NCBI RefSeq assembly: GCF_011386835.1
Contig: NC_088792.1
Span: forward strand, 287,308,001 to 287,372,000
Direction of reading: 5' to 3'
Source: Chrysemys picta bellii
Lineage: Eukaryota
DNA length: 64,000 nt
Positions 1 to 64,000 of this stretch are shown piece after piece (within the stretch, counting starts at the first letter, position 1; each line of letters opens with the position of its first letter). The position numbers and the translations under genes are program-made. The notes under the pieces were generated by a model that was not told the origin of the DNA, searched no databases, and saw only the letters and a program-made list of their open reading frames with translations.

Positions 1-658
1 GGCCATCCCTGATGCTTCAGAGGAAGGAGATAAGGGGAGGTGTGCCTTCCTGACCCCTGCAGGTGGCAGGCAAATTCAAAGGACAGTTTCATGTTAAAGA
101 TCATTTGATTTTTTTAAAAACCATGATTAAAGCAGCTAATGTGAATAAAGGCAGCTACTTTTTAAAGTCACTTAACAATCCAGCAACACTTCTGAATTTA
201 GAGCTGTTTTTAGCAGCTCTAAATAAATGAAACCTAAAATCTCTTCACTATTTCATGGCCAAGGCTCAGCACAATGAAATTTAACAGTTATAAATCCAGA
301 TGTTTCAGGAAGATACAAATTACGAGTCTTACATTGTGACCTAATGTTTGTACACTCGGTTTAAGACTAAGGGAAACAATGGGGTCCTAACCCCTGCTTG
401 GGTGAAGTGGAAGCATAAAATACAGCCAAGTAGGATATATTTGTGGCTATTCACTCTGGGCTATTTTATAGGACCCCTTGTCATACCAGCTTGTCAATGA
501 CATTGGGATGATAGTTGGCTTTCCCGTTTTGCAGTTTTGTAAGCAATATGCACAAGAGACTCCTGGGATGTTGGCTACCACCTTCTGATCCACTGTGCAA
601 CTGGCACACATTCCAAGGAAAGACACCCCACACCATCTGCACTCAAAATCTTGACCTT

Positions 659-664
659 TTTATT
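659..664 (-). terminator. EEF1D: EEF1D polyadenylation signal AATAAA
   Basis: tttatt on + strand, about 34 nt past the EEF1D stop codon; fits a short 3'UTR. Confidence 0.7.
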
Positions 665-697
665 AGTTACAGTTCCAGAAAGGATAAACGTCAGCTC

Positions 698-736
698 TTA
701 GATCTTGTTGAAAGCCGCTATGTCGACACTCTGCAC
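698..736 (-). CDS. EEF1D: EEF1D last coding exon (VQSVDIAAFNKI*)
   Basis: Canonical eEF1B C-terminus; acceptor ttctatttcag; TAA at 698-700. Confidence 0.97.
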   Translation of the reverse strand: MQSVDIAAFNKI

Positions 737-971
737 CTGAAATAGAACAAGAAATGCTGTTAAAGATCAGAAAATACGTTCCAGAGATTTAAGATGTACA
801 GAACGCACACTTACTGGGGTGGTCTCTTGACAGAAGACGTTTGCCCTAACCACCTCAAAGTTTATAAAGCACAATCCTTTATTAAAAGACCATTTTTTAT
901 AAGTCAACAATTAGTCCTGCGAATGGTCATATTTTAAGATTGGGAGCTTATATAACTGGTAATGGCAATCA

Positions 972-1185
972 GGAGGGATAGCTCAGTGGTTTGAGCATTG
1001 CCTGCTAAACCCAGGGTTGAGAGTTCAATCCTTGAGGGGGCCACTTAGGGATCTGGGGCAAAATCAGTACTTGGTCCTGCTAATGAAGGCAGGGGACTGA
1101 ACTCGATGACCTTTCAAGGTCCCTTCCAGTTCTAGGAGATAAGATATCTCCATTATTATTAATTATTATTATTATTATTTATTTA
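972..1185 (+). mobile_element. Tortoise PolIII-type tRNA-derived SINE with CR1-like 3' end and (ATT)n tail
   Basis: A box TAGCTCAGTGG, B box GAGTTCAATCC, body ggggccacttagggatctggggc, 3' gacctttcaaggtcccttccagttct; near-identical copy at 9184. Confidence 0.85.
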
Positions 1186-2002
1186 TTTTTTTTTTTAGGA
1201 TCAGAACCCCATTGTGCTGGGGCTTGTACAAACGGCAAGAAAAAGTTCCCACCCCAAAGAGCTTACAAATTAAAACTGGTTTCAGACTCACCCTATAGAA
1301 AGGGGAGAAGTTCCATTTTTAATTATGGTCTGTGGGCCAGGATAGAATTTAGAACTGCATGTGCTTTCCTGAATCCACAGCAACTTCCCACTGACGTGAA
1401 AGGTTAGTTTGCACAGATCAAAGGGAGGAGAGAGTTAATTTACTACAGAAAGGCTATGTTAATATTTGTCAATGCGCCTTGTCACCTTCAGAACCACTCA
1501 GTGGGGAAAAAACTAGCCTTCAGGATTGCCACTATTTCTGCTCTTTGTTTCTCTCCTTGTCCCCATCCTTGGGAGTCTCCTCTCTTCCCCACACAATAAG
1601 TCCCAATTCCACCTCTGCTGTAGACGTCACTCCACCCCACATCCATGTCCCAGCCCAGCCGCTAAAACAATCAGCAGCAAAACAGTGAACTGCTGTCCCT
1701 GAAGCACCCGGAACTAGGCACCCCAGTGAGTACAAGGGCAAGGGCGGTTCACACCTCAAAGCGATTGCTTCAGGCTGTTTGCAGGCTCTGGGACAGCATC
1801 CTTATGCTCGCCATGGTTTCAAGGTTATCGTCACAAACATGGGGACTAAAAACTCAAGTCCCCGCCCACCCTTGAAAGTTTAGATGATGCAGAATCTGAA
1901 TATACTGTAGGCTGCAAACACATGAAGTGGATCAAAATCTGGGGTGTGGGTTTAAGGGCCCAGGTGTTTGAAAGCACTGCAAGGCACCAGGGGAGGACTT
2001 AC

Positions 2003-2197
2003 GTAGTCTTCAAACTTGGTGATCTCCTCCTCCAGTATGTCTGTTCCAATCTTGTCATCCTCCACTACACACTGGATCTGGAGTTTCTTAATACCGTAGC
2101 CCACTGGAACCAACTTGGAGGCTCCCCAAACCAGGCCGTCCATCTGAACGGACCGGACGCACTCCTCCATCTTTGCCATGTCAGTTTCATCGTCCCA
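2003..2197 (-). CDS. EEF1D: EEF1D exon, GEF domain ([16 protein letters not shown]...EITKFEDY)
   Basis: eEF1B GEF-domain sequence; acceptor ttgtgctttgttag, donor TAC|GTAAG; 195 nt, phase 0/0. Confidence 0.97.
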
Positions 2198-3435
2198 CTA
2201 ACAAAGCACAAAAAGGGACCTTAGAAGGTTTACCTACATTAGCATTAGGCTGTGGGACTGTCTGTCGGGACTGAGGACTCTGCAATCCTCAACAGGATCT
2301 TATGTGGTATGTATTCCAATTCCATACATAAGTCAGCAACAAGAGGTTTAACACACTACCGTATAGGGCTGCGATCAGGAAAGCAGCGAGGAGATGCGAG
2401 ATGGAACTCTTCTGTGCTCAGCAGAGAACAAGACTGACAAAATCATGAATTCTACTTGTACCTGCCAATTTGCTAGGCAATGCTCTAGTCAGTGATGCGC
2501 CAGTATTCAGCTCTTCCCACCTAGTTTTGCCATCAGTCTCTGTTAATGAGTCCTTTCTTTGATGAAAGGAGCCTTTCCCAGAGGAATCAAGTTTGACTCT
2601 GCATGAAGCGAGACCAAGTTACTGCAGAAGATCTGGATTCTGCATACCTAAGGGGAAGTGTTCTTGGAATGATGTGTCACTTCTTCCATCTCAGGGTCTC
2701 AGCTTCAAGAACTAACTCTAAGCCCTTGATAGTTGGTAAAACTACTACTTAGCACTTATCTAGTTAGCCCAAAGTGTTGGGTAATCCTATACACCTCTGT
2801 TTCATTGTCCTCTTGAGAGAGTTTGTGCTTTACTGATCATTAATCTGTGCTTGTATTTCAGGCTTTTATTCCCTATGTGTGTGCTCTAACAGGTGCAAGT
2901 TTTGTCAAGGGCTTTTCCACACAGACATCATGCATGGCAAGCCAGGGTGTGAACGTACAAACACTGTAGCCTGCCACACTAAGACTGAAACAGCAGTATG
3001 TCCAAGCGCACTATGGAACTTTTAGTGCGTGGTAGCAGGGCCCACCTGCCCAGATAGTGCACAGCAGGCTAGAGAGCTAAGGATTTACACCCCAGCTTCC
3101 CACACTCTAACTGACCACGTAAATAATCCCCAAGAGAAGATCTTCCAAACCAGGGGTGATCAAACTGCAGCCCACAGAACATCTGCAACTGCCATCTTTA
3201 ATATGGAGCAGAATGGCTCACAGATCCCATCATGCAATGCTCAATGCCGATCCAAACAACTGCATGCTGATAGGTTCTGTAATTTATGCACCAGATCATC
3301 TACACAGGGCAGCTGCAGTCTGCAAGTTAGATGCAACCCACACACTCCTGCAATGTTACAATCATAATCTCAGGACAGGCACCCCACTTCAGAGCCAAAA
3401 CAGTTGTTGTGTAAGGAATAGCTTAAGCTGCTTAC

Positions 3436-3705
3436 AGGCTTGACATCCAGAAGGATGGACGACTTGGCAATGAGGCCAGGCTTTTTAGACTTCTTCTCCG
3501 CATACTGGCGTAGTCGCTCTTCCCGAACTTTGGCAGCCTCCTGGTCTTCCTCTTCATCCCCACTGCCAAATAGGTCAATGTCATCATCCTCATCTTCGTC
3601 GTCAGCCTCAGATGGTCCTACTTTCTTTGCAGGGGGAGCAGAAGGGAGTTCCACTTTCTTTGGGGGAGCAGCAGGTGATTCCACCTTCTTCATTGGGGTG
3701 ACATG
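3436..3705 (-). CDS. EEF1D: EEF1D exon, acidic/CAR region (HVTPMKK...[15 protein letters not shown]...SSILLDVKP)
   Basis: DDDIDLFGS motif and SSILLDVKP; donor CCT|GTAAG; 270 nt, phase 0/0. Confidence 0.95.
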
Positions 3706-4436
3706 CTTCATGGAAGCAATGGGCAAAAGAGGGAGAAAATAAATCCAAGTGTAAAACAAAGCAGCAAACTCCACCCCCCGTCACAGTGATGACCTGACTT
3801 GCCAAAACTAGACTATGCCACCATCCAAAGGCAAGAGCTCAGAGTCATGCAGCCAGGAGCTTGGTGCTTCTATTCCAGGCACTCAATGGCCTGGGCCCAG
3901 CATATCTAAAAGAGCCTAAGTGCCAGGCACATGTCCGCAGGTTGCCTTCGCTAAGCAGCATAGCAACATGTACACTTAAAAATAACCCCCCAAACAAATT
4001 GCTCCAGCGCACAAACAATTCTTCCTGTGGGCAAGGGAGGGAAGAGAGGCGTGAACCACGTTACGTAGGTTAATCTCACTGCTCAGTGCCCTGCTGGAAG
4101 GCACTTTAAGGGTACGTCTCTGCAGCCAAGAAAAACCTGTGGCTGGCCTGTGCAGCCGACTGGCTCGTGGCGCTCAGGCTGCAAGGCATTTTACAGCAAC
4201 GAAACAGCTCCACGAACCACAGTCATCTGGCACATCCAGCCGAGGGTTTAATACTGGTACACTGCGATGATGACTGTGAAGGTTGGTTGAGGTGGAGGAG
4301 TCAGAGGGTGGGAGATTTCCCTTACTGATAAATGATGAACTAGTAATTGGCTGAGCCCTCAAGGGTTAACTCTCTCTCTACACAAGGCAGCAGGACGGAG
4401 GGAGATATGCGCATTTCCCCTTTAAGAACCTGGCCT

Positions 4437-4928
4437 TGTTAATTCTGAGACTGCAGCTGCTGCAAGCTCCCTCCATCCTGAGCCCTGGTGTGTTTCCCCT
4501 GCTCTGTGGAAGATGGGGTAAGCGGAGTGCAGGAGCAGGGGGGAGGGGAACACCCTGACATTAGCCCCCCTTTCCTTCCCTCCCCCCCCGCACAGCAAGC
4601 AGGAGTCTCGGGGAGCAGCTCCAAGGCAGAGGGCAGGAGCAGCACATGGCAGTGGGGGAGGGACAGCTGCAATTGGTAGCCTGCTGGGCAGCTGCTGCAC
4701 AGGGAACTTAGGGGAGCGGGGAGCTGACGGGGGGCTGCCGGTCCACCCTGGTTCCAAGCCCCCACCAGCTAGCTGCAACGGGCTGCTCTTCCTGCAAGCA
4801 GCAGACAAAGCAGGCGGCTGCCAAACAACGTCAGAAGGGAGCATTGCGCAACTTTAAACGAGCATGTTCCCTACTTGATCAGCAACGAAACAACGTTAAT
4901 CTGGACGACTTTACGTGAGGAGTTACTG
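4437..4928 (-). mobile_element. Partial Tc1/mariner (Tigger-like) non-autonomous element
   Basis: Ends ...gtgaggagttactg+TA; reverse complement resembles the left end of the complete element at 29825-30664. Confidence 0.65.
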
Positions 4929-5474
4929 TACGAGTATTTATAGAATACAATACACAGGGGCAAAAGTTAATTCCATTAAAGGTCTCCAATGCATCCTCCA
5001 AACTGGAGCAAGATGCAATGGATACAGGATACTCAGCTCCCAGAGATATTACTTTTTCCTACTCGAGGCAAAGATTCTCACAAGGCTTGTGAGAACCAAT
5101 AGGTCCCCAAGTCTGTCCATCTGTATAGGTCTCTCCTTGCTATATACCTAATAGGTACCAAAACGCTTAGTTTACTTAGTGTGCGCCCATTTATACTCAA
5201 GTGTCAATTACTGGCTTAGCATCACAGATTTTGGTGGACCTCTGCAGATTTGTCCCAGCTGAGGATCTGGCCCATCACATATCCTCTTCACTGGGCCTGA
5301 AGCAGGAGAATCCATGCTCTGCATCTGCACATGGGCTGAGATGAGGACGAAAGAGCAGCTCTAGAAGGCTCTGCTGGGGAGGCCTTGGCTAACACTCGTG
5401 CAGAGATCGCTTTTCTCCTTAGTAGATGGCATGAAGTATTCTAAACGGACCTGGCACCTTGAGGAGTTGATTAC

Positions 5475-5578
5475 CTGGGTTGGCGGCGTTGCTGAGGGAT
5501 GGTGAGAGGTGGAGGATTTTTCTAGCGTGTTCAGGCGAGTTTCCAGCTTGGAGATGGCCAGCTGAAGATCTGCAACAA
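5475..5578 (-). CDS. EEF1D: EEF1D exon (VVADLQLAISKLETRLNTLEKSS...PPTQ), leucine zipper
   Basis: Acceptor tcccttttctag, donor CAG|GTAAT; 104 nt, phase 1/0, matches previous exon. Confidence 0.95.
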
Positions 5579-5866
5579 CTAGAAAAGGGAGAAAGAACTC
5601 TCTCATCTTACTGGTTCAACACATGGCAGAAGATGCAGCAATTCTTTGGTCAGGTCAGGATGAGTTTGCTTTCACTCTAGGCAGGCTACCAAGCAAACTG
5701 CATCTATCCCAACGCGAGAGAAATCCTCGCTCCAACGTTAACAAAACCACCAGCAAAATACACACAATTCACAGGGCTTCACGACATACACTGAGTGGTC
5801 AGCAAGATGTGCCTGCCACTAGCTGCCAAGTCCAATGTGTTTTCTTGCCAGAGATTTCTCACTTAC

Positions 5867-5966
5867 CACTGTGGAGATTTTGGTTCTCCACCTCCAGGTT
5901 AGCTATTCTGGTGACGAGCTCATTTTGGTCACCACCAGGCCCAGCAGAAGAGGTCGTGCTTGCACT
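5867..5966 (-). CDS. EEF1D: EEF1D exon (SASTTSSAGPGGDQNELVTRIANLEVENQNLHS), leucine zipper start
   Basis: Acceptor cccttgttgcag, donor G|GTAAG; 100 nt, phase 0/1. Confidence 0.95.
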
Positions 5967-6456
5967 CTGCAACAAGGGAAACCAAGATGAAAAACTAGCC
6001 TGTTCACTCAGTTCTCAGACTAAGACAGACATGCTGCCTCTCTAAAGCAGGAAGGCAGTAGACAACACTGGGGAAAAAGAACAGATTTTACCGGCTAGCT
6101 AGGAAAGAGCCCTTTTGATCGCAAGCCTTTTAAAGCAAACGTTAAACACAAAAATCAGAATGTAATTCATGTGCCAATTTCTAGTGGAGCTGGCAGGTTC
6201 AGAAGAACACCACATTTCTACAGTCCCAAACTGTGGGCTACCTTAATATTTGCATCTCTAGCATCTTCCAAAGCTTCTCTAGTGCACCTCAAAAAATTTA
6301 CAAACATTACTTACACTAACACCCCTGCTAAGGAGGTGAAGAGCTTCAAATTACAGACAAGGAAACTGAGGTACAGATGGCTGAAGTGACTTAGCTGAGG
6401 TCATTCAGTAAATCAGTGGCAAAGGTAGGAATAGAACATGAGAACATAGAACTAGC

Positions 6457-8630
6457 AAAAGACTAACAGCAAACAATTTTGTTCAGAAGCAGGAAGCCTG
6501 CCAAACAACCAGTGGGGCCGCTGGACGATCGAGGGGCTAAAGGAGCACTAAAGGAAGACAAGGCCATTGTGGAGAAGCTAAATTAATTATTTGCATCATC
6601 TTCATTGCAGAGGATGCGAGGGAGATTCCCATACCGGAGCCATTCTTTTTAAATCTGAAAACTTTCCCAGATTCAGGTGTCAACAGAGGACGTTTTGGCA
6701 CAAACTGATAAATTAAACAGTAACTGGTCACTAGGATCAGATGGGATTCAGCCAAGGATTCTGAAGGAATTCAAATATGAAACTGCAGAACTATTAACTG
6801 TGGTACGTAGCCTATCGTCTAAATCTGCTTCTGTACCAGATGACTGGAGGACTGGCTAATGTGATGCCGATTTTTAAAAAAGGCTCCAGAGGTAATCCTG
6901 ACAATTGCAGGCCAGTAAGCCTAACTTCAGTACCAGGCAAACTGGTTGAAACGATAGTAAAGAACAGAATTATCAGACACATACATGAACAGGATTTGTT
7001 GGGAAAGTCAACATGGCTTTTGTAAAGGGAAATCCTGCCTCAATCTACTAGAATTCTTTGAGAGGGTCAACAAATATGTGGACAAGGATGATCCCGTAGA
7101 TATAAAGCAACAGAGGGTCCTGTGGCACCTTTGAGACTAACAGAAGTATTGGGAGCATAAGCTTTCGTGGGTAAGAACCTCACTTCTTCAGATGCAAGTA
7201 ATGGAAATCTCCAGAGGCAGGTATAAATCAGTATGGAGATAACGAGGTTAAGAAGTGAGATTCTTACCCACGAAAGCTTATGCTCCCAATACTTCTGTTA
7301 GTCTCAAAGGTGCCACAGGACCCTCTGTTGCTTTTTACAGATTCAGACTAACACAGCTACCCCTCTGATACTTGACCCGTAGATATAGTGTACTTGGACT
7401 TTCACAAAGCCTTTGACAAGGTCCCTCACCAAAGGCTCTTAAGCAAACTAAGCATTCATAGCATAAAGAGACCATTCTCTCATGAATCACTAACTGGTTA
7501 AAAGATAGGAAACAAAGGGTAGGAATAAATGGTGAGTTATCAGAATGGAGAGAAGTAAAGAGTGGTGTCCACCAAGGATCTGTACTGGGATCGGTGCTGT
7601 TCAACATTCATAATGATCTGGAAAAGGGGTAAACAGTTTGCCGATGACACAAAATTACCCAAGATAGTTAAGTCCAAAGCAGACTGCGAAGAGCTACAAA
7701 GGGATCTCACAAAACTGCGTGACTGGGCAACAAAATGGCAGATGAAATTCAATGTTGATAAATGCAAAGTAATGCACATTGGAAAACAAAATCCCAACTA
7801 TATACACAAAATGATGAGGTCTAAATTTGCTGTTACCACTCAAGAAAGGGATCTTCGAGTCACTGCGGATAGTTCTCTGAAAACATCCACTCAATGTGTA
7901 AGGGCTGTCAAAAAAGCAAACAGTATGTAGGTTCCAGTAGGAAAGGGACAGATAGGAAGACAGTAAATATCATAATACCACTATATAAATCATGGTACAT
8001 CCACACCTTGAATACTGTGTGCAGTTCTGGTCGCCACATCTCAAAAAAGATGCATTAGAAACAGAAAAGGCACAGAGAAGGGCAAGAAAAATAATTAAGG
8101 CTATGGAACAGCTTCTAACTGGGACTGTTCAGCTTGGAAAAGAGACAAGTGACGGGGGTATGACATAGGTCTATAAAATCATGAATGGTGTGGAGAAAGT
8201 GAATAAGGAAGTATTATTTACTCCTTCGTGTAGAACAAGAACCAGGGATCACCCAATGAATAGGCAGTAGGTTTAAAATAAACAAAAGGAAATACTTCTT
8301 CATACAATACACAGTTAGCAAGTGGAATTTGTTGCCAAGGGATGCTGTGAAGGCCAAAACCGGGTTCAAAAAAGAACTAGATAAATTCATGGAGGATAGG
8401 TCCATCAATGGCTATTAGCCAAAATGGTTAGGGATACAATCCCATGCTCTGGGGATCCCTAAGCCTCTTGACTGCCAGATGCTGGGACTGGACCACAGGA
8501 GATGGGTCACCCGATGAGTGCCCCGCTCTGTTCATTCCCTTTAAAGCATCTGTCATTGGCCACTGGCGGAAGACAGGATATTGGCCTAGACGGACCATTG
8601 GTCTGACCTAGTATGGCCATTCTTATATTT
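6457..8630 (+). mobile_element. 5'-truncated, degenerate CR1 LINE (ORF2 reverse transcriptase plus 3'UTR), interrupted at 7105-7375
   Basis: Peptides DGIQPRILKE, RPVSLTSVPGKLVE, YLDFHKAFDKVPH, FADDTKL, KFNVDKCKVMHIG, with frameshifts and stops. Confidence 0.92.
7105..7375. mobile_element. Penelope-like element fold-back remnant nested in CR1
   Basis: 85-bp inverted arms 7104-7188 and 7250-7334 (1 mismatch); 12-bp TSD cccgtagatata at 7093-7104 and 7376-7387. Confidence 0.85.
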
Positions 8631-9183
8631 TCTGCAGTGAATTCGATAGCGTCCCGGGGTTCAGGTAACATGAGAACTATGTGTTCTGCTCTGCATTAGC
8701 CCCCCAGGGTCTTGTGTCCAGGGCACCAGGGATACTCCTGCAGATTGTTTTTCCCCCCCAAGTTACACAAACCAGTCTTGTGGCTGCCCTGCTATAGGTT
8801 GGCTCCTAAGCTTGGTGGGTGCCAGGAAAGGCTGGGACGGCTGCGAAGGGAGCAGGAAGAAAAGAGGAGCATCGTCTATCTTTCATACAACCCCTTCCAG
8901 CTAGAAGAGGAGCACACCTTGGAGAACACCAGATTCAGCCCTCAGCCAAAGATTACTGTTCTGACACAAGGCTTTGGGTTAACGGGCAGATCTTAGAAGA
9001 AACCCCCCGCTCCTGGACCCCTGGAGTGTGGCTTCCAGGTGGCACAAGATGCCAAAATCTCAAGTCTCATCCAAAGGGCAAACCACTCGTGATAGGCACG
9101 GGCGCTGACATATAGGTGCAGATCTGCAATCCGGGGCCTTTAGCTCAGAGGTGGGAGAGCTACCTATTGAGTTCTTAAGAGGG

Positions 9184-9355
9184 GGGGAGGGATAGCTCAG
9201 TGGTTTGAGCATTGGCCTGCTAAACCCAGGTTGTGAGTTCAATCCTTGAGGGGGCCACTTAGGGATCTGGGGCAAAAATCAGTACTTGGTCCTGCTAGTG
9301 AAGGCAAGGGGCTGGACTCGATGACCTTTCAAGGTCCCTTCCAGTTCTATGAGAT
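9184..9355 (+). mobile_element. Tortoise PolIII-type SINE, second copy
   Basis: Near-identical to 972-1150, with A/B boxes and CR1-like tail. Confidence 0.85.
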
Positions 9356-9622
9356 ATGATATAATAGAATATATGGAGATATACCTATTATTTACATTAA
9401 GACCTATATTTTAACTGTGAATACTGACAGTCTGCCTATGGACAGACTCCCGAGTGTCCAGCATAGAATTGGTGGCAAATGCATTGCAAGAATTCATCAA
9501 ATCGCCTGGGGCCCATACACTTCAGCATGAAGTTTTTGTCCAAACGGGGGCTGTTTCTTCCTCCCGTTTATTCACAAAAGACAACCACTTGTTAGCTGTC
9601 CCCCATCCCCAACAGGACTTAC

Positions 9623-9694
9623 AGTCAGGTGACCTGACTTTCTCTTGGATTGGGCAGGTGGGGCTTCTTGGGGACTATCCAGAATGGTCTTGCG
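9623..9694 (-). CDS. EEF1D: EEF1D in-frame cassette exon candidate (RKTILDSPQEAPPAQSKRKSGHLT)
   Basis: Acceptor cctttcaccctttccag, donor ACT|GTAAGT; 72 nt, phase 0/0, no stop; lies between the KSLAG and SASTT exons. Confidence 0.75.
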
Positions 9695-10277
9695 CTGGAA
9701 AGGGTGAAAGGTTTGGGGATTCAGGACAAGTATAATATGAAAAAGAATAGAAGCACTTCACTCATGCTAGGGTGGGGCATTCAAATATGCATGCAGGAAA
9801 ACCATTCCGATTCATCAGGACAGCGAGCCATATCTTCACAGAATCCACATCCAAAACCACTGACCTGCTAAGAGTCAAGTGGATGGGGAGGAAAGCAGCA
9901 TTATATTAAAGCTTCCTAGTCAGCCTTGGCTTGAATTGCTGGGATAAAATGCAGTTTATATGCCAGGTATTAATATCCCCAACTTCTAGTTACACATCCT
10001 AGTACTTCCCAGGAGGGTACAATCGCTTGGTGACAGGACTAAGAATCAAGAGGTCTGGATTCTATCACCAGCCCTGACTGACTTGCAGTGTGATTTGGGC
10101 CAATTTCCCTATCTGCAAAATAATAAAAGACAGCGCACTATAGAAGTGCTAAATATCATTATATTATGTGGCATTTTTTATTGTCAAAGCATTGTAAAAA
10201 AATCAACTAATTAACTCTTAGCACTCTGGTATGACAGATAAGTATCCCCATTTTACAGACGGGAAACCAAGACACAG

Positions 10278-10531
10278 AGGATACATCAACACAGCAATCA
10301 GAAGGCATGACTGAAGCATATGCGGGCATACACATGCTTGCTCATGAAGAACAGCAGTGAAAGCACGGCAGCATGGGCTAGCCGCCTGAGTACGTACCCC
10401 GGGTCCCAGGTGGGATTATACTCTGACAGCTAGTCTGTAGCACTACAGCTACACTGCCATTTTTAGCAAGCTAGCTCAGATATGCTTATATGTACTGAAA
10501 TCACACCTCCTGAATGCCATATAGACATACC
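10278..10531. mobile_element. Degenerate PIF/Harbinger-like MITE
   Basis: Ends ggatacatcaacac / atagacataccc resemble the TIRs of the 29193 and 45645 elements. Confidence 0.4.
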
Positions 10532-11056
10532 CAGATAAATTAACTAACTTTCTTCAAGTCAGACTGAATCAGTGGCAGTCAGAATTAACTCAGGAGTTCC
10601 TAGCTCCCAGCCAGAAGCAAAATCCAGTAGACCACACTCATTTCTCTCCTACAGAGAATAAAGCAGCAGCGTCCACACTAAGCAAATAGCTCACATGACA
10701 AAAATCAGCAATGGCTTCCCCGCACCTTCCCAAATTGGTGTTGAAAATTAACTGCTAGCAAACACAGGACAACCAGAGTGAGCACCAGGTCATTTCCTTG
10801 TACAGACTCACTTTACAAGGCCACTGCTATCCCAGCTCAGTAAACCACGAGGTTTGCAAGGCTAAAACACATTGAAACCGTCAGCAGTTAGAACTCTTTC
10901 TGCTCTATTTACACAAAATATAGCTGGTTTAATTAAATGAGTGAATAAGGAACTGGAGTCTCTTCCATATACTATTTAAACCCATTTTCTTCCCCTCCAC
11001 CCATGTCACAGGCACAAGAAAACAAAGATTAGGCAAGGATGAGGATTTAACATCTT

Positions 11057-11172
11057 AGGCAGTCTCTAGACTGCCACTTTCAGCTCTAAAACTTTTGTTG
11101 TTCAGGGGTGTGAAAAAACACCCCTCTGAGCGATAAAAGTTTTAGCACTGAAAAGCGCCAATATAGACGCTG
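11057..11172. mobile_element. Short palindromic MITE (Harbinger-like)
   Basis: Internal hairpin aaaacttttgttgttcaggggtgt / acacccctctgagcgataaaagtttt. Confidence 0.45.
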
Positions 11173-11573
11173 CAGGGATACAAAGATCAGGAGCAGAAAG
11201 ACTGATGGACAGGCCCTGAAAACGGGGACATTCCAGGTTTTCAGAGATGCATGGTCAAGTACATTTATTCCTATGTGCAGTCAAGTGTTTTCCCTCTTAC
11301 TTTTGATTAAAAGATTGCATTGGATTTCCTCTTGGCAAAAACAAACTAATGGATTCTATTAAGGACGAGAATTCAAATGCAAAAAAAGTAGACATTCAAA
11401 GATTAAGGTTCCCACAGCATCACTGACTTGGTCACTTGACCATGTTATCTTTAATATTTACAAACGTGGATCTCTTTTGTATGGGAATCTTAGTTTTCAG
11501 TTCCTGATTTCAATGGGGTTAAATGTACATTGAATTAAGACATCTTATCTTAATATCTTGAATATCTGACATC

Positions 11574-12107
11574 AGGAATCAAAATACTCAAAAACCAGTG
11601 GGAGAACACTTTAATCTGTCTGGTCATTCAGTGACAGACCTGCGGGTGGCTATATTACAACAGAAAAACTTCAAAAACAGACTCCAACGAGAGACTGCTG
11701 AGCTGGAATTGATATGCAAACTAGACACAATCAACTCTGGTTTGAATAAGGACTGGGAATGGCTGAGCCATTACAAACATTGAATCTATCTCCCCTTGTA
11801 AGTATGCTCACACTTCTTATCAAACTGTCTGTACTGGGCTAGCTTGATTATCACTTCAAAAGTTTTTTTTCTCTTAATTAATTGGCCTCTCAGAGTTGGT
11901 AAGACAACTCCCACCTGTTTATGCTCTCTGTATGTGTGTATATATATCTCCTCAATATATGTTCCATTCTATATGCATCCGAAGAAGTAGGCTGTAGTCC
12001 ACGAAAGCTTATGCTCTAATAAATTTGTTAGTCTCTAAGGTGCCACAAGTACTCCTGTTCTTTTTGCGGATACAGACTAACACGGCTGCTACTCTGAAAC
12101 CTGTCAT
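11574..12107 (+). mobile_element. Penelope-like element 3' fragment (GIY-YIG endonuclease C-terminus plus terminal repeat)
   Basis: QKPVGEHFNLSGHSVTDLRVAILQQKNFKNRLQRETAELELICKLDTINSGLNKD, then the terminal repeat shared with the 42784, 47861 and 48516 copies. Confidence 0.85.
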
Positions 12108-13349
12108 TGAATTAAGAGTGCTAAGAGCAGCACAGCAGTCTGCCTAGTAAAATCCCACAAGGCAGAAATCTCAGCCTGCCTGGAGAAGACTCAAGTAGGC
12201 ATGTCAAACATTAATGGGCGTTTTCCCTAGTTATGAAGCGAGGAATGTAGAACCTAGTCCTGCAGCTTTACCATAGGCCTCAACCATCTGACCCTTTCCA
12301 GCTTACAGATATTTGTAGTAGAATACACTTTTGTAATTAAGAGTTGCACCAAGCTGAAGACATGTGTGTGTTACAAAATGCAGGGGCACTGCAGAACTTT
12401 CTTTCTAGCCTCAAGCAGCTGCAGAATCGAAATGCAATGGAAACAGAACGCAAATGCACACAGGGCAGAATACACAGAAACTTAGATCTTCTTTTCCAAA
12501 ACAGCACTGTGGATCTCACAACAAATGACCTACTCAGTATCACTGAGAAGTACATACATAATACAGGAATCTACCCTGCCTGTCTTCAATGCAACACAAA
12601 ACTGCCTGCTTACGAATAGTTATCACTACACTAACCTGAGTACAGTAAGAGTGAAAAGTTGCGACAAAGGGGAATTAGATGGGGAAGGCCTAGACAGCAG
12701 TTACACTATATGCATTTTGCTTCCAGATATTATTCGGAGATCGCTAATAATTCATTAAAAATTGAGGGGGGGATGAATTATGGGAATGGATTGAGAGGTG
12801 TCTAAAATTCTGTCTCTGTAAACACACTTCAAATCAGACAAAGGAGCGCCAATTAGCGGAGAAGAAAGGAAATTGGGATAGTTTAAAATCCAGAACTGTA
12901 GATTCACTTTATATGAGCCCAGCCCAACCCAGAGTGAAGAAATTTTGATCACACTAGTGTAGGGAGCTGACCCAACCCCCACAACTGTAAACAAAACACG
13001 TCCACTTTTTTTTTTTTTGGTGGGGGTGGAGAAAGGATATCCACTTCCCCAGTGGATCACCATCTAATTAATTAACAGCATGTTAGGTCTTATAAGCAGG
13101 TTTATAAACAGATGTCATTGAACTTAATGTGCATGCTTTTTCCTACAGTTTCCAAGAAGGCAGTCCCAACCCATTTAGGGGTAAACCCTCATGCACATTA
13201 ACCCCCAGGTGGTCTTCCTAATTTACTGCTATGTCAGAGCAGATGCAAGAACAGAGTCAGGCTTACTCACACGTGAGAGCAGCCTATTCCACCAGTATAG
13301 GGTTGCCTACAACACTCAACACTATTTCTAAAATGCATCCTCATCCTAC

Positions 13350-13490
13350 CTCAAAAGAGGTGTTAAGTAATCCCATTTTACAGATGGGGAATGCACGTAC
13401 AGAGAGGTTAAGTGACTTGCCTAAGTCTGAGGGAGAGCAGGGAATAGAACCCAGAACTTTTAAGTCCTAGTCCAATGTCTTAACCACAAA
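13350..13490 (+). mobile_element. MIR/CORE-type SINE remnant
   Basis: cccattttacagatgggga...agagaggttaagtgacttgcc core; similar remnants near 6330-6440, 23060-23270 and 62690-62840. Confidence 0.6.
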
Positions 13491-15122
13491 CAATGATTTT
13501 GTGGTTACAGTATGGACAGACTCTGGGTTCAATTCCCTGCTCTGGCAGGATTCCTGTGTCCCCTCGGGCAAGTTGCTTCACCTCCATGCCTCAGTTTCCC
13601 ATCTGTAAAACTGAGAAAACTCCAATACCTTTGTCTTGACTATTTAGACAAAGTTGTTCAGGGCTGGGATTGCATCATACTGTAAACCTGTAGACTGTTT
13701 AGCCCATAGTTGTCCTGATCTCATTCGGCCCTCTAGACACCACTGCAATACAAATAATAAAGCCCTCTCCATTGTCTCTTTGGCAAATAGGGTTTGCAAA
13801 ACAGAGTGTATTTGAAGACACTAGCGGTCTCTGATCCCCCGGGCATGTGTGAATACTGGGGAAATGTATACAATCTCCCACATTGGCACGGCAAGTGCAC
13901 CAAAGCCTCCATTAGTCTCTGGACTTCCAATATACTTTATAGTCACATCACAAAATAAATCAAAAATCCTTTGATTTCCACACACGATGTTGATGATTCA
14001 ATGCGTTCCAGCTGTAAGGCTACATAAGAAAGGGTTAGTATCAAACAGATGGGCTGAAATGAGGGGTTATAAAAGCAGACTTGTCCATGCAAAGCAGAAT
14101 GAAAGGTATGTGCAAATAAATGTTTCTGGCATCTTTTTTTTTTTTTAAATCTCTTTTTGGGAGATGCAAACCACTACCTCAGATTCCTTTCACTGCACGA
14201 TATTTATACATTTCTACATACTGACTGTCAAACTGCAGTATTGCTATTTGCAATAGATGCATGAAATGCAACCAGGAAAGAGCTAGAAAAATGAAATTCT
14301 TCCATCTTCCCATCTCTACCCAGAGCCAGAGAACAGTTCTCTCGATCTTCAAGTTATCAAGCTGAAGTTCCCATACTTGGACTCTCTTTCCCACCACCAA
14401 AATCCTGGATATTAAGCACAAAAACCAACAGGCCTCCAAAGTCATTCTACAAAGTTAATGTAAACCAGTTTGTTTTGTGAGGTCTGAGAACAAAAACCAC
14501 GTATCCACTTATGCTATTCTGTACAGATACTTTTGGTGCTGGTATTGTTAAGAAACGGAAAGCTAGGGAATTTGACATTTCAGACCTGTCTCTCTTCCCG
14601 CATGTCTAAGAGCAGAAGCCAACCGCGCTTACTGCCTAGCTGTGCACCAGCACAGATGATGCTAGCAATTATTTATTATGTTGCACTACTGATGCACATG
14701 GTGCTTTACAAGAAAAATTAAGATTGCAGTGTCTGCCACAAAGAGCTAACAAGGCCAATATAAGGCAAGATCAACAAGAGATCATGAACAAGGAGGGACG
14801 GAGAGGTCATTAATACCATGCATGTGCTTGGGTAAGCAGTGCACATATCTCGAGGGTGACACAATGGTTGTGGGTTTGCTATGTTATTATGAAGCCACCT
14901 TAACAGCTACCTAGTTAAGACTGCAATGAGTTTTCCCACTTCAAGCAGTTTTAGCTGCAAATTCAAGCACGATAATTAATTGAGATCAATCTGGTGTCCT
15001 ACATGTATTTCACATTTAGAGTCTCCACTGCACAATTCTGAGATTTAAAATCCATCCCTTTGGGAATCCTCCCAGAGATTAACTACATTTGATAGCACTT
15101 TCTGCCTACTCACTTTTGTTGA

Positions 15123-15215
15123 AACAACGGGGAGTCCGGTGGCACCTTGAAGACTGGCAGATTTATTTGGGCATGGGCTTTCGTGGGTAGAAAACCCACT
15201 TCTTCAGATGCCTAG
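15123..15215 (-). mobile_element. Penelope terminal-repeat remnant
   Basis: ggagtccggtggcaccttgaagact...ctttcgtgggt...cacttcttcagatgc is homologous to the left arm of the 7105 element. Confidence 0.7.
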
Positions 15216-17380
15216 AGTGTAAGGTCCCTAGAATCTCTCACACTCAAAAACCTCAAACATGTTGAAATTTCAACACAGGACTTGAGACTACAGAAAGCCC
15301 CAGCATATGAGAAAGTCAATATACAAACAAGTTATTTGGCTTCTTTGCCACAGAGACCACAACACTATCTTCATAGAAGACTTTTGTTCTGATGCTCCCT
15401 TGGCTTCACTAGCCCTCTTGCCCTGACTCCCCCACCTCTGAGGCTACAGTGCTTGGCTGCCCCAACCCTAGATGCCTCTACGCCCTCCCATCCAAGCCTC
15501 AATTAGATAAAATAGCCTTCTGTAACAAGACTCCCATTCCAGCACAAGTGAAGTTCATCAGGCTGAGGTTGCCCTCTGGGAAACCAGGGGACATTCACCA
15601 AACAGAGAACCTGCCTTCAGAACACAGTTGCAAGCTCCATTTGTCAGGCAAATTTGGATTCAAGATTCCCCCTCCTCTCCCTGCCCACTCTCACCAGGCC
15701 CTCGTTCTTATTACAAGCTGGGGGCATGGAGGGAAAGAGAAAAAAAGGATTTACAATTAATGTTGAGCCTGATCTCCATTAGGAAGCAGCTTCAAAGTCC
15801 ACTCCATTTTCTATTACTATCTGAAAAGCTTTCAAAGCTTATCTTTGATTGCTGGCTGAACTCTCCATAGTCCAGGATGTTTAGGCCTTATTCAAATCTT
15901 CCATCTTAGATTTAAAGATTTATATTGAAAACCCAAGCAGATTACGGAAGATTATAAATTTGCAGGTTATTTCAATGCAGAGTTCCCAGCTTGCCCATGC
16001 CGTTAGCAATTACAGCATCACAAGAGAAGCCGTCAACAGCAGCCTTTCAATCAATGGTCAGACAATTTACTCCCAGCACTACCCTCCTGAGTAGGTTTTT
16101 AAAACGTCAGTTGTTTCCCCTCTTCACTTCCAAAACGTATAAATGCTTTCAGGAACAATTTAGAACGCAAATCTAATCCTTTTCTCTTGTGTTTTCTCCC
16201 TGTTTGCCTGCTGTCCTTGCATCAAATTCCAAGTGACCAATTCTGTGCTGAGCACCTTTGCCCCTGCAAGTGATCTCAGTTATTCTAACACAGAACTAAA
16301 CAGCTGAACTTGACCACAAAAACAGCAGGCCCAAGGAGAGGACCAAGGGAAAAGAAGTTCCTTTCATTCCTGTTTACCTAACAAAGATATTTGGGTCACT
16401 AATCATCTTGTAACAGGCATATTTTGCATTCCAAGTCAATAGCTAGGTACCTTCCTCAGGAGGAATTACTGGGCCACCAATACATAGGGCCAGACACCTA
16501 ATAGTTCTAATTTTGCACTTGTTAAGCATCTTCCATCTGAGGATCTCAATGTTTTACAAATATTGATTTGGCCTTGCGACCTTCCTGTGAGTAGTTGACA
16601 CTATCACCTCCATTTTACAGATGAGAAAACAGGAGGCATATCTTGGATTAGAACCTGGTCACTATCCCTCCTCCCCGCGATAAGTCAGCACAACACCTCT
16701 TAATATGGGATCGAAATTCTGTTCTGAACAATCACCGTGATTATACAGCCAGCTTTGTGACAAACTGATGATGTAGCAGCAGCAAAAAATGCTCCAGCAG
16801 GGGATAGTAGCAATCTATTATAGTAGTGTTCAGAGTTAAAACTAGTAGCCAAGCTGAGTACCCTAGAAACAGTAGATGGAAGATGCCATTTCTTTGCACA
16901 TACCCTAACTGAAAGCCAACAGGAAAGAGAAGGTGGTAGTTCAGTGTACCCCAGTATACAAACATGCCCCTGCTGACAGATATGTGCTCAGCAGGGGTAT
17001 TTTAACTATGGTTAAATTGGTTACCTGTTAGCTAAAGATCATTGGAACCAACTCAAACATTCCACTGGGAGAAAAAGAAATGCATAGCTCTTTGAAGACC
17101 CCACTGAATTTTAGCCCCAGTGCAATAGCCTGTAATTTTAAAGCCATTGTGCTAAGGTAAGCAGTTACACGGCATGCATTTCTGGTAATAGAGGGTGTTC
17201 TTGATAAAATGGAGCTAGTCTGGTGGTACACAGCACTGCACACCTTGTCAATCGCCTCTAACTTAAAATAAGAAGCCACACAATCTATGGAATCAGTCAT
17301 AGTGGAAGAGATCTGTGAGATGCGCCATAACTAAAAATGGACTGCAGGTAGCCAGCTGGTGAGAGAGCTTGGGTACTCAC

Positions 17381-17452
17381 TCCGGCCAGCGATTTCTGGA
17401 TATTCTCCCTGGCTCTGGCAATGTCGCGTAGGATCGTGCTGGCTCCGTTCTC
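17381..17452 (-). CDS. EEF1D: EEF1D exon ([24 protein letters not shown])
   Basis: Nearly identical to human [24 protein letters not shown]; acceptor gtttgcag, donor GGA|GTGAGT; 72 nt. Confidence 0.96.
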
Positions 17453-19575
17453 CTGCAAACAGCGCAGAAAGAACCAAGATGTTTTGTAAAATGAGACATG
17501 AGAAATTGCTGTGAGCAGCTAAGATGGGGAAGATTGGATTTGTTTTTAGCAATGATTAAGTGAGTTTTGGAGGCAGCTTTTCAAGAAGCATCAGCTGGAG
17601 GCATGGAGTGCAATGACCGCAGCTTAGCATTGGTCACGTCATGCTACGCCTCCAGAACAGTGTCCAGTTGCAGAGTTTTGAGACCTCAATATTTTGCTTC
17701 TCCCCACTCTGGTCCCGTGACAGGTTGGCATAGCCATCACTCAGGCAGGTTATCAGGATCACTTTAGTGTGCCCTTGGAGCTCTGGTTAGGCAGCTAATT
17801 TCCTTAAAAGACTATGTGTGAATTTCATGCTGGTGAGAAGTGGCAGAGTCCTGCAGACTAAAATCTTCTATTCCAAGAGTGGGTGTGGTCCAGGCTGTGG
17901 CAGCCCTAGCTTTTCCACATTTATGTGCCACATCCCCAAACGGGAGGGTCCACACCTCCTGGGGCGAGAGTTCAGTTTCCAGGGTCCAAGTACTCCTTGG
18001 CTCTCTGAGACTACCAATCAGGGCACCAATTATAGCTGTGGTTTCTGTGACAGATTCCTGTCCACTGGAAACTGGACTGAGCACCAAAATTCATTTCACA
18101 CTGGGCACCAAATCAGCCCCAAATAATCCCACACTAGCATGGCACTTCCAAATTTGATGCAAATAAAAAAAAAAGTTTACTGAAGACTCCTAAACCTTAC
18201 TAGGAAGGGAGTGTTGTAATAAACAACTCTAAGTTTCAGTCAGTTGGGTTTCAGGCCACTTCTGGCAGGTAAAATTACCTTCTTCACTGAAAGTTGTGTG
18301 TGTCATGTGATATTCTAATTATTCCCCTTTCTACTACACACAGCACAGTTGTGCTTTAGAATCTGCTTTAATGTTTTACTTACAACTTCCAATTTTTGTA
18401 GACCTACTGTAGGAACATCTGCCCTTCAAATAAATGTTGTACAGAGCTTTGTGCTACCGCTATGGTAGCATAGCCAGCAGAAATTCAGCAGAACATGCCT
18501 AGAAGCTACTAAAGCATTGACCGTTGTTTAAAAGCTCGGCCCTGCCACTTGCAAAACAGCCATGTAAGATTTCAAGCCGCTTTCTATGGAATTAAATGCA
18601 TATGCAGTTAACCATCCTTTACATTTTAGGATGGGAGCATCACTGCTCCCTACAATCTTACTCCAGTTGTGGGGGTGCAGATACCTCAGGAATGTAAGTG
18701 TGAGCCACCCTGAGGACTTTATGTTGGAACTGGCGTTTGCTTTCCCTGCTCTTCCCCCACCATAGCCTCCACTGCTCTGGTGCAGACAAGTAATATATAC
18801 AGCATTCCCTGCGGCCTCCTGTTAACATTACAGGGAAGCCAGAAAGGGAACGTGGGTCACAATCTCTCTGGAGTGTTAGCACCACTATACTCCCGTCATG
18901 CACTCGGTCTCTAGGATGTGCCTGGCAAAAAAACAACTTGGACACTCCTGAACACTGGCTCCCTGGAAAAATAGGAAATTGCTAGATATCGTAATAGCTC
19001 ACGTAGGTCAGTCCTTAGCATAACTTCCCATCCTCCCATATTACCTCAACATTTGTTCTCAGATCTTGTGAATGGGATATAAAATTGCTCGCTGATAGGT
19101 CACAGACCCTATTTGTGGCCCTGTCACAGGTAGGGCGCAAGTAACCTGAAGGATTAAGAAAAGACCAATTCTTGTAAACTATAACCCAGGTTTTCCCCCA
19201 TTTCTATTTCACCCCATTCACAAAGTTGAACCTCCTCTTGTACATGGGCAAATCAGCTTCAGCTACACCTATATTTTGAACACTGTGGTTCTCACACTAT
19301 AGCCTGTGGAACACTGGAGGGGTTTGATGCAATTATTTGTGGTCCACAGGACAAAACGTTTTGAAAACCAAACAGGGAATTTGGTGACAGGACCTGAGTC
19401 TCCAAGAGAGGATATCTTACTAATTCTCCTAGTCTGGAGACCAATTTGTAACAGACCTTAACAAATACATACAGGTGGGAAGGGTCATTCTTTCACCTGC
19501 TATCGGTACTGGGAGATCCTTAGACTCTAGCACGCTGCAAAAACGACTTCCTTACTACTTGAGGATATGCATTAC

Positions 19576-19699
19576 CTGTTGGCATGAAGGACTGGCAACT
19601 GGCCCATTCATCTGTTCATAGTATCTCTTCTCAGCATCGTCATACTTGAATTTATCAAACCAGATCTTCTCATGCATAAGAAAATCAGCTGCCATTTTT
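19576..19699 (-). CDS. EEF1D: EEF1D exon carrying the short-isoform start (ATG at 19695; [22 protein letters not shown]...CQQ)
   Basis: Matches human [22 protein letters not shown]; acceptor tttgcag|AAAAATG keeps frame with the long exon; donor CAG|GTAAT. Confidence 0.96.
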
Positions 19700-20360
19700 C
19701 TGCAAATAGGAAGACACAATATGAGCACCTAGGAATATTTAAGGTTAGCTGCCTGTATCAGGTTCATCAGATTTCCCTCCTTCCTCCCCCACAGAACTGC
19801 ATTGTAGCTTTCTGCCCTTTATCTTCCTTCCCCTCTGGTGAAAAGCTTTAAGTAAATGGGATCCTATTAAGAAAGCAGGGCATTCTAATCATCCATCCAC
19901 CTGTCTGCCTGATCTGACCTGCATTTAGCAACACAGCGTGAAGCGGGGGCTGTACATGTTGGACAGTCTGCACCTTCCCCTGTATAAATGCCAGCTCCAC
20001 CAGGATATATAGATCAAAATGTCAGACACTTCAAAATCCACACAAGTCAATTAATACAATGGTTTAAAAAATGGACAGAATCGCACCTGTTTTGGCTCAT
20101 GTACAGAGACTTTTTTTTTTTTAAATATGCCTAGCCAACCTTAGCAACTAATAGCACTAAACTCCTTAACATAGCTTTTAGCTCAACACAGAGTGGAGGA
20201 CACAGTGTTTTAGTCACATTACAACTATGTTAGGAAGCAGTGTTAAAACAGTAATGGGGAGCAAGTTGAGCACACCGTTCTATTGCATACTATCTTAAAC
20301 AGATTTCAGCCCTGCCCACACCTGAATCAGAACTGTGCTGCTCCAACCAAGCTATCTTTA

Positions 20361-20996
20361 CTTCTGGGGGAATTCTGCGCCACTGCGCAATGCAGAATTT
20401 TGCAGAAATTAACACTGTGCACGCAGAATTGCTATTCGACCACAGAAATGGGCTGCAGTGCTGCTAGTCACCACTAGGGGCCACTGGATTCAGCAGAGCC
20501 CAGCTTGCACATAGAAGACACCACTGGGGGAGGGAGCTAGAGGGTTCCCGGCAGCTGCAGTTCCCAGCATGCTCTGAGGGAAGGAGAGGGTGGGGCGCAG
20601 GAAACTCCACGCAAGCCTGGGATCAAGCATCAGGCTGTTTCTCCCTTTGGATCCCTGGGTTTTGGTGGAGGAGGGGTGTCTGGGCAAGGGGGGGAGGGGT
20701 TATGGGTGTCTGGCCCCCCCGGCTGGGTTCTGAGTGTGTGTGGGGGAGGAAGGGGGCAGAGAAACAGGAATTTGGTTGTCATAGTGATTTCTTTAACTCT
20801 CTACTCCGGGGGGAATTTTTGTGAGTGTCCATATTGTTATACATATGCTTGCTGACAGGTATTTTGATATAAATTACCAAATAATTGAAAGTGGCCTGAT
20901 TACATACAGTGTTATTTTGACAAATAACATTTGTAGAATTTTAAAATATTATGTGCACAATTTTTTCATTTTTGGGGCACAGAATGCCCCCAGGAG
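20361..20996. mobile_element. TA-flanked MITE (Tc1/mariner-like)
   Basis: Imperfect TIR ta-cttctgggggaattctgcgcc / ggcacagaatgcccccaggag-ta. Confidence 0.6.
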
Positions 20997-23516
20997 TAGA
21001 TGGGCAATGCATCACTGGGTGTGCTGCAGAACGAGATTACCCAGTCCTCCTGGATAAAGCCATAATAGTACGTGGCATGACAAACAAACAAAACAAAAAT
21101 ACTAGAAGCGTGTCTCCTTTCAAATCAAGAACCACAAAAAGTATTTCAGAAGATGGCATACGGAGGAGTGGAAGATGGACCTGCAGGGGTGTACTTTCAG
21201 AAAAGACCCTGTAGTCATTTAGAAAGTAAACTGTTACACCGTTGGAGAGAGATCCTTCCCATTGTGCTAGTCAGAAATCACGAGATTCCGCCCCATGTGG
21301 GAGGATAAGGAGGATGTTCTAAAATGCACATGGGTTCTAAAATGGCTATGAAAGTAGGCCAACCTACTACTTTGTATGTGGTAACAATGAATTCAGAGGC
21401 AAAGGGGCTAATTTAATATGGGCGTGCAGTTAAACAGCTTCCAAAGGCTATTTAACTTCATGGTGTATTGCGGGATGGGACTATTACAAGAACCTAACAT
21501 GGAGGATATACAGTTATTTCAAAGCAAGGGCCCGGTACAGGAGCCTAGGACAAAAGGTCAGTTTGAGGGGGTAAGAAGAGACAAGAAAGGAGAATCTCAA
21601 TGAAGCAATTACAAGGCCCTGTTGTGAGAAGTGTAAGCAGGGACATAGCAACTAAGGAATATCAGCTTACGTAAAGGGCATTTAAAGATCTTTTAGGAAA
21701 AGTTTACACCACTCAAATGCCCTAAGGCAAGGACCATAACTTCAAGAATCAGCCTAGACCTTTCCAAGCCCTACAAATCCTCCAAAAAAACACCGCCAGA
21801 TCTCAACACTGGTTAACTAAGTAATGCTTTGTACTATCCGGTTGTAAAAAACATCTCAGTATCAACACCGACCCATTCAGAAAAGCAGAGAAGGATCAAG
21901 AGAGACTGCTACAGAACCATTTCCAAATTCTGCAACCCCTTCCCAAGGTTCACATCATTCCTGCAAGAGACTGCCAGAAATGCTGTCCATATACACAAGC
22001 CAGTTTACTACACACAATCCTAATCATGAACAGGCCAATTAATCACACACTGAACATTTTGTACTGATGCAATCTTCATTTCATGGGGAGAGATTCTCCT
22101 TACTCCATCTGGCCACAGAGAATGCTATTCAAACTCAAGGGTCTCCTCAAAGAGGGAGAAAGGAAGATCTAGTCTCTGAAAATTGTATTTATTGCTGGGC
22201 TACAAAAGAGCACTTAAGTACTGGCCTTTAAACAAATCCACTGAAGAGCTACAGCTCAGAAGGTAATGTGGCCTCTGAACGTTAGAGAAGTTTTGGGTTC
22301 AGCAAGTAGAATGCAATTATGTAAAATCAAAATACAAACTGCATTGTTTCATGTACAGTGGAACAAAAATGCTGTTGTGTACTCACCCAAGAGAGGCAGC
22401 TTTCAAATATTTCCAGCCTTTAAACAAACTTAGACTGTTCTAATTAGACTAATCGCAGGGGCGATAACTATGGATATTTTCTACATTTTAAAAATGCATC
22501 TCCTCTCCCAGCTCCAATGTTTGTTCATTGGATTTGTTATAATCTAGTTCACCTTCCCTTACATGCCCAGATTAAACACCCACTTTTAGACAAAATGGCT
22601 TATCAGATTACCTTCCCTCAATTGTTCAGAGGAAGCACCTGTGGTCTCCAGATTGAAACTTTGGGCCTATTTTACAGTCAAATGGCATCTTTCATCCTGA
22701 AGGATCCCAAAGCTCCTCTACAAACTGAATATATACAGTGACACAAAAAAGCATCCATTTCTCAGGGGAAGCCAGTGGAAAACCTACATATAACAACCTC
22801 TAGGAAAATGTTGGTCAAAGTCACCGGAACAAATTCCTTCTCTTGTGAAGAATGTAACGGGATCTTTAATACTCATGCACTGCAAACACAATATCCATTC
22901 GAAAGGTCTAATCCAAAAAACCAAACAAACAAAAAAGCTCCTGCAAAACCTGCCTAAAATTCAGTTTATGAACCTCAGAATGATGAGGGGCTAAGTGGTC
23001 TGTACCACCCCCAGAGCAATGTTTAGACGATACAGTCATCCCCTCCACCTTTCTACCGGTAAAGCACCTTGGGATTAAAGGCTCTGTGCAAGAAATGAGT
23101 GGCCTGAGCACAGGACTGGGAATCAGATCTCCCAAGTCAAGAGTTCTAACCCCTCCTTTGACTTCAGTGCTGTGTGATCTTGAGCAAGTTATCGAACTTG
23201 TCTGGCTCCAGCTATAAAATGACAATAACTTAACTACCGACCTCCTAGGGGTGTTTGAGGATTAATTACAACTCATCATAACAGTGAGCTACCTTAAAAA
23301 AGAGGGCCCTCTTCAAAAACCCTGCTGGTAAAGTGAAGCCTGATTAAGGTTAAACAGGACCTTTGGCTCAATGACTGGAGGTTATGTCTATAGCGCCAGT
23401 GTTGTGTTTGGCACTACAGACCCACATTGCCTTCTACATATGCCAATTATTACAGCTCAATGCTGAACCATCAATTTTCCGAGTTTGAGTGTTACCCCAG
23501 AATAAGCTTTTCCTAC

Positions 23517-24790
23517 TTAGTTTCTGAAGCAGGCACGCTTGTGGCACGAGAAGCAGGTCGAGATGGTTTTGCTAGCGTGAGTTCTGGAACCCTTGCATTA
23601 TCTTGTCTGCTCGACATTTTCAGGGCCTCAGATGCATAGTATCGTGATTCAGCGCTGTCGTATGTGGGTTTACTAAGCCACAAATGCTCACTGTCCTTGT
23701 GCAGGAAATACCAGGTAGGCGGAGGGTGCTCGGCATCTTTAGGAAGGGAAGGGTTGGTGGTGAACTCCACATGTCGGGAATTCATTCGTTTCCCGGGACT
23801 GCGGCCCTTCTTGTCCTTTCGGCTGCTCTTTGAGGCTTCTGGACGGCTGCGCTCTTGTGGCCTCACCTTCCCTGGAGGATGCCCATCAGTCATGTTCTCG
23901 TAGAAGCTTTTCTCAGCATCATCATAAATAGGTTTCTCCAGCCACACCTCCGAAATCAATGCCTGCAAGCTCAATATCTGAGGCTTGCCATTTATTGTCT
24001 GGTGTGCAGGACTGGGCAAACTGGTAACAAAAGAGGCACCAGAATGAACCACAACATCTGTTGACAGGCATGGTGTAGCAGGGGTTGCAGGAGTAGATAG
24101 AGCTGTTATATACCCTTCATCTGGAGTTCTTTGATCAACATCACCATAGTCACTGTTCCATCGTACCGATGGAAGATCTAGGAAGTGTGGATGAACAAAA
24201 GATTGAGACCTTTCAACAAACACCTTCTCTGCCTCATCAAAGTTGAACTTGTTGACCCAGACATCCTGGATGACATGGTGACAAGCAATCAGACCGGCAT
24301 GGGTGCAGTGCAAGGCTGCTAGGTTCTTCCTTGGCTTATGAACACCTGGGACAGCTTCTTCTGACCAGGACACTAATGCTGGCTGCTCAGCAGCCGGTTC
24401 AGTTTCAGGGGCCTTCTGGGTCAGGTCATCTGCAAGTTTCTTTCTGAACAGGTTTTCAGCATGATCGAAGAAAGGTTTGTCAAACCACACGCCATCAGCT
24501 AATAAACCAGTCAGGACAAAATCTACCTTGGAGACCAAACTCTTGGTTTTTGGAGAACGCTTCCTTTTCTTTTGCTTCTTCCCATTTTTCACTCTTTTCA
24601 TGTCTTTCAATTCGCCCTCGACAGGATCATCATGGCAAACACTGTTCATTGCCTCCACCTCTTGGCCCTTTTCAGTGGCGGAGGCTGCCAACGTGGCTTC
24701 TCTTTCATAGTGGAGCCTCTCCGCTTCATCATACTGGTGCTTGTCCAACCAGACCTTTTCCAGTGGGTACGGGAGCTTCCTTGTCCTCAT
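23517..24790 (-). CDS. EEF1D: EEF1D long-isoform (eEF1B-delta-L) N-terminal exon, 424 codons
   Basis: MRTRKLPYPLEKVWLDKHQYDEAE resembles human MRSGKASCTLETVWEDKHKYEEAE; NLS KKQKKRKR; donor AA|GTAGG joins in frame to 19699 (..SETKKMAADF). The ORF-track start at 24898 is intronic. Predicted long form about 725 aa, short form about 299 aa (both without the 72-nt cassette). Confidence 0.93.
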
Positions 24791-26168
24791 CTTCCAAAGA
24801 GTGGCAGCATTAAAAGATAAGCACAGTAATGTAGTTGCAACATAACTAAACAAGCCACTGGCATACATTAGATTTGAGCCATTTCTTAAGCATTGCAAAG
24901 TTTATATAAAAACCCACCACTCAGTCATGACTAATATATTAAGAAATGGTGCTTTGGGAATCTAATTCAATTTCCATTTCATTGTTTACACATTTCAGTG
25001 AGAAGGAATTAAGTTGTCCGCATGTTTAATTCAAGTTAAAAAAATTGATCTATTTCTCTGTAAAGCACCTTTTTAATTAAGTTATCTGCATCCACGTTCA
25101 CATTTGGTCTGGTCAGACCTGTATTAAGTCCTCAAAAACTAGAGCTATAGGGCTGTAAATGTAGTTCACATTTTACACTATAAGGCACACTTGTCAGTCG
25201 TGCAGGCCAAACTTGAATCCTTTTCAAAGTTTTATGGTATAGTGGAGGGACTTTCCAAATCATCGCTTGTTAAGCACCACCAATGTGCTAACTAGATACC
25301 CTTAAACCGGTATTTTTGGAAAACTTGCTTTTTAAAAAAAAAATTTGCTACTCATGAAGATCTTTTTGTAGACACTGCCAATACAGGACATGCTGTATTG
25401 TACTTGACTGCTATAAAACCAGCAGAGGGAGCAAAGGAAACTATTTCCAGAGCTGCACAAAGTTAGCTGAGATAGGGGATGCTTATGCATTTTTTCATAA
25501 AATATGCTCTTGAAGATGAATTTGGCTTCCTTTAACTGAAGGCGTTTTCCTTCATAGGATGTGCACCCATTATTAGGTTGGAGTAAGGTTATGTGTTAGT
25601 AATGGGCTCCTGGCTTTCTTGGAAACCATGAATATCTCAAATATATTTTGAGCTAACAAACTTTGACACTCACTGGATTTCAGTTAAAAATCAATTACTG
25701 CCAAATGGAAAGGAAAAGAGTTTAAGAGGGTGTCTCAGGGTTCATATATATTAACCTTCATTATCTGCGACAAGCTTATTTTAAACACAGCTATTTTCGA
25801 AAGATCTGCCTATAACTTTAAGCTAGACTTTGTTAAATGCTATTGTTTCACATTTAAATCAACTGAAATATCCCATACAAAGGAAGAGGCATAAATGTTG
25901 CATTTGATTGGTGTGAAAGTCTTGTGCTTTAAATATTGTTTATAATCCACTATGAAGTCAAATTTAGCTTCCAGGATATCAAAATGATCAAACATGATAT
26001 TGGAGAGATTTTCCTAACTGCAGGATTTATAGCAGTGTTCAGAAATCCGGGTAATGGTTAGCTACTAAGTTTCAAGATAGTAAATTAGTAAAAGAGTAAG
26101 TGCGTTGAATTATGCACAAATCCAATTTAAAATTAAGTAGCTGAAAAGTCAGTTCCCTCTTTGCTTAC

Positions 26169-26201
26169 CTGCCAGTCTCAGTTTCAAGTTTCTATTTCAC
26201 T
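26169..26201 (-). other. EEF1D: Candidate 33-nt non-coding EEF1D 5'UTR exon
   Basis: cacctattgcag|AGTGAA...GGCAG|GTAAGC, 1.4 kb upstream of the long exon. Confidence 0.45.
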
Positions 26202-29192
26202 CTGCAATAGGTGATCAAATCAGAAATATTTAAAACTGAACATTTTCCAACATTCCATTGAGTGCTGATGGCGATACCAACAGTTGGAAAAAATAAATCA
26301 GAATTCCTATCTCAGGACTCAGCAGACAAGTAAAGGGGGAAGTACTTTCAAATACAAGTGCCTTTGCCATTTTAAACTTACACTTATTATTTTGGGAATT
26401 TTTACATTGATATTAAAAAAATCTAACACCTAAATACAGTATTAAAATCATAATTTCTAAGGGGAACCCTTTTTTTGCTTAAAAATAAAAATTGATACTT
26501 TTCATCAGGTACAGAAGACACTGAACAACTCTTGTCCAGTTGAAACAATCTAAAACAATAATTTTTCTTGATTCAAATATCAAAACTGGAAACCCTGAAA
26601 GTCAGGCAGATTTCATTAAAAAAAATAGTTTAACTGGATGCTCTACCCTATGGACATAAATAAAACACTTTTTACTATAGTAAGCCACCAGTTTCAAAGA
26701 TATAGAGAATTAATCCTACTTATTACTTTCAAAGTCAAAGCGCCCCATTAAGTGGGTGGCAACGTGGGGATAAAGCAGCAACTCTATGATCTGGCCCTCA
26801 GGATAAGCCATGTTGTCACAGCTTCCTTGGCATTGTGACCAAGCAGGCAATGACGACATCAGATTATAGGTCAAAGTCAGAACATATGCCAGTTGAATAA
26901 AAATGACTAAAATGTTAATCAGGTGCACATAGTACTCTAGAATGTAAAGATGACCACGTTACACGCTTTCATTGTAAAAGCATGGTAGCCCCACACTTAT
27001 TTTAGTGTCTGATTTCTGACTTAGAAATATTTTACATGTTAACCTTTGCACTCAGAGAAAAAAGGAGCAGTGTCTACCCCACAAGACAAATATTGAATAG
27101 CAATACCTACTACAAGAAATCTTTTAAAGGGAATGGGGTGTTGGACCATTTACACCACAGAACTGGTTTGCACAGGAATTTCCTTCCAGGGTATCCACAG
27201 AAAAGTAGTACCATCCTCCACAGAGGAAGAAATAACCTAAACTGTGGTTATTGAGCAGTAGGTGGAGAAGGAAAAGGGATGATGATACTGAAAAAGATTA
27301 GGACTGAAGAAGGAATAGGATTAGGACTTTTCACAGCCAGTGATTCCTTAAAACAGGTGTTATTCAAAATTAAACTACAATCTTGCAAGGGTTGTACAAT
27401 TTTATTATACTGTTCACCTAGTTTTGTCCATCTCAAGTGTACAAAATGTGAAAGTGCAGGGATAGTGCATGCTTTGATCAGCATTTGACCAAGATGGATA
27501 GGATAATTATGTCTATAAACCTGAACTTTAATGTACTGACTGCAATAGCTTAATAAGGACACTGAAGTGGGAGCTTCGGGTATTGTGATTGCACAAGGTG
27601 TTTTAGATTAATGGGAGGGGGTTGCTCATTGGATTTGGGTTCTCTTAAATCATACCAAGAACAAAATATAGGCTGGAAGATAAAGCCTTCCATTTAAAAA
27701 GTCACATATGATTGTATCAGGTGAATCTGTGGCAGGCAAGTGCTTGCTTTGCATCTAAAGGTCACCTTCTGGTTATAATTCTCAACTACTTCAGAGAAGA
27801 GGGGAAGATAGTCTTGGCTCTTAATATTCTGCTATTACATGTTCAACATTTAGTCTGCATTACTATAATTGAAGTCGGACATAAGAAGGCAACTGCAAAG
27901 CAGATAAAATGGGAGATTACTTAATCCCGTTTAACATAATTAGAGACAGTTTCTTGCAACTCCTCAAATGACCTCTGATTAATCAATGAATAGCAGTCAT
28001 TGTGATGTGCATATATGGGGTACATGTGCATTATGTATTTAATAAGGGTACTCAGGACACCACTACTATTGCAGGATTTATGTGTTCTCATGTAAAACCA
28101 GATGAGAGATCTTTCTCTCCAAAGAACTGAAACCAGAATGAACTGCTGTACTGGTGAATGGTAAATTCCTATAAGCACACTGTCATTTCTATTAGAAGAT
28201 AGAAAACGTAAATTGACAGTGACCTGTTTATAACTGAGGTGAACAAAATCCTAGCACCAATACATGCAATCCAGTGATTTTCTTGGGGGCAAAAAAAAGG
28301 CAGAAGTGACAAGATATTGACCTGTAAGTACTTACTTTTTTAGTTCCTATGACAGCATTAAGAAATAAAGTTAGGAAAAGTGAGAAAGTTTTATTTCTAG
28401 AGACGCAGAACCAGTGAGAGCACAGTTAAACGAGTTGTATAGCAGGTAGAATATTACTTGTATAAAATCTTTTAACTTTCAAAAGAAATTAGTGACAGTT
28501 TACTGCGAAGTTGTGGCTGCTTAATACTAGTGAGTCTAGAACTAACTAAATAGAACTATGTACATATACAGCTAAAACCCAACTGTATTTGTTTTAAACT
28601 ACTGTAGTCAGCACTAAAAATACAATTAGATTACGTACAGACTGGAGTTGTTACCTCAGTGTACTTGATAGGGATCAGCCTTGGGTAAACTACACATGTT
28701 TTGAATATCCAGAATAGCCTATAGAGATGTTAACTAGCTAGAGCTAACTGGCAGGTAACTCAAGGATTAAAACGACAAGCCTGTAGCAGAAGCTTGTTAA
28801 AAGATTATACAAGAACAATTTCTGGAAGAAGTCCAGTCCCCCTAAGAATTTAACAGGTCTCCTTTTTAGTCAAGAGTGGGTTTGAGACAGAAAAGATACA
28901 TATTTCTATGTCTGTTAAACATGTTTTAAAAGTTAATTCCTTCAAACACTCAGCCTGTGGGCCACATGCAACCTGCTTAAGATATTTATCAGCCCCCCAG
29001 GGCATGATCAACTTAGCAGAAATCAAGCTTTAATTTATTTTTAACATATCAAATGCTAGTGCAAAGAAAATCTTCCAAATGGGAACTGCATGCAACCAAT
29101 TAAGAGCCTACAAATATCCTGAAACAACTCTGAGACATGGTCAGTTAGTTCCCTTTTACCTGAATGGAGTGTTATTTCTTAAACCCAGTTAT

Positions 29193-29391
29193 GGTTACGG
29201 CTACACTAGAGAGTTTACCACCACTGTAAGCTATCTAACCGCTCTAAGCCCACGGGAGAGAATTCTCCCATCAGCATAGCGCTGTCCACACGGGCACTTA
29301 TGTTGGTGTAACTTACGTCTCTCAGGGGGGTGGTTTATTCACACCCCTAGGTAACAAATTATGCCAATTATGCTGTAGTATAGACATAGCC
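29193..29391. mobile_element. PIF/Harbinger-like MITE
   Basis: TIR ggttacggctacacta / tagtatagacatagcc. Confidence 0.55.
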
Positions 29392-29824
29392 TATGACATT
29401 TAAAAAAAATCAGATCTTTAAATAATATTAAGTATACAATTGCCAATGTAAATTGCACAATTATACACATAGGACAGTTTCATATGCAAATACCTGATTT
29501 AACAAAAATACCACATCTACATTAGGGAAAGTATTTTAACAAGTTAAAACCCTAGTGTAGACAAAACCATTATTGCTTTAATATGTGTCAGCTTCTGGAG
29601 GTAACCTTGAGTAGCCAAGGCAACTCAGAACAGCACTGGTAGGTGCTTTGTAACAACTCTGCCCAGAGCAATTCATTTCACTTTCATGAGCACTAAGCTT
29701 TACAACTAAAAAATAATCTTACTGTGCTTTATGAATAATCTCTGCAACAGTTTCTATTTCTGAGTACGTCAACAGTAGAAATCAGAGAAGCGAAGAACCC
29801 TATTCTATACTTAAATGCAAAGTA

Positions 29825-30664
29825 CAGTAACTCCTCATTTAACATCGTCCCACTTAATGTTGTTTCAATGTTACGTCCCTGCTCAACTAGGGAACGTGCT
29901 CGTTTAAAGTTGTGCAATGCTCCCTTATAACGTCTTTTGGCTGCCTGCTTGTAAGATTCTGTGGAAGAGCAGTAACTTTACAAGGGAGCATTGCACAAGT
30001 TCCACTTCTCTGCCCCCTCCCCCTCCCCCACAGCGCTTACTCTATACTTAGGGCTTTCTGGGAGGGAGAGGGAGGAGCAGGGAAGCGCCATGTCGCCACT
30101 ACTCCCCCTCCCTCCCAGAAAGTCCTAAGCACCGCCAAACAGCTGTTTGGCAGCAGGGAAGCGCTGGGAGGGAGAGGGAGGAGTGGGAAAGCGCCGCGTC
30201 TCCACTCCCCCCCCCCTTCCTCCCAGAAAGTCCTAAGTGCCGCCAAACAGCTGTTGGGGGGGGAGGTGGAGGGAGAGGGATGTGGCGTGCTCCAGAGAGA
30301 AGGTGGAGTGGGGGTGGGAAGAGGTTGGCCTGGAGTGGAGTGAGGACAGGAAGAGGCGGGCCTGGAGCATTCCCAGCAAAGTCCAAGCCTGTTCTTCTCC
30401 AGGCAAGCTGCCGCTGCAAAGGTGCTTCCTAGTGTCCTTGCCTGCAGCGGGCTGTGCCTGTGTGGGGTAAGCTGGGGGCACTTCCCAACCATAGTACAGT
30501 ACAGTATATAATGCCTTTTGTCTGCCCCAAAAAAATTTCCTTGGAACCTAACCCCCCCCACATTTACATTCAATCTTATGGGAAAATTGGATTCATTTAA
30601 CATTGTTTCACTTAAAGTTGCATTTTTCAGGAACATAACTACAACGTTAAGTGAGGAGTTACTG
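29825..30664. mobile_element. Complete Tigger/pogo-like non-autonomous element, 840 bp
   Basis: 19-bp TIR cagtaactcctca(t/c)ttaac with TA duplicated on both sides; no transposase ORF. Confidence 0.85.
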
Positions 30665-32513
30665 TACAATCACCTTATAAGCCTTTATCATGCTCCCTAA
30701 ATTAAATATGGTTATTAGTTTCTTATGCATTTCATTCATCGTAACTATTCTAGGAGCCACTAGTATTATGTACAAAATGTTTCTATGATTATAAAAATAT
30801 GTGCACAGACTAGACAAGAAAAGTGCAAAAATGTGTGCTCTTGCTGCACAGGTTGGATACTGGCTTTTGTATTATCCATACCACTGAAACATAACAGGCA
30901 GCAACTTAAATGGTGGCACAAAGCGTACCAGCTATTTGTAAGACTTAAAACATCAAAAAGGCAATGGTATTATCTGTGTTGATCAATACATAGTTATCAA
31001 CCTCCCTCACCCAGTGTAAAGTTACATAGGACAAAGCAGTGAAAACTTCCCATAACCAACATATAAGCAACCATCTAAAAGCCCTCTAAGTTTCAACAAT
31101 TTCTAATTGAATATGCATAGTTGGTCAGCTACATTTTCAGTTTCTGCTTATCATCACTTCTTGGATGTCACAAACAAAAATTGGATTTCCAATGATACAG
31201 GGGAATGCGTTGTTAAAAATGTGATGAAAACATTTATATCAGTGTTTCATAAAACCCAAAATAAGATTTGGGCTTAAGCTTTTTAACTGTATTATTACTT
31301 TTTTTTTTAAACGAAGGGAACACTTTTTCCACAGCAGCTGTTGTTTCTGAAGGGAAATGTCAGCTGCTTTTCAAAATCCACAATCTTAAACAGTGCAAGA
31401 TTACCAATGAGTTCACCGCATCTCCCTACAGTAGAGCCCATCGATAATGAAATAGAAGACAAATCACAAATAGCTTCATTGCCACATAATATTAAAATTG
31501 TCATTCTGATTCTTTACAAAATGCAACTTTATGATGAGGTGGTTCCCACTGCATGTGTTCTGTAATATTTTTTGCAGCTCTCGGCATCTACATGCCATCA
31601 TTCTGGATGTAAATCTGTTTATACTGTTTGGCATCACTGAACTAGACAAAGCCAACAAGGATTATGTATAGAGTACTCTCACACTATCTCACATGTCACA
31701 TCCATCCCCCAACAGAATCTACTGAAAACTAATCCCAGCAACAGCAAGGAAAATAAATGTCAACTACAAGTGAAAACCCAGAGTGGAAAGAGAAATTTGG
31801 TAGTTAGTTCAATTATGTGCACATAAGCAAGAATCACTTTAGTTAAGCATTTGATCTCACTAATGAAATTACCAATCCAGCTACCTACAGTACTTTTTGT
31901 GGGAAGATTGTGGAGTGTTTCAAGACATAACTGAGCAAAAGGATTGCCAGTCAGCCAACAAAATGACAGTTGGGACCTCCCAACTAGGATTCCTTGAACC
32001 CTTGACATCTGCCCCCAGGTGATTAGCAACCAATAAGCAGCACCTAAAGTCACTCAGCTAATAAGTGCAGAAAAGCAAGTCTGAAGATACCTGTCACTGG
32101 GAAAGAAAGGCTCCATTTGCTCCTCCAGACAAGTGTGTAGTACTGCAGAAAATCAGTCGGGAAAGGATAAGAAATAAGTTAAGAAAAAATATATCAACTA
32201 GTATCAGAGAATGAACAGAATAGCAAGTGGGGGAGAGGAGAAAAGTATACCTGTAACGGAAAGGAGCAAAGCCAGGCAGAGGAAAAGAATATGTACCTGA
32301 AAAGAAAAGCAGAAGTGAGCAAGGAGGCACATAGGGTGCATAACCAGAGAAGGTAATAAAGAACATCTGGCCAAGCCAAGCAACTCAATGGTATTCTCCC
32401 TGTCTGTAACAGGATAGACTTTTGAATGCTGCATCCAATCAATTCCAAAATCAGGGAATGTTTTAGGCATCAATGAGCAGAACCCTATCGATTTTGGTGC
32501 AAATCAGAAAGCC

Positions 32514-32531
32514 GGGGGGGGGGGGGGGGGG
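32514..32531 (+). repeat. Poly-G run (18 G)
   Basis: Directly visible. Confidence 0.9.
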
Positions 32532-33764
32532 AGGGGCAACACAACCCCTTGCATTTAGTTAGCAGAACCTGCAGTTTTAACCACATCTGTAATTGTCTAC
32601 AGACGTACATGCCAGAAGATAGCAGCCATTATTTGGCGGGGGGGAGGGAGGAGAGAGAAGGCCAGGAATCCCTGAAAGAGGAGGAATTGGAAGATGGAAC
32701 ACAAGGAGCTTATGAAAGGAATGGAAAATGTAAGGAGCCCCTTATGCATGCAATGCACTCAGATTACAGATGCAACAAACCATGCGACTCTCTAGGTAAT
32801 AACTATGGTTATGACCAGAATAAATCCCAACAGAGATTATGGAGTCAGACTGCTAAACATCAACAGAAAGTACAAGAACAGCAGCATAATCCTGTGAGGT
32901 TCAGGACAGCCTGAACTGTTAGAGCTAAAAGGAAGTTAGGGATGATCAGTAGCTTGCTGGATCAGGCCATCTCTTAGGGAGTGCTCAAGGATACTCCATG
33001 GCAGATGGGCCTATCACCAGGGAGCTAAAGTACCTAGATAAGAAGACCCATCAGATTTTCCCTGCCTTTGGTTTTTCAGTGGAGAGAGCCTCAAGTGCCA
33101 GCAGAAGTTACCAGACTGAGAGCTGCTGAAAAGTGAGTCAGCACCACAGAGTTCACCCCCCCCCATCTTTGGGCTGCTGGCATACAGGACAGAGCTCCCT
33201 GATTGTGAGGGGAGCAGCAGGCAAACAAACTGATGCTCACAGTGGGGGTGCAGGGAGACAGGAGGATTCTTTGGAGGACCCCCCTATAAGCGTTCCTGGA
33301 ACCACCTGCATCCACAGCGGAGCTCCTCAGCCATGAGGGAAGCACAGGCTGGTAGTGGGGGGAAGGAGCTTTGGGAGGCTCACCTATCATCCCCCCAGGA
33401 CCTTGCTCACAGCAGTCATGGGGGGGGGGGGGGGAGGATTCTTCTGAGCAATAGAGTCCCTGCCGCCACTCGCTATCATCCCCCTCCCCCACAGGGTACC
33501 GGCACCACAGCAGGGCTCCCTGGCTATGGGGGGAGCATATGATAAGCAGGATGGTGGACAGGGGCCGGCATCAGGGGAAGCACAGAGACACAGAATCCCT
33601 GCCCCCCCCCCCCAACCAGAAACACCTGCCCACAGCAGGGCTCGCCCCCTGTAAGAGAAGCGGGGACGGCTCATGGGGAGGAAAGGATCCTTGGGGGCAC
33701 AGAGGAATCCAGATGAGGTCCCTGCCCCCCACGGGCCACCCCTCCAAACCACCAGCATCCCCTG

Positions 33765-34018
33765 GGGGTCCCTGCCCCCCCCACCTCCCGCCGGCCCCCA
33801 GCACCCCCGGGAGGTCCCTGCCCCCCCCCACCTCCCGCCGGCCCCCAGCACCCCCGGGGGGGAGGTCCCTGCCCCCCCCCCACCTCCCGCCGGCCCCCAG
33901 CACCCCCGGGAGGTCCCTGCCCCCCCCACCTCCCGCCGGCCCCCAGCACCCCCGGGGGGGAGGTCCCTGCCCCCCCCACCTCCCGCCGGCCCCCAGCACC
34001 CCCGGGAGGTCCCTGCCC
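33765..34018. repeat. GC-rich minisatellite, 46-51 bp unit, 5 full copies plus a partial one
   Basis: Unit gaggtccctg-Cn-acctcccgccggcccccagcacccccggg(ggg), starting near 33765, 33811, 33862, 33910, 33960 and 34006. Confidence 0.95.
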
Positions 34019-34019
34019 A

Positions 34020-37035
<3,016 letters not shown>

Positions 37036-40000
37036 GGGGTGCGAGGGGGACTGGAGATGGTCAGCCACCTACTGCTGCACCTTTGGGGGTGTAGCCCCAC
37101 CAAACTCCCATGGGATGGATGGGGACTAACCCCACTCTGCAATGGGACTGACAATGGGGGACCCAACCCCCCCACCCATCATTGCTAGGGAGTGGGGTCT
37201 AATACCTCGTGAGGCTCAGATGTCCCTCCCCCTGGGGCTACCCCCTGTCACTGAGGGGTAAGCCTACTTCCTGGGGTTAATAAGGGGGGATAACCCCCCA
37301 TAAAATGTCATCACTTGAGGGCTATTCCTCACTCTAAACATTATTGGGAGGTGCTATTCCCTACTTATGGAATGTAGGGGGATAATTCCCAGCAACATCA
37401 CTGGAGGGCTAATCCTTACCCCTGACATCAGCAGATTCCCCCCCCCCCCCCCAACCCATGGGGCAGAGGCAGGGGGACCAATCTCTGTATCCAGTGTCGC
37501 TGCAAGGAAGGGGCTTACCCCCATTCTCCTGGGATTGAGGGGAAACTAACCAATGGCCCTGAGAAGGGCTGAGGCGGGGGACTGGACATCAGTGGGACAG
37601 AGAAGGCACGCTGCCCCCTAGCTTGACTGAGAGGGAGGGGATTGTCCCTCACACGAGTGGGACTGATGAAGATGGCGGAGCTGTGAGATGGTCGGCAGTA
37701 AGAATCCTGCTGTGAGGGGAAAGGGACATGCATGGCTCCACACCGCCAAGAGAGGCTCTTCCTTCTCGAGTTGTAAAGAGGGAAAACAGATGCTGGGCAA
37801 GGAACGAAGCTAAACGGATAGCTTGGCTGCAGTCTCGCACGCCAAGTTCTGTGGAGGTGAATCCAGGTGGCGGCAGCAGCCTCACGGTCTAGACCCAAAT
37901 CATCAATGGACTGTAGCTGCTACCAGGATGTAAACTGGCAGCCACGTGCTTGGGTATCTTTTTGTAAGAACTAATGTTAAACTCTGGAGGGGGCTGGTCA
38001 TTCATACCCTTCCCATTTGCTAACTGGTTGCTTGTTAAACTAGGGTGGGTTTAAAACGGGGGTGGGTTTTACATGCACTGGATTAGAACCGGTACACTCT
38101 GGGCTGGGGGTACTCTTAATAAGCTACAGGCCACCCCGAGAGCTGGTGAGCTAATGTAACCTCCATGGCTACTTTATGTGCACAAGGGCTGCCATAGCTC
38201 GTAAACCATGGATACGTCAGACTTTTTAAAAATTAAAATACCATTTTTTGCAATCTTCTTATAGCAAAACAGTTAAACCTGGTGGCTAGGAAGAGAACGA
38301 AATTCCCTTCAGCGGTGGGACATTCTGCAGGCAGAAGATTCTTGGTTTTGCCTCTATGGAGGCTGTTATAGTGAGGCAGCTTGTAACATGTCCTGCAGCT
38401 GGAGTGAAGCAGGAATTGGAGGGGCCCACAACATTTATATTAAAAAATAGAGACGTGAGATTCTAATTGGAATTTTTTTTTTTTTTTTTTTTGGCCTGGT
38501 TTTAAAAAAAATACTTTTAGTCTGGCTATTTAGCAAAAAATAAAAAATAGTTAGTTGAACAGTCCTGCATTGTGGCAGGTGGGGATGGATACTTAGCCAT
38601 GTTTCCATCTCATAACTTCACAGTCTATGAAGATCTAATCAATTTCTGTTCCACTTGGGGGGATGGGGGGGGGGTTGGTAAATCATCCCCTTAGCAGGAT
38701 GTATAGTGAAGCAAAATAGATTTTAATGTTACTTGTCTTCTTCAAATGATGTGGCAATTAAGCTTTTGATTTACCCCTTGAAATTGCATTAACTGTACAT
38801 GATTCTCCTAAATTTGTTTCAATAGGCAAAGTCATCCCGTTACCTGTTTAAAAAACAAAACAAAACACTGGCTGCTCTGAAAAAGAATCTCTTGAATTGT
38901 AGTTCAACTCTTGCTTCTGAGCCCATTAACTAATACTGAGACTTGTTTACAAAATAAAATCTCATAGCTTGAGACCAAGAAGAGTGAATAAATTGATACC
39001 ATTGCCTTATAGACCTGGTTTTCTCCATTTGGATAATCAGCTCTGAATAGTATCCTTTAAAACTGGAATTCCAGCTTCTGCTTTGGAGTACCTTTATTAG
39101 GGACAGGTGAAGACTGCCTGCTAGCATATGAAAGACAGTTAATTTAGGAAACAATAGAGAGACAAAAACTAGCACGAAACTGACAGCAGAGTTCATGATA
39201 CAAGGAAACTGTCTTTTCAAAAATATAAAGGTAAATTCCACTACAGTAATGTTAAACACTTAGATTACTGGAGCCAAATGCACTTTTAAAAAAGATCTGT
39301 CTTTATTTTTGCTGTTCAGTTTGCACTGTCTTCAGAGCCAGCATATGAAAATAGTCCAATCAGTTTCAGTTTTCTCCCTGTCACATTCAAGCATATGGCA
39401 GTGTTTGAGTTGTGTATGCTATGGGAAAGTTTTAAGTTACATAATTACACTGATTTACTTACTTTGGTTATTTAAAAATAATTTCTATTACGTTTTGTAA
39501 TTTTTTTAACAAAACTTAAATTTTCGCCCTAAGCTACCGGTATCACTTGAAAATAGGTCAGCAATTTGTATATTGCTGAAAGATCTCCTTTAGTCAAACA
39601 CTAGTCTTTGGCTCAATACAGAGGTAATGTGGTGAAATTATATGGCCTCTCTTGTACAGGAGATCAGACTAGGTGATCTAATAGTCTCTTTTTGGCCTAA
39701 AATGTCTGTGAAGATTTAAAATATCACTCTTTGAAGGAGAGTTGGAATTCTGAGAGACAGTGATTTCTCATGTGAAGCTTCATATGTCACTTAGGGATGG
39801 GGGAAAGATCCCACTTCAGCCTAAAAATTATGAACCAACTACAACTTCTGGTTCCAAAGGACTAGACTGTTAGGAAGATGGAAGGAGGTGAAGGACTTCA
39901 GTCAAGCTGTTGACCCTGTGGCAGGCCAGCTAATCTCTGCAGTTACTAATTTCCTTTATTTTTGAAATGAGCGTGGCTGGTAAGTGAAAAGTGACTACAC

Positions 40001-40789
40001 AAACGTCCTTGATGGGATCCCTGTTTGTCTTTCAGTGACTCCAGATAAAATGTACGGTACCCAATTGTCAAGTAAAAAGATGTATTTTATAAGTACCGGT
40101 GCAATAGACTCTCAGGATCTGAAAGTCAAGCAGGGTTCTTATTTTGCATCATCACAAGGAATAAAGATTCCAGAGCTGGAATTTATTTGGCAAGTCTGTT
40201 GATGATGCATGTGACAGAGTAGACGCCAGCTCTCATGAGCTGCTTTATATGTATGTGGCTAAGAGGTGTAGGAACGTTTATTGGAAAAGGGATCTGTTAA
40301 AGGATGAGCCATTAACTACAAAAATCAGGAGTAAACACGGCAAAAAAGTAAGTAGTACCTGGTTCAAAAAATAATGTAATTAGAACAGATTTCCTTAAAT
40401 CAGTAAGGATTTAACTTCAGTTTTTATAAACCTTTTGCTAAAAGCTCATTTTAAAAGTACTCCCCCTCAGTCTGATCAGTGTCATTAAGGGAACCAGGAA
40501 AAGATTATTAGGAAAATACAGTGAATGCTTGGGACTCAGGTGGACTGTTCAAGGAATAAAACTGATTTCCTTTGTTTCCACTACTGCAAATGGAAAGGCC
40601 CCACCCTAAAATTTTTAGTTGGTGTGAGCAAAGTGTAGCTCAGAGCTTGGCAAGATGGAATATTACATGCTGGGACATATAGTCTCTGGGTTGAGCCTCA
40701 TAAAAACGACAGTGGCTGTAAAATGTTCTTTTTATGTAACTTAGGTTCATCCCTCAGCCTTCCAGCAAGCTTTCAGTGTTAGTCCCGGT

Positions 40790-41330
40790 TGGGCAAAGTT
40801 TGGATAGCACTGGGACATATCTGTATGGAAACTAGGGGTGGCTAAAGCAGCAAGCCGAAAGGTGAAACAACCATCAGAGGAGCAGCGAAATCCACTGGAG
40901 GAGAGGATTCAAGAAGTTAGGAGTAATCAACGGTGCCATGGCTTTCAGAGGCTTAGGATGGTGAGGATGGAGTAAAAGTGTTGTGATTTTGGTCTGGACG
41001 AGAGCTCTGTCTCACTGGTGTGTAGAGGGTGGAAGCCAGTTGGAAAGTCAAGGATCAAATTGGAAGGTGATGTCAGATCTTATTCAAGAAATCTGGAAGA
41101 TCCTATGTGAGAGAAGGGCAGGAGAGAGTCAAAAGTAGCAAAATGAGCTGGGGCTACAGGTGTGATGGAGGAGAAATGAAAAAGCTGGCAGAATTAAAGG
41201 AAGAGAGTAAATTTGTAGTGGAGGAAATCCACATAGTCATGTGACTTACCCCCCGAGATGATTAATACCACCTGAACAAGAGTGGAGACAATGGGTGTAT
41301 TGTGTTTTTTAGCTGCCAGGTGGCTCAGAG
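40790..41330 (-). mobile_element. Old L2-like LINE fragment
   Basis: Purine-rich degenerate sequence (gagggtggaagccagttggaaag etc.) resembling antisense L2; by-eye similarity only. Confidence 0.35.
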
Positions 41331-42464
41331 GAGACCTGAGAAGATGCTATCCCTGCCCCAGAGATCTGACAATCTAAATATTTGCTGACATGAATGAAGG
41401 TGACAAAGAGGTGATGAAGTAAGGGAAGTACAAGCTATACCATCACACTGATAAGCCATGTATGTATGTTCACAGTTAGGGAGTATAGAAAAATAATTGG
41501 AGCTCATTTTAGCATGTTGGTGAAGTTATGTAATTTCTAGATAGGCAACAATCTGGAAACTTTCTACTGTTTTTAAGAAACATAAATAAATAATGGTAAA
41601 CTTCAGGCCTTGTATGTTTCATCTGGGAACCTACTTGTTTTGAAATCCTTGGTGGTGAGGCTTCTCTTTGAGTGGCCAGTTGTGCTTTGCAGTACTAGCT
41701 GCTGTAAAAGACTCCCCTGCAGCCCCGCTCCCACCCAACCCCCTGAAAGAACACCCAGTATGGCTGATTGTAGCAATCTCATTCTGACATGTATCTTTTC
41801 TGCCATTCCCAACAGAGTCTATTAGTTACTGCTTCCAATCCTGGTCTTTGGGAATTAATAAAGCCATCAGTCAAGTGAAAGGTGTTTTTTCAAAAATTTT
41901 GTTATACTGAGAGAGAGCTGGTGAGCTGCACAGAAACAACACTTCATAAATCCATGATGCCCTCCTTGTCCTCTCTCTCACCCACTCACATACACAAATA
42001 TCCTGGCATATTTCAGTGTGTCACCTTTTGGGAATCGCTGCTTGGTGTTGAAGTGTCTGCGCTTCTGTGTTGATGCTTCAGACTGTCCAAGGAGCTGCTG
42101 CCCCTGAAAGGGGGGTTAGGGTCTGTATCTCCCAGGCGCGCTTTTGTCTCCCAGCAGGAAAAAAAATCCTTGTATTGTGCATGGGGGAGAGCGGGTGAGA
42201 AGAGAGGAAAAAGGGATGGTATTCTCCCCACGTTACTTCCACAATTCCAGAGTACTTGGCTGTTTCTGTTAGGATGATCAGCAGCAAAATAGTTCATGGT
42301 ACAGATTCAGTCACTGGAGGGGACGAGTGAATGTTCACACCTGTTATTTTAATATCCTGTTGATGTGCCACATAACCTTGCAGCTGCGTGCATCCATTTT
42401 TTTTAACTTGTGCTGCTTCTCCACTCTTTTAAATGTGGTTGCCATCTCAACACTGGCACAATGA

Positions 42465-42600
42465 GTCATAGGTTCCAAAGTCAGAAGGGACCATGGTGAT
42501 CATCTAGCCTGACCTCCTGTACGTCACAGGCCAGGGAACTCCCACAGAATAATTCCTAGAGCAGAGCTTTTAGAAAAACATCCATAGCGGTGCGTTGTTG
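42465..42600 (-). mobile_element. CR1 3'-end fragment
   Basis: tcatagg...agaagggaccatggtgatcatctagcctgacctcctg is the reverse of the CR1 tail seen at 52500-52550. Confidence 0.65.
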
Positions 42601-42783
42601 CAATCTCCGAGCTACTTTTTCAGGCTGTCGGTATTGCAGACTTGGTGTGACGGTGCTGTGTTGGGTCCCAGTCAAAGTTATTGTTGCAGTATAAGGGCTG
42701 TGTTGTAACGCTGACATCTCAACATTTTGCCACCGAGTGCTTTGGATATTGGCAGTCTTTGGAGGAGTCACTTAGTGGCAAAC

Positions 42784-42876
42784 GGAACAGGAGTTAGAGA
42801 CTAACAAAGGTGCCACAAGGACTCCTGTTCTTTTTGCGGATACAGACTAACACGGCTGCTACTCTGAAACCTGTCA
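42784..42876 (+). mobile_element. Minimal Penelope terminal-repeat insertion with TSD
   Basis: Penelope tail cggatacagactaacacggctgctactctgaaacctgtca; TSD ttagtggcaaac at 42772-42783 and 42877-42888. Confidence 0.8.
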
Positions 42877-45644
42877 TTAGTGGCAAACCGATTTAGTTCT
42901 AATATGTTTATTACCCACTGGGAGGTTCATCCAGTGTGACTAGGGGCTGTTGCCTCAACCAGCTACTTGATGGTACAGAATAATTCTCAGAGGCTGAAAT
43001 GTAAGGGAGGTGTGTTGCAATTCCAGTTATGAGAACCTTGGAGCTCTTGGTATGGGTCTATCGTGAAGGTCTTTTGAAACACAGTTTAACTCTGTCCCCA
43101 AGAATAACCTCCCCCTTCCCCAGACGTGGAATGGGAAGGCCTCTCCTTTATGTCATGTATTTCACCCTGTGAAGCACCAAAGTTCAGAATTACATAGCTA
43201 GGAATATTCTGCCTAGGAAGAGACTGGATTGTCAGAATCCAAATGTGATCTGGTGGAATGGGGAGTGGTCCGGTCTGGGACTGGGAGTCGGGACACGAGG
43301 GTTCTAATCCTATAACTGTGGCTAGGGGAGGGGGGGGATATAGTAGAGTTAGGGGATGGGGACACTGGAATCTTAGGTTCTGCACCAAACTCTGGTAGGG
43401 AGTGTAGGCTAGTGCAGGGCAGGGGTCCGAACTGCATTCGTGGCTTTAGGAGGCAGTGTTGTCTGATCTGATGATTAGAGCAAGGGAATGGCAGACAGAC
43501 AATCTCTCTGCTTCCCAGTAGGAAAACATGTCCGTGTTGTTTGCTGGGGAGACCCTGGAAGATGCACCTCATTTTCAGGAAAGTCTTGGGGGCGCAGCAG
43601 CCGTGTCAGCTCATTTCTGTGCACCCCAGTACCTCCCAAACAATGCCCTAAGCTTGCTTCGAAACAGCCACTGAACTGTTGTATCTGGTTTGTACACTGA
43701 CAGTGGCTCCTTCAGCTAAGAGACCAAAGCCTTACGACAAGTAGATGCTATTGAGTATAATACCTGCGTGTTGTACCAATGATATTTAGCATGCAGAAAG
43801 AGCTTTTCATATTCAAATTGTTTTACAAACCTTAACTAATGTAATCAGTGCAACTCTCAGAGAAGGAACGGAGCCTAATTGAGGTTTGTGAAATGCTCTG
43901 AGATCCTCTGGTTCAAAGCGGGTCCTCCCCTTGATGTGTACACAGTTCCCCTGGAGCAGAGGGTGCATGGATCCAGTTGCCCTTCCCATAACAAAGCTTC
44001 GGGATAAGCGAATGCCCCTTGAGGGCACGAACGGCTCTTGTCTGCTCCAAGCCCATTGCCATGGGAGGAGGCTGGCTGAGGTCGCTGTGCTTTGGATTAG
44101 GCCGGTAGCGATGGGCAGGGATGTTGCTGGTGTTTCCATGGAGTCTGTAGCCCTCGGAGGAATCTTGGCCCTCAGAGGGAGAACAGCAGCTTTGCGGGGG
44201 ATAAATGAAGCATTCTGGTTCTGCTGCCGAGGATTACGCTCTGCTTGGGGGAGATGGAAAAGGCCAGTTAGCTCAAGCCCATCCCCCTGGCAAGATTTGG
44301 TCCCCAGGCAGAGCATATCCTATCCTTGATCTGGGTTGAATGTCATATACCAGAGGGCCTAGGGAGATGCATTTCTCAGGCATCAGCTTCCTCCCTTTGC
44401 TAGCACGGCACTGTCCCTCCCCCTCCCTGCAAGGCTGTATTTTATTGCTGATGGGCCACCACCTGTTCAGCAGCTTGGCCCCCTCTCCTTCCTGGCAGTG
44501 CTGGCCCCTGAGGCTGGGGGGGCATGTATGTGTGTGTGCGCACAGGCATTGTACCTTCCCTCTTGGGGCACAGCAAGAGGCTGACAGGAGCAGTAGGGTT
44601 CAGGTGCTGCTGGATGAAGTGGCAGGGGGCCTGCTGGGTCAGCCAGGTGAGACTGGCTGATGGGGAGGGTGGGTTCATATGTTGGACTGGAGCATTAGGT
44701 AGGCTGGAGAGGATGTCATAAGGGAAAGCTGAAAATCCATCTCAGCTGACCAGCTTCACCACGTCTTGTGAGTCAAGGCCACCCACGAGAAGAACCTATG
44801 GGCCATCTTCTTTAGGGCTGGCCCCAGCCCCTTTTCTCTCTTCCTACGCAGTTCAATGCCACTTTCACAGCCAGGGGACTTGCTGCACTGCCAGAAACAC
44901 AGATTTGGGAGGCACTGATGAGGAACCCACAAGCTTCAGCAAGTGATTGCCCTTCTCTGCCTCAGTTTCCCCATTGTAAAATGGGGATGACACTAAGCTA
45001 CTTTAGCAAGGATGTGGGTGGAGCAGAGACTGTGGGTGTGAGCAGGAAACTCAGCTAGGTAGAGTTCAGCCTTTCTGCACTGGAAACCAGATGATCATAA
45101 TGGGCAGGATTCACAGATTCTACGGGCCCAGTATGTCCATCAAGTCCAACCTCCTGCAGAATGCAGGCCAGAACATTTCACCCAGCGATTGCGGAAGTCG
45201 AGGGAATGATTCTTTCCCTCCCATGTCAGTGAGGGCTAGTGAGTGCAAAAAGTTGTGATTGAACTTGCAGCATCTGTCTACACACTTCTGTGTCATGTAC
45301 AGCACCTTGCACAGCAGAAGCACTTCCCACCAGAATTCACAGTGAAGTTGATCAGTTTCAGGCATTGATGCCGCCTTGGTTTCTCCTGTTCTCTGCCTCC
45401 GGCAGGCCTCAATTTAGGCTTCCCAGGACTGAAAGGCTTTAGTTAGACCTAAGTTATTGGGGTCAATATAGGGGGAACGACGTAAATATGTAATAGGGAT
45501 CAGACTCGAGAGTCCCTTCTGGCCTTAAATGCTGCAAAAGAAAGGTTTGTTAGTTTTAAAATCCCTTGGTTCAGTAAAAGGGGGTTGCTAGGAATGCGGA
45601 GGAGAACAGATCTATCCACGCCTGGGACGATTGTGTCACTCTAA

Positions 45645-45939
45645 GGCCTGGTCTACACTGGGAGGGCGGGGGAAGAATCGATCTAAGATATGCAACTTCA
45701 GCTACGAGAATAGCATAGCTGAAGTCGATGTATCTTAGATGGAATTAAAATTCCTTACTTCGCGTCCTCATGGCGCTGGATCAACGACTGCGGCTCCCCT
45801 GTCGACTTTGCTTCCAAGTTCAGCAGTCGACAGGAGAGCGAGTGGGGATCGATTTATCGCATCTATACTACATGTGATAAATCGATCCCCGATAGATCGA
45901 TCGCTACCCGCCAATCCAGCGGGTAGTGTAGACGTACCC
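45645..45939. mobile_element. PIF/Harbinger-like multi-hairpin MITE
   Basis: TIR ggcctggtctacact / agtgtagacgtaccc flanked by TAA/TTA; four internal hairpins. Confidence 0.75.
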
Positions 45940-47860
45940 TTAATCAACAAACCGCTTCCCCTTAGCAAAAGGGGTTTATGGCTCTCCCCAGGAAACAGAG
46001 CTGTTCCTCTCTGAAATACACTTGCTTGTGTAACATTGCAAAGTTCTGTGTAGCACATGCCACAAACCAATTTATTAGCTCGGTGCCTTAAAAGGGAAAT
46101 GTAAATCATCACAGCAGCTGACTGCCTCCTCTGCAAACCTCAGGATTTTATGTGCTCATAAGACGCTTTTTTTTTTTTTTAGCTGGGTGAATTTTCATTC
46201 AGCCCCAGGGCTGGGATATAACTATCAAACTCATTCTAACTGCTGGCGCTCCTGCAAGCCAAGAAGGGGAATATGCAATTATACCTATTTATAGCATGTG
46301 AGCCCAAGGCTGCCGCACAGTGTTTTATTATGAAATGAAAGACTTTCTATGTGCACTTTGGGCAGGAGTTCCATTGACTCCCACCCCTCCCCCTTCTCCC
46401 TGCACCCTGGTGCTTTCCGATGCCTCTCACTGGAGGACATTCAGTCTAATGCAGAACAAGAGAGGGCCTTAAAGCACCAGCTACCTCCCTATGTCGGCGG
46501 ATCTCCAGGGCAACGCATTCCTCCTCTGCCCCAGCTGAGTTTGGCCTGCAAGCTCTCTCCAACCCCTACTTGCCATAGAATCTACTGTTCCCATTTACTG
46601 CTGCTCTCCCGGCTTTCATCTCCGCACTGCAACCAGAGATCACTCCCTCCTTCATTCATTATTATTTCCACGGCAAAAAGGTTCCAGCTGAGACCAGGGC
46701 CCCATCCTGCGAGGAGAACTGGTCAGTTTTGTTGGAAAATGCCAATTTTGCAGAGATGTAGTGGGCTGACGCATTTCCAGTGAACCAACAAGCAGGGTTT
46801 CGGCAGGCCGCTGGTAGGTCTCCAACCCAGTCGTCTGGTGGACTGCAGGGCTTCCAGGGTCCCTGCCACCGAGCAGGAAAAGTGCCACCCCTGGGAGCTC
46901 CAGTTGGCACCAGGGCTCTCAGCGTCCTAGGCTACCCTTCCTGCAGCTATGGACCTTGACTTGGCCCCTGGAGTAAGGGGCAGCTGGCTGCTCCAGTTCA
47001 TGCGGGAAGATACTGAACCAAAACAGTCTGATTTTGCTGCAAAATAAAAAAATCCAGACTCTCCTTTTCCCTGGGAAATGTCATGCTTTTGAGCTTCTGT
47101 TCCAGTTTGGAACAAAAACTTGTTCAAGAGGTCAAAGAATTTCTGTGCAGAACAGAAATTCAGAGTTTTGACCGGTGAGGAACTGCACAGCCACACAATG
47201 AGAAACAGTCCCTGCCCCGAAGAGCCCACAATCTAAATAGACAAGCCCAATGAAGGGTGGGGGAAATGAGGCGTGTTCTCCCCCTTGGACAGATGGGGAC
47301 CGGAGCAGAAGATTTGCCCTGGATTACACAGGGAGGCTATGGAAGAGCAAAGGATTGAACCCAGATCTCTCCAGTCCCTGCCTAACACTTCATGCACCCG
47401 CCCATCCTTCCTCCTTTCCCCAAATAGTCAGTGTGAGTTTTTAATTGGGTGTGTGTGTGTGTGTGTGAAGCTTTTGACTTTAGTTTTAAAGACAAAAAAT
47501 TAAGACCTTTCCCCAAGGGTCAAAGAAAACAATGCGGAAGCCTAGAACCTAGCAACCCCAGTGATCAAGTGCCTTACAACTAAGTGTGGCAGAATTCAAG
47601 TCTTCTGGGTTTTGTACTACTTCAATGGGCCATATCAATGTTTACATTGTTAAGCATTTCCCCCCCCTAATTTTTATCTATTTAAATTTTCACATTTGTG
47701 GGAAATCAGTGGGGGGCAAGTTTCAGACAATGGGGGCTCAGAGAGTAATTATTTAATGACCATAGATGTTGAGCTTCAAAAAGCGAGATCTGCGTAACTG
47801 TTAAAACCTGTTTTGTGAACATCACATGTTAAAATATACAAAGTAAATATCCTTAACTCA

Positions 47861-48160
47861 GAGACTAACATTTATTTGAGCATAAGCTTTCATGGACTAC
47901 AGCCCACTTCATCGGATGCATAAAATGGAACATCTAATAAGGAGATATATATACACATACAGAGAACGTGAAACGGTGGGAGTTCATGTTCTCTGTATGT
48001 ATATTTATCTCCTTACTAGATGTTCCATTCTATGCATCCGAAGAAGTGGGCTGTAGCCCACGAAAGCTTATGCTCAAATAAATTTGTTAGTCTCTAAGGT
48101 GCCACAAGTACTCCTGTTCTTTTCGCGGATACAGACTAACACGGCTGCTACTCTGAAACC
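47861..48160. mobile_element. Penelope fold-back remnant, 300 bp
   Basis: About 110-bp inverted arms; 13-bp TSD tatccttaactca at 47848-47860 and 48161-48173. Confidence 0.85.
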
Positions 48161-48515
48161 TATCCTTAACTCAAATTAAAATAAATTCTCAGGCAGAATT
48201 TGTTTTTTTCAGTAAATTTTGATAATGGACAGAAACATGTTTGGTGAAATTGACAATTAATGATATTTACCGATAAAAAACAAACCCTTCCAAACCTCCT
48301 CCTAAATACCATGATACAGGCACCTCGTTAGCTTGACACCCCCTTTAACCACACAGCAAAGACAGCAGACTATCAAATACTGCCATGCACATGTCCCTCT
48401 GAATGAGAAGACTTCAGCTCCACAGCCCATTCACCACTCACCCTCACTTCTGAAATGCAGCCAGCCAGTGCTGATTAATACTTTTCATTCATAAGATACA
48501 GGGGGTGGGATGTTG

Positions 48516-48638
48516 GCTGAAGAAGTGGGCAGTAGCCCACGAAAGCTTATGCTCTAATAAATGTGTTAGTCTCTAAGGTGCCACAAGTACTCCTGTTCTT
48601 TTTGCGGATACAGACTAACACGGCTGCTACTCTGAAAC
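48516..48638 (+). mobile_element. Penelope terminal-repeat remnant with intact hammerhead-like core
   Basis: CTGAAGA a GTGGGC agta GCCCAC GAAA GC ttat GC TC followed by the standard Penelope tail. Confidence 0.8.
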
Positions 48639-48949
48639 CTTTTCATAAAATAAATTTCAGCAGGAAATATCGGTTTTCAATGAGGTTTTTATTGGGGGGG
48701 GGGGGAAATCAGACAATATCCCCAAATGACCCTGTTTTTCAATGAAAACCTGAACATATTTGTAGAAAAAATGTAAACAACGATGAAAAACCTTACAATT
48801 CCTGACCAGCTCCAGGTGCAACCTCATGGTAGGGGGAGGATGGATGGAGGGGGACAGAACCTCGTCTTGTCCGGCGCTGTTCTTACTCTGGAGGGATCGC
48901 TCCTCCCGTCCCCCAAAAATTCAAGCTCCCTGCAATTCCCCCTCTCGGT

Positions 48950-49020
48950 GGCCCAATCCGAAGCTCACTAAAGCCAATGGAAAGATTCCTATTGACTTCA
49001 GTGGGCTTTGGACACTGCCC
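48950..49020. repeat. About 70-bp imperfect palindromic element
   Basis: tccgaagctcactaaagccaatggaa versus reverse complement of tcctattgacttcagtgggctttgga. Confidence 0.6.
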
Positions 49021-51240
49021 TATCCAGATTCCCCTCTCTCCTCCTGAGCCAGTCCCTCCAGCATCCTACCTCCTGGATCCTTTATTTCCTTCCCTCACGC
49101 CGCTCATTTCAACCGGAAGCCAATTCAGGGTCCTGCACGGGCGCTGCCTGCACAGCACTGCAGGGCTGCAAACGGGGGTGGAACAGAGACGGCTGGCTGC
49201 ATGGCTGAGAATTAGCCAACAGGATGGGGGGCAGCACATGAGATGGGAACTGGCCTTGCAGGGACATCGGTTCAGGCCCCTAAATGGAGGCCCTGTCCCT
49301 ATCTGTGTCATCCTCCAAAGCCACAGGAATATTGCATGATGCCACCTGCCAAGGTGCATTACGTAGCTGGAGTCCCAGGACCGTGAGCTTGGCGGACAGA
49401 TCCCGGCGGGAGCAGTGGGGGAAAGCCAGGCAGGCAACACATTTCAGAGCCATTTGGAGAAGGGGCCCACAGAGCACATCCTCCTCCCCTGGGCCATGCG
49501 TTGTGCTGGGGTCACAGCTGGCACTGAGTGGCTGGTCATGCAGCCAGTCAGAGATTGCCAAGAGCAAAGGCACTTTCTACTTCTGTTTGCAGCTCACCAC
49601 TCGGCTTAGAGCTGGCATTACCTACCCACCCCACACCAGAGCAAACGGGGGTCACAGTTCAGGAAGGATCTTCACTGCCCTGCTGTGGGTTCCCCTGCAT
49701 GAATGTGAGAGGGCTGTTAGCTCCATGCTGGGACCAGCTCACCGGGCAGGAGTGGGATGGCGGGCCTCAAGTCTCAGGCTGCCAGATGAGACAGAGAGGC
49801 TGAGCACTCAGGAGATCAGAGCTCTACGCTCTAATACCGAACTGGCTTGTGTCACTTTGCCGTCCCGTGCCTCGGTTTCCCCAGCTGTAGAATAGGGACA
49901 ATCATGCCACCCAGCCTTCGAGAGCCACAGAGGGAAAAGCACTCCACGCACTACCTTGTGATGGCCAAAGAACGCGGGTGCGTTCTCCGAGGGAGCAGGT
50001 CGGTAAGTATAGTTGGGAGTGGAGTCTTGTGCAGCCGGAACACAGCCTTATGGGTACCTCTGCATGTCATCGTTAACTCTTTCACTGCTGAGCATTTTAT
50101 CACACATCCAGACAACGTACTGTTGGTAGATGGAGTGGCTGACAATAGGACAGCGGAGCTGTTGGTCGAGGTTTGCTGACATGGGGAGATAAACGTTGAT
50201 GCCCCCGCCCAACCTACAATCACCACTGCCCAAAGGAGGGAGGAGATCAATTCCCTTTCCCCCTTCTAGCTACCAGAAGACCCAGTTACCCACCTCCCTC
50301 CCTGGTTCTGTCAATACAGTACCAGGTTTCACCGAGCATTTGGCGGGGCTGCGGGGGCTCCGACTTCGATTTGACAGTAAGCCAGGGACAGTGTGTAGTG
50401 ATGGATTTGGCGCTGCAGCAGAATGGAGGAGCTACGGTGCATGGAGGATTTGTACCAACCCCCCCTTATTGAAAATGCTGCAGCCGGAAGAGGGTTAACA
50501 CAACCTACAGCCACGGAACAGCTTCTTTTCCGCTTGCGATGCACTCTGCCTTAGACTGACCGCTGCTTGCCCTCAGGCCAGGGGCCAGCTTGCATGGACT
50601 AGAGCAGGTGGGGATGCCGTCACCATTAACCCTTTAGTTAGCAGAGGAGCCAAGAGATCAGCAGACCTTTGGAGGGCACCGTACAGCTCTATTTCACCGC
50701 CCGCTGCTGGCACCCATGGCTTCCTACGCCGCATGCCAGCTGGGGCTCTCCTGGGACTGCCGGTGCAGCTGCTAACAGGCAGCTGGAGCTTACGGTCTCT
50801 CCCAGGCCCCTGCTGCTACGTATTTCCTACCCACCCACCAGTGAAAAGAGTCAAGAATACAGGGAATTCCCCCATCACCCAGGCACTCAGAGGGAGCAGG
50901 GGTTGCTGGAACCTGGGGACTTGCACCTCCCTGCTAAAGGGGGAGGGAAGCTGCAGGCTGCATTAAGGCTCCATGAGCCACCCCCCCCCCCAGGAGAGCA
51001 TCCTATAAACCAGCACCTGCTCACACCGTCCCCCACCAGACCAGACACACCGGCACATGAGACGCTGGGTGGATCGGATCGGCACCAGGTTTCCCCGACA
51101 GCTGCGTGATCATTGCAGCGTGAGACGGCGAGCCTGGTGCCAAGGCTGCCTTCTGAGAATGGGCACCATCTCTAAACAAAGGAGAGCAGAAGAAGCCAGG
51201 ACTCTGGGCCAGCAGCTCCCACGTCCTGCTGTTGTTATTA

Positions 51241-51246
51241 TTTATT
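51241..51246 (-). terminator. PYCR3: Possible PYCR3 poly(A) signal AATAAA
   Basis: First tttatt on + strand, about 350 nt past the PYCR3 stop; lies in an AT-rich tract that could be repeat-derived. Confidence 0.4.
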
Positions 51247-51599
51247 AGGGACCCACCGTCCGGAGAGAGCACACAATGCGTATGGAATGGCTACGAGTGT
51301 GAAGTCCCCACAGCCGAGGCAGGGCTGGGCCAAGGCAGGTCAGGGGACTGCCAGGAACACAAGGGGACCCTGCCTCACCTGTGGGGAAGCCATGTCCCGT
51401 GGGGAAGGACTGGGGCTAGAGGATATCACTGGTGACCTGGAGCTGGGAATCCCTCAGGCAGGAAGAGAGGCACCTAGGAAGGGAAGAATGGGATCTACAT
51501 CCGCTGGACAACCTGGGAAACTTCCTTCCATCACGGGACGGAGATTCCACGTGGCTCAGACAGGCCAGGCGCCCCGGAACACCCCGCCCGGCTGGGCCC

Positions 51600-51782
51600 C
51601 TATCTCTCGCCCAGCTCGCGAGCCCGCATGGTCGCAGCCTCCACGGCGTTCATGACGGTGGCCCGCAGCGCCCCCTTCTCCAGCTCGTGCAGGGCGTGGA
51701 TGGTGGTGCCGCCAGGCGTGCAGACGTTGCTGCGCAGCTTGGCCGGGTGCTCCCCTGTCTCCAGGATCATCTTTGCTGCTCC
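51600..51782 (-). CDS. PYCR3: PYCR3 exon 6 ([27 protein letters not shown]...ELGER*)
   Basis: P5C reductase VxTPGGTT signature; TAG at 51600-51602. Confidence 0.96.
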
Positions 51783-52124
51783 CTGCAAGAGGAGGCGGGT
51801 TCAGAGGAGAGCGGGATGGGTGGGGGGCTGTGATTTAGCATCCTATAACTGTCCCTGCTCTCTGATTTGGGGAGCTGGGGGAGGGAGACCATGCTCCATC
51901 CAAACTGCTCCCTTCCCAGGAAGAGACACAAGCTCACTCTGTGGCCTTTGGGAACAGAACCTAGGTCTCCCAACCTGGGTGCCTTGCTCTGATTGCTAGA
52001 CAGCGCTGCCTCCCATTGTCATACATGGTGTGAATGCCATTAACACAAGAGTTACGGGGAACCAGGTCAAACTCTCGTCAGAGTAATGCAGCTAATGTAC
52101 CCCATTGTAAATTCATGACCTGCT

Positions 52125-52550
52125 TCCTCCAAGTGCCTTACAATGATAGACTCACGGAGCTTGGTCTATTTAGCTTAATGAAGAGCAAGTTAAGGGGTGA
52201 CTTGATCACAGTCTATAGGTACCTACATGGGGAACAAATATTTGATAATGGGCTCGTCAGTCCATCAGAGGAAAGTCTAACACCATCCAATGGCTGGAAG
52301 TTAAAGCTAGACAAATTCAGACTAGAAATAAGTCAGAATTTTTTAACTGTGAAGGTAATTGGCCATTGGATCAATTTACCCCAAGGGTCTTGGTGAATTC
52401 TCCATCACTGGCAATTTTAAAATCCAGATGGGCTGTTTCTCTAACAGCTCTGCTCTAGGAATGATTTGGGGGCAGGTCTCTGGCCTGTCTAAAACACAAG
52501 GTCGGGCTAGATAATCACAATGGTCCCTTCTGGCCTTAGAATCTATGATG
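52125..52550 (+). mobile_element. CR1 LINE 3' fragment in PYCR3 intron 5
   Basis: YNDRLTELGLFSL..KLRGDLITVYRYLHG..SNGWKLKLDKFRLEI; tail ggtcccttctggccttagaatctatga. Confidence 0.85.
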
Positions 52551-53258
52551 GATGCAAGAAATTGGCCAGTTGGTAATCCTCAGATTAAGGGGCAGCTGGC
52601 TCCAGGTGCCCTCTTCCCCAGTCTGTGCACGGGGATCCTACCTCTAGCCTGCATCCTGCTCCCCCTCTGTTCACATGGTTCTGGTTTCGCTAACTGGAAG
52701 GACTTTGGGGCAGTTAGTGACTCTTCCTAGGTTTGTCTGGTGCAGCTGCAACCACCTCCTCCCTCTGGTGGCCATGCTAGGACAGCCAAAGAGGCTTTGC
52801 TTCTTCCCGTTCAGCCCCATCACGTCCTGGATGAGTCCCCAGGAATCTTTTGCACTGACTGCAAGGATTCTTAAGCAGCAAGGCCCCTACGGGTCCCAGA
52901 GGAGCCCTTACACCCTTGGCTGGTCACAGCTCAGCTCAAACGGCAGAGTCCGTCAGAGAAGCTAAGGGGATAGGAACCAAGGTGTGGTAAGATAGCAACA
53001 GCTAAGGAATTACTGGAAAGGCAGATGGAACCACAAGGCTCAGAGGCGATACAGGACTTTTCCTTAAGACTGAGAGCTTGTCCTGGGCACTTGCTGTCCG
53101 GGCAGTAGCAGCGGGTGCTGCTGGCTGCATAGGGGAACCCAGGACTGGAATAGACGTCGGAACTGCAGGTCAGAAGAAAGGTGCATTGGCGCTGATGGAG
53201 GGGACAGGACTGGGTTAAGCAGGGGAATCTGAAGACTGACAGCGAAGTCCAAACTTAC

Positions 53259-53351
53259 CAGCAGTGTCTGGGCTGCAATTTTATTGGCCAAGGCACTGGG
53301 CATGCCCATCTTCACAGCACCGTCTGCCAGGGCTTCGGCAAACAAGTAAAC
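53259..53351 (-). CDS. PYCR3: PYCR3 exon 5 (VYLFAEALADGAVKMGMPSALANKIAAQTLL)
   Basis: AG/GTAAG boundaries, 93 nt. Confidence 0.96.
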
Positions 53352-53974
53352 CTGGAGCAGGGAAAGGCGGACGTTCAGGGAACAGCTAGATCTTATGCCT
53401 GTTGCTTCTGGAGGACAGGACATGGAGGCCTCCTAGGACAGGAGCCAGCCTGGCAGTGCTGAACCAGCAGAGCCTTCCAAAAGCTGCTGGCCACCATCCT
53501 GATCCTGGCAGAAATCAGACGCCCATGAAGCTATAAGCAAGTTACAGGCAAGGGACTGAGGTCTCCAGCTGGACTCCGTCAGACCCCTGATTCCCAAGCC
53601 TCTATGGGCAACGGCTCCAGTTACTAGACTAAGAGCTCAGCTGGGCCCCCCGTGTGCTGTCTAACCTACCAGGGGCGCAGGCTGCCCCACTCTAAGATCA
53701 CATGGTTTAGAGGCAGCCGAGGGTCTAGCACGGGCATGAGCACACACAGCTCAGCAGGCACCAGGGATTTGTCCTTCAGGGAGCGAGGGGAGCCCCGGGT
53801 GCCCATCGGAGAAGCCTCAGGTGTCAGGACTGATAACCCAGAGCACTGCTTGGGAGTCGCTGTATGGAGCTGCAGACAGGCCAGGGTGGAGGGAACAACC
53901 CTGCCCTGGCAGGGCTGGCAGATGATTAACCGCGAAATCCCTGGGGCTGGAGGGCCCAGCGCAAGGGCACTTAC

Positions 53975-54187
53975 GTAGGCTACCCCGCTGCCACTCAGGC
54001 CTGTGTGGATATCGAGGTAGGACTCCGGCGTTTCTTCACACAGCCCGCAGGCGGACAGCAGGCTTCTCAGCAGGGCGGCCTCCTGCTCCCCAGCACAGCT
54101 CCCCCGGGCAACCACCACTGCCCCCTCCTGCACCACGCAGGGCAGGTTGGGCATGACCCGCAGCACCTTGGTCCCAGCAGGGAGAAG
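53975..54187 (-). CDS. PYCR3: PYCR3 exon 4 ([16 protein letters not shown]...[11 protein letters not shown])
   Basis: RVMPN and SGSG motifs; 213 nt, phase 0/0. Confidence 0.96.
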
Positions 54188-55599
54188 CTGCAGGGAGAGA
54201 CGGCCGTGATACTACACCAGGAGAACACTGCTGCTGGTGGGGACAGGGGCTGGGAGACAGCCCAGCGGTCTCAACGGAGGGCGTAGTATGTGCCTTTGGT
54301 CACGGAGGACATGGCAGGCTTAACCAAGCCCTTGCAGTGTGTCCACATGGCAAACCCACCAGGCAGCTCAGGAATTCAGCATGATTGCCAGGGGAAGCCA
54401 GGGCTGAGAAGGCCAAGGGGCTGAAGGTCAGGATTGCGGGGCATCGGCAAAGCTGTGTGTGTGTGTGTGGGAGGGTGTCCAGGACTGGGATAACAGGGGG
54501 GCTGCAGGTCAAGATAGAGGGGCACAGGGCATAATACTCAATCTGTGGCAATCATTTTACATAGTACAGGGAGGAGCAGAGGTGGGTGGGGAAAAAACAT
54601 TGACAGCAACTGAGGAAGGAGGGTTTGCGGAGCCTAGCCAGGGTGGTGTGTGTGTCAGCTCAGCGCCCCCTGCTGGATTCAGTCTGTACAGAAAGGCAAC
54701 AATCCAGAAGCAGGACTAAACAGAGAGCAGCTGATTGATGACAAGAAACACAAACCCACCGGGGATTACGCTTGCTGGCTAGCACAGCCCACCAAGCAGG
54801 CCCATGTATGCCTGTGCTAAGCTCCAGGGCTTTGGCGCCTCTGCTGAGACTAGCACAAACTGACCTGCTTGCTGGCAACCAGTACCTGGCGACCTGGCAG
54901 GGGTGGATTAAGGCATAGGCATGACAGACCCATGCCCTGGGCCCCAGCTCCTGGAATCATGGGATTACAGCACATTTTCAGCTTTCACTTAAAAAAAAAT
55001 AAAAGTCTCTAGCTCTCTTGACTGCAAAGGGAAGCTTGAAAACATGACCTGGGCATAACAGGTACAGGGACGGCTGCCTGAGTCTGCAGAGAACCTGGGA
55101 CAATAGCTCTGAGAGGTGTGAACTGCCTTATACACCTCAATGGGCTGGATTACACCTGGAAGTAGCAAGCATCCCCCTTCCCAGAACAATACTCCATGCG
55201 TGGCAGAAGGGGAAGAGTACAGCAGGCCTGGCGTTCCACCCCAGCAGGCCAGGTGTAAGTACTGATACACCCCTTGCTACCCCCTGCCTCTCTGGGATGG
55301 AGAGGGTAGCTATTCTTAAGGGATGGATGCCTCCTGCAACTCCCTCCCCTGCCCCCACACCCATTCCATGTAGGGGGGCATATCTATGGCACATGGGGGG
55401 GGAGCCTTGATCTGGCCCTGGCTGTATACTCACTGGAGAGCTGTGTGGATTTGGAGCGCTCTTCACCTACAGGCATTCTTCCTCTTCTCCAGGCCATTGT
55501 ATAAAAGCAAATATAACCCCTTCACGTGTGTGTGCATGCCCCGGACACTCACAGGTTAATGGGGGGTGGGAGGGACAAGAGGGACCATCAGATGCTCAC

Positions 55600-55779
55600 C
55601 TGTTGCAGGGTCTGCAAAGTGACCCCAGCAGCCACCGATACGATAATGTGGTCCCGGGTAACGGCAGGAGCAATCTCCTGCAGGACTCCAGGAAGCAGGT
55701 GAGGCTTGGTGGCTAGGAAGACCAGGGTACAGCGCTGCAGCACCTCGCTGTTGCAGTGCGTCGTCCTGCAGCCCAAATC
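55600..55779 (-). CDS. PYCR3: PYCR3 exon 3 ([10 protein letters not shown]...[14 protein letters not shown])
   Basis: ATKP and SVAAG motifs; 180 nt. Confidence 0.96.
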
Positions 55780-56244
55780 CTGCCGCCCAAGGAGATGGGA
55801 CACGGTTACAGGCTTGGAGAGGAAAGGCCGGCAGAGCGGGACAGGCTGGAATTCACCAGTACAACAGCAGCACTCAGCCCTCGCCTGCTCTTAACACGCT
55901 TTGTGACATTAAAACTCAGCCCTGTGAGGTGTGGAAGGGCCATTTGAGGATCATTTCATCCGGTACTGGCATGCACTTTAAACTGCAAGGCTGGGGTACT
56001 GGGCTGAGCATTGACCCAAAGGGAAGGGCTCCCCCAGCTAATTCACCAGCACCATTTCCCAGGGCACCCCGGGTGTTCCTCACAGGAATTTAGTAGCTGG
56101 CAGGATCTGATGGGATCACAACAAAGTGGCATCAAGCGCCGCTACTGTGTTTGCCTCCTGTTTCCAGACATCAAGACACTATTAGCTCTTCCAGTCCCGT
56201 GGAAGAGAGACTCAACCTTTCCCACACAGCCTGTCCTCGCTCAC

Positions 56245-56309
56245 CTGGAAGGCGCCCAAGTTCCTGTCGGACGGCGCACTGGCCAAGATGTTAGCAGCTT
56301 TGACTTTTC
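56245..56309 (-). CDS. PYCR3: PYCR3 exon 2 (GKVKAANILASAPSDRNLGAFQ)
   Basis: Resembles human [22 protein letters not shown]; 65 nt, phase 1/0. Confidence 0.93.
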
Positions 56310-57325
56310 CTTAAAACACAGAGCAAAGAAGGAATCAGCTGCGTTAAGATGCATCCAGACAATCCTGCATTGCCTCCAGCACAGACGAGAGACCAAGACA
56401 AACACAGATGAACCTTGGAACCATCACCCAAACCGGGCTGGGGCAAGACCCCAGCCCAAGGGTTCCCCCCTCACCAGCAAGTGTGAGATTCCCAAGGGCT
56501 GTGAAACGCTACTAGGCAGGAGAAGAGGCTAATCACTGCTGGAGGAGCTGGCCAAGCGTGGGCAAACAGGGGCCGTGTGCTCTGTGGGCAGCGATGCCAG
56601 GTGATTGCAGGGAACTTACTTTTACCATATGAGGGCAATCGTGTCAGCAGACCTGGAACGGCTGCAAGCATCATGGGAACAACCAGGCAGCTCTATGCGG
56701 CCTTCACTCCCTAGGGATCGGATCCCAGCGCCATTGATAACTGGACCTGAGCAGAGACGCCCCTCGCAGGGGTGCGGATGCTGGGCATTGCAACTACTTA
56801 TCCCAGAATCCTTTGCACAGCAAGGACATGCAGACGCTTCTGGGATGATGGGTGCAGCCGGGGCCTATGGAGGGACGTAGCCGCGGCTGGCATGGGGCTC
56901 TGGAACTCCAGCGCTGGGCACGGCCTGGGGCTCCATCACTGAGCACCAACATGCAGCTGCCCCCCGGGTGGTTATACAGGGACCCATTGCCCAGCGCTGA
57001 AATGCAGCCACCTCTGGGGCGAGGCACGGGGTTATACAGGGACACCTCATGGGGTGGGGGAGCAGGGCCGCCCGGAGAGGCGGGCAAGTGGGGCAATTTG
57101 CCCGGGCCCCGCATTGCAACCTTTTTTTTAATGGAGGGGGGCCCCGAAATTGCTTTGCCCCAGGCCCCCGAGGGACGCCCTCTGCAGTGGGGCGGGGGCT
57201 GATTACACATGGAGTGGCAGGGGGTGCGCTCTAGCATGGGGGGCTGGTTACCCCGTGACCCCTGGCGGGGGTGGGGGCAGAGGAGGGGGAGTCCCGCCGG
57301 CGCCGCGCCCCCCCGCGCGCCCTAC

Positions 57326-57410
57326 CTGCGCGCACCACGCCCTGCGCCACCCCTTGGGCCATGCGCCCGGCCCCCACGAACCCGACCCGCAGCTCCCCGC
57401 GCGCCTCCAT
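57326..57410 (-). CDS. PYCR3: PYCR3 exon 1 (MEARGELRVGFVGAGRMAQGVAQGVVRA)
   Basis: Rossmann GxGxMA motif; donor G|GTAGG; total CDS 819 nt = 272 aa + stop. Confidence 0.94.
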
Positions 57411-57579
57411 CGCGCGCCGCCTCCCCGACGTCACGCGGCCAGGCCCGTGGGGCGGGGCTCTGTGCTCGCGCCCAGCACCGCGCGCCGCCACCCTGACCCC
57501 ACCCCCGCTGCCGATGGGCGGAGCGCCGCCTGACCCCGCCCCCGCCTCGCGATTGGCCGCGCCCGGGTGTGACGTCGTC

Positions 57580-57641
57580 GGGCGCCGGTTTCATATGGCT
57601 CCCGGGAAGGGTAAAGCTGCTTCTCGAGGGGGCGGTGTCAG
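57580..57641 (+). other. bmb: Putative brambleberry non-coding exon 1 (5' end approximate)
   Basis: Consensus donor CAG|GTGAGT at 57641/57642, facing away from PYCR3; strong acceptor ctctctctgttttctgcctgcag at 59990. Confidence 0.6.
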
Positions 57642-60011
57642 GTGAGTGCCGCGGCTGGCCCACGTGGGGTTCCGATGGGGGCGGGGCGTGGTTTCCGCTC
57701 TCCTCCCACGTTGGCAGCGCTTGGGGGTGCACATGCTAGCGGGGGGGCTCCTCCCCGGGGGGAGGCAGCCCCGCCCCCGTCTCTCCCCAGCCCCGCCCCT
57801 CTCCCTGGCTGGTTAGCAGCTTTGCACCCCCCTTGCTCCTTCCCCCCCCCCCCCCGGCTCTCCGAGCGCTCCCCACAGGGCGGTGTCCTTCTCCTCATGG
57901 TGGGGGCTGCAAAGGGGGGGCAGATCCTCCCTCGGCCTGGAGTCTGTACATCCAACTGGGGCATCTCTGTGCCAGCGCTAGCTCCACCACCAGATGTGGG
58001 CTGGGGGCTGAAATGCCGCCGTGGGCCCCTCCGGCCCGTGCCAGACAGGAGGCCAGTCTGAATGATGGGAACGGGCCCTTCGGTGTCTAACCCGCCCCCG
58101 CTCCCAGTCATCCCGTCCGCACCAGAGTTAGTGCCCGGAGAGCCCTGCTCCCATCCCCTGGCCCCGCTGCCATCTGCCTTGAATGTGTCCGCTCTGCGCG
58201 GAGTGACTGGCTCAGGCTGTGAATGGACAGCCAGGGCTGTGGCCTGGAGGGGCTGGTGTCACGGTTTCTGAATCAAATGATCAGTTTTAGTCCATTACCA
58301 CTTTTTTTTTAAAGTTCTGTAACATCGCTGTTCAAAGACCTCAGAGACCCCACATCTAGTGGCTAAAGCTGGGGGCTGGGAGTTAGGACTCCTGGGTTCT
58401 GTTCTAAGGCCTGTCATTGAGCCTGAGTGGCCTCTGTTTCCCTTTCTGGGAAATGTGGCTAGGACTTCAATCATCTTCGGTGGCGTGCAAGGACAAATCC
58501 ACTAATCTTGGATGTGCTTTGAGACCCTTAGACAGCAGAACCCTTTGAGTTACAATTTACAACACGCTAATATGGTAAATTCTGATATGAAAGGATGGGG
58601 AACCAACAGAGATTGGGGTTAGAAAATAATTAGCTACTTCAACAGGCACTTTCTTTTCAGCTGGTTTCACCTAAGTATTGATATGTCTGATCCTTTCCTA
58701 ACATGCCTTTCTGTAGATGTCACAACTTGACACCGCGGGCTTTGTTCCCTCCGAGGGGTGGAGGGCCTCTCTGATAAGATTGCCTTGGCTAGCTTCATCT
58801 TGGCCAAAGTCTCCTGTTGTAGGGGACCAATGTTTAAACGTACGGAGCCGCCTCCAGAAGTGTGTTGCTCTCGGATAAAAAGGATCCGAAGGTTAAACGT
58901 TAAGGGAATTAATTGAGGCACAGAGCCTACCAAGAAGGAGCAGTTTTCGCTTTAAAAGTATATCTTGGATAGGGAAGAGCTGGGAGCCAAATTCGAACTC
59001 CATTGCTCCTGGGAGGCTTTAGCATCCTTAATGTTATCTTGTTACAATCGGATCTGTGAAATGAGAGCTCCAATAACCGGAACGCAGCAGCACCATTGTC
59101 GCTAGCTACCCATGGCTCCTACCCTGGCAGCCTGGCTCACTTTGCTTAAAACCAGCTGTAGGAAAATCTGGAGAATGTATGCGAATATTACCTCCCTGAG
59201 GGCCACGTCGCCAGCAGCATCTAGGAGCATAAAGTTCTTTATAACGGAGAGACCGGGACAGGTGCAGGTGTGTGGCCTGTGGAGACTCTAGATCCCAGCA
59301 TGTATCAACGTGGGACTTTTGCATGCTGGGGCTGTTAGCTTCCACGATCCCAGACACTCCGTTAGTTCTAGCTATCTGACCATTAATCTTCCTCTCCCAG
59401 ATGCCCCCTCTAGGACATACACAGGAGGAAATCGGGGAGGAACCGTAAGCCCCTGGGCACCTCCCAACTCAGTGTCACGAATATCACTGTTATTATTTAT
59501 TTGTATTGTTGTAGCACCTAGGCACCCCAGACGTGGCATTGTGCTGGGGGCTGCACAAATACAGACACGTCCCTGCCCCCAGAGAGCTTCCGATCGAAGC
59601 ATGAGACGAGATCACAGATGGGTACAGACAGGGGAGTACAAGGCATCAGCGAGACCGTGCGGTCGGCGTGGCAGGCCGTGGCCTCAGCACACCACCGGCA
59701 TAGCTGTTGTCAATGTAACATCAGGCCTGTGCCGTTCGCTCCCCTCTTCTGGAGCTTGTGGACGGTGTTCGGGCCAGTCCCACGCCTGCTCCTGGATGGG
59801 CCCCACTCTGCAGCTCAATGCCGTGCCATTGACCATTGCTCTGTGCGGGGCCTCCTAACCGAGCCAGGCTGAGGTCTCTGAGCTCAGGAGTGGGGAGGGA
59901 TGCAGGGGGCTTGGATGTGGAGCTGCTGCTCAATGCCTGGGGCTCCCCAGACTCCTCTCAGTTCAAACTCTCTCTGTTTTCTGCCTGCAGGATCCCCCTC
60001 CATGCCTCAAG

Positions 60012-60260
60012 ATGCTGCGCCTGGACCGCCGGGCTCTCTTCCTTCCTACCCTCCTCTCCCTCCTTTTCACTCCCTCCTCTGGATTTTTTGGCTGGCTGAG
60101 GCAGGGAGCAGCTCCAGAAAGAGACCCCGTCCCCCCAACACCAGCGCCAGCCTCGAGGAGTCTCCCTAATGCTCCCTTTGAGATGACGACGGGGGATGAG
60201 CGATTCCTGGCTGAGGCCAGGCACCTGGATCTGTCTCCACTGGACTCTTGTCACCACAAG
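60012..60260 (+). CDS. bmb: Brambleberry first coding exon (signal peptide, FFGWL, PFEMTTGDERFLAEARHLDLSPLDSCHHK)
   Basis: Resembles zebrafish Brambleberry N-terminus (PFEM..DEKFLAEA...SPLDSCH); exon begins at 59991; donor AAG|GTGTCA. Confidence 0.88.
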
Positions 60261-61514
60261 GTGTCACTTATCTCTTTGTTGCAGGAGGGCACTAAATGGG
60301 CTGGGGCCGGACCGACAGGGAGGAGGGAATGGTCCGTGCCCCAAAGCACTTGCCATCCAAGGTCCAGATCCTGTAAGCACTTCTGCATGCGCTTCCCTGT
60401 GTGCAGGAGCCGTGCATTGCACTCGATGGGATTGTTCCCTGTGCACGGATGTTTCATGTTTGCATAATCCGGCCCTAAACAGAGCCGCAGTGAAGGGGAG
60501 GGGGACAACAACCAAGCAACGGTGCTCAGGCTGCTGGTGTCACTGTTCCATGTGGCCACAAATTGCCCTGTGTCCGTATGAGCTCTCCTCATCTGCCCTG
60601 CCCCTCGTTAGCTGGCTCGTTTCCTGTAAAGGGGGTCTTGTGGGGGGGCCTCAAAGGGGAAGAGGGTCACCCTGTTTGTCCGCTTTGTCACCCAACCTCT
60701 CCAGATGTACTTCCAGCCCACCCCCTACCTCCGGAACGCTCCCCAACCCTGGAGCGGGTCCACGCAGCCTCTGCATGTTCACATCCCTCCTCCCCGCCAG
60801 GAGGCCTGCGGGAAACAAGCCACATTTATTTGTATATTCAGATGATGCCGTCTTCCTCCCCCTGCTGTGCAGCTGTTCCCGGGCAGAGCCCTTGCTGATG
60901 GCCTGGGGGTGCCAGCAGGGCACATGGTGCGGGCTCCTTGGTCAGTCTGCTTCTCTGAAGGCTTTTAGGCTCTTCCGCATTTGCAGAGCAGCTAAAGTGG
61001 GTAGGGGCAGCCGGCCTGGCGGGAGGGGAAACAGCTGCTCTCAGACAGGGAGAGGAGCCGCCCACTGTGGGGGGAAGGAGGGGACTGAGCAGGGAAGAGG
61101 CATTGGGGTAACATCTCCAGGGGAGCAGAGGCAGAAGATCACCAGCTGGCTTGACTGTGCTTTCACAGGGAGGGGCTGTGTGAGGAGGGGCTCCCCTTGT
61201 GTTGTGGGGTGTCTAGCATGCTTCTGGGTGCTGCCGAACTAATCAAGGGGTATGGAGGTTAGCGGGGAGGGGAGGCGAACCCCAGGAACTGAGCTCTCCT
61301 CATTAAGTCACTGTCCAGCATTAATGATTCTCCTATCGTGGGGCAGCGGGTGAGGATTTAAAATGCAAGTCTAGGGGCAGAGGCCACATGTGGCCTGCAG
61401 ATGAGGAGTTACCTTCTCTTGCACCTGGGAGAGGTCAGGGGGAGTGGGAGGCACCCAGCTTGCTGAAACCACAAGCCCTAACGAGCGCCTTCCCCTCTGC
61501 GTTGCTGCTGGCAG

Positions 61515-61643
61515 GTTATTGCCCAGATCCACTCCTCCTGTACGGACCTGACGGAAGAGGAACTGGCCAAGCTGGGGGTGTCCCTGTTTAACTGCCAAGC
61601 GAGCGTGGAAGGGCGCAGGACCTATCCCTGCACTGCAGACATG
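61515..61643 (+). CDS. bmb: Brambleberry exon (VIAQIHSSCTDLTEEELAKLGVSLFNCQASVEGRRTYPCTADM)
   Basis: Kar5/Gex1/Bmb cysteine-rich domain; CAG acceptor, ATG|GTAAG donor; 129 nt; missed by the ORF track. Confidence 0.92.
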
Positions 61644-63084
61644 GTAAGACGGCGAGGGGCGGCTCTGAATTCACACCCTCCCATGCTGGCTGGGGAGAGG
61701 GCTGCAGCCGGTGCAAGCACCCTGAGATTCTCCTCACGCGGGCCTGGGGAGTGAAGGAAGCCATGGAGCAGGGACTCCTGGGCAAGGCGACCATGTCGCA
61801 CCAGAGTGGCCCCACCAGGAATGGGACTCGCATCACCTTAGGCCTGCAAACAGACATCACGTGGTGGGAACGACCTTCAGCCATCCCTCACCTTAGCCAA
61901 GTTTCCATGGGGATGAAAGGAGAGGCCTCCATATCCTCTTGCTGACGTCTTTCGCCCCACAGCCACCCTTCTCCCCCATCCATCTTCTTCCCTCCGCCCC
62001 ACAAACATCTTCTCCCCCTGCACAGATGGAGCTATTGAAATGGGCTGGGGGTGCTGATCCCCCGGGATAGCTGCACAGCTAGCTTGGTTCATGTTCCCGA
62101 CGGGCTCGTTGCACGTAGCCGGGATATCGAGACAGCGAGGCCAAGAGCATTTCAATGAGAGAACCTCTTGGGTGTGAGAGATGAAGACCCGTTAGGCGGA
62201 CTGGTCCATCTCGCACCCAGTGCAGGACTGGTTCCTAGGATTGATCTTGGAGCGTTTTGTGCCATCAGCCTCTTCAGTGTCCCAAAATGGTCTCCTGCCA
62301 GTTGCCTTGGGTTCCACCGCCCTGGAGAGTTCGCTACGCAGCATCACCACCCTGTGTGTTCCCCCTCCTTATCTCATCCCATCCTCCATCTCACATGTGG
62401 GTATTGCCCTGTGTAATTTCTCTCCCCCTGTGGTGCTCACCTTTCAAATGTGAGGCGCATCGTCTGCCTAGCTCGCTATCAGTTAGCTAAGTAGCCCTGC
62501 ATGCTTATGTATTCCAGCCTTTCCCTCCAGCCCTTGATCATGTCTGTTGCTTTTTTCTCCAACTCCCTCCAGTGTCAGTCTCTTTCAGTCCCATGGTGAC
62601 CAGGACCGAGCACAAAATCCCAGGTGCGCCCACGCCAGGGCTGTGTCAATCCATTTGTGATGAGCAGCTCCTGCATAGCACTTTTCAGCTGTAGGGTTCT
62701 AAGTGTTCTGCAAAGGTGAGTCAGTGCAACTCGCTCGCTTTTAAAGAGGGGAAACTGAGGCACGCAGGGATGTGACTTGCGTACAGTGGTGAAGCCAGGA
62801 ATAGACCTCGGGTCTCCTGATTCCCAGTCCGATGCCTTGTATAGTGGGCCATGCTGCCTAAGATCTAGCGTCTATCTGCCCTTGAGATCTGCCCATGGTA
62901 GGGTACTTTGGTCTAACACGGTAGTGCTTCAGCTGGGTGAGAATAGGTTGGTCTTGCTTGTGAGGATAATTCACCCAGCTTGGTCCTATGTTTGAGTCCT
63001 AAACTGTCCATAGCTGTGGAAGCTATTGTATTGTGGGGACCCAGGACAGCTTTGCCGTATCACGACCTGCTTCTCGTACTGTAG

Positions 63085-63445
63085 TTTCCTAGATTAAAGC
63101 CAAAAGGGACCATCCAGCCTGACTTTCTGCATGTCACAGCACGACGAACTACACCCACTTGCACTTGTCTCGAGGCCAGCAGCATGGGTGTGGCTACAGC
63201 ATCTCTTCCACAAAGGTAGCCGGTCAGGATCCGAAGACACCAAGAGATGGAGGATCTGTCACGTCCCTGGGGAGCTTGTTCCCAATAGTTAATCACCCTC
63301 ATCGTTAAAAATGGGTCTTCTTTCCAACTGGACTTGGTCTGGCTTCCGCTCCCAGCCTTCCGTTCTTGTTCTGTCTTTCTCTTCTGGATTATAAAACCCT
63401 GTGAAGTTACTGATACGCCATGATCAGGTCACCTCTTGCTTTCTC
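63085..63445 (-). mobile_element. CR1 3' fragment in brambleberry intron (related piece at about 62460-62650)
   Basis: Reverse strand reads as the CR1 3' region (gaccagattaactattgggaacaagctcccc-like, ...tcaggctggatggtcccttttgg). Confidence 0.6.
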
Positions 63446-63554
63446 TGAAGTACTGCCATGCAGTTCCTGGGCTAGGAGGGATGAGGGGCATTGGGAAGGG
63501 ACCTCTCCTGTGGCTTTATTGAACCTAGTCCTGCTTGGCTGTCTTTCTAACCAG

Positions 63555-63740
63555 CCCCTCGCGGAATGCACCGCCGACATGGACCCCGACACCTGGAACG
63601 CCTACCACATAGTCAGCAACCGGGCCCGCGCTGTCTGCTACTCCACCCGCCAGATGCAGTTCAAGCGCCAGACGGAGCACACGGTCAATACGCTGGTCTC
63701 CGCCGCCGTGAGTCAGCTGGAGGCCATGAGGCTTCTGAAG
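63555..63740 (+). CDS. bmb: Brambleberry exon (PLAECTADMDPDTWNAYHIVSNRARAVCYSTRQ...QLEAMRLLK); gene continues beyond the window
   Basis: DMD.DTWNAYHIVSNRAR.VCY.TRQ motif; 186 nt, phase 0/0; donor AAG|GTGGGT. Confidence 0.92.
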
Positions 63741-64000
63741 GTGGGTCGTGGCGGGTGGGCGGCTCCAAAGAGGTCTGAACCAATGAACAAAGGGCGGAGT
63801 GAATGTAGGGCACAGCCACCATGGCCTTTGATACAGAGGTGGAGATGACCGATCCCCGTGTGCCATGCTCCACTGTTAAGCATGGCATGCTGGGACTTGT
63901 AGTCGCTCGTAGTCCTCTGCGTGCACCACTGCGGTCTGTGCGTCACTACTGGCACCTCGCTGATGGAGTCAGTGTCTCGCTAACAGGACGGCCAGGAGGA

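What the first reader, a model, noticed from the sequence alone, without database searches (positions are those of the whole stretch)
19630..24751. Long EEF1D carries six copies of the eEF1B-gamma-binding-type motif W-x-x-K-x-x-[YF]-D-x-A-E
Seen: the long exon encodes VWLDKHQYDEAE (24751-24719), VWFDKPFFDHAE (24487-24455), VWVNKFNFDEAE (24259-24227), VWLEKPIYDDAE (23944-23912) and LWLSKPTYDSAE (23680-23648). Each matches [12 protein letters not shown] (19662-19630) at the short-isoform N-terminus. The Trp residues lie 67-105 aa apart, separated by poorly conserved linkers. Established: the N-terminal helix of short eEF1B-delta binds the GST-like domain of eEF1B-gamma. Inference: the long exon arose by serial duplication of this docking module, so eEF1B-delta-L may be a multivalent scaffold for up to six GST-fold partners. 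That is a different reading from its usual description as a nuclear stress-response factor.
Basis: partly seen in the sequence, partly recalled or inferred. Interest (0 to 1): 0.7.

Follow-up and report, generated by a model that had tools for sequence, protein, structure and literature searches.

The report
Six EEF1G-docking helices in long EEF1D
The brain/testis-type long form of the translation factor EEF1D, here in a turtle, carries five extra copies of the short helix that the ordinary form uses to bind its partner EEF1G; each copy has been kept since the origin of vertebrates, which points to a multi-site docking scaffold that I found described in no searchable paper and that nobody has tested.

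Summary
W-x-x-K-x-x-[YF]-D-x-A-E occurs six times in the window, all in EEF1D (minus strand), at the stated coordinates. Shuffles expect 0.005 matches.

Five copies lie in the 1274-nt alternative exon (24790-23517). RNA contigs show this exon spliced exactly to the exon that holds copy 6.

Copy 6 is the known EEF1G-binding helix (PDB 5JPO; HDX protection of residues 11-29; E22R and Y26E break binding). For each extra copy, the 5JPO peptide is the best PDB sequence match. All 15 profile-profile comparisons between copies align in register.

The copies are orthologous one-for-one from shark and paddlefish to amniotes, and four copies occur in hagfish. The long exon is therefore pan-vertebrate, not amniote-only as a review states.

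Motif windows are twice as conserved as the rest (0.51 against 0.25 identity, p about 1e-12). AlphaFold2 predicts five isolated helices in a disordered chain.

Serial duplication of the docking module is well supported. Multivalent EEF1G binding is plausible but untested. Copies 2 and 3 lack the Tyr26 equivalent, and each copy keeps its own conserved signature. I found no paper describing the repeats.

The parts
23517..24790 (-). Long alternative EEF1D exon. It runs from the start codon at 24790 to the donor after 23517 and encodes the 424-aa extension of the long isoform.
   Evidence: It is an open frame with 94% identity to tortoise EEF1D isoform X2. RNA contigs of 4 runs cover exactly 23517-24790. 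The joint 23517 to 19699 has GT..AG ends on the minus strand.
24704..24760 (-). Copy R1, 19-aa unit (core W..E at 24719-24751).
   Evidence: PDB top hit is 5jpo_E at E=7e-4. AF2 helix 10-37. The Tyr26 equivalent is Tyr/His.
24440..24496 (-). Copy R2 (core 24455-24487).
   Evidence: 5jpo_E is the top hit at E=0.4. AF2 helix 105-125. The Tyr26 equivalent is Gln/Arg.
24212..24268 (-). Copy R3 (core 24227-24259).
   Evidence: 5jpo_E is the top hit at E=0.09. AF2 helix 181-195. The Tyr26 equivalent is Val/Met.
23897..23953 (-). Copy R4 (core 23912-23944). It is the best conserved copy and the one closest to R6.
   Evidence: 5jpo_E is the top hit at E=0.003. hhalign R4-R6 gives 98.6%. AF2 helix 286-302. 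Tyr is kept in 18 of 19 species.
23633..23689 (-). Copy R5 (core 23648-23680).
   Evidence: 5jpo_E is the top hit at E=0.39. AF2 helix 374-398 has the highest pLDDT, 93 for the block of residues 381-390.
19615..19671 (-). Copy R6 (core 19630-19662), the known EEF1G-binding helix at the short-isoform N-terminus.
   Evidence: phmmer against 5jpo_E gives E=6.5e-14. Literature.
19576..19699 (-). Exon carrying the short-isoform start codon (ATG at 19695) and R6.
24548..24580 (-). Basic nuclear localisation signal between R1 and R2.
   Evidence: It is conserved. The NLS is described in PMC4346937.
24275..24307 (-). Conserved C-x-H-x5-C-H-H block just upstream of R3.
24071..24127 (-). TPDEGY...TPATP block, the most conserved non-motif segment.
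2000..5969 (-). Downstream EEF1D exons for the leucine zipper, acidic region and GNE domain: 5868-5969, 5469-5579, 3436-3708 and 2000-2197.
   Evidence: tblastn of the tortoise protein. Pfam PF10587 and PF00736 on homologs.
32094..32114 (-). Part of the 5'UTR exon that RNA contigs join both to the long exon and to the short-form exon.
   Evidence: Loose ends at 24790 and 19702, located in the window.

Best explanation
The long EEF1D exon is an intrinsically disordered chain that carries five paralogous copies of the roughly 19-residue amphipathic helix E-x-[VI]-W-[LFV]-[DEN]-K-x-x-[YF]-D-x-A-E-x-x-[FYH]-x-E. The sixth copy, shared with the short isoform, is the helix that sits in the cleft of the EEF1G GST-like domain next to the glutathione site.

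Shown:
- The copies arose by duplication of that docking helix before vertebrates radiated.
- Each copy has since been kept under purifying selection on one helical face. That face includes the Glu22 equivalent in all copies and the Tyr26 equivalent in copies 1, 4, 5 and 6.

Inferred:
- At least copies 1, 4 and 5 dock a GST-fold domain of the EEF1 machinery. EEF1G is the most likely partner, and the GST-like domain of valyl-tRNA synthetase is possible.
- One long EEF1D chain, which also self-associates through its leucine zipper, would then tether several EEF1G-containing units.
- This would explain why over-expressing the long form lowers bulk translation and why deleting it raises translation.
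- It would also let glutathione redox state and Lys381 ubiquitylation gate the release of the long form for its nuclear role.
For: Occurrence and expression:
- Six exact motif matches, against 0.005 expected.
- The exon is transcribed and spliced in frame to the R6 exon.

Homology to the docking helix:
- R6 matches the 5JPO peptide.
- Each of R1-R5 has that peptide as its best match among 177,635 PDB sequences.
- hhalign aligns 15 of 15 copy pairs in register at 94-98.6% probability.

Conservation:
- 101 of 104 units are nearest to the same copy index in another species.
- Copies are present in hagfish, shark, paddlefish, amphibians, teleost eef1db, monotreme, primate and sauropsids.
- Motif identity is 0.51 against 0.25 for the rest, Mann-Whitney p=8e-13. 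All six motif windows are among the eight most conserved 17-mers.
- The conserved positions fall on one helical face (moment 0.26 at 272 degrees, P=0.026). That face holds the E22 and Y26 equivalents.

Structure prediction:
- AF2 gives isolated helices at exactly the five motifs and a disordered rest.
- In R2-R5 the helices start at the Lys (W+3). This is where the EEF1G-bound helix 14-28 starts.

Literature:
- E22R and Y26E in EEF1D, and R14E in EEF1G, break binding. GSSG displaces EEF1D.
- HDX protection of residues 11-29.
- Long-form over-expression inhibits protein synthesis and knock-out increases it (PMC6176097).
Against: - There are no binding data for any extension copy.
- Copies 2 and 3 carry Gln/Arg and Val/Met at the Tyr26 position.
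- Each copy has a conserved private signature, for example Asn at W+2 in R3 and Pro at W+4 in R2, R4 and R5. This may mean different partners.
- Residues 1-367 of the human long form are reported to bind RNF20/40, p-TEFb, HSF1 and HSE DNA, not EEF1G (PMC6451099).
- Teleosts have lost some copies.
- The E-values of single copies against 5jpo_E are weak for R2, R3 and R5 (0.09-0.4).
Confidence: 0.55

Rival explanations
1. The copies are duplicates of the EEF1G-docking helix that have since specialised. Each now recruits a different partner, for example the VARS1 GST-like domain, HSF1, NRF2, RNF20/40, p-TEFb or transcriptional co-activators. They may also act as acidic-aromatic activation-type helices. 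Under this reading the long form is a hub for nuclear factors rather than a multi-EEF1G scaffold.
For: - Copy-specific signatures are conserved across vertebrates.
- The Tyr26 equivalent is replaced in R2 and R3.
- The N-terminal region binds RNF20/40, p-TEFb and HSF1.
- The VARS site on EEF1D is unmapped.
- The NLS lies inside the array.
Against: - The residues shared by all six copies are the ones on the face that contacts EEF1G, including Glu22.
- R4 is nearly as close to R6 as orthologous R6 copies are to one another.
- The N-terminal region alone is reported not to activate transcription.
Confidence: 0.27
2. The extra helices are intramolecular pseudo-ligands or structural elements. They would pack on one another, on the leucine zipper or on the GNE domain, or they would compete with R6, so as to auto-regulate the long isoform rather than to recruit extra partners.
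For: Repeated amphipathic helices can form bundles. Over-expression of the long form inhibits translation, which auto-inhibited GEF activity could also explain.
Against: - AF2 gives no packing: pTM 0.18, mean pLDDT 55, helices isolated in disorder.
- The linkers of 50-90 residues vary in length and sequence. This is typical of independent linear motifs.
- PAE was not available, and only the extension was folded.
Confidence: 0.1
3. The repeats are relics with no present function, conserved only because of constraint from something else, for example exonic splicing signals.
For: None specific.
Against: - Conservation is at the protein level and on one helical face.
- It holds over more than 450 million years and in every vertebrate class sampled.
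- Conservation exceeds that of the flanking coding sequence in the same exon.
Confidence: 0.03

Closest known systems
EEF1G-binding N-terminal helix of eEF1B-delta (PDB 5JPO chain E; EEF1D residues about 11-29)
   Same: It has the same 19-residue signature and the same predicted helix start. Glu22 is kept in all copies and Tyr26 in copies 1, 4 and 5. Copy 6 of the array is this very element.
   Different: It is known only as a single N-terminal copy. Here there are five further internal copies in a disordered alternative exon, two of them without the Tyr, and their binding is untested.
eEF1B-delta-L, the long brain/testis EEF1D isoform described as a heat-shock-response transcription factor
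   Same: It is the same gene, the same alternative exon and the same NLS. The human, chimp and turtle extensions align end to end.
   Different: The published descriptions I could search list only an NLS, a 'zipper-like' region and a basic region. One paper calls residues 181-367 free of any identified motif. The repeat array is not mentioned. The isoform is said to be amniote-specific, whereas homologous exons occur down to hagfish.
GST-fold assemblies of the translation apparatus (EEF1G with the EEF1B2 N-domain, 5DQS; the MARS1-EEF1E1-EPRS1-AIMP2 GST tetramer of the multi-synthetase complex)
   Same: GST-like domains are used as protein-protein glue for translation factors.
   Different: Those contacts are domain to domain. 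Here the ligand is a short helix in the cleft near the glutathione site, and it is repeated along one chain.
Arrays of short linear motifs in disordered scaffolds (for example the Trp motifs of GW182, the DPF/NPF repeats of Eps15, the LxxLL repeats of co-activators)
   Same: Short amphipathic or aromatic motifs are spaced by variable disordered linkers, and multivalency gives avidity. This comparison rests on my own knowledge.
   Different: There is no sequence relation. The units here are longer (19 aa) and each is individually orthologous across vertebrates.

Membership tests
EEF1G-binding helix of eEF1B-delta (5JPO type) | Sequence similarity to the crystallised EEF1D 1-30 peptide | tested here: met
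   5jpo_E is the top PDB hit for all five extension copies, with E=7e-4, 0.4, 0.09, 0.003 and 0.39. hhalign against the R6 profile gives 97.1-98.6% probability.
EEF1G-binding helix of eEF1B-delta (5JPO type) | Glu22 equivalent (E22R abolishes EEF1G binding) | tested here: met
   Glu sits at position W+10 in 100 of 104 units from 19 vertebrates and in all six turtle copies.
EEF1G-binding helix of eEF1B-delta (5JPO type) | Tyr26 equivalent (Y26E abolishes binding), copies R1, R4 and R5 | tested here: met
   Position W+14 is Tyr/His in R1 (12 of 14), Tyr in R4 (18 of 19) and Tyr/His in R5 (15 of 19).
EEF1G-binding helix of eEF1B-delta (5JPO type) | Tyr26 equivalent, copies R2 and R3 | tested here: not met
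   R2 has Gln/Arg/His and R3 has Val/Met/Ile/Leu at W+14. The aromatic residue at W+13 is kept.
EEF1G-binding helix of eEF1B-delta (5JPO type) | Alpha-helix beginning near Asp14/Lys15 | tested here: met
   AF2 helices are 10-37, 105-125, 181-195, 286-302 and 374-398. In R2-R5 they start at the Lys (W+3); the R1 helix starts four residues before the Trp. This is a prediction only.
EEF1G-binding helix of eEF1B-delta (5JPO type) | Physical binding to the EEF1G GST-like domain | not testable with these tools
   No multimer prediction or binding assay is available here, and no published data were found.
eEF1B-delta-L long isoform | Alternative exon upstream of the short-form start codon, spliced in frame, with its own ATG | tested here: met
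   RNA contig joint 23517 to 19699 (GT..AG). The same 5'UTR exon is joined either at 24790 or at about 19700.
eEF1B-delta-L long isoform | NLS in the extension, plus leucine zipper and GNE domain downstream | tested here: met
   NLS at aa 71-81. Downstream exons map to the tortoise full-length protein, which carries PF10587 and PF00736.
eEF1B-delta-L long isoform | Brain/testis-restricted expression and HSE-dependent transcription | not tested
   The tissues of the coded RNA runs are not known, and there is no functional assay.
Folded tandem-repeat (solenoid or bundle) domain | Repeats pack into a compact fold | tested here: not met
   AF2 gives pTM 0.18, and 196 of 424 residues have pLDDT below 50. 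The helices are isolated. Linkers vary in length.

The most novel reading that the evidence does not exclude
Long EEF1D may be a redox- and ubiquitin-gated multivalent tether. Its six helices (up to 18 per leucine-zipper trimer) would hold dimeric EEF1G GST domains in large cytoplasmic assemblies and would keep the NLS between copies 1 and 2 masked. Oxidised glutathione in the EEF1G G-site is already shown to eject the R6 helix. Together with RNF20/40 ubiquitylation of the invariant motif Lys of copy 6 (K381), it would release the chain. That release would simultaneously free EEF1G-EEF1B2-EEF1A units and send long EEF1D to the nucleus to drive HSE/ARE genes with HSF1 and NRF2. This system would be conserved since the first vertebrates.
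Probability: 0.15. Interest if true: 0.85.

Novelty: new variant of a known kind. Interest (0 to 1): 0.62.

Why it matters
The long EEF1D isoform is mutated in human neurodevelopmental disorders, and its deletion causes seizures in mice. Yet its 360-420-residue extension is treated in the literature I could search as nearly featureless.

Seeing the extension as an ancient array of the EEF1G-docking helix does three things:
- It gives the region a concrete, mutable anatomy: six Trp/Lys/Glu/Tyr faces.
- It offers a direct mechanism for the isoform's effect on bulk translation.
- It links the region to the newly described glutathione sensing by EEF1G.

It also turns an open question, what the long form does in neurons and testis, into simple binding and stoichiometry experiments. 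Finally, it moves the origin of the isoform from amniotes back to the vertebrate stem.

Tried and rejected
- Pfam scan of the extension found 0 families at E up to 1.
- ESM Atlas feature search with the R4 segment failed. The window sequence was not held and the machine was busy. The tortoise homolog gave no usable hit once EEF1D/EEF1B2 families were skipped. I therefore have no evidence for the motif in other protein families.
- Literature searches for any description of repeats in EEF1D found none. The original EMBO Rep 2011 paper is not held.
- I looked for published EEF1G interaction data for the long form in PMC4250081, PMC6176097, PMC8623629 and PMC7841112. None exist there beyond speculation.
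- I rejected a folded repeat domain because of the AF2 result.
- I rejected chance and low-complexity explanations because of the shuffles.
A chimpanzee protein representative (P0131) was used only in local alignments and for residue numbering.
Full report
**What is there**

The window is from a turtle. The best protein match to the extension is Chelonoidis abingdonii EEF1D isoform X2 at 94% identity. EEF1D lies on the minus strand.

A 461-codon open frame contains the long alternative exon. Its ATG is at 24790 and a GT donor follows 23517, which gives a 424-residue extension.

The next exon (19699-19576) carries the short-isoform start codon and the known N-terminal helix. Downstream exons for the leucine zipper, acidic region and GNE domain map at 5969-2000.

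Transcriptome contigs from four public runs cover exactly 23517-24790. In two of them the contig jumps from 23517 to 19699, with GT..AG ends on the minus strand. The same upstream 5'UTR exon, located near 32094, is joined either to 24790 or to about 19700. Both isoforms are therefore made in this species.

**The observation**

Shuffled windows give 0.005 matches on average.

The quoted 12-letter strings include one residue more than the coordinates cover. The spacing of 67-105 residues is correct.

**Extent of the repeat**

Pooling 104 units from 19 vertebrates gives the consensus E-x-[VI]-W-[LFV]-[DEN]-K-x-x-[YF]-D-x-A-E-x-x-[FYH]-x-E.

Profile-profile comparison of the six copies aligns every one of the 15 pairs in register over 22-28 columns, at 94-98.6% probability. 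R4-R6 is the closest pair. The windows were centred on the motif, so register is partly given. The scores are not.

tblastn independently picked up R1 against the R6 exon at E=4e-4. It also found a one-repeat-shifted alignment of the extension on itself.

**Relation to the known docking helix**

Copy 6 matches chain E of PDB 5JPO, the EEF1D 1-30 peptide crystallised with the EEF1G GST-like domain, at E=6.5e-14. Three lines of literature define this helix as an EEF1G ligand:
- HDX-MS shows that only residues 11-29 of the subunit gain protection on EEF1G binding (PMC9458455).
- A 2025 preprint places helix 14-28 in the EEF1G cleft next to the glutathione site. It shows that E22R and Y26E in EEF1D, and R14E in EEF1G, strongly reduce binding. 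It also shows that oxidised glutathione displaces EEF1D (10.1101/2025.10.13.682107).
- Deletion of residues 1-28 is used as the 'EEF1G-binding domain' deletion (PMC13231004).

For each of the five extension copies, a phmmer search of all PDB sequences returns 5jpo_E as the first hit. The E-values are 7e-4, 0.4, 0.09, 0.003 and 0.39. They are weak singly for three copies, but the result is unanimous.

**Conservation and age**

All six copies are present in 106 of 120 sauropsid homologs, and each has its own signature.

A profile of 15 sauropsid extensions was searched against 1.84 billion representatives and found 52 proteins. Every one that carries a name is a vertebrate EEF1D:
- hagfish (four copies)
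- a shark cluster that includes Rhincodon (five)
- paddlefish (six)
- a frog and a newt
- teleost eef1db (two to four)
- platypus
- chimpanzee (six)
- mouse, trout and birds

The long exon with its repeats therefore predates the cyclostome-gnathostome split. This contradicts the review statement that the long form arose in the reptile-to-mammal lineage (PMC4346937).

In a 19-species alignment, the 17-residue motif windows keep 0.51 identity to the turtle among non-sauropsids, against 0.25 for the rest (Mann-Whitney p=8e-13). All six motif windows are among the eight most conserved 17-mers. The other two are the TPDEGY...TPATP block and the NLS.

For 101 of 104 units, the nearest unit in another species has the same copy index. 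The duplications are therefore ancient, and each copy has been kept individually.

**Structure**

AlphaFold2 on a 39-sequence alignment gives a mostly disordered chain (mean pLDDT 55, pTM 0.18). It has helices at 10-37, 105-125, 181-195, 286-302 and 374-398. These are the five motifs, and they hold the highest-confidence blocks (82-93), except R3 (65-67), in an otherwise low-confidence chain.

In R2-R5 the helices begin at the Lys (W+3), as does the EEF1G-bound helix 14-28. The R1 helix begins four residues before the Trp.

The information content of the pooled units is concentrated on one helical face (moment 0.26 at 272 degrees, P=0.026). That face holds K(+3), [YF](+6), D(+7), A(+9), E(+10), [FYH](+13) and position +14.

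The Glu22 equivalent is essentially invariant. The Tyr26 equivalent is Tyr/His in R1, R4, R5 and R6. It is Gln/Arg in R2 and Val/Met in R3.

**Interpretation**

Serial duplication of the EEF1G-docking helix is well supported.

The anatomy is that of an array of linear docking motifs: short conserved amphipathic helices, variable disordered linkers, and the contact residues retained.

My best reading, at about 55%, is that at least R1, R4 and R5 bind a GST-fold domain of the EEF1 machinery, most likely EEF1G. This would make the long isoform multivalent. That fits the report that over-expressing the long form lowers basal protein synthesis and that knocking it out raises protein synthesis in brain (PMC6176097).

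No binding data exist, and several points count against the reading:
- The copy-specific signatures and the altered Tyr position in R2 and R3 leave real room for specialised partners.
- The N-terminal region is reported to bind RNF20/40, p-TEFb, HSF1 and HSE DNA (PMC6451099).
- The VARS site on EEF1D is unmapped.

**A link worth noting**

Human long EEF1D has 647 residues. In the chimpanzee representative, the human-type start lies at residue 42 and the copy-6 Trp at 419. In human-type numbering this puts the Trp at 378 and the invariant motif Lys at 381.

Lys381 is the residue that RNF20/40 monoubiquitylates to boost heat-shock transcription.

Together with GSSG-driven release of the R6 helix from EEF1G, this suggests a switch between an EEF1G-bound state and a nuclear state. 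This is inference only.

**Novelty**

No paper in the searchable library describes these repeats. [quoted passage not shown] The reviews list only an NLS, a zipper-like region and a basic region. Pfam has no model for the extension.

The element itself is a known kind. The array, its age and its implication are, as far as I could find, undescribed.

**Limits**

- There is no multimer modelling and there are no coordinates of 5JPO, so contacts beyond E22 and Y26 are taken from papers.
- The species of several 'eef1db' records were truncated in the output.
- The tissues of the RNA runs are coded.
- The founding 2011 paper could not be read.

Noticed in passing
window 24275-24307 (-): A C-x-H-x5-C-H-H block lies immediately upstream of copy R3. 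The A-C-H-H part is nearly invariant from bony fishes to amniotes but is changed in the shark. It may be a metal-binding or redox-sensitive site.
   Followed up: partly
window 24071-24127 (-): TPDEGY...TPATP is the most conserved non-motif block of the extension (0.59 identity in non-sauropsids). It holds several Thr-Pro sites, which suggests proline-directed phosphorylation.
   Followed up: partly
proteins P0169, P0141, P0132, P0134, P0127: Homologs of the long exon occur in hagfish, shark, paddlefish, frog and newt. This contradicts the published statement that the long isoform is confined to amniotes. In teleosts it sits in the eef1db paralog and has lost copies.
   Followed up: yes
copy R6, window 19651-19653 (-), the motif Lys: The invariant Lys of copy 6 corresponds to human long-form K381, the RNF20/40 monoubiquitylation site. 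This was derived from the chimp numbering and from the 647-residue length given in the paper.
   Followed up: partly
window 24029: All four RNA runs read G where the window has A on the plus strand. This is the third codon position of residue 254 and is probably a polymorphism or an assembly difference.
   Followed up: no
window 17351-17461 (-): This segment matches an alternative exon present in the softshell-turtle and emu isoforms but absent from the tortoise isoform used as reference. It may be the counterpart of the KTN1-binding exon 5 of mammals.
   Followed up: no
I did not examine it.
   Followed up: no
window 24790-24900: One RNA contig (run X7) reads through the exon's upstream boundary to 24900 instead of joining the 5'UTR exon. 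This is either unspliced RNA or an alternative upstream boundary.
   Followed up: no
window 32000-38000: A very GC-rich stretch (up to 74%) adjoins the 5'UTR exon at about 32094. It is likely the EEF1D CpG-island promoter.
   Followed up: no
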